A stretch of 64,000 nt of DNA from Carpediemonas membranifera BICM. Taxonomy: Eukaryota > Protista > Fornicata. The position numbers and the translations under genes were made by a program. The stretch is taken from the NCBI GenBank assembly GCA_019828565.1, contig JAHDYR010000028.1, forward strand, positions 124,001-188,000. Direction: 5' to 3'. The notes under the pieces are model-generated. The model was not told where the DNA came from, made no database searches, and worked only from the letters and a program-made list of their open reading frames with translations. This document shows positions 1 through 64,000 of the stretch, one piece after another. The first letter of the stretch is position 1, and the number at the start of each line of letters is the position of its first letter.

Positions 1-1
1 G

Positions 2-479
2 CTACTGATAGCATTGCTGATGATAGCTCAGAGCACACGAGAGCTTTGGGGCCTCTGCTCGTCCTCTCCTTGAGCTGATGTTGGTGGCGATGATCCTCAA
101 TGAATCCTTCTCCTCCGTGAGGAATTCTTGCTCGAACTCAAAAATCTGGCCCACTGCGTGCTTGAACCGGGCGTTGAACAGCCCCAGGTTGTGGATGAAG
201 TCTCTGTCGGTTCCAGATGGGAAGGAGAGACGTTGTAGTGCTTGTAAAGCGAGCGTAGCGTCGAGTGGCCGAGATAGTTGGAAGAGATGGCTAAAGATGT
301 CGTCGTCGGACATGGATTCAGGCTCTACATCAAACCTGAAGCGTAGTTCGTCGGTTACCTGGAGCGAAAGGCAGAGGAATGCCTTAAGCGCCGGATGGAC
401 TGTTTTGGCGAGGCGGAAATCGTGCTGGAACTTCGTACCCTGTCTCTTCACACTTTGGGAGTGGTATGTGGACGTCCAT
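2..479 (-). mobile_element. Ty3/gypsy gag N-terminal fragment (frameshifted, runs off window edge)
   Basis: ATG at 479 lies 16 nt after a TG..CA mini-LTR. The protein style (FQHDFRLAK...DDDIFSHL...PLD) parallels the gag starting at 50433. Confidence 0.5.
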
Positions 480-495
480 TTGTTACAGTTATAAC

Positions 496-568
496 TGTGG
501 GAGCCCTAAGCGTGAAGAGAATGGATTTGTTTACATAAACTGCACTTATAGGTACCTCTGCTGGTACA
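496..568 (-). repeat. 73-bp LTR (TGT...ACA) preceded by polypurine tract GGGAGGGCAGGA
   Basis: Minus strand reads integrase-chromo end, PPT, TGTACC...CCCACA, then gag ATG. Contains GCAGTTTATGTAAA, which is shared with the LTRs at 6875 and 49397. Confidence 0.6.
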
Positions 569-960
569 TCCTGCCCTCCCGAGTCCGCTGCAGCCACTCA
601 CGGGTGGGTACGGCTGCCATGACGGACTCGTTGTCCGGACCCTCGCTGGAAGACTCGTCGTAGCCGAGCCACTTGACGATAAGGTGGCTGGGATCGGCTT
701 CATCGACGCCCAGGATGGCTTCGACGTAGTACTCCTCGGCGTCACCGGCCTGGAGAGCGGCCAGTTGGCCGTTGGGCTCGGTGGCCTCGACTCGGATTGC
801 CTGATCGGCGTGGATGACCTTCTCCTCGCCGCCAAGCAGTGGCGAGATGCTGATGGCGTGGTGGTCGCGCACTGCGAGGACCTTGAACGGGCCAAGGTGG
901 CCGTGCAGCTTGGACGGCCGTGGGTTCAGGGCCAGGACGATATCGCCAGGTGCGACTTCA
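546..960 (-). mobile_element. chromovirus integrase C-terminus (GPY/F motif + chromodomain) fragment
   Basis: SKLHGHLGPFKV followed by EEYYVEAILG...LIVKWLGYD. Confidence 0.8.
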
Positions 961-1267
961 TCAGCGACGCCACCAATGCGAAAGTGCTACGATGGAGGCT
1001 GATGCTCGAGGAACAGAGGTTCAAGGTCGTCCATTTGCCGGGCAAGGACAATGGCGTGGCTGACGCACTGTCTAGGATCGTCCCAATAACCGAGAAACTC
1101 GAGGTACTCGACGCTCAAGACGAGTTCGAGACGATATTCCGGGCCGCCCATGGCGGGACAAGCGGTCATCGAGGACTGTACGAGACGGTCAGACATATGA
1201 AAGAGCTAGGTGGCAACCAGCCCAATCTATACAAACGAGCCAAGAAGGCGATCAAAGCGTGCCCCAC
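960..1267 (+). mobile_element. gypsy pol fragment: RNase H C-terminus + integrase zinc-binding start
   Basis: LRWRLMLEEQRFKVVHLPGKDNGVADALSR, then H-x5-H (AHGGTSGHRG) and CP. Cut off by the LTR at 1268. Confidence 0.85.
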
Positions 1268-1315
1268 TGTGGCAACTACTAAAGAACAGACAAGTGTTTA
1301 TCAATTGATTACTCA
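1268..1315 (-). repeat. ~48-bp candidate 3' LTR after PPT AGGGAGGGCAG
   Basis: TGAGTAATCAATTGAT...GCCACA on the minus strand. GTAATCAATTGAT also opens the LTR at 49604. Confidence 0.5.
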
Positions 1316-2382
1316 CTGCCCTCCCTGATCAGCTCGGGGTGAGCTGTCAGGTACTTGCGGGCGGTAGGCGTATGGCGAACGCCTGAAATGGGCTCCCAGG
1401 TGAGCACATCGCTGTTGAGCCACTTGACGTGCAACTCACCGGGGCGAGAGCCGACGATGCGGTCCACAAACCACTCTTCTTCGTCGGCGGCGGCGAGATA
1501 GGCCAGCTCGGACTCGGCGCGGTCCGTGCGGAACTTGATCAGGTGTGATAGGTGTGCGGTACGGCGAGGGCCGTCGGCCATGAGAGGGACCAGCAGGGCA
1601 GTGTACGGGTTGGTCTCGATGACCTTAAAGGGGCCAGTGTGTCCGTGCAGCTTGGACTCGGAGTAATTCTTGCGCAGGACATAGTCGCCTGGCTTGATAG
1701 GTTGGGCTGGAAGCTGTCCTCTGCCCTCCTTGCGGCGGACTGCGGCCTGTTTGTCAACGGCCTTGGCGGAGAGGACGCCCAGCAGGTCGGTCATGGTGGT
1801 GAGGTACGCCGCAACGGTGGAGATAGGTGTGTCGTCGTCGACGGCAGCGGCGGCGCGTGGGTCGCGGAACTGCCGCGATGCGGCGTGTGTTCCGTAAATG
1901 AGTTCGAATGGCGTGCAACCCGTGGTGGAGTGAGGTGTCGAGTTAATTATCCAGCCCACGTAAGGCAGGATGTGGGTCGACCACTGGTCGAAGTTGTTGA
2001 ACGTCAAAGCCAGGACTCGCATGTGTCGCTTGATTTCCCGGTTCAGACGCTCGACGAGGCCGTTGGACTCGGGATGGCGGGGCGTTTTCCGGTGGTGGGA
2101 GACATTGATACGCGACATGAGGGCGCCAATGAGATGGTTGGCGTACTCGGGGCCACCGTCGGTGTGGAGGGTGTTGGGCGGGCCGTGGCGGGTGATCGTC
2201 TGCCATATGACCGCGGCGGCCGAGTCGGCGTTGTTTGACGGGGCCGGGATCAGTTCGGTGAAGCGTGAGAACATATCGGTGATGACCACGACGTAGCGGT
2301 TGCCTGCAGCGTCCTCCTTGATCGGGCCTAAGGTGTCGACTGCGATGCGGTCGAACGGGATCGTGCTGCCGCCATAGCCCAC
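1309..2382 (-). mobile_element. chromovirus integrase (DDE core, GPF motif, chromodomain), 5'-truncated
   Basis: IAVDTLGP...DMFSRF...HTDGGPEY...HPESNGLVERLN; GPFKV; EEWFVDRIV...VKWL...TWEP. Confidence 0.93.
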
Positions 2383-2887
2383 TGGCAGTGCCCGTAGGCT
2401 AATGCCAGGCCCTGGGTGGGAGCCAGGGCTTGTTAAAAGAAAAATAAAGACTGTCTCTGAAACTCTGCGATACGTTACTTTACTCCCTCCTGTTCCAGTC
2501 TTGCGTTTACTGCGAGACTTGAGAGAGCTACCTGCTCGATGGCCATTCCACGTTCGTCGCTACTGTCATGCCACTGCCCCAGGTACCGCCTACTGACTGG
2601 GGTGTCTCGGCGGCGGCACAGGGGGGGTGCCTTCTCATCCGTGGACTGCCCGGCCACCCTCACCTGCCCCTGGTATTCTCTGATCTCTGTCTGGTCTCAG
2701 CCTCTGAAAGGCAAAACTGTCGGTCTAGTGTGGCCGCTGTGGTCCATGCACGCTGCTGAATCTGCTGGAGGTGCTGTTAGTATGTTGCTGTTTGCTTTGG
2801 TCTCTGCTTACCTTTGAGGCATATCTGCATTTGGTCTCTGGATGTTCGTCGATGCACTGTCTCTGAAAGCTTCCCGGATGGTCTCTG

Positions 2888-3991
2888 TTGGTCATATGGT
2901 TGCTTACTATAAATGTGTTCGTTATCTGCGGTCACTGTTTGTTTCTCTGTAATTCTCTGATACTTTTGCTGCGATTCTTCGTTGGCGAGTTCCACAACAT
3001 CTTGACGGTGGTTGAAGAGACATCACGATGGGTGACGCTGATCCCACTGAAGACGACATCCTCGCGTGAGACCATTGATGCGTTAGTCCGGCACTACCTG
3101 ACCCACTTCCCCGTGCCGGCCGAGTGGGTTGCTGACAACGGCTCACAGTTCGCCTCAACCGAGTTCCACGCGTGGGCACGGGAGACGGGCGCGAAGGTGG
3201 ATCACACGACGCCGTACTACCACGAGGAGAACGGAGTGGTCGAGAGATGGAATAAGGAGGTCAATCGCCATCTGAGGTGTGAGATGTACGAGCGGCAGAC
3301 ACACAGGTGGGCGAGCCTGCTACCTGCCATCCAGAACATCATCAACTCCGCCCGTTCGAAGGCGACCGGGTCGTCAGCGTGGAGGTTAGTCGTGGCAGAC
3401 GGGACCAAGGCGGCTGTCGATAAGCTCAAGGCGCAGAGGATGCAAGAGACCGAGGCTGCGCGCAGGATGGTTCAGAACGAGGAGCACAGAAGGAAGAACA
3501 TGGCGCAGACGGCGAGGAAGATGGGCGAGAGTCAGCAGCGCGCGGCGGACATACAGAGACAGCACCCGCAGTCTCCGGTGACGGCTGGGCTGTGGGTGTT
3601 CGTTGACAGAGACGCCGAGATCCGCAAGAAGTACGATTTGAAATGGCGCGGGCCTTTGATGGTGATTAGAAAGGTGCCCGGGAAGAGCAACTCGTTCATC
3701 GTCAGAGATCCGGAGACGAAGACGTACAAGAAGCACGTCAGTCACTTGAAGGTAGCCAAGGGTGAATGGAGTGAGGAGAAAGCCAAGGTCGCGTGCGCGC
3801 TCGACAGAAGTCAGGCGTACATTAAGGAGATCGTAGACTGGAGAGTAAGGAGAGACGGTAGCAAGACACCTGAAGTGAAGTGCAGATGGCTAGGATTTGA
3901 AGCTAGCGAAGATACCTGGAGAGCGGCGACAGACGAAGACATGCGGTCCAACATCGTGCTACTGAAGTACATGGAGGGCACAGGCAGCTAA
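2888..3991 (+). mobile_element. chromovirus integrase + chromodomain of a second family, 5'-truncated
   Basis: ADNGSQFAS...TPYYHEENGVVERWN; KWRGP; VKCRWLGFEASEDTW. Confidence 0.92.
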
Positions 3992-4053
3992 CCAAGTGCA
4001 TTGAAGACTATTTGTTCAGAGTCGGTCGGAGTCAGGAACGGAGGATAGCCGCT

Positions 4054-4166
4054 GAGGAGGAGGGGTAGTGTGATTTACGTGTTACGTGTGTAGAGAGATC
4101 GGTTTAGACCATATTAGCCATAGGGTGAAACCTGTAAAGCATTCCGAGCCACGGTTCCGAACTTCA
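4054..4166 (+). repeat. PPT (4054-4068) and short 3' LTR starting TGTG at 4069
   Basis: GAGGAGGAGGGGTAG|TGTGATTT after the integrase stop. The CA end at 4166 is tentative. Confidence 0.55.
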
Positions 4167-4627
4167 ATATAGCGCAACACTGCACCCTTGGACTGCACGT
4201 TTAAGTCAATTGTTGTTCAAAGCTACTCACATCTGATGACATGTCGGCCATTGCCATTCCGCAAATTCTGCACACCAACCTAGATCACTATCAGACGACG
4301 ATCCGAAGAACGGCTATCATCACTCCCGATGGGAACACGCCTGCCCTTCGGTCTGACAAGCGCGTCCGCATATTTGGCCATGGTTTCAGCCTTCATCATT
4401 CGAGACACCTGACTCTGGTTGACTTGGTAAAACCCATCAGTGGTTGACCAACTCCGCCCTGTTCGCCAGGCGCGGGCTAACATCACGATTGACACACTGG
4501 CCCGCTCTGTTTTACAAGGTGGCTAGGACGCCCGAAAAAAGAGGTCTTTCGAAGCTTGGCTTGGATCCGCATGACTCCGGCCAGTCCAGGCTGTTCATAT
4601 GATCCGGTTGTGTTTATCACTCAATGG

Positions 4628-6442
4628 TCAGGCCAGGATCTTGTACACGAGGTACAGCCCCACGACTGCCAGCAAAAAGTACACAATCTGTCCGTATCTC
4701 GTGATAAATCTAAAATCGACGGGAAAATCTGTCCAAACTTCAGGCAGAACACCTCTCATGCACAGCCGCTCAATCAAGTGATTAGTAGCATCAGTCAGCA
4801 TCACCGCAGGCCTGACGAGGCTCGCCGTCTCACCATACCGGGGGGCAAACCGGTCCCGGAACTCGTCGAGACCGTGCTTGGAGAACTGCCCCTCGCCAGC
4901 AAGGAACGCGTCCCGTTGCTCGGCGGTTGAGCGCTTACCCTGCACCTGGACTGGCGACATGCTCGAGATCTCGGGCGATGGCTCATCAGGCACGATATTG
5001 AGCCCTATGGCGAGTGAATCTGCCACTTTCTGGGCCACAGTGGCGCCGTCGCTCCGTACAAGTTTGGTGAGGGCAACGGGCATCTTCCACCGAGGTCTCG
5101 CGAGCAGCACGCAGTGGTGGTGGGTCTTCACTGCACCGAGCATCAGTGCCGCGTCCGTAAAGGTCGGGAGGCGGCCGGTGATGACAGCGGCAGAGGCCTT
5201 CTGGGCCTCAGCACCAAGACTGTGGGGAAGCGGCGAGGTTTCGAGCTCGCGGGCGATGTCCCTGGCTATCTCGAGACAGTCTGACCCTAGCATCGTCGTG
5301 GCCACGAGGTACGCCGCCTTCAAGGGCAGCGTGCTCTCCTCGGGCGAGGGGTATGTCCCGATCCCGCCGAGCTGGGTGTCCAGGTACTGGATGAACAGAG
5401 GCACGAACAGTGGGTAGACCCTCGCCAGATGATGGGCATACTGCTCTGTGCCGAGGTCGCCGCGGGGCCGCAGTGCTGCGAGCCACACCCTGAGGGCCCG
5501 AGAGTGGGTCCGGCGGTACCTGGCGTACTCGACCCCGCTGGCCTTGATGTACGCGGAGAGCAGGGAGAAGGCGGAGGGGAGTACGGAGGTCTCGGCGGCC
5601 TTGGACAGAGGCTTGCCGGGGCCCAGGGTGGCTGCGACGAGGAGGTGGGAGCACTGGAGCACCTTGGCGCGGGGCGGACGCTCCATTGTCGGGTCTGTGA
5701 CCGACGCCTGCATCATCCAGAGCGTGGACATGACGGCCACGACGAGACCGCCCAGCCCCCCGGTCGACCCGAGGGCCCCGTACGAGGTGGACGTCAGCGC
5801 TGCCTCAGGGGCGAAGAAGTCGAGCAGGGAGGCTACGATTGCGAGGTATGGGTCCTCGCCTTTGAGCACACGGGCCATGGCCCTCTGCTGGGCGGAGGGG
5901 CGGGCCCGACTCCGGACCATGAGGCCGCGGACGGAGGCGAGGGAGGAGGATACAGACTGGGAGACCGCACGGGCGTCGTAGGCCCACATGCAGAGGGATA
6001 TGACGAAGTACTCCAGGGCTGTAGCGACGAGGAAGTCCGCCTCGTCGTCGGGGCCGACCAGAGAGTAGGCGAGCTCCTCAATGACGCTTGATGCGTAAGC
6101 GTCGGGAGTTCGGATGGGAAGTGCGTCGCGAATCCACGCTGCGCTTGCGGGAATGTCGTTGCGGCGGATTGCTTCGGCCACGGCCATTGGCAGCCGGCGA
6201 ACTGGATAACGGAAGCGTATATCAGGTTGAGAATGCATGGCGATCAGTTTGGCAATGAAAGGCTCTTCAGGGTCGAAGAGTGACAACAAATGATCGATCT
6301 GCTGGACATATTTCTTCGAAATTGACAAGAACTGGCGGTGGGCTATGATGTAGGGCGTCGTGCTGCTACGAGGAGCACCAAATAGCTGATCACACACAGT
6401 GGGAAGCTCAATGTGAAGCTGCGCCTGATTAATTCGCAGCAT
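4628..6442 (-). CDS. hypothetical protein with C-terminal transmembrane anchor
   Basis: Long ORF with GC3-rich codons and a hydrophobic C-terminus (IVYFLLAVVGLYLVYKILA). Start placed at MLRINQ. Confidence 0.6.
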   Translation of the reverse strand: MLRINQAQLHIELPTVCDQLFGAPRSSTTPYIIAHRQFLSISKKYVQQIDHLLSLFDPEEPFIAKLIAMHSQPDIRFRYPVRRLPMAVAEAIRRNDIPASAAWIRDALPIRTPDAYASSVIEELAYSLVGPDDEADFLVATALEYFVISLCMWAYDARAVSQSVSSSLASVRGLMVRSRARPSAQQRAMARVLKGEDPYLAIVASLLDFFAPEAALTSTSYGALGSTGGLGGLVVAVMSTLWMMQASVTDPTMERPPRAKVLQCSHLLVAATLGPGKPLSKAAETSVLPSAFSLLSAYIKASGVEYARYRRTHSRALRVWLAALRPRGDLGTEQYAHHLARVYPLFVPLFIQYLDTQLGGIGTYPSPEESTLPLKAAYLVATTMLGSDCLEIARDIARELETSPLPHSLGAEAQKASAAVITGRLPTFTDAALMLGAVKTHHHCVLLARPRWKMPVALTKLVRSDGATVAQKVADSLAIGLNIVPDEPSPEISSMSPVQVQGKRSTAEQRDAFLAGEGQFSKHGLDEFRDRFAPRYGETASLVRPAVMLTDATNHLIERLCMRGVLPEVWTDFPVDFRFITRYGQIVYFLLAVVGLYLVYKILA

Positions 6443-6625
6443 TGACAGGAGAACGGTGCAGTTTAACACAACAATTCTGATCCTGCGCGGCACACTACCT
6501 CCACTCACCCACTTCAGCCCTCGTCTGTACAACCGGGCTTTCGTGCTTTCAGTCGTCGGTCTGCACGAAAAGATGCGTCGTCTGTCGTCCATCGTCTGTT
6601 TCAGGCTCTCGCCGGAACCGGGTAA

Positions 6626-6979
6626 GTGGCCATCCCTCGGGTCGCATTTGGAAGTGCCAAGGCCAGTACGTGGACCACAGTCACGGTGCACCGACTGAAG
6701 TACGTTTTTGGTATCATCGCCCAGTTCACACGCTGGACCATGCTGGTTTCAAGCCGCGAGAAGACAGCCAAGTCGGCGGCAGCCTTGCTGTGCTTGTGGT
6801 TCAGTGAATGGGGTTTGCTGCCATCGGCGACGAAACAGCCCCTGTCCGTCGCCATCGCCCTCAGCGTGCAGCAGTGTCGTGTCGAGTCATTGAAGTCACC
6901 CAGATCGACTCCACGAAGTCACCCTGCTGCAGTTTATGTAAACAGGCCACTCCAACATGGCACAGCCGGAATTGCGACA
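6626..6979 (+). mobile_element. degenerate integrase remnant followed by a 105-bp LTR-like unit (6875-6979)
   Basis: YVFGIIAQFTRWTMLV...KTAKSAA resembles the integrase core. The unit is TGTCG...CGACA and contains GCAGTTTATGTAAACA. Confidence 0.55.
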
Positions 6980-7258
6980 GAACGCTCATAACATCCAAAA
7001 TGAGCAGCGCGACGAGGATGGCGAGGTGGGCATAAGAAGGTCAACTCTGACAGAGGGTTGGACCTTGCAGTCGGGCTCGAAGAGTGGCGCGACACGCAAA
7101 CATGCGAAGAGATATGATTACTCCAATAGATGAGGATCGGGTTATTTCTTTTTTATTTCTGATCCGGACGACCGCCGAAGAAATGATTGGCTCCAAGCTC
7201 TAAAGGGTGTTTACTGATCAACATGGGCTGTGGCCCCTATGCCCCCATGGCCATGCCG

Positions 7259-9665
7259 CTACGTCTCCTTCTTCTCGGTCACCTCGGCTACCTTCTGCTT
7301 CTTCCCCAGCACCTTAGCCCGGGCCCAGCCGACGGCGTCCATGGCCGCAGGGGGCCGGACAACAGCCACAAACACGGCCCCGGCCACCAGCAGCAGCAGG
7401 AGCAGCAGGGGGCTGGTGAGGATGGCCATGATGTCCCGCCGGGCCGTCACAGCGACCAGCACCCACATCCACGGCGGGATGGCGCGCTGGGCCTCCTGCT
7501 GCTTGGCCAGCGCTGTTTCAAACAGGGTGCGGCTGGCCTCGTTGACCTCTGCCCGGATGGTGAGCGCCTGCTTCTCGTTGATGAGGTCGACCAGCACTGG
7601 GCCGTGGCTCGACTCAATGTCAACTGTCGACGCCACCTCCAGCAGATGCGTCGTCAGGCCCTTGGCGGCCGCGTACCTGCCCGGGATGTCGTCGCGGGGA
7701 CGCCACACGTGGGGGCGGACTTCAGACCCGACCCGGTCGAACTCGAAGGTCGTGGCGAAGATCTCCTTCAGCTTGGCCACGAGGGACTGCGTCAGTCTGA
7801 ATGCACTGGCCTTGACGGCGTCGTCGCTGTTCTGGACGACGATGGCGAAGTCGTAGTCGTCCAGCTGGAGCACGCCCTCGACCACCTCCTTGGCGTCGTC
7901 CAGCAGCCGGTGCCGCAGATCGCCCAGTCGGGTCCACATGTCGTCATCCAGGGTCGCCAGCACACCGTCGGCCTCGGCGTCGATGCGGTCCGACACCGCG
8001 TGCCCGATGCGGCGTACGATGATCTGCCCGAGCTGGGTGACGTGGGTGTGGCCGCTGGCCCGGAGCCGCTCCTCGACCGTGTCCAGCATCTGGGAGATCG
8101 CCACAGAGTATGACTCGAGCGACTCCACGTGACACTGGGCCTTGACTTCGTTGGAGTCGAGCATCTCGGACCGCAGCTCGTTGACAACGACGGAGAACAG
8201 ACGGTCGATGACCTGGTCGAGGTAGCGGGCCGCGGCGTCCAGCACCGTGAACCCGCCCGGCATGAGCTTGGACGGCGTGCAGGGGACGGCGGCCGGTGTG
8301 GTCGCCCGCACCAGCCGGACCCAGGCCCGGTCGAACGGCTCGGACACCTGAAGCACGGACGAGTCGAGGGTGATGCCGAGCCGGGCGGCGGGGGTGTCCT
8401 GCTGTACAAGGGCGGCCGTCCGGGTGTGAAGGGAGCGGCGGTAGTCGGCCAGCAACAGCTGGGTCATCGAGTCGAGCTGCTTCGTCGACAGCAGGCCGAG
8501 CACGTCCGTCGCGGTGGCGGTGACGGTGGCGGCGGTGAGGCTGAGCTGCTCGATGAGTTCCCGCCGCTTGAGCTGGTAGCAGGGACGTGAGTACCGCGAG
8601 GCCACCTCGTCGAACTCCGCCACAGCCTTGATGAACGCGGCCTTGAGATGGGCGACAACCCGGATCACGTCGGCCCACGTCCCGGCCTCCCCGTTGCTCT
8701 CCTTAACCTGCGTGACTGTGGCCGAGTCATCAGCAATGGCGTCACGGAACTCCTGGTAGCAGCGGGCCTTGACCTGCTCAGTGCGGTATACGGCGATGAT
8801 TTGCTGGGTCGATGGGAGGTTGAGGTCCTCGTTGGCGTCGATCTTGGTCCACAGCTCGATGAAGTACGCGGGCAGGCCGTCGACGGGGATGCCGGCCAGC
8901 TTGTGGGAGACTTCCTCGAATACGGCCCCTGTGAACTCCTCCTGGAGGGCGAGGGCGTCTGTCTTGAACTTGTCTGGGCAGAAGACGAAGTGGGACAGTG
9001 CCTTGAAGTCCAGCAGGAAGTAGTCGTCGAACTCAGCCCCCTCAAGACCCTCCGGCTTGGGGAACGAGGCCCACAGCTCGAGGAAGTCGGCTCGAAGGTT
9101 GTCCTGCATCGCCTCGAGGTTGGCGATGCCGTCGTAGTCGCGGATCACGACAATAATCTTCGTACGCTGCTTGGTCTCGCCGAATAGCTGCAGGTTGACG
9201 TCAAACACCGTCTTGAGCAGCGGGTAGTTGCCTGCGTTGTACCGACCGACGTCCTGGGCCCACATGTTCAGCAGGATCACCTCGGACAGCGCCACGGTGA
9301 AGAGGGAGTATTTCCTCTCAATGACGTCCTTCTCCTCGCCTCTCTCGCGGGAATCTGTGCCCTCGCAGTCGATGACGAGGATGTCGCGGCCCTTCGCTTG
9401 CTCCAACCAAATGCCGTGCGTCGTCTGTTGTCTCCCGGCTGTGGAATCCATCATAGGGAACGTAGTGCCGAATAAATGGTTCATCAGCGTCGACTTTCCG
9501 CTGCTCTGGCAGCCTAGAATTGCGACACTGCGGAAATCGCCATGATTGGCCGCCATATCCTCAGTGAGGACGTCAGAGAGATCGGCCCTGAATGAGTATA
9601 ACGTAATAGGGAACAAACACCTTGCCACTACCGTCAACGAGCTGGCAACGCTCAAGGTCCATCAT
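7259..9665 (-). CDS. SEY1: Sey1/RHD3 ER-fusion GTPase (probable 31-nt intron 9588-9618)
   Basis: GCQSSGKSTLMN, RQQTTHGIW, DCEGTDSRERGE, VIRD, and a C-terminal hairpin TM (IPPWMWVL). Confidence 0.95.
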
Positions 9666-9708
9666 GAATGATTCTTCGCAGCTTAGGGTACGACACGCGC
9701 AGAAAAAG

Positions 9709-12700
9709 AAGCCCTGCCCCCGGTTCTCAGGGTCGAAGGCGTTCCCCACGATCGAGAGCACACTGATGACGGTGCTGCAGCGGTGCCAGGTGGCCGACGC
9801 GGACACCCGGGCGGGTTTGGGGGAGCGGCTCTCCATTGCAATGGACGCCGAGCTGTTGTAAACGCGCGTGGTCTGCAGTAGAATACTAGGTGCCGGCACA
9901 TCATCCCCATGTCAGACGGTAAGAAGCCAGCAGCTCGAGATGCTGCGTGCAGCACTCGGAGTTGCAGTGGGACAAGTCCTTGTGGACGTAGCAAAATGGG
10001 GCTGGCTGGGTCCGGGTTTCCTTGCTGAGCCAAGCCAGGTCGGGGCACCGTGATCTTTCATGTCGATCGCACGAAGCGCCGAGACGGACGGGACGACGGC
10101 AGCGGGAGGGCCTGCTGGTGATGACTGGGAGCAGGGCACGAGAGGCGTCGGACTAGGGACAACACTCTGACACTTCGTGGCGGACGACGTCGAGCCACTG
10201 CACCGCCGAAATCGAAGCCAAGACCTGGTTTAGGCCGCTACTGGTTCACCGCAGGGCGGCAGCGGGCGCCGTGCCTACGGCGTCCGGTCTCTAGGCGGGG
10301 GCTGCGCCTCGGTGAGAGGCAACACGCCTTCCGCAATCGTTGCTGGGGGATTACCGTCCACTTCAGGCTGGCGGCGATAGGAACCGGGCCGGACCTAATT
10401 AAACAACACGACTTCGAGAAGATTCTGACCTGACTTGATCTGACGACATTTGACGACTCCAAACTGTGATTTTGCCCCTATTTTGTAGCCGCATTTTAAG
10501 GTCTTCGGGTCTGTGCTATTGAAGGGTCCAACAATGGGTTTATACTGCGCAACACTGCCCTGTCTCACTCCTACTCACGTCTTAAGTCGGTAGGGAGATC
10601 GTATTCTCCAGGGCTTTCACAAAGCGTCTTCTTCGTGGACGTCAGCACAGCTGCAAACATCACAATCGCTCACACGTCGTCTCATTGTCTTCTATTCCAC
10701 ATTAAATTCACTTCTACACTTGTATATGCTGGTAATGGTGTTCATCGTCGGCTCTTATATGTCACCTTCATCAATGACCAGCTGCACACCTGTAGTGCGC
10801 AACAAGATGGAGATATATACGATCAAAGCCTCCATCAACCAAGCTTTCAGACAGAACTACACCGAAGAACGGAGAGTGGGGATTACGCCGCAGCAAAATA
10901 TCTCTACTCATGCCTGCTGGCCCGGCTCGCGGTTGAATGCTATGCGCAGCGCCGGCAACTCCCCCTACATGACGCCGACTTCCACAACGGACTGCTCACT
11001 CATGTACGCGGCGGTCATCCGGGTCAGGCCTACGCGGCCATCGTGCAGGCGCTCGACACTCTGCCGATGTGGCGGGGAGACTACCACGCGGGATCTGGTC
11101 GCGCAGCTCGAAGGTCGTGCGGAGTCGCATGGAGTGAGTCCCAGTCTCCGGAAGTGGTTCACCCGATACGCCAACTCTGTGAAGCTGTGGCTCGCCCGCA
11201 CGGTGACGACGTACCGTGACAGGCTACAGAGCACCCTCGCCCGACTCGAAGAGGCCCTCGCAGGTGTTGGTTCTCCGGCCTTCTTCCAGCAGGAGTTGGC
11301 CGGCGTTCACGCCATCCTCAACATGGTCAACCCTGAGATCCTCGCGTGTCTCCCCTCGCTGTTCTGGGCGACTCACATGGGTGAGAACGACGGGCTCCCA
11401 GTCTCTCAGGCTGCCCCACGCATTCTCTCTTGCGTCTGGGCAATTGCTGACGGAGTGGAGACGTTGAGTGGCCTCATCAGCCACTTCAACGGGGAGTACT
11501 CGATGTCGCTCCGCCAGCCTCGCCTCGTGCCGATCGTGCCCATGGCCCCCGTCCGACCGGGCTTCATGGCCTACGGTGAAACGATGGGCCTACTGAATGA
11601 TAATTTCTGCCATCGTGTGGGAATTAATCCCACACTCCCACACGCCACCCGCCGTCTGCTCAGCCTGAGCACCGATGGGGTCTGTGTGGCGGTGACGGTT
11701 AAGCGAGGCGGCCGCTATCGGCCACAACATGATGCGAGCATGCCTGTTCGAAAGCGAGCGAAATGGCGGGAGAAAGAGCGCCCCCGACTCGGGACCAATA
11801 ATGCCGAGGCTCCGCCCGCGCCGGATCCTGATGCCCACCTCATGGGGTTCGACCCGGGCGCGAGGTCCATCGGAGGGTATAGTATTACATCAGGCACCCC
11901 GATGGCACCACCAGCTCCGGCGTCCTTCCAAAGTGCGGATACACTAAGACGCCAAGTTTCGGCTTTGATATGACGGCCGCGTCGTTCAAGAGCACAAGAC
12001 TAGTGAGTATCAACAACTCTATTAGGTTTGTGCTGGACAACGCGAACGACATTTTCGAGGCTGGAATGCGTAAGTCTTTCCGCCGAGTGCGCTTTGCGAA
12101 CCACATCCTTCGCCAGAAGCACTTCGCCCGCTGCGGCCAACAGTTGGCTCGGGAGTTCGGTTGGCGTCGCCACCATCCCATCGCCACCCACATTCGCCTG
12201 AAAGTCTTCTACGGGAGCTCGGGATTCACCACGCCTGCTGGTATGTTCATTCCTTGCGCGCCATATCGAAAGTTCGCGAGAGAGATAGTTCCCCTTCTCA
12301 AGGGGTATAACATTGTCGTCGATCTTAACATGGTTAACGAGGACCGCACCACCGTCGTCTGCCCTCACTGCCACGCCCCCTGCAAGCGAGTTCGTCCGCG
12401 TGATGACCAGCACGTTCACCCACATCGTGTGATGCTCTGCGAAAAACCACAGTGCCGTGGTGCTCAGTGGCGCGCAACAGTTCCTGATGCTCTGAATGTT
12501 GATCATCGGGACAAGAGTGCTGCAGAAAACATCCTGTGGCGTTCTCTTGCCACGGAAGATGAGCTCAGTGGCTCTCCGTTCAGTCGCACATTGATCCCGC
12601 GCCTTCCAACATCATTCCAGTATCATCAATTGGCTAACCGCCAACATTCGTCTACGGACGGATGATGTTGTGCAGTTTGGCACTTTGATCGTTCCTTTCA

Positions 12701-12740
12701 GGCCCTGTCTGGAGGTTCGAACAATGTGTTTATACTGCGC
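9709..12740 (+). repeat. copy 1 of a near-identical inverted duplication (partner 18390-21415)
   Basis: Direct comparison shows near identity, with a +1 G (11074-11077), a net +5 nt indel (~11877) and a few substitutions. Confidence 0.97.
10807..12665 (+). pseudogene. Fanzor1-like RuvC nuclease, frameshifted copy
   Basis: Same protein as 18465-20317, but split just after RuvC-I (GFDPGARSIG) by a net 5-nt indel. Confidence 0.85.
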
Positions 12741-12945
12741 GCTGCTCGAACAGGCCATTCAGGTGTTAAATGCTTGAAACTGCCCAGTCTCCCTCCTTGG
12801 TCATGAACATGGCAGCTGACGGCACTCCAGGTGTTATCATTCCAGCACTGGTGCGGCTGTGTCAGGGGATTCTTCGCTCCACCTGCCGGTCAAAGCCCAC
12901 TTGTCCATGGGACTTATGGGATTTACTTATGCGAGTGACGCTTGG

Positions 12946-14754
12946 CTACATCATCCAATATGTCCAGGTCGTCCTCCACCCAGGCCGGCAGCTCCACCGG
13001 GGACACGGGGCGGCTGTCAGCGCCATCCCATTCTTACCGGACAGCGCTGAAAGGTGCGGGTGGACCTTGGCGACCTTGCCCTCTGTGGGCCGGCTGGACT
13101 TGAGACGGGCGCCCACCCGGGCCTTGCGGGCCTTGTTCGACGTCGGAACGTCCTTGGTCACCAGGGCTGGGGCCGCCGCGGTGAGCACAGGGAGAAGTGG
13201 ACCCCGGGCCCGCTTAAGGTCGTCAATCAATTGATTAGGCAGCTTAAACTGCACAGTAATCTCCATGATCTCGTCGAAGCTCTTGACGGGGTTACCGGGC
13301 AGCAAGGTCTGTGCGGCCGCAAACATGGCCTCCGACTCCTTCCTGGCTGCCTCGGTGAGCAGGGCGTCTGCTGTGGCGAGCTGGGCGATGACTCTGCCCC
13401 AAGAGTTGGTGTAAATGCGGTAGACCTGGACCATATCTGCCTCCTCGGCGGTGGGGAGGCCAGTGTCGATGATGGAGATGTCGGCGAGGGTGTCCAGCAG
13501 AGGGACCCTCAGCTTCTGCCGGGCTACCCGGACTCGGCTGGCGTCGAATACGGCCCCGTCGGCCTCAGGCACGCCCTCCATGGTCAGCGCGGTCAGGTCC
13601 TTGTCAACCTGCAGGGCCATGGCGCTGGCTCGGGCCTCGACGAGCACTTTAGGGATGTGGAGCACGGACGAGACCTCCCCCAGGACCTTGGAGCCCGTCA
13701 GCCGGGCCGTGATCGTCGCCAGTCTGACCTTGCGGCGGGACTCGTCCGGTAAGTTCCTGAGGGCCTCGACGACGGCCTCTCGGATGTCGGGACGGGACAG
13801 CCAGTGGTCGAAGACAGTCTCCTCGCACATGTAGGGGTCTGCCGCGACGACACGGACGGTCGGCAGGGAAATGATCGAGTCAAATGACAGGTTCATTTCA
13901 GGGGGGACGGTGTCGGCTGCCCGGACGAAGGCGGCCGTGTTCAGGGCCGTGTGGACAAACTCGACCAGCCCATCCCGGCACTCGGGGCTGAGAAGCGTGT
14001 CGTCCATTCGGATCACGCCGTCCTCCTGAGCTACGGCGTCCCAGGCGGCCTTGAGATCGTCCGTCCCCATTGCCACCCTGGCCGCGAACCCGACCTTGTC
14101 GACGGTGCCGCGGACTACGCTCTTGAGCCGGTCAGTGTACTTGAACGGCAGGAACCGCGTGCCCCTGACCTCCCCGAGGGCGGTGATCTTTGGGTCGCGC
14201 CACATCCGCAGTGCCGAGAGGGCGAAGGACACGGGGGCCGGCTGCATCGACAGGTCAGCCTCGGCCTCCTCAATGGCTGCGATGAGGGCCACGATGCCGT
14301 CCTTGTAGTACTGCGCCGGGTACACCCAGCGGTCGTGTCCCACGTGGTGGCCATCCTCGAGCAGCTTCTCCGTCACAGCTCTGGCCTGGGTCGCGGTCAG
14401 CTTGAACTCCGCGCGGATCTGGTCGATGTTGATGGGCATCACAGGGTTCTGCTCGATACGGCCGGCGACAGTCGATGCGACACGGTTGGGGAACGAAGTC
14501 AAGCATATGGTGCCGTCAACAAGCTCCACCTCGGTGTCGGAGGACGCAATCTCGTAGCAAACAGCCTTAATGTCGCTAGATAGGACATTAAGCTTCTCAC
14601 TGAGAGCTCTGAAGGACGTACTTCCCTCGTCATTGACGATGTCGTGAATATGGCCACGGACGAAGCTACGGAGCATCACAGTCTCACGATCTATCGAATA
14701 AAGCACGTCGAGACCTCTTTTCTCGATAACAAAGTTCAGGAACTGCTCATCCAT
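12946..14754 (-). CDS. UFL1: E3 UFM1-protein ligase 1-like (C-terminal end uncertain)
   Basis: N-terminal LDVLYSIDRE...IHDIVNDEG...LSEKLNV matches the UFL1 winged-helix start. Confidence 0.7.
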   Translation of the reverse strand: MDEQFLNFVIEKRGLDVLYSIDRETVMLRSFVRGHIHDIVNDEGSTSFRALSEKLNVLSSDIKAVCYEIASSDTEVELVDGTICLTSFPNRVASTVAGRIEQNPVMPINIDQIRAEFKLTATQARAVTEKLLEDGHHVGHDRWVYPAQYYKDGIVALIAAIEEAEADLSMQPAPVSFALSALRMWRDPKITALGEVRGTRFLPFKYTDRLKSVVRGTVDKVGFAARVAMGTDDLKAAWDAVAQEDGVIRMDDTLLSPECRDGLVEFVHTALNTAAFVRAADTVPPEMNLSFDSIISLPTVRVVAADPYMCEETVFDHWLSRPDIREAVVEALRNLPDESRRKVRLATITARLTGSKVLGEVSSVLHIPKVLVEARASAMALQVDKDLTALTMEGVPEADGAVFDASRVRVARQKLRVPLLDTLADISIIDTGLPTAEEADMVQVYRIYTNSWGRVIAQLATADALLTEAARKESEAMFAAAQTLLPGNPVKSFDEIMEITVQFKLPNQLIDDLKRARGPLLPVLTAAAPALVTKDVPTSNKARKARVGARLKSSRPTEGKVAKVHPHLSALSGKNGMALTAAPCPRWSCRPGWRTTWTYWMM

Positions 14755-15288
14755 GGACTCGAATGATCGAGCTTATCCTGCGGGTTCAACTACTGAAGTC
14801 TGCTATAGACGATTGAGAGTTACTTTACTGCTTGCACTGTGCACTCTATGATACTTCAACTACCGGGCCTCATCGCCACTCTGAACCCGGCGGTCATTAA
14901 TGTCATGCCGCACTTGTTCCGGGGAGACAGTGTGACGACCTCTCCTGTGTGGCCGCAGAGTTCTACTAAACCATGGCAGGATTCGAGTCAATGTCACAGC
15001 TCAGCCGAACGGCCTGCAACGCGTCACCGCCGGCGAGGCTGCTGTCTTCCCCTCCGCCCACGGCAAGCCCGCCATTGAACCCTGGACCGTCATCGGTCCA
15101 TCGCCACTCGACGCCTCATGAGGTAAGTGAGATTGGCCAAGCCATTTTTGGCGGGAAGGCCGCACAGACGCTTCTCTCGTCGAAGTCCCATGACATCTTG
15201 TAAAAACCGCACTCATGACGTCCCACTCCGCTGCACTTTCCCACCTTTATATGTTACATATCACTGTGGCCGAGCTATGTACGCACTG

Positions 15289-18240
15289 CTATGTCTCGTG
15301 GTCGCTGCTGTAAGGGTCTAGGAGCGACAGGTCGTCGGTGGGGGTACCAGCGGGTGCCCGCACCTCTTTGGATACTCTCGACGATGATGGGCTTCGAACT
15401 ATATTCTTGACCAGCCCTGGAAACAGAGAAAGGATGGCGAGAATGACGGGCGCGATAAGCGTGACACCGGTGGGGCAATGGCTGTAGACCCTCGTGACAG
15501 CCGCGGCGACGCCACCACCGGCGATCATGATGAACGGTTTCTTCTCGCCCGTGGCGAAGTTCGTCTTGTCGCTGCCGAACCACCCCTTGTCCTTGTTCCG
15601 CAGGTACCAGGCCCAGGTGCGGACGTCGCGCGTGTTGGGCTGGGGGTCGTGTGGGCAGTAGCAGCGGCTGCAGATGCCGGGGACAGCCGTCTTGACGTGG
15701 CCATAGTCGAACCAGGTCAACCTCTCACCGTTGATGCACTCCACCGTCTCGAAGAAGTGGTTCCACCCACTCATGGCGTCGGCAAGCCTGAAGTTCCAGA
15801 TTTTCTTCCAATTCCGGCCAGTGTTGAGATAGCCCGTCATGTGGTGGATCATCGTGTCGTTGTACACTGCCAGCAGCATGCCGTGCGTCTGCTCGAGGGC
15901 GGCATCGATTTGATTGTACCCGGAGGCAAGGAATGGTACGTTTCGCATCTGGTTGATGGCGAAACAGCTGAGTAGCTCCTGGTCTGAAAAAGCCCAGAAC
16001 TGTCCAGGGAACTGGCAGCAGTTGGCAGGGTCCTCGGCAAACATGACCAGATCGTTGAAAATATCGCCCAGACGGGGGAGGTCGAGCTTGACCATGCCTC
16101 CGTTGATATGCCAGTCGAGCATGATGTCTTTGGTGAAGGTGATGGGGCTAGGGTGCTCGAAGAGGGCGTCGGGGTTCTTCATGACGAACATGTCGATGTC
16201 AATCATCGCCATGCGCTTGACCGGACGGGACCCGATCTTGCTGAGATATGTGTTAATATTGAGCGAAAGAATGCGCTGGAACGCGCCGAAAAAGGCCTCT
16301 GACTGCACAGTCAGGAGCTTGAGAAGTTCATGGGGCAGCGCGTCGTCCACGAATACATACTCTGCATTGAGCTCGATAAAGCCGTGCATGATGTCGGGGA
16401 ACTTCGTCAGGTCGTCGTGGGACGCGATGATGATGCGCGCCTTGGAGTAGAGGCGGAGGCTGAGCACGAAGGTCAGCGTCTGCCCGGCGTACACGTGGTC
16501 GGCCTTGGTCAGCCACACGACGTACGCGTCGTCGGCGGGGTTCACCGGGACGCGGCGGGTCGTCATCCACTCAGCGGCCTCGAACCGCTCGTCCAGCGTC
16601 ATATACATAAAGGGGAAGAAGTTTCCAGCGGTGACCCCCTCCACGCCCTCTCTCAGCGTCCCCAGGTGTGCCACTGGCCGGACCATGGGCTCTGGGCGAT
16701 CATCCCCAGGATACAGCATGGTCTTCCGGAACCCGGCCGATGCTACACGGTGGATCTTGTCGTTAGTCTGTGCGACGACGTCGGGGGTGAGTAGCGAGAG
16801 GTCCTGGCTTGTCAAGAAGGGGAACCAGCCGACGTCGAGTTGGCGCACGGCGGCGATGGCGTCTGCCACGGTCGGCTGGGTGGCGAGGGCGTGGGTGACA
16901 TGGTCGACGTTGGCATCGCCGTTGGCAATCACGGCGACGTTCAGGCTGCGGTGGAGCTGGAGCCCAGCTCCGTAAGCCTCTTGGGCGTACTGGGAGCGGA
17001 ATATGACGCCGGGGTCAAGCAGGGCCAGCTGGAACCAGCCGGGGTGCTCCCTCTGGAGGCCCTTGATGACGGTGACCAGGTCGTCTTCCCGTCGCGCGTG
17101 GGTACGCTTGACCATTCGGACGTCGCCCATCGCGGTGGCCTTTCGGGCGAAGTCGGTGTCGGTGGAGCTGACGAGCACGCGGACCTGCGGGATGCTCGAG
17201 GCGAAGGCGTGGACGTCGTAGAGCGACATCAGGAAGCGCTTGCAGTCGCGCTCGGCCTCGGGCGTGTCGGCCCACGTGACGAAGATCGCGGCGTTCGTGC
17301 TCTGCGTGTCTGCGTAGGCGAGCGATGTGTCGGGCGTCGGCGTCATGTCGGTGTATCGGAAGATCTCGACGGGGGTGGTTGTGGTCATCAGGCCGGCGAA
17401 CGCGAGGGCGGCGAGAAGCGCCACGGCTTGCATGATGCGGTGACGCCGCACTGCGGGCGAGATGTCCAGCCGCATGTGCACTCTAAGGTACGCAACGGAC
17501 AGGGAGAGCGTCGAACCGACTGCGATGACAAGGACCTCGGTTGTCGGCGCGACTATGGTCATCAGCACGATGGCGCCGGCCAGAGCGTACGGGAAGAGCA
17601 GGACCGGCGTGTCAACGGGATCTACCTGCGAGATGGTGACGAAAGCCTGTGCGTGCAGCGCAATGGTCGCTGCGAAGGCGACGCCGATTGTCGCGCAGCA
17701 TAGGAACGAAGCGGACAGGGGAAGCAGGGTGATGAGACGAGGCAGGTCGAAGACGACTGCAAGAACAAGCGCGCCAGCAGGGGAGCAGGGGAGCATGTTG
17801 GATGTGGATCCGCGCGACCACACGAGAACAGCTACAGCTATTAACAATGCACTCACAATGGCGCCGGCCAATGAGGAAAGAGAAGACCGTTCGACAACAA
17901 AAGCGATCATAGAGGCGACGAATGTCCATGTCACCAGGGACAGAACTGTCAGTGTGAGCGAGGGAACCGACGCGTTCTTCCAGGAAGAGAGAAAAGCAAG
18001 GGACCGATTCCGGTGCCGGTGCTTCAAGGCCACTGTGGCCGCATAAATGAGTGTAAGAGTTGCTAATGCCACAATCTCGGCCTCTATTAGCGCTTCGTCG
18101 CGCCATGGAGGCACCAAGTGACGAAAAATTGCGGCTGCGACAGGAAGTAGCAGGGCTGTAAGGTAAAGAAGTAATACTACACGTATTCTCGTTGTTGGGT
18201 TGTGAAAGCCCACCAGCAATGAGTCCTCGGATCCTGGCAT
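15289..18240 (-). CDS. multi-pass membrane protein with GT8-like (GT-A) glycosyltransferase domain
   Basis: Many N-terminal TM helices; MIDIDMFVMKNPDALF (DxD), INGGM, SDQELL, IHHMTG. Confidence 0.7.
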   Translation of the reverse strand: MPGSEDSLLVGFHNPTTRIRVVLLLYLTALLLPVAAAIFRHLVPPWRDEALIEAEIVALATLTLIYAATVALKHRHRNRSLAFLSSWKNASVPSLTLTVLSLVTWTFVASMIAFVVERSSLSSLAGAIVSALLIAVAVLVWSRGSTSNMLPCSPAGALVLAVVFDLPRLITLLPLSASFLCCATIGVAFAATIALHAQAFVTISQVDPVDTPVLLFPYALAGAIVLMTIVAPTTEVLVIAVGSTLSLSVAYLRVHMRLDISPAVRRHRIMQAVALLAALAFAGLMTTTTPVEIFRYTDMTPTPDTSLAYADTQSTNAAIFVTWADTPEAERDCKRFLMSLYDVHAFASSIPQVRVLVSSTDTDFARKATAMGDVRMVKRTHARREDDLVTVIKGLQREHPGWFQLALLDPGVIFRSQYAQEAYGAGLQLHRSLNVAVIANGDANVDHVTHALATQPTVADAIAAVRQLDVGWFPFLTSQDLSLLTPDVVAQTNDKIHRVASAGFRKTMLYPGDDRPEPMVRPVAHLGTLREGVEGVTAGNFFPFMYMTLDERFEAAEWMTTRRVPVNPADDAYVVWLTKADHVYAGQTLTFVLSLRLYSKARIIIASHDDLTKFPDIMHGFIELNAEYVFVDDALPHELLKLLTVQSEAFFGAFQRILSLNINTYLSKIGSRPVKRMAMIDIDMFVMKNPDALFEHPSPITFTKDIMLDWHINGGMVKLDLPRLGDIFNDLVMFAEDPANCCQFPGQFWAFSDQELLSCFAINQMRNVPFLASGYNQIDAALEQTHGMLLAVYNDTMIHHMTGYLNTGRNWKKIWNFRLADAMSGWNHFFETVECINGERLTWFDYGHVKTAVPGICSRCYCPHDPQPNTRDVRTWAWYLRNKDKGWFGSDKTNFATGEKKPFIMIAGGGVAAAVTRVYSHCPTGVTLIAPVILAILSLFPGLVKNIVRSPSSSRVSKEVRAPAGTPTDDLSLLDPYSSDHET

Positions 18241-18385
18241 TCAGTTGCCGTACTCCGCAGCTTAGGGCTTTGCATAATTTTGTGTACCGCGTATCATTGT
18301 ACGCTGGCCCTAAGTGTGAGCATGCCTGCGTACGCAAACCTGAGGGGTAGCTGGGGGATCACAAATTTTCCACAGATTCTGACCC

Positions 18386-18464
18386 TGTTGCGCAGTATAA
18401 ACACATTGTTCGAACCTCCAGACAGGGCCTGAAAGGAACGATCAAAGTGCCAAACTGCACAACA
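18386..18464 (-). ncRNA. candidate Fanzor omega-RNA scaffold / element end
   Basis: Starts exactly after the nuclease stop. Its ends pair (TGTTGTGCAGT / ACTGCGCAACA, one G-U). Conservation between copies ends here. Confidence 0.45.
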
Positions 18465-21415
18465 TCATCCGTCCGTAGACGAATGTTGGCGGTTAGCCAA
18501 TTGATGATACTGGAATGATGTTGGAAGGCGCGGGATCAATGTGCGACTGAACGGAGAGCCACTGAGCTCATCTTCCGTGGCAAGAGAACGCCACAGGATG
18601 TTTTCTGCAGCACTCTTGTCCCGATGATCAACATTCAGAGCATCAGGAACTGTTGCGCGCCACTGAGCACCACGGCACTGTGGTTTTTCGCAGAGCATCA
18701 CACGATGTGGGTGAACGTGCTGGTCATCACGCGGACGAACTCGCTTGTAGGGGGCGTGGCAGTGAGGGCAGACGACGGTGGTGCGGTCCTCGTTAACCAT
18801 GTTAAGATCGACGACAATGTTATACCCCTTGAGAAGGGGAACTATCTCTCTCGCGAACTTTCGATATGGCGCGCAAGGAATGAACATACCAGCAGGCGTG
18901 GTGAATCCCGAGCTCCCGTAGAAGACTTTCAGGCGAATGTGGGTGGCGATGGGATGGTGGCGACGCCAACCGAACTCCCGAGCCAACTGTTGGCCGCAGC
19001 GGGCGAAGTGCTTCTGGCGAAGGATGTGGTTCGCAAAGCGCACTCGGCGGAAAGACTTACGCATTCCAGCCTCGAAAATGTCGTTCGCGTTGTCCAGCAC
19101 AAACCTAATAGAGTTGTTGATACTCACTAGTCTTGTGCTCTTGAACGACGCGGCCGTCATATCAAAGCCGAAACTTGGCGTCTTAGTGTATCCGCACTTT
19201 GGAAGGACGCCGGAGCTGGTGGTGCCATCGGGGTGCCTGATGTAATATCCTCCGATGGACCTCGCGCCCGGGTCGAACCCCATGAGGTGGGAATCAGGAT
19301 CCGGCGCGGGCGGAGCATCGGCATTATTGGTCCCGAGTCGGGGGCGCTCTTTCTCCCGCCATTTCGCTCGCTTTCGAACAGGCATGCTCGCATCATGTTG
19401 TGGCCGATAGCGGCCGCCTCGCTTAACCGTCACCGCCACACAGACCCCATCGGTGCTCAGGCTGAGCAGACGGCGGGTGGCGTGTGGGAGTGTGGGATTA
19501 ATTCCCACACGATGGCAGAAATTATCATTCAGTAGGCCCATCGTTTCACCGTAGGCCATGAAGCCCGGTCGGACGGGGGCCATGGGCACGATCGGCACGA
19601 GGCGAGGCTGGCGGAGCGACATCGAGTACTCCCCGTTGAAGTGGCTGATGAGGCCACTCAACGTCTCCACTCCGTCAGCAATTGCCCAGACGCAAGAGAG
19701 AATGCGTGGGGCAGCCTGAGAGACTGGGAGCCCGTCGTTCTCACCCATGTGAGTCGCCCAGAACAGCGAGGGGAGACACGCGAGGATCTCAGGGTTGACC
19801 ATGTTGAGGATGGCGTGAACGCCGGCCAACTCCTGCTGGAAGAAGGCCGGAGAACCAACACCTGCGAGGGCCTCTTCGAGTCGGGCGAGGGTGCTCTGTA
19901 GCCTGTCACGGTACGTCGTCACCGTGCGGGCGAGCCACAGCTTCACAGAGTTGGCGTATCGGGTGAACCACTTCCGGAGACTGGGACTCACTCCATGCGA
20001 CTCCGCACGACCTTCGAGCTGCGCGACCAGATCCCGCGTGGTAGTCTCCCGCCACATCGGCAGAGTGTCGAGCGCCTGCACGATGGCCGCGTAGGCCTGA
20101 CCCGGATGACCGCCGCGTACATGAGTGAGCAGTCCGTTGTGGAAGTCGGCGTCATGTAGGGGGAGTTGCCGGCGCTGCGCATAGCATTCAACCGCGAGCC
20201 GGGCCAGCAGGCATGAGTAGAGATATTTTGCTGCGGCGTAATCCCCACTCTCCGTTCTTCGGTGTAGTTCTGTCTGAAAGCTTGGTTGATGGAGGCTTTG
20301 ATCGTATATATCTCCATCTTGTTGCGCACTACAGGTGTGCAGCTGGTCATTGATGAAGATGACATATAAGAGCCGACGATGAACACCATTACCAGCATAT
20401 ACAAGTGTAGAAGTGAATTTAATGTGGAATAGAAGACAATGAGACGACGTGTGAGCGATTGTGATGTTTGCAGCTGTGCTGACGTCCACGAAGAAGACGC
20501 TTTGTGAAAGCCCTGGAGAATACGATCTCCCTACCGACTTAAGACGTGAGTAGGAGTGAGACAGGGCAGTGTTGCGCAGTATAAACCCATTGTTGGACCC
20601 TTCAATAGCACAGACCCGAAGACCTTAAAATGCGGCTACAAAATAGGGGCAAAATCACAGTTTGGAGTCGTCAAATGTCGTCAGATCAAGTCAGGTCAGA
20701 ATCTTCTCGAAGTCGTGTTGTTTAATTAGGTCCGGCCCGGTTCCTATCGCCGCCAGCCTGAAGTGGACGGTAATCCCCCAGCAACGATTGCGGAAGGCGT
20801 GTTGCCTCTCACCGAGGCGCAGCCCCCGCCTAGAGACCGGACGCCGTAGGCACGGCGCCCGCTGCCGCCCTGCGGTGAACCAGTAGCGGCCTAAACCAGG
20901 TCTTGGCTTCGATTTCGGCGGTGCAGTGGCTCGACGTCGTCCGCCACGAAGTGTCAGAGTGTTGTCCCTAGTCCGACGCCTCTCGTGCCCTGCTCCCAGT
21001 CATCACCAGCAGGCCCTCCCGCTGCCGTCGTCCCGTCCGTCTCGGCGCTTCGTGCGATCGACATGAAAGATCACGGTGCCCCGACCTGGCTTGGCTCAGC
21101 AAGGAAACCCGGACCCAGCCAGCCCCATTTTGCTACGTCCACAAGGACTTGTCCCACTGCAACTCCGAGTGCTGCACGCAGCATCTCGAGCTGCTGGCTT
21201 CTTACCGTCTGACATGGGGATGATGTGCCGGCACCTAGTATTCTACTGCAGACCACGCGCGTTTACAACAGCTCGGCGTCCATTGCAATGGAGAGCCGCT
21301 CCCCCAAACCCGCCCGGGTGTCCGCGTCGGCCACCTGGCACCGCTGCAGCACCGTCATCAGTGTGCTCTCGATCGTGGGGAACGCCTTCGACCCTGAGAA
21401 CCGGGGGCAGGGCTT
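18390..21415 (-). repeat. copy 2 of the inverted duplication (includes the TAF6 3' end)
   Basis: Reverse complement of 9709-12740. Confidence 0.97.
18465..20317 (-). CDS. Fanzor1-type RNA-guided endonuclease (TnpB/Cas12 superfamily); open frame 18465-20489, likely true ATG at 20317 joined across a G4 run
   Basis: STDGVCVAV; RuvC-I GFDPGARS; VFYGSSGF; VNEDRTT + CPHC...C-x4-C zinc finger; RuvC-III HRDKSAAENI. Confidence 0.88.
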
Positions 21416-22604
21416 GAGCTTGCCCTTGTCCAGCAGGTCCGGCAGCAGTGGTACTAGGTCCGCATTGACGCTGCTCTCGCCAAACCGACCCACGACGAGC
21501 AGGGCACCGTAGAACCCGTCCCTCGGCCCGGCGAGCAGGGCCTCTCTGACGAATTCAAAGGCGGACTCCTGCATCTTCGGGTACTTCCCGCCGTACTGGA
21601 AGAGCACCTCCGCCAGCATCTTGGCGGCCTCCTCCCTGACGTCTCGGCCGGTGATGTCCTCGGGATCGTACGGCCCCAGCGTCTCGGTGACAACCATCGT
21701 GACCAGTGCGGGCAGCACCTCCTGCAGGCTCGACTCCAGTGGGGGCCGTAGCGATGAGTTGGCCCAGACGGCCGCGAGGAGGCTACAGGCAGCCCTAATG
21801 GGGAACAGGTCGTCCGCGAGATTCTTCATGATCGTCGCCAGGGCCTCTCTGACGATGAACGGGACGCTGTCCGACACGCGGTGCGTCCTCAACTCCGCAC
21901 AGAGCTTGGGCAGCGCCGCCTCGACCTCAGCCCGCTTGGACTCGTCCGCAAGAGGCTTGAGCGCGTCCTTCACGCGATGCAGGAACTCCTGGGACACCTG
22001 CGGCATGACCCGCGCCCTGTGGAGGATGTACGACAGCCCGTGCTCGGCGTCCGTCAGCGCCCCCCGGGCTCCCTGGGTCACGGGCGGGTTCGCGTCAAAG
22101 TCCTCGGGCAGGATGGTCTCGACAATGTCGTTCTGTGCCCGCTCTAGGGCCTCGACGGAGACGTTCTCGTTCGTGGCGGGCATCTTTCCCGTCACCGCGA
22201 GCCAGTGGACTGATAGAGATGGCTCCGCAGGACGCCGCGGGTCTGAATTGAGCAGCTCGTTGATGTTGACGACGTCGTCTGCCACACAGTACGTATCCCC
22301 GTTCCCGATCGTGCGGTAGCGGGACGAGCGGGATGATGGTCCCAACACAACGTTCATATTGCGGGTCTTCAAAGCTTCGTTCACATCGTCAGCAGTTAGC
22401 TTGTTGTCTGGTGACTGGTACGCAAAGCGCCGTGCAAGCTGCGTGAATAGGCGCAGAGATACAAACAGAAAGGACATTCGCCAGCCGGAACTGAAGCTCG
22501 TCTGCCATAATGGACGCGACAGCGTCGTCTAGCTCTGTAGGAATAAACTCAGACGCAACATTTTGAGCTAGCGCCGTGAGCGCGACGCTCCGGTGAGAGG
22601 ACAT
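21263..22604 (-). CDS. TAF6: TFIID subunit 6 (intron ~22442-22470)
   Basis: Histone-fold start (LDDAVASIMADELQFRL...LTADDVNEAL), SVHWLAVTGKMP, HEAT-like C-terminus. Confidence 0.88.
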
Positions 22605-23029
22605 AGCAATCGTGGTGCACTTTATGTCAAGTCGCTTTTCCGCCTCTGGAACCTGTTGTCCCTGCATATGTGACTGGTATTGACCCGGCTCCCCGGCGAC
22701 ACCGCGATCGAGTGGTATTTCCGGGGTTTTCCAGACACGGATCAGCGCGGTTATGACCGGTCTTGGGTCACCCTGTCATGGTGGAGTCGGTCACAGTCAG
22801 CACGACTTGGGGAGGGAGACGTGACACAATCGAGGTCAGAGAGCATCGCTAGAGTGTGGCAACAACAACACCAGAGCCCAAGACCCAGCTTCGGTCCCCG
22901 GCCCAGGTCACATCCGCCACCTGAAAGAACATGGGAAGAAGGGAAGAGAATCCATCCTGTCGGTGCTGTCACAGTTTGAAAAAATATCAAAAACAAAACT
23001 ATAAAGCTTTATACACAGCCGTAAATGCT

Positions 23030-23632
23030 CTAATCGAGCCTGTTGACAACAACCTTAGCTTCCCTCACCACCCGCTTCTCGCCGCCGACCTCCATCTCAT
23101 ATCCTTCAGCAACAACAGCGAGCACCTCGCCGTCCTTCTTGCTGGGGTCCTTGATGATGGACAGTGCATGCTGTGTGCTGGGGTCGAACAGGCTGCCCAG
23201 GCTCTCCACCCGCCGAACACCCAGCCTCTCCAAGGCCGCCTTCATTTGACGTTGGGTGGTTCCAACGCCGTCCGCAAAAATTTTGGCGGTCTTAGCAGGG
23301 ACCTTCTTGCCCTTGGCGATCTGCGGGGGGATGGATTCGAAGGCACGGTCGAGATTGTCGGCCACCTCGAGCATGTTCTTCAGCACCTTGATGGCGCCTT
23401 CCTGCTTGGCCTCAGCAAGCGCTTCCCGGTTCCTTTGGGCGGCGTTGCGCTGGTCGGCAATGGATCTGAGCAGCTGGTTCTTCGTATCAGCGAGTTCTTG
23501 CTGGCAAGCAGCGAGCTCGTCAGAGATGCTCGCTGAAGTTTCCTCTACAGTCGAATCGAAGCGAGGAAACTGGATCCCACTGAAAATAGAGCTCTGCAGG
23601 GCAGGACGGAGTGAAACAAAGGTGCTCAGCAT
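23030..23632 (-). CDS. MGE1: GrpE/Mge1 nucleotide exchange factor with organellar presequence
   Basis: LEVADNLDRA, FDPSTQHAL, GYE...RVVREAKVVV; N-terminus MLSTFVSLRPA. Confidence 0.9.
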   Translation of the reverse strand: MLSTFVSLRPALQSSIFSGIQFPRFDSTVEETSASISDELAACQQELADTKNQLLRSIADQRNAAQRNREALAEAKQEGAIKVLKNMLEVADNLDRAFESIPPQIAKGKKVPAKTAKIFADGVGTTQRQMKAALERLGVRRVESLGSLFDPSTQHALSIIKDPSKKDGEVLAVVAEGYEMEVGGEKRVVREAKVVVNRLD

Positions 23633-23768
23633 CTGTTGGGTCCCTCGAAAATGAAGTCGTCAACGATGCCGCCCGACTCATGCCAGTCAACAACAGCCCA
23701 GCATGGCGAGCGCATTGGGAGCCTTTACCTTACTAACATAATAACATAAACATCACATCACATCCCCC

Positions 23769-24374
23769 TCACTCGTACATCTCGCCCGGCCCCGAGGCAA
23801 CGGTCACCGGGGCATTACTCGCAGCCAGCTGCCGCCTGAGCTCCACGATCTCGTCCAGCCTGGCCTTCGCAACGTTGTCCAGCTCCGCCACCATGTCCGT
23901 CTGATCGTTGTACAGCCCTAGGATCCGGGTCGCCTTGGCCTGGGCTGTGTCTCTTGCCGTCAGGGCGGCAGCGAGCTCTGAAGCTGGGACGAGTTGGTCG
24001 CTTGGGAGTGCCGAGAAGTCAATGGGCGGCTCGGGCTCGGGATCGGTCTGTATTGCGCAGTGGACGCAGGGTGCGGATAGGAGTGTCTGTAGTTTGGCCC
24101 TCTCGTCCTGCAGATACTCCACTTCCTGTGCTGCTATGCGTACTTGTGATGTAAGCTTTGCTCTCAGCTCTTCAACTTCACTCCTGAGCGTTGAATTTTG
24201 GTGAACCAACGCCTCGTTCTTGGTTTCAAGATCTCTGAAGTTAAACAGACGTTCAATTGTCAAATCCGGGTCCAAACCGATAGTCTTTCCACGGAACTCT
24301 CCTTCTGTATAGCCACAATAGCTTCCTTCGTCCATGCGAGCTGCCGCAGCGCGTTTTTTGGACCTATCCTGCAC
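23769..24374 (-). CDS. hypothetical coiled-coil protein
   Basis: Heptad-rich ORF; start uncertain. Confidence 0.55.
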   Translation of the reverse strand: MQDRSKKRAAAARMDEGSYCGYTEGEFRGKTIGLDPDLTIERLFNFRDLETKNEALVHQNSTLRSEVEELRAKLTSQVRIAAQEVEYLQDERAKLQTLLSAPCVHCAIQTDPEPEPPIDFSALPSDQLVPASELAAALTARDTAQAKATRILGLYNDQTDMVAELDNVAKARLDEIVELRRQLAASNAPVTVASGPGEMYE

Positions 24375-24563
24375 AACGAAAATCTCGAGATTGAGTCGAT
24401 ATACGATCAGTAAACCTTAGCCATAGCTTTAAATGATGCTAATATACTCATTCCGCGCCCTCCTTCTGGCTGCCACACCCTGGCTTTTGACCAGCATGCT
24501 CCATCCTCGTATTATTCATAAATGCGTCATCAGCGCAGTAAGTCCACACCAATGCATTTCTGC

Positions 24564-25970
24564 TCAGAGCAACCCGACCAACACCCGGATCAGCGTGTAC
24601 AACAGCCCCAACACCGCCACGACGGCGACTGTCACCAGTGCTAGTGTGACCAAGAACGACGTCCGAACGGGCAGAGAGCCGTCTCTCACGATCAACTCCA
24701 TCTGGTCAAGCTGCCGCTGGATCTGCCCCAGGTGGGCCATGATTCCCTCGAGCGAGGGCTCTGTCTTCGACATTCGCACAGTCGGCCCCAGGAGCGCGTC
24801 CTCGCCGCCATCACCCCGCATCATCCGGAGACTGCTACCAGCTGGAAGCATGGGATCAGTCTGCCCGGCTACACCATCCTTGGCAATCCGGGAGAAGACA
24901 TGGCTGGCCCGACGTGGTCCAGGGGGGCTCCGGCCCGGCGTGGCGGGGCTGACGTGGAGGCTGGCCAGCCTCAGGCGGGGGTCGACCACGGGTGACGTGC
25001 CGTAAGCGTTGGACCCCTCAGCCTCGCTCAGCACGCTGTGGATGCGGTTGACGAGGATGGAGGAGTCGTCCAGCCGCATCAGCTCGCGGTTGACTGCGGC
25101 GACCACGCCCTTTTGTAAATCCAACAGGGCCGACCGCTGCTGCTCAAACAGCTCGTTCTGGGCCTCCAGTCTGGCCACATCCCCCGTCGCCGAGTCGACC
25201 TTCTCACTCAGCTCCCTCACCGCGGTCAGGGCGTCGAGCTGCCGTCGGAGCGTCTCCATGTCCCGCCTCGAAGCTTCCAGCGCCTGCCTCAGAGCCTCGT
25301 TCTCCTCTATAGCGGCGGTCTGGGCATCTCTAGTCTGGTCCAGCTCGGCCGTCACGGAGCTGAGGGTGCGGGACAGGCCGTCGAGCTTCGTCTTATACCC
25401 TGCCGCTTGGCCATTGTTCACCTCCATGGTGTCCAAGGCGTCGGCCAGGGCGTCTCTGTCCTCTCGAAGCTCTGTCACCTCCTTGTAGAGCGCGGACATC
25501 CTGTCTGATAGAGCTGCGGATCTTGACGCCATTGAGGGCCTTCGGGACTGGCCAATGGTCGAAAGAGCCGGGGTGGCGCTTGTTATGCGCTCGCGATCAG
25601 GCGAGAGTGCCGCCTCCGAGATAACGCCGGGGTCGTCCTCGTCGCCGGCAGGTCCCATGTCTCGGAAGATCGAGAACACGGCGTAGATGTCGATGGAGGC
25701 CTCATTGTCGGGGAACAGGCGGCTAATTACGCGGCTGCGATCCGATTCGGAAAGGATAGTTTCGAGGAACAGCTCTAGCTTCTGCCTTTGAATCCGGCCG
25801 TCCTCGTCGGTGACATATGCTAGTTCTTCGGCAAACTCTTGGAAGTCCGGATCATGTGCTCCGCCTGCATCTCCTAGTTCTGCTCTTGTCATGTGAACGC
25901 TCTCCATTGCTGATGACGGTGCGTGCTTTCCTGACAGCATGGTATCCAAAGTTCGCGGGGTCTGTAGCAT
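24564..25970 (-). CDS. coiled-coil, tail-anchored membrane protein
   Basis: Long coiled coil and a C-terminal TM helix. Confidence 0.7.
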   Translation of the reverse strand: MLQTPRTLDTMLSGKHAPSSAMESVHMTRAELGDAGGAHDPDFQEFAEELAYVTDEDGRIQRQKLELFLETILSESDRSRVISRLFPDNEASIDIYAVFSIFRDMGPAGDEDDPGVISEAALSPDRERITSATPALSTIGQSRRPSMASRSAALSDRMSALYKEVTELREDRDALADALDTMEVNNGQAAGYKTKLDGLSRTLSSVTAELDQTRDAQTAAIEENEALRQALEASRRDMETLRRQLDALTAVRELSEKVDSATGDVARLEAQNELFEQQRSALLDLQKGVVAAVNRELMRLDDSSILVNRIHSVLSEAEGSNAYGTSPVVDPRLRLASLHVSPATPGRSPPGPRRASHVFSRIAKDGVAGQTDPMLPAGSSLRMMRGDGGEDALLGPTVRMSKTEPSLEGIMAHLGQIQRQLDQMELIVRDGSLPVRTSFLVTLALVTVAVVAVLGLLYTLIRVLVGLL

Positions 25971-26104
25971 CTACAGCCGTGTCATGTTGTATCTACTACA
26001 CTGCCGCCAACACATAGCACGCTGGCTTCATATCAGCACATCATCCTGGACACGGGCAGCAGGACCTCCCCAAGCCCTGAAACCCTCTCACCTTTATAGC
26101 AACA

Positions 26105-27757
26105 TTACTCGTCCTTCTTCTCGGCCTCGACCTTGGCAGGCAGTGGCGGCACTACCATGGTAAACAGCATCCCCCCAACGAAGATGATGGCCGATGCAAA
26201 CCGGGTAAACTTCAGATATGCGACACAACGCTCCCATGTGAGGTAGTAGAACAGCGGCATCTGTAGGTAAATGAAGCTCATAGTCGCGACAGCGGTAATT
26301 ACATGATACACGTAAATCAGCCGGCCTCTGGTAGCAAAGAACGGCCGGAAGACCGCGCTCATCCGCCGGGCGAGGTTGGTGAAGAGGGCGGACGACAGGA
26401 AGAAGATGTAGAAGCCCGGCTCCCATCCATGCCATATGGCGCTCGTGGCGAAGGTCGCAATCGTCGCGATCATCTTCACATGCTTCCCAAAACGCCGTTT
26501 GATCATTTCATTTCTTCTCACGCCGGAATAGACGTAGGATGCGAGGAAGAAGCCGATGCCGGCATTCCAGTGGGTGGTCATCATCGCCATGCTCGGCGGG
26601 AACTGGGTAAGCAGCCACGTGTAGTTGGCCCCCTGTCTGAACTCGAACTTGGACCATACCCTGGCCATGGTGTGCCGCCGCCCGCTGTACGTCAGCCCGC
26701 TCATCGTCGAGGCGCCGTGGGCCAGGCCCCAGACAGAGTAGTACTTGGCTTTGATGAGTTCAATCGGGATGATGTGGTAGCGGACGATTCGCCAGAGCAG
26801 TGGTGTGGCAAGGTATGTCGCGTGTTGGGCATGGTAGGGGAGCATCGGGTCGGGCGGGAAGAAGGAGAAGAGCACCCAGAAGGCCATAAGACACACTCCC
26901 CAGATCATGTAAATGAGGCCCCAAGCGATCGACTCGAGGCGGAGTCTGATTCGGTCCTTCTTGGTCAAGCCCTCGAAAGAGCGGCCCGACGCGAAGGATG
27001 CGTATTCTGCGAATGTGAAGAAGGGCCCGACGATAACAGACCCGTAAAACATGCTGTAGCCCAGGAAGGCAATGAGCGACGGACACTTGGCCAGCGGGGC
27101 CTTGATGCGGCCATACGGCCCGACCGGTCTTGGCTTGACAGCGAGCTCATCGGCCGTCATGTCCGCCCCCCGGGCAACGTCGAAGGCGAGGGAGGAGAGA
27201 CGGAGGGCGAGGATCATGGGGGTTCCCGTGAAGTGGAGGTTGTCGATGGAATGGGGGTGGTAGAGGCGTCGAGCCTGCTCCCAGGACTGGTAGGCGAAGG
27301 TGAGGACGAAGATCAGCCAGCTCATGCCGGTCGGGGTCAGACCCAGGCGGCGGGGGTTGAGACGGAGCAGCAGGTAGACGATGCAGATCATGAGCCATAC
27401 GTTCAGGACGAGGGGACCGTAGGCAAAGGCTGTCAGGGCGGCGCCGACGGTAACATTGTACAGATGATGAACGGTAGGCCTCTTATCCGGCAGGAATTGA
27501 TGAAAGAAGGCGAAAACGTATGCTAAAAGAAGCGATGCGAGCATACGGACGTCGTACGGCGTCACAGAGATGGACTCGGCGAAGTTTGCAAATAAATCGT
27601 TCAATGCGGAAGGCGAATAGCACCATTGATCCAACCAGTCCAAGTAGACGTGAAATGGGTTCATACTGAGCTGTATCATTGCTTGTAGCCAGCAGCAACC
27701 AGCTTTTTCACAATTTTGTCGGCGCAGCGGAAATGAGACTGTCGCAGATCTTGTCAA
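26105..27757 (-). CDS. MBOAT-family lysophospholipid acyltransferase (5' end probably intron-containing)
   Basis: GPFFTF, KYYSVW, HWN, SAIWHGWEPGFY. Confidence 0.92.
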   Translation of the reverse strand: MTRSATVSFPLRRQNCEKAGCCWLQAMIQLSMNPFHVYLDWLDQWCYSPSALNDLFANFAESISVTPYDVRMLASLLLAYVFAFFHQFLPDKRPTVHHLYNVTVGAALTAFAYGPLVLNVWLMICIVYLLLRLNPRRLGLTPTGMSWLIFVLTFAYQSWEQARRLYHPHSIDNLHFTGTPMILALRLSSLAFDVARGADMTADELAVKPRPVGPYGRIKAPLAKCPSLIAFLGYSMFYGSVIVGPFFTFAEYASFASGRSFEGLTKKDRIRLRLESIAWGLIYMIWGVCLMAFWVLFSFFPPDPMLPYHAQHATYLATPLLWRIVRYHIIPIELIKAKYYSVWGLAHGASTMSGLTYSGRRHTMARVWSKFEFRQGANYTWLLTQFPPSMAMMTTHWNAGIGFFLASYVYSGVRRNEMIKRRFGKHVKMIATIATFATSAIWHGWEPGFYIFFLSSALFTNLARRMSAVFRPFFATRGRLIYVYHVITAVATMSFIYLQMPLFYYLTWERCVAYLKFTRFASAIIFVGGMLFTMVVPPLPAKVEAEKKDE

Positions 27758-27940
27758 TATTGAGCTAGATTGTGTCTTTTTCCTGGATCCTGCCGACCGC
27801 TTCCTATTGAATTTTCTGGCAGACCCAAACCTAGGCAGAGTAGTCGTAGTAGAAGAGGATTAGAGTCTCAGTACAACTGTCCAGGGGGAGCAGATCAAAT
27901 TAGATGGTTGATGCTCTTTATAACACTTCAATACCATGCT

Positions 27941-29130
27941 TCATGACCGTATGATGTTGGCTCTGGTCCACGCTTCAATGGCCGCCACGACCCCGGGCTT
28001 GACGTTGAAGCGGGGGTCGGTCGGCCCGACGCTGTTGCTGGCATCGCCGTAGACCCGCGCCCCAGGCAGCATCTGGGCCATGGACAGGCCGCACAGGTCG
28101 TAGCAGGTGTGGTAGGCGTCCCGGCTGCAGTCGGGCTTGTCTAGGAGCCCGCCGCCGGGGCACTGGCAGGCGGCGAGGAGGTACCTCTGCAACGCCACCG
28201 GGTCGGTGATGGTGGAGTATCCGTGCCGGGCCAGCACGCCGCACGCCATGCCCAGCCAGGTCGAGTAGCAGCCGTCAACGACCTTGTTGGTGCGGCCGTT
28301 GAACCCGCCTTCCTCGGTCTGCCGATAGACCACCCACCGCTGTAGCCTGGCGACGTCCAGGCCACCGAGGTCGCCCTTGATCAGGTCCAGTGCTGCTAGA
28401 CCCAGGCCCGTGAAGGAGCCGTGGGCCTCGAGCCCGGGAGCGGCAGCAAGGCCGCCCTCGTACGTCTGGCAGGAGAGGATGAAGTCAACCACACCAGCTT
28501 CCAGCTCTGATGTCCAGATACCGGCGATCTTTCCGGATATGACCGCAGCGTAGACTGCCCGCATGTCAATCTCGCCATCAGGCTCCATGCGATACGACCC
28601 GTCCGGCATGTGGACCGAGGATAGATACGAGTATAGCCCAGGTCTGTCGATCAGGTCGAGCACCGGCACGCGGGTGTGAGGGGAGACGATGACGAGGGTC
28701 GTCAGGGCGCTGTACGTAGTGATCGTGTGTGCGCCACAGGAGAGGTGACCCTTGAATCCTCCGCCCGGGTGTTGCAGCGCCAGTATCGTCTTCGCGATGT
28801 CTGTGGCCGTATCTTCATCGAGGGCGTCCAGAGCGTCGAGGGCGCGGCTGATCCAAAAGAGGTTGAACGGCCGAGCCACTGAAAGGGAGATGAGGTACTC
28901 GGGCTGATCAGTGTACAGCATTCGCTTGAGGTACGCGATTGTGTCCGTTCTGTTGAGCTTGATACTGTGTGAAGGCTTATCGAAAGGCAAACGTCTGTTC
29001 AAGCTCCGGCGTGCCGATGAGAGGCCGAATAAAGCGCATTACGAGGTCATTGACCTGCGTTATCACGGATATGCTGGAATAAACAAACCCTCTTCGCCTC
29101 TATCGTCGTCGGTGTCGCCTCGCTCATCAT
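27941..29130 (-). CDS. FNTB: protein farnesyltransferase beta subunit (5' exon approximate)
   Basis: GEIDMRAVY, CQTYEGG, EAHG, GRTNKVVDGCYS, DKP...DAYHTCY. Confidence 0.9.
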
Positions 29131-29402
29131 TTGCCCTCATGCTGTCAGCAACAAGATCGTGAAGCACAAGGAGAAGGGGCCAGAGGACACGGTCACCATG
29201 GATTTGTACCACAAGATCGAGAGCCTCTTCCACCACTTTGCCTTTAGTGACCTACCTCGCCTTTAGTGACCTCCCCGCGGAGATCCAGCTCAAAGCCAGT
29301 CACCAACTCATCAAACCAATGCTTATCGGACTCATGAAGCTGATGGTGCCCCTGCTGGAGCGCCCTGTTCAATTGTGCAGGTTTAGCCAAAAAATTGGAA
29401 CA

Positions 29403-30248
29403 ATGTCGGCGTCGGAGTTGGCCGCCATTGTCCGGGATGAGATGAAATCTACTGGTATTTATAGCGAGCTGCAGGCGCAGCTCCGAGCCTACGTGTATTG
29501 TATTGCTGAAAAGGGAAAGAATGTTTCTCGTGAGCCAATTGAGCTTGATCAGAACGATGAAATGATCGCTGTCATGATCATGGACTGGCTAGACGCTAAA
29601 GGCCTGAAGAACACTAAGAAAGTGATCTCAGTTGAGCTTGACAGTGAAAGCCTGCCAACAGCCGAGCAAGTCCGCGCTCGTCTGCCTCAGTCCGCCACCC
29701 CGACCGAGCCCTGCCTCATACGGGCCATGCTATCCTCAAAGAAGTCCGCCCCGGCCGCTCTCGGCCAGGCTGCCCCCTCGTTCAGCGCCACGTCGCTCTC
29801 CGGCCTCTCTGACCTGAGTACGAGCTCAGTCCAGCGCGAATCGCCTAAGTCTCCGGACATCCGGACTGAGATGAGGCCGGAACTTGCTCAGATGGAGAGC
29901 ACGAATGGAATATACCAGCTGACTATCGGCATCGGTCTCGATAAGCCGAGCCTGCCCGACCTGTCGAAGGGGGTCACACCCAACCCGAGCAAGTCGCTCC
30001 CCCCGCTCAGCGGCGGGCCTATGGGCCGTGGGAACCCTCTGGCTGGGTCCTTGGACAAGAGTGCGGACGGCCTCAGCCTGTCGTCTGCCGGCCTCGACGT
30101 CCTCCAGCAGGTTAAGCGGCCTGCAGTGACATATACTGCACCTGAGAAGGAGGAGGAGGAGGATGGGATCGACCTGGAAGGGGAGCTTGAGGACTTCAGC
30201 GACCTCGACGACATCGAGTTCGAGGATGACTTCGAGGACGACAAGTAG
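29403..30248 (+). CDS. FOP/FGFR1OP (CEP43)-like LisH basal-body protein
   Basis: ELAAIVRDEMKSTGIYSELQAQLRAYV followed by LisH (IMDWLDAKGLKNTKKVI). Confidence 0.75.
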   Translation: MSASELAAIVRDEMKSTGIYSELQAQLRAYVYCIAEKGKNVSREPIELDQNDEMIAVMIMDWLDAKGLKNTKKVISVELDSESLPTAEQVRARLPQSATPTEPCLIRAMLSSKKSAPAALGQAAPSFSATSLSGLSDLSTSSVQRESPKSPDIRTEMRPELAQMESTNGIYQLTIGIGLDKPSLPDLSKGVTPNPSKSLPPLSGGPMGRGNPLAGSLDKSADGLSLSSAGLDVLQQVKRPAVTYTAPEKEEEEDGIDLEGELEDFSDLDDIEFEDDFEDDK

Positions 30249-30960
30249 TGAGGTTGGTGTTTGATCATGTTCGACTGCTGTTTGCTGAGTAAATAGACAA
30301 GCCTGCCGTCAGTCAGCTTCAGAAAGACAGCTACGCCCTCAGCCGCTGTTTCATCCCTCTATGTCTGCCCAACGGCATTGTACCAGACAGTCTCATCAAC
30401 GGCCAGCAAATCATCGTCCTTTCTCATGAGGGGCAGCATCAGATCAATGGAATGACAAGTGGCGCCACAGGGCATGTGTTGATCACCGAGAATTGTCGCT
30501 CCTATCGCATGTCGAGATGAGATGCGATCAATTTCCTAAAAGTGCACACAACATTCTGAACATCTCCATCATCGATTTTAGGACGACGACACCGAGATAC
30601 TGAGACAGAGGGCCACCTGCCCTGCGGCCGGCATGGCGCCATCACAGGCTCTTGAGTATCTCAGCGCGTCCACGACCAATTCGATCAGTGCCCGGTCTCG
30701 ACGGCACCTGCTGCATCTTGGTTAGCTGGGATCCCGTGACCAGGCTGACTCATCTCATATCTCTCCGGTCCAGCCGATGTAGCATGGGCTCTATCCATGC
30801 ACATCATCGCGCGCTGAGCTTGATTCAAGTGCGACAGGGGCGACTCAGCCTTCCGTGCTTAAGGCCTTCAACACGATGTGGCGCTCTATTCATGGATATT
30901 GGCCTCATCCGAGGTAAAATTTAAGATTTCTACACGCGGTGACTTCACTTCACAAAACCC

Positions 30961-33900
30961 TCACCCTTGCGCGACAATCCGCAGCAGGCTGGCTGCGACG
31001 TTGTCACCGTCGCCCTCATGAAGAGAGTCCAATTGCCTCAGGAGCTCCACCAGGGCCTCTGGGGCGGGCGTCCCTGCAGTAGCAGCAACCAGGGCCCGAC
31101 ACGTGGCCACTGACCACTGGATCATCGCCACCCGGTCGGCCGACGCCACGCCCTGGAGGGCGGCGGCCATTGCATGCATCAAGGTCTCGTCCAAGAAGGT
31201 GCCTGGATGTGCTGGGCCAAACAGACGAACCAGCAGGGCAATCGTGTGCAGGGCGTGGAGCTGCAGACTTGGGTTGGCCAGGCATGCCACGAGCGGGGTG
31301 AATGCATCCAAGATCTGGGTCTGCCCTGTCAAGATACACTGTGACCGCTGCCTGAGGCCGTTGTCACCAACACCATCGAGCACTGCAGAGAAGAATGCGA
31401 GGATCTCTTCCAGCACGGACACATTCCTCGCTTCGTTCGGGTCGGGGTCTGTTTCAGTAGCTTTAAGCACATCCACCATGAGGGCGGCCAATAGTCGGCA
31501 GATCTCCCTCGTCTGCAGCAGTTCTCTGCGGATATCCCGGTTTGCTAGGGCAATCCGGAGAATGAGCACGACGTCGCTGTGCAGGTGCGGGTGTGTCGCG
31601 TGGCAGAACCCAAGTAAATCTGTAAACACGAGTCGGCTGTGCTGGGCCAGCTCGTCGAGCACGCTCCCGTCCAGAGCGATGCATCGTGCAAGGAGGTGGG
31701 TGCCGATCTTAGGAATCGGGCTATGATCGTACAAGAGCGGCCTGAACACGGTGAGCATGTGTTCCTTGACGAACTTGACCACGACTGGCATGTTTCCCCC
31801 GTCCGCGATGACTGTATTAAGGGCCATCAGCAGGCACGACGCGTAGTGGTAGCGGGTGGCAGGGATGGGGTCTTGGCACAGGGAGAACACCAGCGCGGGC
31901 AGGAACTGGCCGACAGCGAGTGCCATGTCAAACGTGGTGACCTGGGCTGTCACCGCGACACACAGCGACTTCACCATGTCAAGGGCGTCGTCAGAGATGA
32001 TGGGCGTGTTGGTGTTCGGGAGAACTTGGATCGAGAGGGGCAGAACGACCGCGAGGACCTGGAGCATAGAGTCGCACGAGAGATGGGGGCGCAGGTCGGC
32101 GCGGTCGAACGCTGGAGAGAGAAGGCGCGCCTTTTCAATCTTTTGATTAATTGTCACCATTTTGTGGTCATTCCGGATCTCGGATAGGATCTTGCTGAAA
32201 GTCTGCTCCGCCAGCAGCTGGATCTGAGCCGCGAGGAACACGGCGCAGTGGCCGACATAAACTGCACTGTCGAACATGGCGATGCCGTAGATGGCGCATG
32301 CCCTCTTCGTGAGCAGAGGCTCTATCGACGTCGCAGGCATCCCTCTGATCATCTGTCCGCACGCCACCAAGGCCTTTCCTCTGAACAGGGCGTGCGAGTG
32401 CTCAGTGAGCTTGAGGACTGAGTCTGCGAGCACCTTGTCGCCCGCCAGGAGGTTAACTATGCGCTTGGGCGGGGATCCTGTGCTGAAGACGGCGTTGAGT
32501 ATGTTGAGGGCGGCCAGCTGGACCCTAGGGTTGTTCTCAGCGAGGAGCCCGCTGATGGGCAGCACATGCAGTTTCTCCGCAGCAGCATGGATCAGCGCCG
32601 GGTTATTCAAGCCGTGTCGCCCCACAGCGCTGAGGGCAGCAACCCTTCTGTTCGTCTCAGCGGTTGAGTCACCCGGGGTAGAGATAAATCTTCCCATGGC
32701 CACGATGACGGCTGGGGTGAAGAACGTGGCCGTAGCCGCGTGGGGGGTCCACACGGCGATGTTCTCGATGGCCCTGCAGATGTAGTGGGAAACCACGACG
32801 TCGAGGTCGTCGACTCGGTCGAGGAAGGTGGGGATCATAGAGGGCGGGATGCTCTGCCGGTCGGTGCGGCTACCAAGGTAGAACAGAACCTCGGCCAGGG
32901 CAGCGGTGGCCATCCTCCGCAGCCCCTGGAGGTTCTTAGTCGTCGCCGTCTGCAGCGCTTCGAGCAGTGCGAAACCGACCTCGCTGTGGGCCGAGCTCGA
33001 CGTCCGTGCTTCAGCTCTGAACAGCAGCGACAGGACGCAGCAGACCAGGGACCGGGTCGACGGGTCTCTATGCGCTCTCAGGAGCCGCGCCAGGTGGCTA
33101 GGCAGGGGCGAGGAGATCAGAGCAGACGCGACCTCCACAGACTTCAACAGATGCAGCACCAGGGCCAGCACGGGCTTGTGAGAGTCTGACAGGTCTCTGA
33201 TGTCCAGCATGGTGATCACACGACCCGTCCACGCTTCAAGGTCACCGGCGCTCATGCGGGCGAGCTCGGCTGCCGTGGGAGCGTCAGCAGCAAGGTGGTC
33301 ATACGATATCTTCGCGTATCTGTCAATCTGCTTTGTCAACACAATGGGTCGCGCCTTGAGGTCCTCCGCGACCCTGAGCAGTGGCTCGGCGTCAGGGGGG
33401 GCCTGAAAGTCGTCCTCGGGGATGGCAGACATGAACATGCGCGTCTCTGTCTCCGTCGTCGGTGTCTCGGGCGGAAGTATGCCGGAGCCTGACTTGCGGT
33501 TTGAAAGAATCGCGGCAATCTTGGACAGACGGTGCTGTACCGCGTGTGAATCAGATTCATCAAATTTCTGAGCGATCCCCCTGTATCTCTGATACATTGG
33601 CTCAGGTGGCAATGCCCCCAACTTCAGTGGTTCCCCAAAGAAGGGATGGATTGCCAGGGCGGGCCAAGCGAGCCGCTCTCTCGGGTCACGGGACAATAGA
33701 CCAGTCAGCAGACTCTTGAAGTCGGCGTCAGTTCCTGCTGGGATGTCTAGGGGGCAAGTGAGTGTGTTTCTAGCGGCTTGAAGCGGGGTGTCGGATACCG
33801 TGATGAAGGGGTGACGGCCGAACGCCATGTAGTAGAGCAGGATACCCATAGCCCACAGGTCGGTCTCGTATGACGGCACGCCTTCCCTGTCAAGAAGCTC

Positions 33901-34466
33901 GGGTGGGAGGAGACGGACGTGGTCCTTGGCGTCCGCCTCGAACTGCTGCTGGGACCTGACCTGCACATCGTCGACCTGTATGGCGTTGTTGAAGTGATAC
34001 AGCTTAAGGTTGCCGTTGCCGTCTAGCAGGACCGACCTTGACTCGAGGGGGCCGTAGATGGTGCCCTTGCGGTGGCAAAAGTGGAGGGCCTCGCGGATGT
34101 CTCGGGCAAAGAGGCGGGTGGACTCGACAGGGAGGCAGCCGTCCTCCTCCAGCAGCTTCTCGAGGCTGCCACCAGTGCACAGCTCGACGACTAGCCAGAT
34201 ATGCTCCTCGGTCTCGTACCACGAGAAGAAGCGCAGGATGTTTGGGTGCTGGAACGAATGGAGGTAGCGGGCCTCCTTGCGGATATCATCGGTGTACTCC
34301 TTGAGGATGGACTTGGCGGCGACGTACTCCTGTGTGAGCTGGCGCGGTGGAACGGACAATGTTGAACTTCTTCCGAGCCCTGTAGACGACACTCTTCTCT
34401 GTGCGTCCTACCTCGTCAAATACCTGCGTTAGGAAGATTGGTGGTACAAACAATGTACTCTTGCAT
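30961..34466 (-). CDS. ULK4: ULK4/RUNKEL pseudokinase with ARM/HEAT tail (short 5' introns)
   Basis: HPNILRFFSWYETEEHIWLVVELCTGG, degenerate catalytic motifs, long HEAT region. Confidence 0.9.
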
Positions 34467-34683
34467 CCCCGAGATGGTGGGATGATGCTTTTGTCTTATC
34501 GTGCACAAATGACGTTTAATCAGATGATTAGGCCTCCTCCTCCTTGGCAGCCTGCCCGAATCCGACCTCGGTCGCCAGTTGGGTCGTTCTGCTCGTGCAG
34601 GTCGACCACATGCGTCAGCCACTCGCGATCAGCTTCATGATACATGATTTACTCGGCGCGGCATATGTTAACCATAACTCTCC

Positions 34684-35697
34684 TCATGGGGCCAGCTTTG
34701 AGCTGATCAGGGCCTCGTGCTCGATAGCATCCGTGAGGTGTGCGTCCTCAAGAGGGTGGGCGTCAGGCACGTCCGCCACCCGCCGCACAAAGAGCCGGAA
34801 CTTCTGCAGCCGGGAGGCGACGTTCTCGCGGGAGATGCCCTCCACGTTCATCAGACTCAGTACGTTCTTAGGCACGGACGACTTGACGCCCAGCACCCGG
34901 ACAGCAGTGACAAAGCGCTGGTGGAGCTCGGGGGTCCACACCAGACGTCTGCGGCCGTCCTTACCGACCTTGCCCTCGGGTTTGTTCATGTACGCCTCGT
35001 CCTGGTGGGCATCGAAGGCTGCCCGGTCCATCCCATCGAACTGGGGGGCAATGCGCTGAGTCTGCACGAAGCCGGCGGGGGCAGGCTTGGCTGTCGGCGG
35101 TGACGGGGCTGCGCTGGATGCGGGCGAGGCTGTGTTGACGATCTTGGGCACGGACACAGGCTTGGGGACCGATACAGAGATGTAGAGCTGGTCGGACCCG
35201 GTCATGGCCGACTTCTGGACGAGAAGCTGCCTCGAGGTGGAGAGTGGCGCGAGGCGAGTGACATACAGAGGCATGAATCCCGCCGCGTCGGCAGGATTGT
35301 CAACGGGCAGGTCGGGGCGGGAGACGGCATGGCTAGCAATGGTCTGCAGCGGGAGCTCTGGCTCTGGGATGATGACCATGTTGGCGGTGTTGAAGAATTT
35401 GATCTTGGGGATCGTGTCGGTTGGAATCATGACCGGAGCCGGTGGGGCGAGAGAAAAAGAACTCGGGGGGGGCGTTATAGCAGGCGGGGTGGATAATGTA
35501 GGCGTTGGGGCATCTTGGCCGAACGATGAGAGTGGATTCTGCAGGCTGACTAGAGAGGAGCCGATAGCGAACGGATCCTCCTCATGAGTGGGGAGCATCT
35601 TCTCCTTGGAGTTGAGATCCATTGCTAGCGCCGAATCGAAGAACATAGCTTCATCTCTAAAGACGTTGGAATCAAGTAGAAACTCCATTCGTTGCAA
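34684..35697 (-). CDS. GARP/Myb-like (SHAQKYF class) transcription factor
   Basis: RLVWTPELHQRFVTAV...VPK...MNVEGISRENVASRLQKFR. Confidence 0.88.
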   Translation of the reverse strand: MQRMEFLLDSNVFRDEAMFFDSALAMDLNSKEKMLPTHEEDPFAIGSSLVSLQNPLSSFGQDAPTPTLSTPPAITPPPSSFSLAPPAPVMIPTDTIPKIKFFNTANMVIIPEPELPLQTIASHAVSRPDLPVDNPADAAGFMPLYVTRLAPLSTSRQLLVQKSAMTGSDQLYISVSVPKPVSVPKIVNTASPASSAAPSPPTAKPAPAGFVQTQRIAPQFDGMDRAAFDAHQDEAYMNKPEGKVGKDGRRRLVWTPELHQRFVTAVRVLGVKSSVPKNVLSLMNVEGISRENVASRLQKFRLFVRRVADVPDAHPLEDAHLTDAIEHEALISSKLAP

Positions 35698-36149
35698 TAG
35701 AAAAACCGAGCTCGTGTCCTGGGCTCAAGGAATTATTGGCTGCATTTTCCTGCCACCCTGGGAGTCACTCAGAGCACCCAACAGAGAGCGTTGGAGGCAA
35801 CACAGACGACCCTGACATATGTCCTGGGTGTCTAAGTTTTTTTTCCAATTTTTGTCAGATGACCACCAATTCGAAGTCAACCAAAAAATGGGAAGCGCGC
35901 CTGGTCTATTTTCACACTTTCTAACGGAATCCAATGCTTCGCCATTGAAAGTGGAATACGGGTCAAACCAGCCACTCTTGGGCCTGGAAGGAGAACTGGC
36001 GCTGAGTCGACGCGACTGAATGCGTCAATCGCACTGTCATGCAGCCCACCTATGATGTCTGGGGCTGGCGGCAAAGTCGGCATACATCATGTGCCAGGAT
36101 AATAGAAAGGTATGACAAGACGATATAAGACGATGCAGTATTTAACCAA

Positions 36150-36464
36150 TTAGCCGAAAAGGTCGAAGCCCATGTCGGAGTCAGACTCGGACTCCTCAGC
36201 GGGCTCCTCGGCAGCCTCCTCGGTGGCGGCGGCGGCACCAGCGGCAGCGGGAGCGGCACCACCAGTGGGGACGGTAGCGAGCTTCTCAGCGCCAGCGGCG
36301 ATGACCTCCTCGAGGTTCTTGCCAGCGAGCTCAGAGATGATGAGGTCGCACTGGGCGGAATCGGCGTCAACACCGACGGAGGAAAGGACGGAAGTCATGT
36401 CCTTAGCGGAGGGAGCGGCGTTGCCACCGAGGACGCAGAGCATGTAAGCAGCGAGGTTCTTCAT
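36150..36464 (-). CDS. RPLP2: 60S acidic ribosomal protein P2
   Basis: [12 protein letters not shown]...[11 protein letters not shown]...DMGFDLFG. Confidence 0.95.
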
Positions 36465-36678
36465 CTGTGTAACAGTAATAAGACCGTAAAAGGCACGGGG
36501 AACGCACGGGAAAACGTCGACTTTCTCAGCTACTTTTTTTTCGCAAAAAAATGACGACGTCATTCCTCGACAGCTTGGCAGCTCTTGGTCTGTAAAAATT
36601 CCTCGACAGCTCAAACTTGTCCACCAGAAGGTGCCTTAAAGCCAAGCCCCAGTTTTATCTATACATGCGCGTGGAGCC

Positions 36679-37168
36679 TCATTTTGACTTGACAAGGTAA
36701 ACATTTGTTGTCTCGTTTGTGCTCTCGTCCTTCTTCCATACATGGGTCTCCACCGGGTTGTTAAACCCTGCCGCACGGAGCATTCCGATGATGATGCCAG
36801 TAATGAACGTCGCAGGGTTGAGCTGGCCCGCCTCGATGTATCTGTTGGTGATAGGCACAGACTCGAGAATCATGTCTGGGTGAGACATCCGGGGGTGGGT
36901 ACAAACACGAGTTGTCCGCGGGGATGCGCTGCAGGCCGTCTGCAGGCCGACCGAAGAGCATGCGCCATACATTGTTCGAGATGAACGACAGAAACGACTC
37001 AAGGGTATCTTTCCTGTTGGCCTTCTCACGGTATGTCATGAGTTCCAGGACCTTGAGGCCAAGGCGTTCTCCGGCTGCTTGAAGACGCCCCTCGAGTTCA
37101 TCAGAGCTTGAAGCTCTGCTGTGGAAGTAATTCAGCATCTCTGCGAAGAGAAATGAGAATGAAGACAT
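36679..37168 (-). CDS. TRAPPC5: TRAPP subunit 5 (Trs31), one intron
   Basis: SFSFLFAEM...GERLG...WRMLFGRPADGL / LNPATFITGIIIGML. Confidence 0.88.
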
Positions 37169-37343
37169 AGCGATCTGAGTAAATGCTATATTCGATGAGC
37201 ACAAACGTCCGGGCGCCCCTTCTTTAGTGTCTTTTCCATCGATTTCGTTCGATGATGCTTAACCTGCGTGGTCGGCCACTGCCGCTCCGTGCATGTGCAC
37301 AGTACTACATGAGCGTCACATAAACCAATCCGTCCGTGCCCAC

Positions 37344-37923
37344 TCACTCAGCTTCCGCCTTCTTCTCGTCGACGTAGGCCCGCAGCGTCCTCTCCTGCTG
37401 GGCCAGGCCAGGCTGGTGCCCGTGCATCTTGCGGCTCAGACGCTTGTACAGCTCCTTGGCAGACATAGTCTTGCCCAGCTCGTCTGTTCTCTTCAGTGAC
37501 AGATACCCGAATGAGCTGGAGGCCCTGGGCTTCTCCGACTCGAGCTGGTCTGTCTCCCGTAGATACTGCAACGTCGCAGCAACACCGTCTCTCGCTAGAC
37601 TGGTCGTGTCTGCCGCTGTAAGGTGAAGCGAGGGCGCGGAAGGGGCGGTGCGAGCGCGGGGCTTGCGGCCCTTCTCGGCGGAGGGGTCGTGCTGGCTCCA
37701 CTGGCCAATGCTGCCGACCTTGGCGTCGAACTGCTGTGGTAAGGGCTCTTCGCGTGCCCGTTTCTTCGCTTGTTCTGCCGCATACTGGTCTGAGAGTGTC
37801 TGTTCAGTCATCGCCGTCACCACAGACGACACGCCTTCCAGTCCTTGCCGAAACGCTTCCGCCTTCCGTTTTTTGCTTCCCTTCCTTCGTTTATCCAAGC
37901 TTCTTCTCTCCCGGCCGCTCATA
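37344..37923 (-). CDS. reduced SART1/Snu66-like protein
   Basis: DELGKTMSAKELYKRLSRKMHG matches the SART1 C-terminal motif; GVAATLQYL. Confidence 0.65.
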
Positions 37924-38454
37924 ATGGCCACTGATAAGAGGGATCTGGTCAAATCGATTTATACGTATACATAGCTCTCAATGTACCGGTCCACACCGGC
38001 CAGCGTTAGTGGCAGCTTCACCCCCGACCTATAGGCTGGCCGGCGTTGGACTGATCTGGTCAAACCCGGCAAACCGCGGGTCTACCCAGAATCCCGCTGC
38101 CATCGCTCTGCGTGCTCCAGAAGCATCAGTAACAGCGGGATCCGGGTATAGCCCTGGTATCTTTACTGCTAGATTTGTCTCTTTCTTCTGCCTGCGTTCA
38201 TCCCCTCAGATGAGAATGCCGATCAGACTGAGCATCGCGAGGATGACCCAAAACTGCAGGATCCCGCGGTTCAAGAGAAGAAGCACAATTAAGTTCAGGT
38301 TTGTCGTTGAGTTGTAAATGTTCTCTTGCTTGGAGGTGAGCAGTATCCAGCTGATAAAAACTGAGGCACTAAGGTATACTCCATCTATGCTCCTCTGCCA
38401 TGCCGGAATGTCCATTTTGGACGGGCAGATCCGTCAGATGATTTATGATCGGAA

Positions 38455-39081
38455 TTAGAAGCCAAGAGGGCCGTGGGTAGAGACAGCGATGGCGTGGCAG
38501 CCGTCGGGGATGATCTTACCCTCCTCACGGAGCGTGGTGTACTCCTCCTTCTTGTACTTGGTGAAGCCCCACTTGTCAGAGATGACGATCTCCTGGTAGC
38601 CGGGGAACTTGTACTTGGCACGGCGGAAAGCCTCCTGGACGAAGGGGACAGTCTTCTCACCGCAACGGACAGACATGAGGGGCTGGCCGATGTTCACGCG
38701 AGCAACGAGGCCCTGGGGCTTGCCCCAGGCGTGACGCATACCGGTCTGGAGACGATCAGCGCCAGCGCATGTAAGCATCTTGTTGATGCGGAGAACGTGG
38801 AAGGGGTGGATGCGGATACGCATGTGGAAGGCCTCCTTGCCGCAGTTAGTAACGAGGTACTTGTTGCAGGAGATACGGGAAGCCTCAAGAGCCTCAGAGG
38901 AGATCTGCTCCTTCTCACGGGAGATCATGTGGACGCAGCAGGGGAAGTCATCAACGTGAGCGGACTTGCGGCCAAGATCGTAGATGCGGAGCTTCCCATC
39001 GGGGACACCGCGGTTGAAACGAGACTTGGGGAAAGGCTTGTTCTTGCAGTAACGGTAGCAACGAGCAGGACGGCGACCCAT
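38455..39081 (-). CDS. RPL10: 60S ribosomal protein L10 (uL16)
   Basis: [16 protein letters not shown]...[12 protein letters not shown]. Confidence 0.98.
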
Positions 39082-39407
39082 CTGTATAAGACGATATATA
39101 ATGCCTAATATCTCTTAGAAGGCAAGAGATGGCCTGGCAACGAACACTTGACGATTAACACGATTCTCGCGCGCACTTTACGCCATAGCGGCAAAAATGG
39201 TTTTAACTATTTTACTCGAGATCCACCAACTCACAGGCCGTGAAACTAACCCTTCATTCTTATATTAGACCAACCTATGTGTCTCTTATTTATATTCCCG
39301 ATACCACTTGTCCTTTTCGCTTCCAATCACTCACCCACACTGAATCAAGTGGTGACCCACGAGAATCAAAAACAAAAAACAAAGAGGTCTATAAAATTTA
39401 TGCGAAG

Positions 39408-40698
39408 TTAGTGGCCGGCCTGGGCGATGTTCTTGCCCTTGGGCTGGTTGATAGCCTTGAGCATCTCGTGGAACCAGGCAGTCTCGATGTCGAAGGGCTT
39501 GCCGCCGGCGATACGGGGGAACTCGCAGGCCTTGAGGATGTTGCTGTCGTTCTCATCGTGGCCAATGACGCCGGACTTGCCAGCGATGGCGCAGTCGACA
39601 GCAAGGTCGGTGCAGGACTTGATGAGGCGGAGATCGTCAGCATTGGCTGGGGCGGCGCGAGCGAAGTAGCCAGACTTCTGGACCATGACCTTCTCAGCAC
39701 CGAGCATCTTGGCGAACTGGTCGCCGAACCACTTGCCGGGGTTGACGGCGTCGAGCTTGATGTGACCGAAGGCGTCGCGGGGGACAGGCTGGCCAGCCGC
39801 CTCCATCTCCTTCACGATGGTCTCAACACCGGCGCCCTCTGAGATGAAGATGTTGACGTTGTCGATCTCGTCCATGACCTTCTTGAGGCGTTTGGCCTCG
39901 GCCTTGATGTCGACCTCCATCTCGGGGATGAAGACAGCATGGACGTCCTTGCGCGCCTGGGTCAGCCCGAGGCCCTCAGCCCACTTGAGCGTGGCGAGGC
40001 GCTCGCGGTATTTGGCAGCGGTCGCGGCAGTGAGCCAGCCGCAGTTGCGGCCCATGACCTCGTGGATGATCAGCATACGGGGGTTAGCGTTGTGCTCACC
40101 GACGACGTTCTCGAAGAACTTGGCGCCCTCCTCCGCGGCGGTCCAGGCGCCGAGAGACTGGCGGATGGGGTAGACGTCGTTGTCGATGGTCTTGGGGAGG
40201 CCGACAACAGTGAGGGGGTAGTCGTTCTCGGCAAGGTAGGCGGCCAGGTCAGCAGCGGTGGTGTTGGTGTCATCACCGCCGATGGTGTGGAGGACATCGA
40301 CCCTGTCCTTGGTGAGCTGCTCGGCGGCAACCTTAAGAGGGTCCTCGCCCTCCTTCACGAGGCCGCGCTTCACGCAATCAGCAACGTTGGTGAGCTTGAC
40401 GCGGGAGTTGCCGATAGGGGAGCCGCCGTGGAGGTGGAGAGTGGGGGCAGCCTGGCGCATCTCGTCAGAGACAAGGATGTAGTCGCCAAGAAGAAGGCCC
40501 TTGTAGCCAGAGACGTAACAGATGATCTAGGTTAGTGGATAGTGAGTGCTGGCGTGTTTAGGCCGCACCAGCATGGCAACAAACCTCGATCTTGGGATAC
40601 AGCTCAGTGTAACGCTCAATGAGACCACCGATGGCGGAAGAGAGGCAAGGAGCAAGCCCGCCAGCGGTAAGGATAGCAACGCGGTTGACGGAAGGCAT
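39408..40698 (-). CDS. PFP: pyrophosphate-dependent phosphofructokinase (intron near 40528-40583)
   Basis: ILTAGGLAPC, GGDDT, PKTIDND, EVMGRNCGWL, SEGAG, KSGYFAR. Confidence 0.93.
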
Positions 40699-40844
40699 TT
40701 TCGTATGAATGCTTGATGTCTTGTCAAGATCTCCCCCGAATCATACAGAATCAGGTCGATCTCGTCCCCTCCGTACCAATTCAATGGACCCCGACCACTC
40801 AAGGTTCCAAATACCCGGCTCCCCGGCATATTATATGTACGGTT

Positions 40845-43640
40845 TTAATAATCACTCAACTCCGCCAAGCTGAGCCGGTCCTCCCCGTCTGGCCCAGCTC
40901 CATCGCCCACACCCAACACCTCTTCTCCCCCACTCTCAGCCCCCGACTCGACTCCAGAGTCAGAGTCAGGGTCGGAGTCGTCGGAGTCCCAGCCGACAGC
41001 AATCTCGCCGCCCTCCAGCATCACACCGACTGACGCTATGAGCCCAGCGGCGGTGGCATCAGAGTGGACGGGAACCAGGCTCCGTTCGATCTTGGCCACC
41101 AGGCTGTCGACTGCCTTGGCAGTCATCTTCTTGACCGTGATGTGCTGGAGAAGGTTCTGGAGAGATTGGATCAGAGCTTGGCCGACAGGCTCCTTCATCT
41201 TCTTCTGGAGGGCGACGGTGACCATCTTCTGAACCGCATTCCAAACAAATTCGAACGAATCTGCCGATTCCAAGGCGATCTTCTCGATCAAAAGAAGTGG
41301 AACCGCGGCGAAGGCGCTGACCTTGTGGATGCCCATCATGATATGCCCAAGGGAGGCGCACACGTCGCAGCAATGGTCTGCTTGCAGCGTGTCATGCTCG
41401 GCCTGGTTGATCGTGACGTCGAGGAACTGCCGGAGAACGACGCTCTTGATGACTCCGCGGTCAGTCTCGCTGAAGCTGGTGGATCTCAGCAAGGCGAGCA
41501 CTGCCTGGCGGGCCACAGGTCCCAGTGGGTTATGCTCGCCGCACGAGAGATGGACGAGCAGAAGACTGTTGGCAAGACGCGCGAATAGACCGCTACGGTC
41601 GGTCAGGGGCCTGGAGTCTGGCGGCACGGCCCGGGATAGGATGAGCGTCGTCACTGCTGAGATAAAGTGCTGTCTGTTGCCGTCGACCTTGGGGCCCTCA
41701 TTCGTGCCGGGGAGGGCGAGGGGTGACACAACTGACTGCCAGAAACGGAAGGTGAGCTTATACTGGGGGTCGAAAATATCGTGGTCGGCCTCGTCGATGA
41801 GAGAATGGAAGTCGTCAAGACCAATCTTGACCACAAGGTCTAAAAGTGCCCGATAGGCGACAATCTGCTGTTTCTCTTCCCGTCCATTGACAGCAACCTC
41901 CATAATCGACCGGACGATGTCCTTCTTACGGTAGTCTATGTCGACGACGGCCAGGCCGCAGAGCAGCTTGAAGGCCTCAACCCCACCCCGGCCGTGGGCT
42001 GCGATCATCGCCTGGCATTGCTCCAGAATGGGCCTGGCGCTGTACAGAGTGGCCTCGCTGTTCTCCACCGGGAATGACCGGATGACCTTCCAGGCGACGT
42101 ATGCGGCCTCCAGAGTGGAGTCCGGCGTGTTGAACTCTGTGGCTCTGGCGGCGTAGTGGGCGAGGAGGGCGTTGAGCAGCTGCCATAGCTCGGAGTCCCC
42201 GTCCGGACTCGGGAAGAGTCGGCCGAGGGCCCGCATGACGGCCCTGATGTCTGTCCGGCACCCGTCCCTCACCATGACTCCGGCAACCCGAGCCACGCGA
42301 TGCTGGACCGCTGGGTCCGGTAGCATGCCCCACAGGGTGACTGCTATGTCGATGCTCACTAGCAGCAGCTGCTTGATGGTTGTCGCGGCGGCCTTATGCT
42401 CGTCGGGGTTGTCGAGCCGCATGAGAAGCGCTTCCATGTAACTGAGCATCGTCTCCGCATCGAGGTCGTCATCAGGGTCGAGTGCCCAACCCCGACGGTC
42501 GAGCAGACCCTTACGTTGCGCCAGTGTGATCGAGATCTGGATGAGCACGAGGACTAGGCGATCGTGCAGTTTAGCGCCCTGTGTACACGCCCGAATGCCC
42601 AGAGCTGCGCCAGAAGTCAGGGTAGTCACGGCTCTCTGGTCAGCGGTGGAGAATGCTGCGAGAACAGCCCAGCTCGGGTCAGATTCATTCAATTTCGCGG
42701 GATCTGGAGGAGATACAATCTGGCACCACCGTTCCACGGCGGCGCGGTCAGGGTTTCTGTTCTTAGTGGAGGCGTTGGCATGCTGGTGTGTCAGCTCAAT
42801 GATGGCAGCGATTGCTTCCCTCGCCTTGTCCTGCACCCTCTGTTCCTGGTCGTTGAGGGCCGCGTGGAGGAATGTCGTGAACGCCTCCGGTGTGACCTGG
42901 GGTCTGTCGTGCTGGAGTGAGGCGGGGTAGAGCTTCAGTCTGACCATGACGTCGATGGCCTCGGCCCGCACCTTGGGGTTGGGGTGTCCGATGGCGCCAA
43001 AGACAGTGGACACGAGGGCTTTGGATGCCTTGTCAGAGTCGGCAATGTCCTCTGGGTCGTCCGACTCTGGCGATGGCCAGAAGAGGCAGCTGAGCACTCT
43101 CTTGCTCACGCCGTCCGCCTGGTCGTGCCGGAGGAGACGGCAGAGTGTGTGGACGTCAGCGTTGGAGGCAAAGGAAGCGAATAGGAAGACTGCCTCCTCT
43201 CTGACGACGGGGGAGATGTCCCTGAAGCAGGCGTGGGCAGTGTTGTAGATCTCGTTAGTGGCCTCCTCCACACTTTCGTCCATTTCTTCGAGTTCAACTA
43301 GTTCAGTGACGATACCTGAGAGCATTTTGAAGGCTGCTGTGCGCACAGAGGCGGCGTAGCGATCGGTGTAGCGGAGGAGATAAGCAACGGTGACTGTGAG
43401 GAGGTCTGCACAGGAGATACAGGCGATGCTGACGAGCTTGATGCATCGTTGCATCGCCTTGTTCACAGATTTGCTTGCGAGAATGTGCTTGAGGCACTGG
43501 CAGTACGGCTTCACCATGTTTTCGTCGAAAGCGCTACCAGAAGCTCCCAACGCCGCCAAAAGTAGCTCTCTGGCCTTAATAAGGTTCTGGTTCGTCTCTG
43601 CCTGTCTAAATGCCTCGCAGATTCGAAGTTCATGCTCCAT
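40845..43640 (-). CDS. NCAPG: condensin HEAT subunit CAP-G (Ycg1)-like
   Basis: N-terminal HEAT pattern (VRTAAFKML, RDISPVVREEAV, LLRHDQ), ALLDLVVKIG, acidic tail. Confidence 0.65.
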   Translation of the reverse strand: MEHELRICEAFRQAETNQNLIKARELLLAALGASGSAFDENMVKPYCQCLKHILASKSVNKAMQRCIKLVSIACISCADLLTVTVAYLLRYTDRYAASVRTAAFKMLSGIVTELVELEEMDESVEEATNEIYNTAHACFRDISPVVREEAVFLFASFASNADVHTLCRLLRHDQADGVSKRVLSCLFWPSPESDDPEDIADSDKASKALVSTVFGAIGHPNPKVRAEAIDVMVRLKLYPASLQHDRPQVTPEAFTTFLHAALNDQEQRVQDKAREAIAAIIELTHQHANASTKNRNPDRAAVERWCQIVSPPDPAKLNESDPSWAVLAAFSTADQRAVTTLTSGAALGIRACTQGAKLHDRLVLVLIQISITLAQRKGLLDRRGWALDPDDDLDAETMLSYMEALLMRLDNPDEHKAAATTIKQLLLVSIDIAVTLWGMLPDPAVQHRVARVAGVMVRDGCRTDIRAVMRALGRLFPSPDGDSELWQLLNALLAHYAARATEFNTPDSTLEAAYVAWKVIRSFPVENSEATLYSARPILEQCQAMIAAHGRGGVEAFKLLCGLAVVDIDYRKKDIVRSIMEVAVNGREEKQQIVAYRALLDLVVKIGLDDFHSLIDEADHDIFDPQYKLTFRFWQSVVSPLALPGTNEGPKVDGNRQHFISAVTTLILSRAVPPDSRPLTDRSGLFARLANSLLLVHLSCGEHNPLGPVARQAVLALLRSTSFSETDRGVIKSVVLRQFLDVTINQAEHDTLQADHCCDVCASLGHIMMGIHKVSAFAAVPLLLIEKIALESADSFEFVWNAVQKMVTVALQKKMKEPVGQALIQSLQNLLQHITVKKMTAKAVDSLVAKIERSLVPVHSDATAAGLIASVGVMLEGGEIAVGWDSDDSDPDSDSGVESGAESGGEEVLGVGDGAGPDGEDRLSLAELSDY

Positions 43641-44659
43641 CAGATTTTCGATTTTTGGCCCAATGCGACTTAGTTTCGACTTCACCCGGCAGTCATGGGC
43701 AAACCCTCGGCCTCGTCTGCTATACCTTCTACTCCCAAGTAGTGACGCCCGTGTGTCCGGGCTGTGCGTGGATTGAATCATCCTGAATCGTCATTTTCGA
43801 CGACTCAGCAATTAGGGTTGGCAGTTTAAAGAATATTGATGGGTCAGGCATCCTGTATGAGTTTCTCTTAAAGTGCAATGGTGTGAGTTTCAGCCCTCTC
43901 CGAACTCTATTCGTCATGTTCGATGTCCGTCGAGATCGAAGATCGGGCCGACTCCAAACACATACTTCCAGTGTGCGTCCGCTGGTAATGGCCCGGATCC
44001 AGATGTAAGAGGGCTATACAAGCATTATGGCAGAGCGACAGCGATTCGACGGTTGTAGTCGAGGTGACGGCATCGCTCAGCTTCGGACCCTCTCTCGGGA
44101 CTATTTCGAAAGGCAGGTGAACATGTCACCAACCAAATTGATGGCCGATATAGCATCGGGCTGGGCTCTAAAGCATGCATTCACGCACCATTTTGACTGA
44201 TGGTGTCTGGGTTGACATGGTCTGACCGATTTCGCTGTGCGCCAGAGGGCTAGCCTCCCGGCCTGCTCTCGCGCATGCTTGGTCCCTCTTCTCCCCTGTG
44301 TTGATTTGCTCTGACTGTTCTCTGGCAGTATCGGTGTGGGCAGGTCATTCGGGGCCGAGATGTGACTCGACCCCCAAAATGGCGAGTCGGACGCGAACGG
44401 GCAGCGCGCTCCTGGAATCAGCAGAGTGATACTCACTCCACGTATTCCGGTAGCGCACGGTCCGACTCAGCCAACTTGCTTTTCGGATGGTCTCCCGTGT
44501 GAGCCGAGGAACGCACCACCCCAGCCAGCTTTCATCATTCGATGCGTTGCACCCTCACACATATCATCAACCGCTGTCTGCCACAATTGTTGCATCGGCA
44601 TGCCCCTGCCTTCATTCCTTCGCGCCATGACTGTCCCACCCATGCTTTGATATTTACTC

Positions 44660-45994
44660 CTATTCACCGTCACCATACTGCCAGTTGGCGAGTGCCTCGG
44701 CGTCCTCCTTCGACACGGACGGCTTGACCCGATCCAGGGCCCGGAAGAAGTTCTCCGCCGACACGGGCGGCACGTTCACCTCAGAGCCCTCGAACGACAT
44801 GATGTCCCTTTCCACTGCACCCTCGTCTGAAGGCGCGCAGGCCAGCCACTTGGTGCCCTCCGCCGTCTGTGTTGGCTTAAAGTGCGTTGTTGTCTGGAGC
44901 TGCCGGATGGGCTGGAACAGGGCGTCCCGCACCACGATGGAGATGTCGGAGCCTGAGTAGCCCTCGGAGTGGAGGGCGAGTTGGGTGAAGTCGTCGTCTG
45001 TGAGCGTGTTGGGCGTGTCCCCGAGATGGACCTTGAACATCTGTCTGCGGGCGGGCTCATCGGGCAATGGGATGAAGATGCGCTTCTCAAAGCGACGGCG
45101 GATGGCCGAGTCGAGTGAGTCGGGCAGGTTGGTGGCGGCCAGCACGAGCACTTGCCCCCCGTTCTTACCGACGCCCTGCATCTGGACGAGGAACTCCGTC
45201 TTGACCCGCTTGGACGACTCAGAGTCGTTGTCCGACCGGGCAGACGCGAGGGAGTCGAACTCGTCGATGAAAATGATGGCGCGCTCCTCCTGGCGGGCCA
45301 TCTCAAACAGGGTGCGGACGAGCTTTTCCGACTGCCCCTGCCACTTCGACATGAGGTCAGACGCGGAGACGGAGAAGAATGTGCTGTCGCATGTGTTTGC
45401 TACGGCAGCGGCGATGTAGCTCTTCTGTGTTAGCGGCTGGACTGGGACAAACACCGGTACCGGGCGGCCCGTAGAGGAGGATGCCCTTCCACGGGGTCCG
45501 CTTGCCCTGGAACAGGTGGGCGAACTGCTGAGGGAAGATGACAGCCTCCTTGAGAGCCGCCTTCGCCTTCTCAAGGCCAGCGACGTCGTCCCACTTCACG
45601 TCGGGCTTCGTCTTCACGATGGCGCCCTCAATAGCGCTGTCGAGCTCCGCCTTCTCCTTGTCCTCCTTGGAGCTCTTCTTGTTACCAGTGCCAGACGGCT
45701 GGGCCTCGGCTTGGACGGGAGCGGGGGCCGCCTGACCCTTGAGCAGCTTCGAAAGGGTCTCAGCGCGGTCCATGTAGCCGTTGGCGAAGGACCGCATCTG
45801 CTGTGTGCGGATAGTGTTCTTGTCGTACTTGAACCCCATCATGAAGTACTGGATTGCTGTCTTGTATTGGTCGAAAGCCTCCTGAAACTTCTGCTGGTCA
45901 TCGAACTCACGAGCTCGCTTACCATATTCACTTGCTTTGGTGTAGAAACTGAATAAGATGGTAAAATGGGCACAAACGAGCCTGCATCCGCCAT
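44660..45994 (-). CDS. VPS4: VPS4 AAA ATPase with MIT domain (two short introns)
   Basis: MIT domain, PDVKWDDVAGLE, PWKGILLYGPPGTG|KSY, IFIDE, RRRFEKRI. Confidence 0.95.
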
Positions 45995-46278
45995 TTCGTT
46001 TTTCCACGTTTTGTTATGGAGATGCAACCCTGACCCATAATCCAAACCACATAAAGACTGCTACAATGGCGCTGGTAGCCGGCCAATGGCATGGGCTCGG
46101 TGTACTCTACCCACGAGGCATTTTTATCACATCACTATTTTTGGCGACATGATCTACAGCGTGGGAATTACCATATTTTTTGCGACCAACCGCGGCATTG
46201 CTGCGATTTTGCGATACTCAAGGTCAATTGGATGTAGGTAGCCTCGCTTCGCGTCAATTCCGGAGAAATTTACGTTGC

Positions 46279-47055
46279 TCATTCATCGTAGTCCTTGTCG
46301 AGTATGAACATCTCCAGCCGCTCCATCACGACCTTATGCTCAGTTATCCGCTCGGCCAGCTTGCTCCGAGCAGCTCTCACCTCCATGATGGGGACGTCGC
46401 TCAGTGGGTAGCCCTCGGAGTCCGTCAGCTTATGCGGGTACACGTCACTGAGCTGGGTCAGCTGGCTGATCTCCTTGACGAGCGAGTCGCGCTTGGCCAT
46501 GAGTGCTTTCATCTTCTCGACCCGAGGGGCACCCTGCCGCAACGCAGTGGAGCTCACCTTGTCACCGTTGTCTGAATGAACCACAGGAATGACCACAGCA
46601 TCGAGGGGGGCGAGGCCCCGCTCGAGCCTGACCTTGTTGCAGTGCTCGAGGCCGCCGAGTGTCTCTTCGGATATGATGAGAGCTTCGAGGGATGCTATGG
46701 TGCCTGCAGGACCTACTGGATCGTTGAGCTCGAAGATATCGAGCTTCGGGAGCCTCTTTCCGACATTGATGCCAAGGGTTTCGAGGAAGAGCCTGATGGC
46801 TTGGCACCGATCTTCATAGGACTGGATTAAATGCCCATTCGCCTTGTTCTTTTGCAGTTCTGGAGTGGTAACACCTATCATAATGGTCCCGTCGGTGTCC
46901 GTAACGAGCAGAGAGGCCGACAGCAAGGCGTAGTGGCCAATGTGGAGCCGGTCGAATGTTCCTGCCACAGCTACGAGGTCGTATTCGATAGTTCCTGCTG
47001 GTCTCTTCTCATACTGCCCGTCTCTGGGAGGCTGAGGGATTCGATACTCGGTCAT
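46279..47055 (-). CDS. phosphopantetheine adenylyltransferase-like domain fused to a Nas2/PSMD9 N-domain-like tail
   Basis: AGTFDRLHIGH, DPVGPA, SEET, KVSSTALR; tail LTDSEGYPLSDV...VRAAR. Confidence 0.8.
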   Translation of the reverse strand: MTEYRIPQPPRDGQYEKRPAGTIEYDLVAVAGTFDRLHIGHYALLSASLLVTDTDGTIMIGVTTPELQKNKANGHLIQSYEDRCQAIRLFLETLGINVGKRLPKLDIFELNDPVGPAGTIASLEALIISEETLGGLEHCNKVRLERGLAPLDAVVIPVVHSDNGDKVSSTALRQGAPRVEKMKALMAKRDSLVKEISQLTQLSDVYPHKLTDSEGYPLSDVPIMEVRAARSKLAERITEHKVVMERLEMFILDKDYDE

Positions 47056-47673
47056 TGGAAAGTAACGTTTTCACGGCACTCGTTCAATAGCAGTCACGCA
47101 CACGCGAGTCATTGCTTCCACTCATCGCTGCACTCCTTCTTCTTGGCCGGCCTGTACCCGATCCCCGCCCCGTTCGTCACCCGGACCCTCGCCCCCTTCG
47201 CCTTGGGCCGGTCGGGGATCCTCCACCCGTCCACAATGGTCCGGGCCACCACGTCAATGTCATCGAAGGTGATCTTCCGTTCTGTAGGTCTTGCGGGGCC
47301 GTCATCGAAGAGCCCTCGGGCTTCTCGCCAGACCGAGATTCAGCAGCGTCAAGATCCTTCTGGACGTCCATGAATTGCTCAAGCAGACTTTTTGACGACC
47401 TCTTAGCCACTGTAGGCTGCTGAAGCCATGAAGGCACGTGAGAGTCGCGCACGGGCTCATCGTGCTGGTGCTCTGCAGCGGGAGCAGCTGGAGACGGTTC
47501 TCTGTAAAATTCGACAGTTCGAACGGCATCTCTGTTCTGTATCCCGATCTTCTTCTTCTTCGCTGCGTTCTTCTTGAGTTTAATGGCCATCGCCACGAAT
47601 TGCCACGCAGGATAAGACGATCGACCAGGGCATCAGCATCTCCTACAGGGAAGCCTTTACCACCGTATCCAAT

Positions 47674-48282
47674 CTAACACCCGCACCCGCCTGTGGACGC
47701 CTCGGGGGCACTGTCGTCCTCGATCTTCAGCGTCCTCGTGCTCCTGACGTTCTCCGTGCTGTTCCGCCCCCCATGCTGCTGCTGCAGGTTCTTGGCGATG
47801 TGCAGGAACATCGGGTTCAGTGTATCAACGTCCTTGGCCGACGTCTCGAAGAACTGAGCGCCCACCTTCTCAGCATACTCACGACCTTCTTCAGAAGAGA
47901 TAACGTGTTGTGACTTCGGCAAATCGGTCTTGTTAGCCGCAATGGCGAGGATGGGCTTGCCATCGACGTTCTTCACGAGCTCCTGGACCCAGTTCTGGAC
48001 CCGGTCAAAGGAGTCCCGGTCGGTCACGTCGTAGACAAGAACGGCGGCGTTCGCGTCCCTGTAGTAGACTAGCGCAAGGGAATGGAACTTCTCTTGGCCA
48101 GCAGTATCCCACAGGTTCAGTGTGATGGTCTGATCCGCAATATTAAGCACCTTTGAGCGGAAAGAGGCCTGAATCGTCATAATATGGTCACTTTCAAACT
48201 TCCGCTTGGTGTATTGTAGAAGAATGGACGTTTTCCCTACTGCTCCCTCACCTAAGAGCACAAGCTTGTACTCGGAAACCAT
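47674..48282 (-). CDS. RAB21: Rab21-like small GTPase
   Basis: GEGAVGKTS, TIQASF, WDTAGQEKFHSL..VYYR, NKTD, ETSAK, C-terminal CGC. Confidence 0.88.
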   Translation of the reverse strand: MVSEYKLVLLGEGAVGKTSILLQYTKRKFESDHIMTIQASFRSKVLNIADQTITLNLWDTAGQEKFHSLALVYYRDANAAVLVYDVTDRDSFDRVQNWVQELVKNVDGKPILAIAANKTDLPKSQHVISSEEGREYAEKVGAQFFETSAKDVDTLNPMFLHIAKNLQQQHGGRNSTENVRSTRTLKIEDDSAPEASTGGCGC

Positions 48283-48612
48283 ATTTCTCGCTCGCCTCCT
48301 TTTCCAAGCATTTACGAATTTACTCTATTGTATGTAACATGTTGGAGTGCCACGATTCAGCTAACGGCATGCACCGGAGCGCTTGCCGTTTGGCCCTGCC
48401 TCGTGGCGGCAGGTCGGGGGAGGGGAGGGGTGAGTGCGGCGTTTTCGAGGCTGAGGATTCGCGCCACTCGCTGGAGCTCGTTTGTCTTCTTCAGCCACCA
48501 TTCCATGAGGCCCTTGGCGAGGATGGCCCGGTGTAGCGGTGAAGCTTGGTTTAATCTGACAAAAGGCTCATCTGACCAGTGTTGACCACCACACTACCCC
48601 CCTGTAGCGCAG

Positions 48613-49396
48613 CTACCACACTCTAAACTCATCGAAGATATCTTTCACGCCCATTCGCTCTTGGTACGTGTCGAGAGCCTCCAACTCATCTATTTCGCTG
48701 TCGAACGGTTGCCACGTGTCCTCAGCTGCCTCGTAGCCTCTCCAGTGAAGGCGGACCTTCAAGACCGGGTGGCGTCTGACTATCTCGACGCGGTGATCAA
48801 CGATCGAGTCGACCTCGTAGTATTCGCCTTCGCAGGCGGCCATGGCCTCGACCTCGTGTCTGGGCGCCTGGGTTAAGAACTTCCTCAAACGCTCGGCGTG
48901 GACGACCATCTCCTTCTTCATATTGAGGTCGCGGATTGTGAGCGTGTTGGGGTGCTCGGCTGGGTCGACCAGCAGCATCGGGCCGCGCAGTTTCTGTTGT
49001 AGCTTGTCGACACGACCGATGCGCTCGAGCAGCACGTAGCTATCGGGTTCGAGCTGAGCGGTTACCTCTTCCCCCTCTCCGAGCGCTGCTTCCTGCATAG
49101 CCCTGCTGACCTCCACCGACCGTCTGAAAGCTGTCAAGCCCTGTGGGGTCATCAGTGACTGAGGAGGGTCTGCCGAGGGGAATAGAACATCGAATGGCGT
49201 TAGGCCCGAACGGGCGTACGCGCTGGTGTTGATGATGTGCTGCACGTCGCGGACCGTCTCCGTCCACTTCGTGTTGGGGCCCAAATCAGCCATCAGTGAC
49301 CGAATGTGACGCATGACTTCCGCGTTCGCCCGCTCCACTATACCATTGCCCGCTGGGTGGTAGGGCGTGGAGAAACGGTGGCCAATGCCGAGCTTC
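48613..49396 (-). mobile_element. chromovirus integrase C-half + chromodomain, followed by PPT and an LTR starting at 48593
   Basis: STPYHPAGNG..ERAN; LRGP; YYEVDSIVDHR...HWRGYEAAEDTWQP; AGGGGGGTAG|TGTGG. Confidence 0.9.
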
Positions 49397-49603
49397 TGTG
49401 CCGGGGCGAAGAGATTGGAACATTTACATAAACTGCGGACGTGGATGCCTTATGACATCCTACCCCCCTTAAGCTTGAGCTTGTGGGACTTGAGGTAGTC
49501 ACGTGCCGCAGTGACGTGGCGGAGCCCGTCAGCGGGTTCCCATGTGGGATCGTAGTCGCCCTCCCAGCGGACGAGAAGCTGCAGTGTGCCGTTGCGGTGC
49601 TTC
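49397..49603 (-). mobile_element. chromodomain tail + PPT + 61-bp LTR (49397-49457) of another family
   Basis: LLVRWEGDYDPTWEP...KL*, AAGGGGGGTAGGA|TGTCAT...GGCACA. Confidence 0.7.
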
Positions 49604-50343
49604 TGTAATCAATTGATGACTGATTTACCCCGGATCAATTAAATCACTCTCTGTGTTTCCTGCTGCAACAATATATATTGCCATGGTAGTACCGGAAACA
49701 GTACTGAACTGCGCACCCTACCTTAATAAGGTCTCTGAGGCGGAGTGGCGCCATATGGTTAAGTCCTGGCGTGCTTATGCCGCTAGGTGCCGTGATCCGA
49801 TTGCTATTTTCGACCTGGTGTCAAACGAAGTGCTCGAAACGTTTAAGTGCCGTTCTCCCATGCTGGGCTCTTTTCTCCAGGTGGTGGATGAACCGATGGA
49901 TGAGCATGACCCCGATCGTGAGACGGAGTGGAACGAGGAGTTTATAACAAGATGTTCCAACCTCTCGACGAGCTAGAGGCCATCGAATGGCTGAAGAAGC
50001 TGAATTGCCCCGAGTCGGGCAATCTCGTCGAGAACATGGCCGATTACGTGCTGACATTCAAGGAGACGTGTTCCTACTTCGGCGAGCTGCAGCCTCAAGC
50101 CAAGCAACTCGTGGAGGCGTTCGTCGCGGGAGTCCGCTATCAAGTCCTGAGAGCGAATCGGCGCCAAGAAGAAGAGCAAGGATCTGGAGGAGACCATGAA
50201 GGTGGCTTTTGAGCAAGCCCTGGAGGCTGAGAAGGGTAGACGTGAGGCGCAGCGTCAGTCAGTTGAGTCGAAGGGCGAGAAGACCAAGAAGAAGCATGAA
50301 AACAAGGCGTCTACCAAGTGCCCCTACTGCAACAAGGTGGGCC
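49604..50343 (+). mobile_element. 67-bp 5' LTR (49604-49670) + frameshifted gag
   Basis: TGT..ACA unit, ATG at 49683, gag-like helices, start of a zinc knuckle (CPYC) cut by the next LTR. Confidence 0.65.
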
Positions 50344-51568
50344 TGTCGCAACACCGTATTAATATTTATATATTTTATGGGTGTCGAAATAAATTAGCGC
50401 ATCGTTACAACAGTGAATTCACTAGTGGCTACATGTTCGGTAATATTTCTCTGCCGACTCTGAGCGTTGAGACATTGACTAGCGAAACCTGGCGCTCATT
50501 TAAGAGGGATGCCGCCCGAATCAAGGCGTTGTATCCCGCCGCCAAGCTGGCTGTCCTCCTCCCCAATGACCTGCAGGACATCATCGAGGACACTCTCAAC
50601 GTAGACCTGGCGAAGGCAAATGACGACAAGATTGACGAATACGTCAGCAAGTTCCTTGCTCCGGTGGACAAATTGTCCCTTGTCAAAGAGCTCGAGGCCG
50701 TCACCTGCCAGGTATCTGAAAAAGAATCACCTCCATTCGCGCGTACGTCAGCGCGTTCTCAGCAGTTTTCTCTAAGGCCGAAGACATCGAAGAGTCCGAC
50801 TCGGACGAGGACGAAGAGGAACAAGAAGAGGACGAAGAAGACATTTCCCCCTTTGAGAAGAACGCGCGTAAGATCTTCCTTCAGGGGATCCGCCCATCCA
50901 CTTTCCGCAAGGTCCTGGACTTTGAACTCAAGGAGCATCCTAAGAGGAAGTCACTTGCCGATGCATACGAGCTGAGCATTGTCCTCGCTCAAGAAGATGA
51001 CGACGCTCGGGCTAAGGCCATTCGCTTTGGTCACTACCAGGCCGGAAAGTCCTCCACCCGAAAGAAAGGAACGGCCGCAGGAGGCCAACCGCCTCGCCTC
51101 CCGGTCCCGGGCGCAGTTGCCTCAGGGGCCCCGGAGAAGTCTTCCACTCTCAAGCCGAACGACGTCAACCCAGCTTTGAAGCCTCCCCATCGTGCCTGTG
51201 GCAAGTGCGGCGGATGGCATTGGGATAATCAGTGCCCCAATGGGGCCCCAATGCGCTCTCGCCAAGAAGGAGGCGGCCTCCGGTCCAACCCGAAGAAGAA
51301 GGAGCCAATCGAGGCTAATCTCCTGGACACGGACCCCGATGAGCCACTCAAAGTGTCTGGTCGTATAAACGACCAAGAGTATTCCTTTATTATTGACACT
51401 GGAGCACCAAAATCTATCATCTCCGCTGCGTCAGCAGAGGCCCTTGGCCTACAGACAGTGACCGGCCCGACCCTCCGCTTCAGAATGGCGAACGGTTCCA
51501 TTTCGACAACTAACCACTATACTGAGGCTTGGTTACACCTCACGCTGGCGGGAGCCCCAACGCGGTGA
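50344..51568 (+). mobile_element. 69-bp 5' LTR (50344-50412) + frameshifted gag, zinc knuckle and aspartic protease, truncated
   Basis: TGTCGCAAC...GTTACAACA; CGKCGGWHWDNQC; FIIDTGAPKSII. Confidence 0.8.
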
Positions 51569-51609
51569 TGGATGTGCTGGGAGGCAGATATGGCATACTG
51601 TCCAGGGTT

Positions 51610-51691
51610 CAGGAATTTCCCTTATTGGGTAGGGGAATTTCCTCGGGCTTTCCCCCGAGGAAATTCCCTGATTGGATAAGGGAAATTCCTG
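51610..51691. repeat. 82-bp inverted repeat (16 + 15 bp perfect stems)
   Basis: CAGGAATTTCCCTTAT/ATAAGGGAAATTCCTG and GGGAATTTCCTCGGG/CCCGAGGAAATTCCC. Confidence 0.95.
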
Positions 51692-52191
51692 GTGGCTCAC
51701 TCAATATTAAACTGTTTTAATTAATTATGTCATGTGCGTATACTTCATCGACTCAAGTAACCTTCCCCATTTCAGACATTTTTTTCACAACAAGGCTGAG
51801 TAGAATCTTCTAAGTGGTATACATGCACTCCCCTACCAGTAAGAAGCATGCATACCAACTTTCAAATTCTAAATCCTGCTAGAAAAAAGTAACATAGGGA
51901 CAAATATTCCTTGGGAGTTCAGACTCAAAAATCGGGCAGGGGGGAGGAAATGGTCCATAAGTACGCCTTATGGGTCGCTTCCTCCTCTCTGCCCTTTTTT
52001 TATTGACTTCTGATTTGCCAGATTTGACACATGTTCGAGGTGAGTCTTAGATTACTCAAAATGGCCTCCTGATTCAGCAGATAGACTCAAAATTTCACAA
52101 TTCGTACTCAAAACCAATTTCAACAGACGTCTGTTGCAAAATCTGCCAAAAACGCACTTTAAAGTCATTTTTGCAACAGACGTCTGTGGAA

Positions 52192-53444
52192 ATGGTCTTT
52201 AAGCTCTCCGCTGCCGATTTGACGCAACTACACAAGACTAACTACAGTAATACGTACATTGCCGACATTAGCGGGGTCAAAACTGTCGTCAAGGTCGATA
52301 ACTGTATGACACTTCGCCTGACACACGAAAAGACGATACTTCAGGCAATGAAAAGCCCATTTATTGTTACAATCGTCGATGTGGGCTTTGTTGACAGCGA
52401 TCAAGCGTTTGCCACTCGCTTTGTTGACCATATGTCGTGGCGAGACGTTCTGGCACTACCAGTACCGGATCAATGTCGCTACTTGCGGCACTTACTGTTA
52501 GCTCTCAGCCATGTGCATGAGAATGGATTCATCCACGGCGACATCAAGCCCGACAACTACCTTTTCAACCGAGAAGACGGTGGATTACTCATTGACTTCG
52601 GCTCTGCCATCAAAATAGAGGCTCCTACTGGGATTAACAGGTATATGGGACAAGACATGAGAGGGACACCTGGTTTTATCCCCCCGAGCTTCGTGCCGAC
52701 GAACTCAGTCGGAAATCGAAGCATTGTACAGTAGCTATGCGGGAACCACAGAATTTGAACCCCTTCCAGGCTTCCAGGAACACCACAACCAGAAACACCA
52801 ACATGCACACAGTTGATGCGGCATACGACATCTTTTCCTGCGGCGTTATCGTCCTCATGATGGCATTGCGACTGGATAAGTCTCCATTTCGATCTGTGAG
52901 AGTGGATGGTGGCAAGCCAAGTAACCCAGACGAGCATATTGGCGCTCTATATAACATGGCGTACTTCTACGGCCGCGAAATCACGATACACAGCAAGAAG
53001 AAGAATGCAGCCCGTGGTTTGATGATCAATCCGACTCTCTGCACGAGAGGAAGCCCTCCGACACAGTATAGGAGCCTTTATGACCTTGCAATGGGGATGC
53101 TCAGCTATAATCCGGAGGATAGACCAACAGCTTTGATGTGCGCTGAACATCTCAACGATATCGCCGCCCTAGCAGCAACGTTCGCATCAACACCACTGAT
53201 GATCAACGACCAGGTGACAATCTCTCAGGAAACGCTCGCTGCCGCCAAACTCACCGTTGAAGCACTTCGAGAAACCCGATTTGCTGGCCGATGCATTGCA
53301 TGTGGCATGCCGGTTCACGATAATCGAACAATAACTTGCAAGACACACCACCAAGATTACAGAAGCATCATGAACCCCCACACAAAGAGAAGAGGACGAG
53401 TTTGGAGGGTTCATCGTGATCTATCATTGATTATTGATATGTAA
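52192..53444 (+). CDS. CDC7-like Ser/Thr kinase with C-terminal Cys/His motif; split by a frameshift in a C run (~52680-52685)
   Basis: YLRHLLLALSHVHENGFIHGDIKPDNYLFN, DFG, RGTPGFIPP(E after +1 C), DIFSCGVI, RPTA. Confidence 0.8.
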
Positions 53445-53892
53445 CCGCCCAGTATCGAATCACCTCACTACCATGGGATGATCGCATTCACCTTCAAAGA
53501 AAGAGATGAGGCCGCATACTCGACCAGATATAAAGGAGATATGCTGCAGCCTTGAAAAGAAAGAAAGAAAGAAAGAAATTTATGGTGCTTGGATTCTGAC
53601 CCCCGGACTGAGCTTGTTTCCCGTGCTGCAGCCTTGCGCTGGCTTTATAGACAATACCCAGTTGTTTACACTAAAACCGAAAAATCAGTCCAGTAGACGC
53701 TCGAATCGAACTGGAGTGGGGTGGCTGTGATACAGTGTTCGTTCCTGTAGTACCCAGGCAGAAGACCCGACCGGACGATATGGCCTGGAACTCTACCGGC
53801 AAAAAGCAGCTGGCGGCCGCTGAGGAATATGTGGAAGGCGCTTCCAGAATGATCTTTACACTACTTTCTTTGCTTCTATCTTGTACTTACTG

Positions 53893-55572
53893 TTAATCAC
53901 TCTCATCATCTTTTTGTCTACTTGTGGATGACGGAGCGCCTTCCTGTATTTGCGCTTTTCTTTTGATACCCTCTGGGAGACTGACAAGTTCCGCATGGTC
54001 GTCCTGGAGCAGAATAAAGTGGGTAATGCCATGTCTGGAACAGAACACCTGGAAATTCTCACAACGATCAGCAGCTGAGTCGCCAGAAGGGTACAAACCC
54101 CAAAACTGGTGACCATGTGTGAACAATATCACTGTAGAATTATTACCGTTGTTGCACACCATGATGACATTACGCATGTAGATCATGGAAAACTCTCGCA
54201 CAGCATCATCGGTAAGCCAGCCCATCTTGGAAAACAGTTCTGCCTTAGCGGAATCCTCCGTCAGAGCCGTCCGCTTCACCCGGCTTTCCACCAGCTCGGC
54301 ACGCAAAGCCATGGCTGCCTCAAGATCTGTTCTGTGGGTCAGGGTGGTCATATCCCGGAAATGGCCGTCCCTAATCATGCAACAGCAGTGCGCAACACAG
54401 CTGCCATCACGGTGTGTCGAGTATTTCCTCCATGACTTCAACCCATTCACAATTTCCTCAACGAAGGACTGTGGCTGACCGCTGGTGCCGATTGGAATCT
54501 CTTTCTTCTCAATCATATTGTTGATGTGAGACTCAATGGCCACAGATGACTCGTGTTCAGACTTGATCAAGAGCAGAGAGCGAAAGTCGACGATCTTAGC
54601 AGTGGAATCGAAGTTCGGGTACGCAGGCCGGTAAACCTTGTTAAGCAAAGGATAACAACGCGGCGGGAGTCTTGCGTCTTCCTCCGATACGATCTTCGCT
54701 TTTGCACAACCGTCAGGTCTTGCGATAATGACTCTTCGCTTCATGTACGAGAGCTTGGACATCCAGAACCAGAATTGCGCGATCTCATGGAGGTGATCTG
54801 GCTGAGTCATGATTCTGATGAGCCACGTGGCGTCATGGGCGGCAAGTTCGACGGCGGGTAGCTCATCTGGTGTCAAAAGCACCACACACCGTTGCATTGT
54901 GAACTTGAACTTGCCAGAATACAACTGAAAGATCGGCCGTGGGTCACGGGCGGAAGACTGGCAGGCGGCAATATACACACCCATGATTCGGGCGAACTTG
55001 CAGACATGACTCTCATAATTCTTCAGAATTGCCTCGATGAAGTCGAAGGCAGTTGTCCAGATGGCTGGTATCGTGCGGGCATCGACCACAAACCGACCAT
55101 CAGAGTCCGAGTGACCAGTGATAATGAAAAAAGTCTCATAGTCACCATACAGCTTGCCGAATTCCTTGATTTTCGCCTCAAAATCGTCCTCGTTCTCGAA
55201 CTGGGCCGTCTCGATAACCGTATACTCGCTATGCATTGCCGCAAAGATCTGACGAATGCGTTCTGCGTGCCCTCCAATGGAGACAGATTCATCAATCGAA
55301 AACTGCCTGCTATCTCCAGCAACGAACCCATAGGTTGGCTCGAACACGATGAGGACACGTGTATTCTTCAGCGCCAGTGCAGTACGGGTGCACTTGTGAC
55401 GTCGGGATGGCGAGGGAAAACCGACGTTGCGTGTTTCGCTACTGATGTCCCCACAGACACATTCAAACAGCTTTGATCCATCCAGATATCGATTTCTCCA
55501 CCCCATTGCATTGAAAAATGTCTGATCGTCGTTCATGACGCCAATGCCAAATTGAGGGTGAGAAAATGGCAT
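53893..55572 (-). CDS. caspase/CHAT-fold protease-like domain fused to an OTU-like domain
   Basis: IITGHSD ... YIAACQS dyad; DGSC ... GWL...FSMIYMRNVIMV ... LLQDDHAELV. Confidence 0.6.
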   Translation of the reverse strand: MPFSHPQFGIGVMNDDQTFFNAMGWRNRYLDGSKLFECVCGDISSETRNVGFPSPSRRHKCTRTALALKNTRVLIVFEPTYGFVAGDSRQFSIDESVSIGGHAERIRQIFAAMHSEYTVIETAQFENEDDFEAKIKEFGKLYGDYETFFIITGHSDSDGRFVVDARTIPAIWTTAFDFIEAILKNYESHVCKFARIMGVYIAACQSSARDPRPIFQLYSGKFKFTMQRCVVLLTPDELPAVELAAHDATWLIRIMTQPDHLHEIAQFWFWMSKLSYMKRRVIIARPDGCAKAKIVSEEDARLPPRCYPLLNKVYRPAYPNFDSTAKIVDFRSLLLIKSEHESSVAIESHINNMIEKKEIPIGTSGQPQSFVEEIVNGLKSWRKYSTHRDGSCVAHCCCMIRDGHFRDMTTLTHRTDLEAAMALRAELVESRVKRTALTEDSAKAELFSKMGWLTDDAVREFSMIYMRNVIMVCNNGNNSTVILFTHGHQFWGLYPSGDSAADRCENFQVFCSRHGITHFILLQDDHAELVSLPEGIKRKAQIQEGAPSSTSRQKDDESD

Positions 55573-55633
55573 CGCACTTTAAAGCAGCTTTATGTGAGAA
55601 ATGTATTGCATATAATTCTGCATTCAGAAGACG

Positions 55634-56492
55634 ATGGCTAGAACAAAGCAAACGGCTCGCCGGCCTACGCAAGGTGGAAAGGCGCCTCGCAAGCAGTTAG
55701 CAGCGATAGCTGCGCGGAGAGCGAATACTTCGTCGTACCGCACCTACAAGCCGTTGTCTCAGGCCGCGTTGGAGAATTGCACGGCAGTCCTGCAAAAGGC
55801 TGATGCTGATATCCAAGAAACTATTCTGTCGTGCATCAAGAAGACGGAGGCGCACAACTTCAAGCAGATGGTCAAGAATTCAACACGAGCTGGTTTCCGA
55901 CTTGCATTCAACACTGAGTCCGAGTCTGTCCACATGAACCCATCGAGGAAGGACGAGGTGGCAGCGCGGGCAGAAGCTGCTTACCAATCAGCGCTGCATG
56001 CCTTCCGCAGCGTTGACCCTGAGACTGCTGCGACAGAAGATATGAAGACACTGCTTGACACCTTAGCGGTTGCTCTTGACGCAACGCCAGATGTGCCACA
56101 TGCTCGCCTGGATCCTGAAGAACAGCGTCGGTTCCTGAAGCTGAAGGATACGAAGAAATTCTCCAAGTACTGCCTTCCTCGCAGTGACGAGAAGTTTTTT
56201 CTCGACCAATCTTCGCGCTGCCTTGCGCGAACACCTGGCGAAGGTGTTTCCAAACCTCCCTTGGAACAAGATTGTCTCCTGCTTCTCCCCTGAAGCGATC
56301 AATGCTGATTTCTTTATCCTGTCCACGAGCAATGCCACCTACGACGAAGCTTGCCTGACAATGCCGTCTGATGAGAGAAAGAAGCTTCGCAACCATCTTT
56401 CCATGACTGAAGAACGGCAGATTGCTCGTCAAGAGATGGAGGTTGAGATTTACCAGTTTTTAAGAGAGCTCGGTATGTTCTCTACAGTGTAA
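55634..56492 (+). CDS. histone H3-tail protein / highly divergent H3 with C-terminal extension (probable frameshift at T6 ~56195-56200)
   Basis: [29 protein letters not shown]; weak H3-fold echoes (RTYKP..AL, FKQMVK, ALHAFR..EDMK). Confidence 0.75.
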
Positions 56493-56581
56493 AAGATGCA
56501 ATTGTTGACCATTGACTCGATCAGCGCGCCTCTAAACCCCACTATTCGAAGGCGTCTCTGCGGGCTGAAGAGACATAAAGG

Positions 56582-57340
56582 TTAAAACAGTTTAAGGAAC
56601 TCGTCCAACGTCTTCGCATTGTGCGTCATGGCCACCTTGTCCTTCTTCGTCAACCTCGATTTGGTACCCTTTCTCTTCACAGTCGTCTTCTTCTTCTTAG
56701 AAGGCTCCCAGCTCCCATTGGCGCATGCTTTTCTTAGCTTCTTCTGCTCTAATCTGTACTTCTCCTCCTCCGTCATGTCTGCTTCCTTTTTCTTTGCCTT
56801 CGCCTTCTTCTTCGACTTCATTACATCTAACTTCTTCGCCTTCTCTGCATCCTCCTGGACCACGCGAGAAATTGAGTGCTTCACGTCCTTCGGTACATCA
56901 CGATTCCTCGCATGCTTAACCACGACAAAGACATTATCGTCAGTGCCGCCACCTTCAAGGATGACCTTGTCCTTTGGGATCTTGCTGGTGGCAACCAAGA
57001 AGCAGATCGGCTTCTTATCCACCTTGAATAGGGCAAACCTGCAGTTGCCAGCAGCCGAATGATGGCAAAGCTTGTTGACGCATGCTTCATCAGGAGTCAT
57101 GAGGTGCAGCTGTGACGATAGCTGAATCCGAGAAGGCTGATCGCTAAGAACACCCTTGGCAATCCCGAGCACTTCTCCCTCATCAACATCGCCAGCCGTG
57201 ACCAAACCATACATCATGTCATCGCCCTTTGACACCATGCATGTGCTGCACTTCAGAGAAATGAGCGATTGGCCGTCAAGCTCGACAATTTGGTCATCAT
57301 CGAAAGGCAAGGCGTCTATCTTCATCGCGGCTTCGCCCAT
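56582..57340 (-). CDS. degenerate SET-domain protein with Lys-rich tail
   Basis: YGLVTAGDVDEGEVLGIAKG ... LCHHSAAGNCRF ... LVATSKIPKD; no terminal ELxxDY. Confidence 0.6.
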   Translation of the reverse strand: MGEAAMKIDALPFDDDQIVELDGQSLISLKCSTCMVSKGDDMMYGLVTAGDVDEGEVLGIAKGVLSDQPSRIQLSSQLHLMTPDEACVNKLCHHSAAGNCRFALFKVDKKPICFLVATSKIPKDKVILEGGGTDDNVFVVVKHARNRDVPKDVKHSISRVVQEDAEKAKKLDVMKSKKKAKAKKKEADMTEEEKYRLEQKKLRKACANGSWEPSKKKKTTVKRKGTKSRLTKKDKVAMTHNAKTLDEFLKLF

Positions 57341-57597
57341 GTCCGCCCAATTTGCATAGACACGACGCGCAAGCTCTTCCGGAAAGCAATCGCAGCAAAG
57401 TTGACAGTTCCACTTTCTTGCTGCATTCTACGCAGTTTATACCAGCAGTTTATACGCAGCAATGACACAGCACCAAGAGCGTGGCACACAACCCTTCAAT
57501 GACCCATGTAAGGTTGGGTGGGTCTTATGTCAGGCTGTTTCTTTTCAATCATTTCAATCATATCCTGCACAGACTTCGTTGATGAAGAAGTTCTGCT

Positions 57598-58155
57598 ATG
57601 ACGAAGCCGGCTTGTCGCGACGAGAACTGGGCCATAGAACTGAAATCGGCATCCGAATATCGCGGCACGCATGGGTATTTACCCCCAGAAATGTTCAAAG
57701 TGTGTTCGTGTTCGGTCATTCCGCCGTCAACGAGCGCCATACGAGACCTCCAAGCATACGCGCATGACTGCATCGGCTCTTCCCGCCTGTTCTTCATGTC
57801 GTCACACCTGCCTCCGACATTTACTCGTGCGGTGTAGTCATTGCTCTTTTACGGTCTCCCCAAGTCCCCCTTTGCCGCGAAGGTGACTGACATGGCGCAG
57901 ATCGACAACAAGAAGAAGAATAAGATGCTGAAGCTTGGTAGCTTGCTGAACTGGTGCCACTTCTATGGTGGGCAGTTGCAGTTGTCACGTAAGACACTCG
58001 AACCGCTCAGAGATTGTCTCAACTTCGTGAACGTGAACTCTGCACTACCGATTCGCGGCACAACGCCACCCACTTGCCTCGGAATGTACGACCTGGCAAT
58101 GCAGATGCTCCCACTTCGACCCAACGAAGCGTCCCACTGCTGCCGAATGTCTTGA
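57598..58155 (+). pseudogene. decayed paralog of the CDC7-like kinase C-lobe
   Basis: RGTHGYLPPE, DIYSCGV (other frame), KSPF, FYG, YDLAMQML align with 52192-53444. Confidence 0.75.
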
Positions 58156-59063
58156 CAAGCTCAAGGTCATCATGCGCGTGCATGAATGCGTCGCCAAGCC
58201 GAGTCCGCTTCTGTTAGATGACACTGAACAGGTCTTACTCTCTGTAGATCAGCGAAAGAGAATGGTCGACTGCTGCCAACTGGGGTCCTGGAGGAAAAGT
58301 TTAGAGATGCGATTCGAAAGGGTCGTAGCATTGAACTCGAAACCATGAGTCCTAAGAACACCGGCGCATGCCCAACACTCACCCCGGTGAAGTACTGGCC
58401 GTGGTTTGAACATATACCGACACATAACTGGGTAAATACGTAAAATGTTGTGCGAAAATTGCGTCTTGTTCTGCACAGAGCGATGACGAAACTAAAAACG
58501 GAACAAGAAGAGGCCTGAAGATTTAACTGCCCGGCGGTGCAGGTTCGTCAAGTGGCCGGAGATGCCGCTTCCAGTAAGGTGTATGCCGTACAGCTCGCCG
58601 TATCCATCTCCGTGCCCGTCTCCATCCCCACTCCGCCTTCAACGCCAGCCCCCGCCACGCCTGTTGTAAGTCCGCCTCCATCTCCTGTCCGCAGTTCACC
58701 ACCGAGTCTCGAAATCGAATCACCTCACTACCATGATTCCCCGCAATACCATGATGTATGTGATGACCATTAAACGATCTCCTTCTATACAATGACTTCT
58801 GAAGCCGTCCGACCAACGGCACAGAACGGTTTATAGCATGCATATGATCCATTCTGGTGCCTTTATCCTCTATAACCAACATCAGTCCATCAAAATGAAT
58901 CTTGCAACAGAATACTCATCCACACGCATCGAGAACGAAAAAGAAGCATATAACCAACATCAACAACCTAATAGAAGGCTGCATGCAAGCGTAGAGCTCT
59001 CCTAGTCGATTCTTCAATTTATCAAGCATCAATCTCCACGTCAGGATGAGAAACTGTGCGCCC

Positions 59064-59114
59064 AAAAGCTCAGAGATGCCGTTATAGATGATATAACGAC
59101 GTCTCTGAGCTTTT
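59064..59114. repeat. 51-bp hairpin
   Basis: AAAAGCTCAGAGATGCCGTTATA-GATGA-TATAACGACGTCTCTGAGCTTTT. Confidence 0.9.
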
Positions 59115-61821
59115 CAGCGATGTCAGTTTTCTGGCCACGTCAAGTTCGGCTCTGCGAAAATAACAGTGCATTGCACTATAAGTCATACATTTGGAATACA
59201 GCAATGCACTGTTATTTTCGCCAAAACCACGCTGACCTACCATTGTCCATGGGCTTGACGGGGGTGATCTTCTCGGCTTGGATTTGGCTGAAACTTGGTA
59301 TATGTGTAGTATTTGATATGTTAGGACGGATCCAAGATTTTTTACATATCGTTCGAGTCTATTTACCGAGATATACGTAAAGCAAAATTAGGGTTGAGTC
59401 TATTCTGGCTGAAAAGCGGTATGGTGGGTTCTCTGACTGTCTGAACACGGCTCCAGAAGTTTTACGTGATGAATTGGCATATTTATATTGCTTTGCGTAA
59501 ACAGAAAATTTTGACAGTACCTACAATCAACTACCTGCATATACATGCTATAAACATGCTTAAAAATGCCTTCAGTCATTACGTGCTATATACTAAAAGC
59601 TCTTCCTGCATCTTATTTCGAAAGAACAAAATATTCACTCTGAAAATAACACTGCATTTGCTGTGAAATTTTGGAAAAAGATGCTAGATATCACTATTCT
59701 ACGCAGCTGGATTCGTGAGCATCATGAGAAGACCGTTAGGATTTGCTTCTGCTGCACCTGGTCAAGAGCGTAAGGCTATTCGAGCAGATAAGAGTATGTT
59801 CGAGATGGTTCGCACTCCCGGACGAATAAGAGCCGCTTGGAGCACCTCAAGGAGCACAAAGTGATAACGAAGACAGCCCTGAGATGCGCGCTGGTCGATA
59901 ACATCGTCATTGACGAGATTCGTGATGTGTTGGTCTCGCTGGCCGAGTTTCACTAATGGATCTCATCAGCAAGGCTTCCCTTCCCGAGCTCATGGCCATT
60001 AGTGACGACCTTGCTGGCCCCGAGCTGTCTAAGGTTCCTGCAGGCTTGTTTATGGAGGATGATCAGGTTGAAATCGTGCGGAAGCAGTTTTTGACCACTA
60101 CACCGGATCAGCGATCACCTTTGAGGATAACCGCGAGGCTGTCATGCCGTCACATCGTGGCTCTATTCATCTAGAAGGAACAGGCCGTCTCTTTCTTCCA
60201 GATCAAGTCAACCTGATCCTTCGCGCTCTCTTCGTCGCCCCTGAGGCACTGTCGAGGAGCCCGCCGCGTGCATTCCCCCCTACGAGGACATTCTTTTCTG
60301 GTTTGCAAGAATGATCCGGGAAGCGATGTGACATCAGCCCAGCGAGCGGTTGCGTCGAGATGTTGCCAAGGCAGCCGCCGAAGCTATTCAGGCAAGGAAT
60401 GACCGCGAGGAAGCCATACACTCGCGAACTCGTTACTGCATCCCATGTCGCGCGAGATACAGGGCAGCTGCATATGTGACTTTACCACCCGCCAGCGACG
60501 CCGTGGAATTTTCCGACACTGACGAGGACGAGTCCGATGGCCACGCTGAACCGGCCGCCATGCAGGGTGACGGCGTTCCTTTGCCCCAGACTGATCAAGA
60601 CGTCGAAGTAGGAGTCCGATGTGGACGACACAGACACCGTTGGTCTCCAGACGGTTTACGATGTTGATGCAGAGAGGCCGATCATGACGTCCGCGAGAGC
60701 CAGTGTCCCTGCTTAATCACAGCTTAGCACAGCTAGACGACACCATTGCAGGCCTTGATGATGTACCCGAGTCTGTGCGCTTGTTGGAGCAGTGCAGGCC
60801 CTTGTGATAGAAAACGCAGCTTGCTGAGGAGAGGGAGGCGAGGAGGCGCTTGAACAGGCTAACAAGTTGAGGAGTCCCAGAAGAACTAGAAGCTGAGTTA
60901 GGTCAGCAGAAGGGCGAGGATCAGGCGATCCATCAGTTTACTCAAGCAGGATTGGCGCGCGCGAGTGAGGCTGGGCGCCGAAGCACTCGCCGATGAACTC
61001 GAAGACAACTGGGCGGAGCTTATCGAGGCGCGCCGAGGGAGGGCAACAATCCGAGCTTGACCGCTACGTTGCTCTCGCTGCCTGATGGAACTGTTCCAGA
61101 GGAGCTGAAATGTGGCTGGAGCACTTTGTGGACTCGGATCAATAGCACCATGATGAGGTGCAGGGGCCAGAAGTTCATAACGGTCCCACCCCTAGACCTC
61201 GGTCTTACGCCTGAGATGAAGGCTATCATCACTGCAGCACTCTCGAGAGAAGAAGACAAAAGCTCGTGTAACACAGGGAGAGAAGCTGGAGTTTCCCCTG
61301 GAAGGGCGTTCATGCTAGTGGAGCAGTTGAAGTAAATGGGCACGGCGACAGGGCGGAACAAGCAACCGCGAAATAGAGATATCAGGTCATCCCTGACATT
61401 GTATGGCGAGAACTGTTCTCAGTCTCCGCTTTGGGAGCTCTAAGATCAGTCTGAGATGAGTTACAGATGTCCACACGGTATTCGTCAAACTGAGCACTTC
61501 TCCAAATGAAATGTACTCGTGCTGCTTTAATGAGTCTTTGTTGTGAGTCATAAACATGAGCTTTCAATTGCCTTCATTTGCCTGTTTCTGCCATTATTGA
61601 TCTGCATATATTGATTCCGGCGACTATCTAAACAAAAGCGGCTTTGAATTTCTTCAACAATGCCATGATTCGCATGCGCATAATGTCCACGATGAAATGG
61701 CAGGCTTGACTCGCGATGCTGGCTCCCTCAGGCGTTTCTAGATGTTGTGGTTTCATTGGTTTCATTCTCAGTGACACCCTTTACGCCATAATTCATTTAC
61801 GTTATAAACATATCGAACGAA

Positions 61822-63051
61822 ATGAAGCAAGTGCCGAAAAAGAAGTCTCCTGGAACCTATCGCGCGTTCACTGGTCATGATCTTACTACAAATCTTTCAA
61901 AGATCACTTTTCGGGCCATGTTGACATGCTTCTTTGTCATTGTCGATGATATCGACGTAGACAGTGGCCTCTCACTGGGAATGCCCAAAGACTCCGTGTT
62001 ATCGGCCTATAACACTGTCGTGTCGAACTTGCTTGTCCCTGTGTACGGTGGTTTTGTTGCTTTGAAGAAGAAGAACTTCAACGAGAAGGGGTTGCTAGAC
62101 TGGGCGAGAGATTTGGGTTATAAGCTCGGTTACACCAAGACTAAGCCGATCATCTACCACCAGTTGACGCCGAAAGAGAAGCCTAGCGCCAAGGATCTGT
62201 CAGTTTTCATGAAGGAGATGGCGAATGTCCTCAGACTAGCCAACGCCCCTGATATGGACATCGAGAACCTGAAGAAGATGAAGTTCATCTTCCCGACAGG
62301 TCTACTTCTTGATGCCAGGCAAAGATATCACAAGCAAAGCGTGCAGACCAAAAGGCTGAGGGGAGATGAACCCAGCTTTCCTGCGTCTCCAATCAAATCT
62401 GAGTCACTGCTCAACGATAACAGCCTTCTTGGATCCATTAAGACTGAAAGAGATGCGAAGACTCCCGCTCGTGACTCTTCTCTGACAAATCCTTCGGTCC
62501 AACACCAAATGATCCAGGATCTTCACCAATACGTTGTTGGTGAACGAAAGTTCGATATGGCACATCAGCAAGAGCTGAAGCGTCCTACTGCTGATGACAG
62601 TGATGACAGTGATGTCAGCATTGCTGAGAAGACAGGTCCGCTGATTTCTTTCGATATGTTTATGCGTCAACTAGCATTTTGCTGCGGGCATTGCACTTCC
62701 CCGGATTGGTTGGGCAATCCGGAGAACGAAACTGACTTCGCCCAGTGCGGATCATGCAACCGCTACTACCATGGGAGGTGCGTGAGGTGGCTCAGCAATG
62801 GGAAGAAGGCCATTACCAATTTCACGTGTCCGGATTGTGCTGCTGCTTCTGAATGCACCCGCTGCAAGGCTAAGATCAAATCGTCAAAGGGAAGGGACTC
62901 TTTCTTCTGCAACATGTGCAAATCTTGGTATTGCAAGCCATGCGGTGTGGCCATGTGGGAGACCTCGATTGATGGAACCGTTGCCAGGTTCTTATTTTGC
63001 CAGGTCTGCAAGGAAAGCCTCCTGGCACTGAATCCGAGTCTGGCATTGTGA
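61822..63051 (+). CDS. PHD-finger protein with a second C-terminal zinc finger
   Basis: CGHC...AQCGSCNRYYHGRCV...FTCPDC (C4HC3), then CTRC...CNMC..YCKPC...CQVC. Confidence 0.82.
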   Translation: MKQVPKKKSPGTYRAFTGHDLTTNLSKITFRAMLTCFFVIVDDIDVDSGLSLGMPKDSVLSAYNTVVSNLLVPVYGGFVALKKKNFNEKGLLDWARDLGYKLGYTKTKPIIYHQLTPKEKPSAKDLSVFMKEMANVLRLANAPDMDIENLKKMKFIFPTGLLLDARQRYHKQSVQTKRLRGDEPSFPASPIKSESLLNDNSLLGSIKTERDAKTPARDSSLTNPSVQHQMIQDLHQYVVGERKFDMAHQQELKRPTADDSDDSDVSIAEKTGPLISFDMFMRQLAFCCGHCTSPDWLGNPENETDFAQCGSCNRYYHGRCVRWLSNGKKAITNFTCPDCAAASECTRCKAKIKSSKGRDSFFCNMCKSWYCKPCGVAMWETSIDGTVARFLFCQVCKESLLALNPSLAL

Positions 63052-63263
63052 GAGTAAAGGAAGGAAGAAGCGATCCAGCCTTTATGTAATTTAATCACTT
63101 GCGGCTTATCTACATACAGCGGCCGGCCGGGGTTAGCCACTCACTGGGGTCAACATCATCCCACGGCAGCAAATTCGCTGCAGTAGATTGACTGTCGTCC
63201 CCGCTGGGGAAGGTGGGGAAGGTGTGGAGACGTTTCTATTACGCGTTTATTGGGCAATGTGGG

Positions 63264-63971
63264 TCAAACAACAATTTCTGCTGGTATTGGTTTCTCATAC
63301 AACGGCATCCATGGAAGAGTTGGTGTCCACCGCAGAATATTGTTGTACGCGTACCACCGTTTGTTGAGTGGGTTGAACAGCCAGTAAGTGCTGGGGGACT
63401 TATCCATCAGTGTCACTGCATATTTTGATGCCTCAAAGCGCGCAATAGCAGGAAACCCATGCGATTGTCTCGAAACCACAGTTTGTCTGCTCCCGCCGTC
63501 TACTCGCACATAGATAAGGACGTTGTTGGGCAATAGCACAAACTTGGAAAGTGGGTACAACCTATACACCTCATGTTCGCTGCAAGGAATCGGGTTTGGG
63601 TCCAAAAATAGAGATCGGACAATGTTGGGGATGAGTCGGGATCTACCGATGAGATAGCAATCATTGCCAGATCTAACGATCATAAACCTAGACTGTGCAA
63701 CAAAGATGATTGCGTCGATCCAGACAGGTGTCCTCCTGAACCCCGGATGGGCGACATCCGTCATGTCATCAGCGGGAATATGACCAGTGGTATTACCGGT
63801 GAAGAACTGGGCTGGGACTATATTCTTTGTCTTGGATGCCCGGACCGTTCCGGACAAGATAACAAGTCCAGGCACGGCCCTGATCCCTCCAAGATTGACG
63901 GGAAGTTTCACCTTAGCAAACGAAGAGAATCGGTGAGTGAGGGCCACATCGTGTCCAAACCAAGCCATCAT
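63264..63971 (-). CDS. hypothetical protein
   Basis: 235-codon ORF with no recognised motif. Confidence 0.4.
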   Translation of the reverse strand: MMAWFGHDVALTHRFSSFAKVKLPVNLGGIRAVPGLVILSGTVRASKTKNIVPAQFFTGNTTGHIPADDMTDVAHPGFRRTPVWIDAIIFVAQSRFMIVRSGNDCYLIGRSRLIPNIVRSLFLDPNPIPCSEHEVYRLYPLSKFVLLPNNVLIYVRVDGGSRQTVVSRQSHGFPAIARFEASKYAVTLMDKSPSTYWLFNPLNKRWYAYNNILRWTPTLPWMPLYEKPIPAEIVV

Positions 63972-64000
63972 ATTAACGCCATACTCCTGAGAAGGCGCTG

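Follow-up and report, generated by a model that had tools for sequence, protein, structure and literature searches.

A Fanzor-bearing mobile element with LTR-like ends inserts upstream of a promoter-like motif in Carpediemonas membranifera

Introduction

Fanzor and TnpB nucleases are thought to earn their keep by restoring excised DNA transposons, and the literature consulted knows of no retrotransposon that carries such a nuclease (PMC13565253). Here we describe a locus in a 64,000-nt stretch of contig JAHDYR010000028.1 of Carpediemonas membranifera BICM (the whole of this stretch is called the window) in which a Fanzor gene appears to sit on a chassis taken from a still-active gypsy-type retrotransposon, yet the copies of the element behave as whole moved DNA units. 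The locus therefore raises the question of whether an integrase-fold enzyme can mobilise LTR-ended chromosomal DNA, and of what an RNA-guided nuclease adds to such an element.

Results

Limits of the element and its family

The mobile element spans positions 18386 to 20612 of the window (2227 bp) and has the termini TGT...ACA. More than 25 copies share its exact start at 18386, as do independent read contigs of unspecified strand and depth, which serve here as the basis for boundaries, deletion joints and adaptor-tagged ends only. Whereas the original prediction reported no target-site duplication (TSD), a perfect GACCC flanks the element. The window holds a second copy as well:

18381–18385, no strand: left copy of the TSD, GACCC, matching 20613–20617
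20613–20617, no strand: right copy of the TSD, GACCC, matching 18381–18385
10374–12740, minus strand: second element copy, 100% identical and inverted, without the first 4 nt of the element

Sharp TGT/ACA boundaries, TSDs and solo units, which the original prediction had named as a check, were all found among the copies. Perfect 5-bp duplications of their own surround ~18–20 of 26 family copies (the chance of each is 1/1024), and solo 43-nt units with TSDs are present in the genome. TGT...ACA ends together with a 5-bp staggered duplication are the signature of a retroviral-type DDE integrase. The second copy in the window lies within a ~3-kb segmental duplication that includes its right flank, and represents this duplication and no independent transposition. 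Two further arrangements were discarded: two right-end fragments separated by 3.8 kb (locus L043), considered as the LTRs of a larger element, belong to a tandem segmental duplication of host genes, and a second 17-mer at a distance of 4.7 kb from one copy (L042) proved to be a lone remnant of 22 nt.

The Fanzor element family comprises ~100 or more copies in the C. membranifera genome, the majority of them internally deleted, and the longest members are ~2.3 kb with the Fanzor gene as their sole content. Deletion derivatives with identical breakpoints are found with differing TSDs, implying that the derivatives themselves transpose, and every amplified derivative retains at least ~900 nt (about 1 kb) of the left side. 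The family members contain no transposase, and a non-exhaustive search did not reveal one elsewhere; neither an excision footprint nor an empty site was observed.

Terminal units, purine tract and chromovirus X

The shared start of the two terminal units was reproduced as predicted: a 35-nt direct repeat (18386–18420 versus 20570–20604) is identical at 31 of 35 positions, and it is conserved in all examined copies. The extents of the two units had to be revised. The right unit, proposed as 71 bp, ends at 20612 and is 43 nt long, 20613–20640 being target DNA, and the 79-bp LTR-like unit proposed at the left is a fold-back, the last ~37 nt of which are an inverted copy of the first ~37. The features concerned are as follows:

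18386–18420, plus strand: left terminal unit, of which nt 1–25 equal the right unit in most copies
20552–20569, plus strand: polypurine-tract-like run, 15/18 purines, ending GGGCAG and abutting the right unit
20570–20612, plus strand: right unit, a 43-nt mini-LTR preceded by the purine tract
18467–18490, minus strand: small hairpin with an 8-bp stem and a 4-nt loop, at the end of the open reading frame (ORF)

Beyond nt 25 the right and left units diverge in all copies, in keeping with the earlier caveat that their 3' halves differ. Multi-copy variants are confined to one end, namely a right-only G12 (4 copies), a left-only A11 (2 copies) and a left-only TTTTT (8 copies), and a single copy, L004, bears one rare G-to-C change at both of its units. 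No right-type unit occurs at a left end anywhere in the genome, and at most one left-type unit, explicable by chance, lies behind a purine tract. There are no terminal inverted repeats beyond TGT/ACA. The left unit holds an AT-rich initiator-like box that can be read on both strands; read on the minus strand, the box reaches 15.0 bits with the host promoter matrix and faces outwards from the element, and the minus-strand reading of the right unit yields a promoter-like motif of 16.1 bits that faces the Fanzor gene.

The LTRs of the resident elements are very short, as had been noted, and measure 57–134 bp. One resident, chromovirus X, has ~17 full copies, 37 LTR copies of which 35 are without mismatch, and ~17 LTR pairs at a spacing of ~4553 bp; it is active. 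The end of the X LTR (promoter box, R and U5) is identical to the final 30 nt of the right unit in most family copies, and the window copy differs from X at 2 positions within these 30 nt. At L040:7344–7460 (minus strand), a purine tract and an X LTR are found with a chromodomain-containing integrase upstream. The U3 of X starts with TGATGC and not TGTTGC, and is ~45 nt longer than that of the element. X is a candidate for the predicted gypsy partner with the same LTR, sharing the last 30 nt but differing in the start and length of U3. Between the two ends of the element, identity extends no further than the first 8 nt of the presumed R. Another Fanzor family (L016) has the terminal 15 nt at its end too, and a ‘post-LTR’ sequence guessed from loose read ends is absent from the genome.

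The purine tract at 20552–20569 stands directly before the right unit, as predicted, and its sequence is nearly invariant across copies. The tracts of resident chromoviruses are similar, with a G-run and CAG or AAG followed by TG, and the one described in the window at ~1310–1326 on the minus strand is indeed present. The left terminus of the element starts with the base that follows the tract. By sequence inspection, no primer-binding site (PBS)-like feature or palindrome adjoins the left unit, unlike in all resident chromoviruses, which have an 8–10-nt palindrome immediately after the 5' LTR. The palindrome that had been placed at the primer-site position is the hairpin at 18467–18490, which lies ~45 nt further in than the left unit and whose 8 pairs are invariant in 23 copies. 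The 30-nt identity with the X LTR end and the tract before the right unit together support an LTR ancestry, suggesting that the termini of the element derive from the LTR of a Ty3/gypsy chromovirus.

Insertion at a host promoter-like motif

20622–20637, plus strand: host target motif, 12.3 bits, at the canonical spacing (TSD, then 8 nt, then TTAAA-TGC), in target DNA outside the element

The right end of the element is located 13 nt upstream of a motif with the consensus CC-T-TAAAC-TGC-R-C. The orientation of the insertion is fixed, with the Fanzor gene pointing away from the host gene. Information in the flanks of 22 sites peaks at +12 to +23, and 57 exact right ends have WAMCTGC 11–15 nt downstream, 47 of them at one spacing, compared with 0 in the control. 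The motif is also a feature of host genes, being found 0–135 nt upstream of the start codon in 6 of the 10 large genes of the window. ORFs of 220 aa or more with an ATG start lie beyond the right end at 10 of 24 insertion sites, beginning ~35–75 nt from it (the baseline is 7% with an equal 60-nt search window), and several host ORFs begin 6–20 nt outside the left end, which is the usual distance from motif to ATG. Judged from these sequence positions, the target motif is a putative host core-promoter or initiator. Chromovirus X is found at the promoter motif with 1 of ~17 right ends and 1–3 of ~17 left ends, and seven other resident elements with none (0/7). The target motif would be a first handle on the promoter architecture of Carpediemonas, and insertion 13 bp upstream of a core-promoter motif, combined with an outward-facing copy of the motif at the end of the element, would amount to a compact, natural form of safe-site targeting.

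The Fanzor gene and its candidate omega-RNA

18465–20489, minus strand: Fanzor1-type ORF, 674 codons from a GTG, start uncertain
18386–18464, minus strand: 79-nt fold-back at the terminus, lying between the stop codon of Fanzor and the end of the element

The ORF contains the motifs RuvC-I (GFDPGAR), RuvC-II (NEDRT) and RuvC-III (HRDKSAAENI), including the RuvC catalytic D, E, D triad, as well as a zinc finger (CxxC...C..C). In a 13-sequence alignment, GFDPGAR, NE(D/F)RT and HRDKSAAENI align with GIDPG, DEFRTS and NRDVNAAxNI of PF07282-bearing relatives. Direct PDB sequence searches with the ORF gave no match, and the direct Pfam search gave nothing significant, with PF07282 only at E 0.028 and in 5 of the 13 members. 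In a profile search of 1.8 billion proteins, all matches from outside the species were PF07282-bearing. With hhalign, these relatives aligned with the family at 99.4% probability (E 4.6e-22), and they in turn match the solved Fanzor1 structure 8GKH at 4e-28, and also 9CF0 and 9CER. An AlphaFold2 model built from the 13-sequence alignment had a pLDDT of 34 and was left out of the fold search. The RuvC triad and the profile link to 8GKH bear out the predicted Fanzor identity; by these sequence comparisons, the ORF is a Fanzor1 relative whose link to solved structures is transitive, via profiles. An IS200/IS605 or IS607-type TnpB element was rejected, because 5-bp TSDs are present and a second ORF is not. 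The window copy is without 54 nt (18 codons) found in other copies at 19474/19475. Most family copies encode broken Fanzor genes, and the window copy and other full-length copies are partly decayed.

The region 18386–18570 is predicted to fold with a minimum free energy of −63.8 kcal/mol (z −4.25). RNAalifold found no covariation or compensatory changes among 23 copies, which are too alike, and the 3' region has no Rfam match. We regard the predicted fold-back at 18386–18464 as a candidate for the last stem of an omega-RNA scaffold, in which case the guide is expected in the flank below 18386. The co-option of an LTR as guide-RNA scaffold, raised in the original prediction, is still a predicted role. 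In contigs of a cDNA library tagged with an adaptor (identified via PMC4176332), plus-strand 5' ends are located at 18403/18406, which is unit position 18–21 and antisense to Fanzor.

Discussion

How the element may be mobilised

We favour, with a probability of roughly 55%, a non-autonomous integrase-type element on a chromovirus-derived chassis, whose copying, most likely at the DNA level, takes in the whole unit. The two ends follow separate lines of inheritance and are never homogenised, from which we infer that the family has been propagated whole, from the first base to the last. This could occur by cut-and-paste, or by copy-and-paste with gap repair, which would also yield the many internally deleted derivatives. 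A putative integrase-like protein would be supplied in trans, be it the integrase of a chromovirus or a transposase descended from such an integrase. The repeated unit may act as a bidirectional AT-rich initiator, the right copy driving Fanzor and the left unit firing antisense RNA inward while being able to replace the promoter of a host gene immediately beyond the left end. The structured 3' UTR and the terminal fold-back would form the omega-RNA scaffold, so that Fanzor could re-cut emptied donor sites. Several points count against this DNA route, among them the lack of an identified transposase, of an excision footprint and of an empty site, and the L004 change common to both units. We know of no retroviral-type integrase that excises chromosomal DNA, and an RNA-mediated LTR cycle predicts a tract exactly before the unit, a left terminus at the post-tract base, a plus-strand 5' end at position 18, and identity that ends 8 nt into R. 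The retained ~900 nt of left side also looks more like a packaging requirement than like miniature DNA-transposon derivatives.

These features bring up a non-autonomous LTR retrotransposon, the plus-strand RNA of which would start in the left unit and be packaged, copied and integrated by chromovirus reverse transcriptase and integrase. We hold this as a tentative alternative. Besides the placement of the tract, immediately ahead of the right unit, and the left terminus at the unit start, it would account for the R-U5 identical to that of the active chromovirus X, the plus-strand cDNA ends at 18403/18406, the solo units with TSDs, the L004 variant common to both ends, and the ~1 kb of left side kept in all amplified derivatives. 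However, the units are asymmetric in every copy and the genome is without symmetric elements, the left unit lacks the adjoining PBS or palindrome of all resident chromoviruses, and neither X nor the other residents sampled are aimed at the promoter motif. It has also been argued that a nuclease that restores donor sites is useless to a retroelement (PMC13565253). Canonical LTR retrotransposition is not supported as the copy mechanism. In a possible non-canonical version, minus-strand strong-stop DNA of the helper jumps onto Fanzor RNA and a second jump uses the 8-nt R homology, which would rebuild the observed asymmetry, with an X-like right tail and identity ending after nt 25. The Fanzor cassette could thus be retro-mobilised by hijacking the strong-stop DNA of a helper chromovirus and, if this is true, would be the first retroelement-borne RNA-guided nuclease. 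Either version uses one template for both U3s, though, and multi-copy U3 variants are found at one end only. The original prediction of a non-autonomous LTR element with a captured Fanzor accordingly survives in its LTR ancestry, tract, TSD and solo units, but not in its LTR reverse-transcription cycle; the borrowing of chromovirus reverse transcriptase is opposed by the asymmetric units, the end-specific variants and the lack of symmetric versions, and X, the candidate helper, has another U3 start and another choice of target.

A conventional DDE DNA transposon, such as a Ginger2/TDD-type element, with a dedicated transposase elsewhere and an LTR look that reflects convergence or a single old, functionless capture, would fit the TG...CA ends and 5-bp TSD, the many internal-deletion derivatives, the independent inheritance of the two ends, and the known occurrence of Fanzor1 in DNA transposons (PMC3627910). 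We consider it improbable, because terminal inverted repeats beyond TGT/ACA are missing, the 30-nt identity with an active chromovirus and the well-placed tract are hard to call convergence, and no such transposase was seen in our non-exhaustive search. It is extremely improbable that the element is a eukaryotic analogue of CRISPR-associated Tn7-like transposons in which the Fanzor ribonucleoprotein itself selects the site of integration, or even makes the cut there. The fixed distance and orientation of the insertions would agree with this, as would the resemblance of the promoter-like target to the unit of the element (GCGCAGTATAAAC versus GYGCAGKTTAAGG), the Cas12-like geometry of the 5-nt stagger, placed 18 and 23 nt away from the motif's outer edge, and the specificity of the preference to Fanzor elements and its absence from X; TGT...ACA with a 5-bp TSD is also the signature of Tn7. 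Yet conservation covers ~12 nt only, the consensus tracks the host promoter and not the unit where the two differ, the would-be seed position 22 would be mismatched at 9 of 25 sites, the Fanzor genes of most copies are broken, and an RNA with the unit as its 3' guide is hypothetical. We find it very doubtful that the Fanzor ribonucleoprotein, or a unit-derived RNA, steers integrase-type insertion to core promoters as a eukaryotic counterpart of CRISPR-associated transposons.

Comparison with known systems

TRIM and LARD elements resemble the Fanzor element in that they are short and lack pol, end in TG...CA, carry direct terminal repeats and a purine tract, are flanked by a 5-bp TSD, also occur as solo repeats and have LTR sequence in common with an autonomous relative. 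Unlike in these, the repeats here are not identical, variants are not common to both ends, a recognisable PBS is missing, the helper LTR is matched over its 3' 30 nt only, and the cargo is a full protein gene in antisense.

Ty3, Tf1 and the Dictyostelium elements DGLT-A and TRE integrate close to a transcription initiation site, at a set spacing from it. The Fanzor element likewise inserts at a fixed distance, implying tethering to promoter-bound factors; it is unlike them in that its target is a metamonad Pol II-type AT-rich initiator motif (as predicted here), its orientation is fixed, and the sampled resident chromoviruses are without the preference. Tn7 and the CRISPR-associated Tn7-like transposons have TGT...ACA ends and a 5-bp TSD and insert in one orientation at a set distance, and type V-K carries a protein descended from TnpB. 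The ends, the TSD length, the fixed orientation and distance, and a TnpB-related protein aboard are thus common to both, whereas the Fanzor element has no TnsABC-like genes and a eukaryotic host, and a role of its Fanzor in targeting is only hypothetical. Ginger2/TDD elements apply integrase-fold chemistry to DNA, with short TSDs, TG...CA ends, sizeable terminal inverted repeats and their own transposase; the Fanzor element shares the short TSD and TG...CA ends, but sizeable terminal inverted repeats and an encoded transposase are not seen in it.

Fanzor1 genes are known from eukaryotic DNA transposons in Mariner, Helitron, IS4, Sola2, MuDr and other contexts (Bao & Jurka 2013, PMC3627910). 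As in those transposons, a TnpB homologue is carried here as a passenger, many non-autonomous copies are without a transposase, and the gene lies near one end, where the omega-RNA is expected. What sets the present element apart from them is its apparently LTR-derived ends, with TG...CA, a purine tract and a unit that a chromovirus has as well, together with its 5-bp TSD.

Limits of the Fanzor element and its copies

A search of the C. membranifera genome with window 18300-20750 as the query gave 290 candidates, with 75 matches scored. Nearly all of the matches start at query base 86/87 (window 18386) and stop at 2313/2314 (window 20612), and therefore the element is 18386-20612, 2227 bp long, with TGTTGCGC as its first bases and AGCACA as its last. 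In independent read contigs, the switch from element to flanking sequence, which varies, falls at precisely 18386 and 20613. The original prediction had described a Fanzor gene packaged between two TGT...ACA units, and the sharp limits shared by genome matches and read contigs uphold its left boundary and show other copies bounded by the same units; its second unit (20570-20640) was placed correctly at its start, but was 28 nt too long and reached into the target DNA. The direct repeat spans 35 nt (18386-18420 vs 20570-20604, identity 31/35). The unit-start 17-mer occurs 281 times in the genome (once for the reversed control) and the right-end 12-mer 151 times (control, once). Features within the element are:

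18465-20489, minus strand, ORF of 674 codons
20552-20569, chromovirus-type purine tract directly preceding the right unit

No target-site duplication (TSD) had been seen in the initial reading; however, the window copy has GACCC at both 18381-18385 and 20613-20617. A perfect 5-bp TSD, different in sequence each time, flanks about 18-20 of the 26 fetched copies, and several further copies match at four of five positions. Solo 43-nt units with TSDs of their own, proposed earlier as a check, are present in the genome, and so are second insertions at exactly the same 5-bp site (L044, L045). Deletion derivatives transpose, as seen from identical breakpoints with different TSDs, and all of the amplified ones keep ~1 kb of the left side.

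Several rearrangements involve the element or its parts. An inverted segmental duplication, 100% identical (window 9709-12740 vs 18390-21415), comprises the element and ~0.8 kb of its right flank and brackets two host genes; one of its breakpoints falls within the element, 4 nt from the left end, which hints at a transposition- or nuclease-linked rearrangement. At L046:399-475 and L047:326-453, in a head-to-head arrangement, a complete right unit is inverted inside another unit, 8 nt past nt 23, and the units, with their promoter-like motif, seem to attract further insertions. A lone 22-nt piece at L042:6559-6580, intergenic and ~110 nt upstream of a host gene, joins the final 5 nt of the purine tract to the first 17 nt of the unit; it could be a leftover fragment or a scar of excision.

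Chromovirus-like ends

The LTRs of the resident chromoviruses are very short (57-134 bp), 100% identical within each element, bounded by TG...CA and flanked by TSDs of 4-5 bp, and a G-rich tract ending in CAG or AAG lies directly ahead of the LTR. The tract at 20552-20569 resembles these, as had been proposed for a polypurine tract before the second unit. When all exact copies of the right-end 12-mer were listed, many formed same-strand pairs ~4553 bp apart, and these belong to a resident chromovirus, X. At L040:7344-7460 (minus), the 3' end of X consists of the tract and a ~91-nt LTR, and the ORF upstream encodes an integrase zinc-binding domain, an integrase core and a chromodomain. Over its final 30 nt, the X LTR is identical to the end of the Fanzor element's right unit in most copies; its 5' part is unrelated to the unit (start TGATGC vs TGTTGC). 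Thus the refuting condition set earlier, that no gypsy element uses this LTR family, is not borne out, although X shares only the 3' part of the LTR. The genome contains 37 copies of the X LTR, of which 35 match a 27-nt probe perfectly, and about 17 full-length pairs. X is therefore young and appears to be a Ty3/gypsy family still active today, its integrase carrying a chromodomain. The portion of X in L040 is 7344-9901 (minus), and one further copy lies 16-20 kb upstream of the window on the same contig.

The terminal 15 nt of the Fanzor element recur at the end of another Fanzor family (L016). Beyond its stop codon, a second, P0007-like Fanzor family (L015:4300-4400, L018:3300-3390) terminates in ...CACTYTATGATACTTCAYCA, once more an end of the TG...CA type that includes an AT-rich promoter-like box, and this end architecture seems common to several Fanzor families. 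Judging by sequence, the ends of the Fanzor element are derived from a chromovirus.

Every resident chromovirus has a perfect palindrome of 8-10 nt right behind its 5' LTR (for example ATATCGATAT, ATGTCGACAT, GTAATTAC, GTTATAAC), at the following places:

L033, L036, L037, L038, L039, L040 and window ~470-480, post-LTR palindromes

The usual occupant of this site is a tRNA primer-binding site, and the palindrome suggests an unusual priming or dimerisation mechanism in the chromoviruses.

Inheritance of the two units

Reverse transcription of an LTR element rebuilds U3-R-U5 at both ends, so that the LTRs of a newly made copy are identical. Here, the left and right units agree over 25 nt and diverge beyond that in every copy examined, the left continuing CGAACCTCC... 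and the right TGACCCTTCAATAGCACA. Variants inherited by several copies are likewise end-specific: four copies have G at unit position 12, in the right unit alone, and A at position 11 (two copies) and a TTTTT variant (eight copies) are confined to left units, L004 being the sole copy with the same rare change at both ends. Genome-wide, a tract followed by a left-type unit has one exact case, for which chance flanks could account, and a right-type unit followed by left internal sequence has none. No palindrome like that of the resident chromoviruses adjoins the element's left unit. Together, these patterns contradict the LTR-retrotransposon replication of the original prediction, and the copies would not be products of an LTR cycle.

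Insertion at a probable host promoter motif

The right flank is conserved from +12 to +23: the 5-bp TSD and 8 variable nt are followed by T-T-A-A-A/C-C-T-G-C-R-C. WAMCTGC lies 11-15 nt downstream of 57 exact right ends genome-wide, 47 of them at a single spacing (control, 0); about 114 of the 151 right-end sites are other than X. A matrix derived from the sites places the motif (consensus CC-TTAAAC-TGC-R-C) 0-135 nt upstream of the likely start codon in six of ten large minus-strand window genes:

18253-18268, minus strand, host motif
6454-6469, minus strand, host motif
55570-55585, minus strand, host motif
33833-33848, minus strand, host motif
9674-9689, minus strand, host motif
22613-22628, minus strand, host motif

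At 10 of 24 insertion sites, an ATG-initiated ORF of at least 220 aa starts about 35-75 nt past the right end, against a baseline of 7% in an equal 60-nt search window. The motif upstream of gene starts and these ORFs indicate that the target is probably a host core-promoter or initiator motif, and 5' UTRs in Carpediemonas seem to be very short. The element lies a short way upstream of the motif, with Fanzor reading away from the host gene. X does not share this preference: the motif is near only one of its ~17 right ends and one to three of its ~17 left ends, the single case at the exact distance being a site that already holds a Fanzor element, and seven other resident elements have no insertion near it.

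The units themselves score as host-type promoter motifs on the minus strand (16.1 bits, right; 15.0 bits, left). The motif of the right unit faces the Fanzor gene and that of the left unit, 4 nt from the terminus, faces outward; some loci, several in number, have a long host ORF whose start is 6-20 nt beyond the left end, the usual motif-to-ATG distance. The read runs contain GACCTTGGCTGTCACTCA, the adaptor of Vertis 454 cDNA libraries (PMC4176332), and are therefore probably cDNA. Contigs tagged with the adaptor have plus-strand starts at 18403/18406 (unit position 18-21) and 20219, and these starts fit the repeated unit being a bidirectional AT-rich initiator. Bidirectional promoters are known in Giardia. 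The element's last 79 nt form a long predicted fold-back (z -4.25) right after the Fanzor stop codon, with a small hairpin ahead, where an omega-RNA scaffold would be expected; the fold-back is invariant among copies and hence uninformative for covariation.

The Fanzor gene

Close protein relatives of the ORF are all from C. membranifera, whose genome holds several paralogous Fanzor families at 35-50% identity, one alone with 91 matches. The alignment contains GFDPGAR, NE(D/F)RT followed by CPxC...C..C, and HRDKSAAENI. Searching Pfam and PDB directly with the ORF gave blank or marginal results. Outside the species, a profile search covering 1.84 billion proteins yielded six relatives (E 4e-5 to 6e-4); five have a Cas12f1-like TNB domain (Pfam) above cut-off, and the sixth has it below. 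Profile-profile comparison with these gave a probability of 99.4% (E 4.6e-22), the three catalytic motifs being aligned with one another, and their profile matches the solved Fanzor1 of Spizellomyces, Parasitella and Guillardia (8GKH at 4e-28). This chain identifies the ORF as a predicted Fanzor1-type nuclease.

At 19474/19475, 54-55 nt of conserved coding sequence are missing from the window copy and L003 but present in L004-L006 and most read contigs. An intron was rejected, as GT...AG ends are absent and the residues are present in paralogous families; the gap is a deletion. The four full-length copies other than the window copy have frameshifts, and the family of the window element is decaying. 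One paralogue family (P0010; 22 member sequences, at least 91 genomic matches) is publicly annotated as 'cytosine deaminase', which looks like a mis-annotation.

Mode of copying

The element combines integrase-type ends and a 5-bp stagger with promoter-specific, oriented insertion and end-specific inheritance. We put at roughly 55% the reading that the entity copied is the whole element as a DNA unit. That an RNA-mediated route made the copies is unlikely: unit asymmetry in every copy and the end-specificity of variants found in several copies speak against it, even though the purine tract, the plus-strand RNA start and the ~1 kb of left side retained in amplified derivatives favour some RNA-linked step. 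We also considered a non-canonical cycle in which strong-stop DNA of a helper primes on the Fanzor RNA; it would yield the asymmetry and the 25-nt boundary, but it also implies a single template for both U3 copies, in conflict with the end-specific variants.

With whole-element copying, the unit would run from the first base through the last, would most simply be DNA, and would be moved by a putative integrase-like enzyme supplied in trans. The deletion series might arise by gap repair, and Fanzor may re-cut emptied donor sites, a role sensible for excising elements only (review PMC13565253).

Comparison with known systems

Known Fanzor1 carriers are Mariner, Helitron, IS4, Sola2, MuDr and other DNA transposons (PMC3627910), and a 2026 review finds no evidence for a Fanzor-encoding retrotransposon (PMC13565253). 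Our literature search found no paper connecting Fanzor with Carpediemonas. The element falls outside the LTR retrotransposons, as its LTRs are not regenerated, and outside the Ginger/TDD transposons, as it has neither inverted repeats nor a transposase. The most apt description is a Fanzor cargo carried by an integrase-type chassis of chromovirus origin, with positional targeting like that of Ty3.

Follow-up and report, generated by a model that had tools for sequence, protein, structure and literature searches.

Structure of the locus

The window (the whole stretch of 64,000 nt that was analyzed) contains a Fanzor1-like gene on the minus strand, enclosed in an element with direct terminal repeats and bounded by a 5-bp target-site duplication. 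An inverted second copy and a solitary end of a related family are also found in the window. The features are as follows.

18386–20612, minus strand: whole element, copy 2 (family A), 2,227 bp, with TG..CA ends and direct terminal repeats; homology to other copies stops at these positions
20570–20612, minus strand: left end, a 43-bp mini-LTR, of which 20582–20612 matches the U5-side end of a gypsy LTR at 29 of 31 nt
20548–20569, plus strand: polypurine-tract-like run (18/22 purines), directly before the left-end repeat, as in gypsy
18386–18420, minus strand: right-end repeat (35 bp), which resembles the left end at 89% but lacks its outermost 8 bp
18386–18464, minus strand: terminal hairpin of 79 nt, filling the space between stop codon and right end; it may be an omega-RNA scaffold or, on the other strand, a structure for priming or packaging
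20613–20617, plus strand: left target-site duplication (GACCC)
18381–18385, plus strand: right target-site duplication (GACCC)
18465–20489, minus strand: Fanzor1-like open frame, 674 codons, with the family start codon out of frame and 54 nt absent at 19475
19272–19274, minus strand: RuvC-I Asp406 (DPG)
18789–18791, minus strand: relocated RuvC-II Glu567, separated from the first CxxC by six residues
18675–18770, minus strand: C4 zinc finger, Cys574/577/600/605
18618–18620, minus strand: RuvC-III Asp624 (HRD)
20243–20246: frame break, due to a homopolymer one base shorter than in other copies; either a genuine mutation or an error of the long reads
20623–20633, plus strand: host target motif (CCTTAAAATGC here), 11–21 nt outside the left end
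9709–12740, plus strand: copy 1, inverted segmental duplicate of 18390–21415; element part 10512–12740
14794–14858, plus strand: solo 65-bp end of family C, with the 5-bp duplication ACTAC, 12 nt past the target motif

The element starts with TGTG and finishes with CAACA, and the direct repeat at its two ends comprises 27–35 bp. Fewer than 1% of the 22-mers in the window equal the polypurine-like run in purine richness. The terminal hairpin has a folding energy of −38.2 kcal/mol, with z −5.9 for the gene strand and z −3.5 for the opposite one, and it closes with the final base of the element.

Identity of the protein

All motifs listed in the original prediction, made from the sequence of the stretch, are present in the frame at 18465–20489: TDGVCVAV at position 346, GFDPG at 404, FYGSSGF at 523, VNEDRTT at 565, CPHC at 574, CEKPQC at 600, and HRDKSAAENI at 622. 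The protein matches the Fanzor pattern D-X(125,275)-[TS][TS]-XX-C4 finger-X(5,50)-RD (Bao and Jurka, 2013; PMC3627910), and also the signature of DPG at RuvC-I with a Glu that precedes the zinc finger by six residues (Yoon, 2023; PMC10711439), seen here as D406-P-G and E567-x6-C574 and conserved in two sister families, B and C. In Fanzors, the canonical RuvC-II Glu is replaced by Gly or Pro, approximately 45 residues before the new Glu (Jiang, 2023); the corresponding FYG at 523–525 lies 42 residues ahead of E567, its position being set by spacing, not by structure. Families A, B, and C, whose proteins are 40–50% identical, all retain the D-E-D triad and the four cysteines.

Similarity beyond these motifs is weak. 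Whole-protein searches of Pfam and PDB give no match; PF07282 matches eight of nine aligned members (best E 0.006, below threshold), and a profile search of PDB places Cas12f on top (E 0.03, below threshold). The ESM Atlas yields a score of 0.97 to TnpB-like clusters of eukaryotes and giant viruses. AlphaFold models of the protein have pLDDT 35–39; with such a poor model, three Fanzor1 structures, PpFz1 and SpuFz1 among them, rank first in Foldseek (E 0.04–0.15), and a VIA structure search finds nothing at Z ≥ 5. Among 5.8 and 1.8 billion proteins, only this family itself is retrieved, all named matches being from Carpediemonas membranifera; scans of viral and metagenome contigs for Fanzor homologues, and a look-up of family B proteins in the contig collection, return no match.

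That the protein is an unrelated zinc-finger protein sharing short motifs with Fanzors is very unlikely: the restriction of all matches to Carpediemonas in the large searches, the sub-threshold Pfam and PDB scores, and the low-confidence models would suit it, but two published diagnostic patterns are matched in full, and independent, individually weak methods concur (the Atlas score, PF07282, Cas12f as the top profile, the three leading Foldseek ranks). The same signatures and matches support the predicted presence of a Fanzor1-type protein in an anaerobic protist. The HMM and structure comparison proposed together with that prediction gives concordant, weak matches to Fanzor, TnpB, and Cas12f, whereas the geometry of the three acidic residues is not modelled confidently. 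We conclude that the family is very probably Fanzor and, with less certainty, likely Fanzor1; length, motifs, and Foldseek rank favor Fanzor1 over Fanzor2, the family having no outside homologue for a tree. The Carpediemonas Fanzor is a CRISPR-Cas12-like and probably RNA-guided nuclease.

State of the two copies in the window

Copy 1 is an inverted segmental duplicate of copy 2, not a second insertion, and it may be an assembly artefact. It is 99.6% identical to 18390–21415, from which it differs by four substitutions and by indels at two sites; it takes in about 800 bp of flanking host sequence with the 3′ end of TAF6 and lacks the last 4 bp of the element together with the right target duplication. 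Its frame is broken at 11877–11882, after RuvC-I, as had been noticed, and also at 11074, before RuvC-I, which had been missed.

The 674-codon frame of copy 2 begins at GTG. The family ATG at 20317 (MEIYTIKAS..) is out of frame with it because the homopolymer at 20243–20246 is one base short; the other copies start at the equivalent ATG, and their N-terminus resembles those of the sister families. This run is one base longer in all eight other covering copies (8/8) and in contigs of three putative RNA runs, and its shortening in copy 2 might stem from an error in the long reads. A segment of 54 nt (18 codons) is likewise missing from copy 2 at 19475; most copies carry this segment, and both sister families have a similar one. 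Several private alleles of copy 2 are missing from all contigs of the putative RNA runs. Nine of the sampled copies retain the start codon, and none of them has a frame that reads through (0/9); indel errors in repeats, likely in this assembly, may contribute to this.

The claim of an intact triad, present twice, hence holds in that D406-E567-D624 is found in copy 2 and a second copy indeed occupies 10512–12740; "twice", however, understates the size of the family and overstates the independence of the two copies. Copy 2 as a whole is not intact, given the frame break near its start and the 18-codon gap. These two defects and the private alleles make it doubtful that copy 2 encodes an active enzyme, and it is probably itself a dead passenger.

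Copies, ends, and recombination

The genome search covered 24.24 Mb in 69 contigs, and about 50 copies and ends were sampled at the sequence level. The element is present in tens of copies genome-wide, with 96 protein matches and 233 end-motif matches; stricter patterns yield 114 left-type and 65 right-type ends. Exact 5-bp target duplications flank 21 of 29 Fanzor copies. Internal deletions affect most copies, yet these insertions have duplications of their own, and 6 of the 16 unpaired ends are solo 43-bp left ends with exact duplications. The large internal deletions have 0–1 nt of microhomology; splicing as their source was ruled out, as no GT-AG ends are seen. Carpediemonas membranifera is known to lack Ku-dependent NHEJ (PMC8516963).

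The four-gamete test, failed by 157 of 276 informative SNP pairs and less often by pairs at short distance (p = 0.03), shows the copies to be mosaics, and A/C and B/C chimeric copies exist. Gene conversion could be an alternative source of this mosaicism. One copy (L040) has an identical private base change in both end repeats. The right repeat is shorter and diverged, with variants never seen on the left, including a right-end-only variant in many copies, while left-end variants track deletion subfamilies. The ratio pN/pS is 0.52 for shared variants versus 1.18 for singletons, a non-significant difference (p = 0.11). Contigs of four putative RNA runs from one sample cover the element, most densely at both ends; the RNA nature of these runs is a guess, and the contigs do not reveal strand or ends.

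Two sister Fanzor families, B and C, with proteins 40–50% identical, are organized alike but differ in their end sequences. In family C, the left end measures 65 bp and the right repeat 32 bp, a purine tract is present, and insertion is 12 nt on the other side of the target motif in 7/7 cases. Family B has a repeat of 26–28 bp, a purine tract, and the register of family A (few copies examined). In each of the three families, the closing base of the terminal hairpin coincides with the right end. The hairpins of families B and C fold better on the other, that is, the retroelement strand, so that the hairpin may serve priming or packaging besides, or instead of, guiding. A helper with a matching LTR was not found for family C; the candidates for this role were rejected, as they were a segmental duplicate.

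A gypsy element with a matching end

The first 14 bp of the element also occur as pairs 4,553 bp apart. One such pair (L051, C27:103300–108700), on the contig of the window and about 16 kb upstream of it, belongs to a young Ty3/gypsy element with a zinc knuckle, RT, RNase H, integrase, chromodomain, and 92-bp LTRs, whose reading frames are split at two places in the assembly. The gag-RT-RNase H-integrase order, chromodomain, LTRs, and 5-bp duplication are those of a chromovirus. The 35 gypsy LTRs in the genome make up 16 full copies, two solos, and one LTR at a contig end. The full copies are near-identical, with integrases 98–100% identical, and the 5-bp duplication is exact in 15/15 ordinary full copies checked. 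Gypsy copies with identical integrases differ in frame length, which makes it likely that the assembly has indel errors in repeats.

The U5-side end of the gypsy LTR and the Fanzor left end have 29 of 31 bases in common (E 6e-8), the match being exactly terminal in both; at a variable position, the gypsy base is present in only 57 of 100 listed left ends. Families A, B, and C and two gypsy families all have a purine tract in the corresponding position. As the tract is on the same strand, beside that repeat, in both gypsy and the Fanzor element, the Fanzor gene is antisense to the retroelement strand. It had been stated that no transposase lies next to either copy; this is true, but a likely partner acting in trans is located on the same contig.

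Target motif and the TAM

Counted from the left end, the flanks of the insertions are random apart from a conserved 11-bp motif (GCAGKWTWRGG-like) at positions −21 to −11. At this register it is found in 29 of 36 training flanks, in five of six held-out ends (the sixth is off by one base), and in none of 43 right flanks, against a background of about 1.8 matches per kb on both strands. In the direction away from the element, an ATG with at least 150 open codons follows within 22–80 nt in 16 of 35 cases, compared with 11% at random (p = 4e-7). This enrichment of ATGs past the motif suggests that the latter is likely a host promoter element; at copy 2, the motif at 20623–20633 is probably the promoter element of a host gene starting near 20675.

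This motif is also the target of gypsy, which inserts either at an identical register or on the opposite side of it; in several cases, gypsy and Fanzor copies are arranged head to head with a single duplication in common. The left end faces the motif in all Fanzor elements (35 vs. 0), while gypsy shows no clear bias (3 vs. 6; p = 1e-5). No fixed TAM is detected at the left end or in the duplication, the information at positions −10 to −1 being at most 0.21 bit. The 5′ duplication of Fanzor1 is known to form part of the TAM (PMC13565253). As the ten bases beside the left end are variable, target recognition here must be remote, very lax, or absent.

Mode of mobilization and the role of the nuclease

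On the strength of the purine tract, the duplications around solo repeats, the mosaicism of the copies, and the like organization of two sister families, we interpret the element as a non-autonomous LTR-type retroelement with an antisense Fanzor1-type gene, moved in trans by a chromovirus-type gypsy; we assign to this reading a probability of about 0.7. The traits that it has in common with LTR retroelements are the TG..CA ends, the 5-bp duplication (4–6 bp being usual for the class), the polypurine tract before the 3′ LTR, an end sequence shared with an autonomous partner (family A), and solo LTRs with duplications. True LTR pairs are identical at insertion; here, two identical full LTRs are absent, the right repeat being shorter and diverged, the 5′ repeat has no U5 part, and neither the Fanzor element nor gypsy has a tRNA-type primer-binding site after the 5′ LTR. 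Having LTR traits without identical LTRs, the element works like a non-autonomous LTR retrotransposon but is not a canonical member of this class, and its priming and end regeneration are non-canonical.

Under this scheme, plus-strand RNA of the element would be packaged and reverse-transcribed by gypsy proteins in trans, the terminal repeat serving strand transfer and the purine tract priming the plus strand. The gypsy integrase, presumably tethered by a host factor on the promoter motif, would then insert the element DNA 10 bp from the motif. More tentatively, Fanzor may bind RNA of the terminal hairpin and flank and cut the empty allele when haploid cells fuse; repair after the cut might copy the insertion, amounting to non-restorative homing, which would explain why a nuclease is kept by a copy-and-paste element. 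As LTR elements do not excise, homing to the empty allele would be the sole applicable form (PMC13565253). Fanzor was also considered as an agent of solo-LTR repair, a role that was rejected because the solo end and the full element are identical for 27–35 bp before the flank.

Homing into empty alleles during sex is our leading guess for the retention of the nuclease, inert or binding-only cargo being about as likely. The latter variant, with the same retro-mobilization but with Fanzor as inert cargo or solely an RNA-binding protein or repressor, and no homing, shares the claim about the carrier, and we give it a substantial, if less than even, chance. It agrees with the spread of copies most of which are internally deleted, with the lack of intact copies among those sampled, and with the impossibility of an adjacent TAM; the species is haploid, its sex being only inferred (PMC8516963), which also favors this variant. 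It does not account for the conservation of the D-E-D triad and four cysteines in families A, B, and C, for the precise closure of the hairpin at the right end in each of them, or for the one-way orientation toward the motif that gypsy does not share. The boldest form of the homing reading, a retroelement-borne gene drive in which an active RNA-guided nuclease parasitises a promoter-targeting chromovirus, replaces the TAM by a remote promoter motif, and enters empty alleles during sex, is conceivable from the sequences but rather unlikely.

Ginger elements, too, typically have TG..CA ends with short duplications. The ends could accordingly be LTR-derived and now moved as DNA in a cut-and-paste or copy-out manner, by an integrase-like DDE enzyme of Ginger type or by the gypsy integrase, with Fanzor homing restoratively at excised sites. 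This would give Fanzor its accepted role, and the largely separate inheritance of the two ends as well as the ends and duplications themselves fit it; still, we consider it improbable, since direct instead of inverted repeats are present, the purine tract and partial repeat are preserved in three diverged families, solo ends and the private change shared by both repeats of one copy suit reverse transcription, and a non-exhaustive search found no stand-alone transposase bearing these ends.

A conventional Fanzor DNA transposon with a gypsy likeness due to chance or a past nested insertion has in its favor that Crypton, IS607, Helitron, Mariner, and MuDR are all the known carriers and that Cryptons have short direct repeats, but it is largely refuted and retains only a slight residual probability, as terminal inverted repeats are absent, the 31-bp match ends precisely at the terminus of each element and the target register is shared, and variable 5-bp duplications exclude tyrosine-recombinase, serine-recombinase, and Helitron carriers. 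Because of the variable duplications, interpretations of the direct repeats as dif/Xer-like or Crypton-type, and of the element as IS200/605, were likewise rejected; a Tn7-like DDE transposon was dropped after the gypsy element was discovered.

Significance

All documented carriers of Fanzor and TnpB are DNA transposons (PMC3627910; PMC13565253), and a 2026 review knows of no retroelement-borne Fanzor; Jiang et al. (2023) reported only proximity of Fanzor to Gypsy, within 10 kb. In the literature searched, no paper names both Fanzor and Carpediemonas. An LTR-retrotransposon carrier would be new for these enzymes; the original prediction had missed it, as well as the high copy number and the boundaries of the element. 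A gypsy carrier would account for part of the unexplained Fanzor–Gypsy proximity (Jiang et al., 2023). Evidence at the element level of a gypsy-borne Fanzor, from three diverged families, challenges the account of nuclease persistence by restorative homing and makes non-restorative homing testable in a eukaryote. The missing adjacent TAM suggests unusual target recognition, relevant to compact editors, and fixed-register promoter targeting points to what is likely a core promoter motif in a protist that has been little studied.

Comparison with known systems

TRIM, LARD, and Cassandra, the last with 5S RNA as cargo, are non-autonomous LTR retrotransposons. The Fanzor element resembles them in short TG..CA terminal repeats, the polypurine tract, the 5-bp duplication, solo repeats, the lack of coding capacity for mobility, and passenger sequence inside; it differs in its unequal repeats, in having no tRNA primer site, and in its cargo, a nuclease gene on the opposite strand.

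With the Fanzor1 nucleases SpuFz1, PpFz1, and GtFz1, the protein shares DPG, a Gly motif at the old RuvC-II place, the relocated Glu before the C4 finger, RD at RuvC-III, a length of about 600–650 aa, and a structured non-coding stretch ending at the right end. Unlike them, it has no detectable whole-sequence homology and no fixed adjacent TAM, its 5-bp duplication being variable, and its carrier lacks both a transposase and inverted repeats. As in the TnpB systems of IS200/IS605 and IS607, an RNA-guided nuclease is the passenger, and the guide would derive from the flank beyond the right end; those elements, in contrast, excise scarlessly and have the TAM at the insertion point.

The gypsy partner is similar to Tf1, which targets Pol II promoters (PMC3553992), Tj1, which targets Pol III genes (PMC4600332), and Ty3 in its chromodomain integrase, its 5-bp duplication, and, probably, its insertion at promoters. 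It is distinguished from them by very short LTRs (92 bp), by a satellite that carries Fanzor, and by insertion at a near single-base register from an 11-bp motif.

Gypsy elements and segmental duplications

A gypsy-type sequence with its own long terminal repeat (LTR) and an additional integrase piece are found in the window:

684–1328: additional integrase–zinc-finger piece
2990–4179 (+): second family of chromovirus-type gypsy elements, represented by its 3' part (integrase, chromodomain, purine tract, and LTR)
4069–4179 (+): the 111-bp LTR of this family

The last eight bases of this LTR are the same as those at the right end of the Fanzor element. The integrase of this second family is 53% alike to that of the chromovirus-type gypsy element L051 on contig 27, the likely trans-acting partner of Fanzor family A. 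L051 has no tRNA primer site, and only 13 nt separate its 5' LTR from the start of gag (L051:4795–4807); a 10-bp palindrome spans the LTR edge. The DNA into which L051 is inserted is paralogous and nearly identical to the 5' region of copy 2's neighbouring gene (L051:1–240 vs. window 18028–18262). Segmental duplications are abundant in this part of the contig, where a sister Fanzor insertion (L099, C27:113578) carries the same left-end variant.

Fanzor end pieces, a chimera, and possible other cargo

Families B and C, sisters of family A, are represented in the window by end pieces:

6462–6602 (+): left-end fragment of family B, comprising the repeat, the pyrimidine tract, and the first 100 bp
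14794–14858 (+): 65-bp solo end of family C, with a 5-bp duplication

The former directly follows a target motif; the latter lies immediately upstream of a UFL1-like gene (12946–14754, minus strand).

Elsewhere in the genome, the chimera L015/L031 combines the left end and 5' gene half of family C with the 3' half and right end of family A, two extra bases preceding the duplication. The family A shell may also take up other cargo: among four further loci (L046, L048, L044, and L035), family A ends enclose an interior of unrelated DNA, or the same right-end motif terminates some other sequence. Two Fanzor family proteins bear the database names "cytosine deaminase" (P0042) and "chromosome partition protein Smc" (P0028), which are probably misannotations or gene-model fusions.

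Low-GC stretch

The GC content is reduced at 50000–64000 (43–57%, mostly about 50%). This stretch, possibly another mobile or foreign region, also holds kinase pieces, uncharacterised ORFs, and long hairpins:

51610–51691
52107–52203
59059–59119
59154–59221

Candidate host promoter motif and adjacent gene

A CCTWAWMCTGC-like motif, frequently in tandem, occurs 5–55 nt upstream of host start codons (window 20623–20633, 18258–18268, and many other loci). This motif is a candidate for a core promoter element in Carpediemonas. Nearby lies one small gene:

20675–21260 (+): host gene flanked by the target motif and TAF6, with coverage by a putative RNA contig

It probably contains one or more introns, and was copied together with copy 1.
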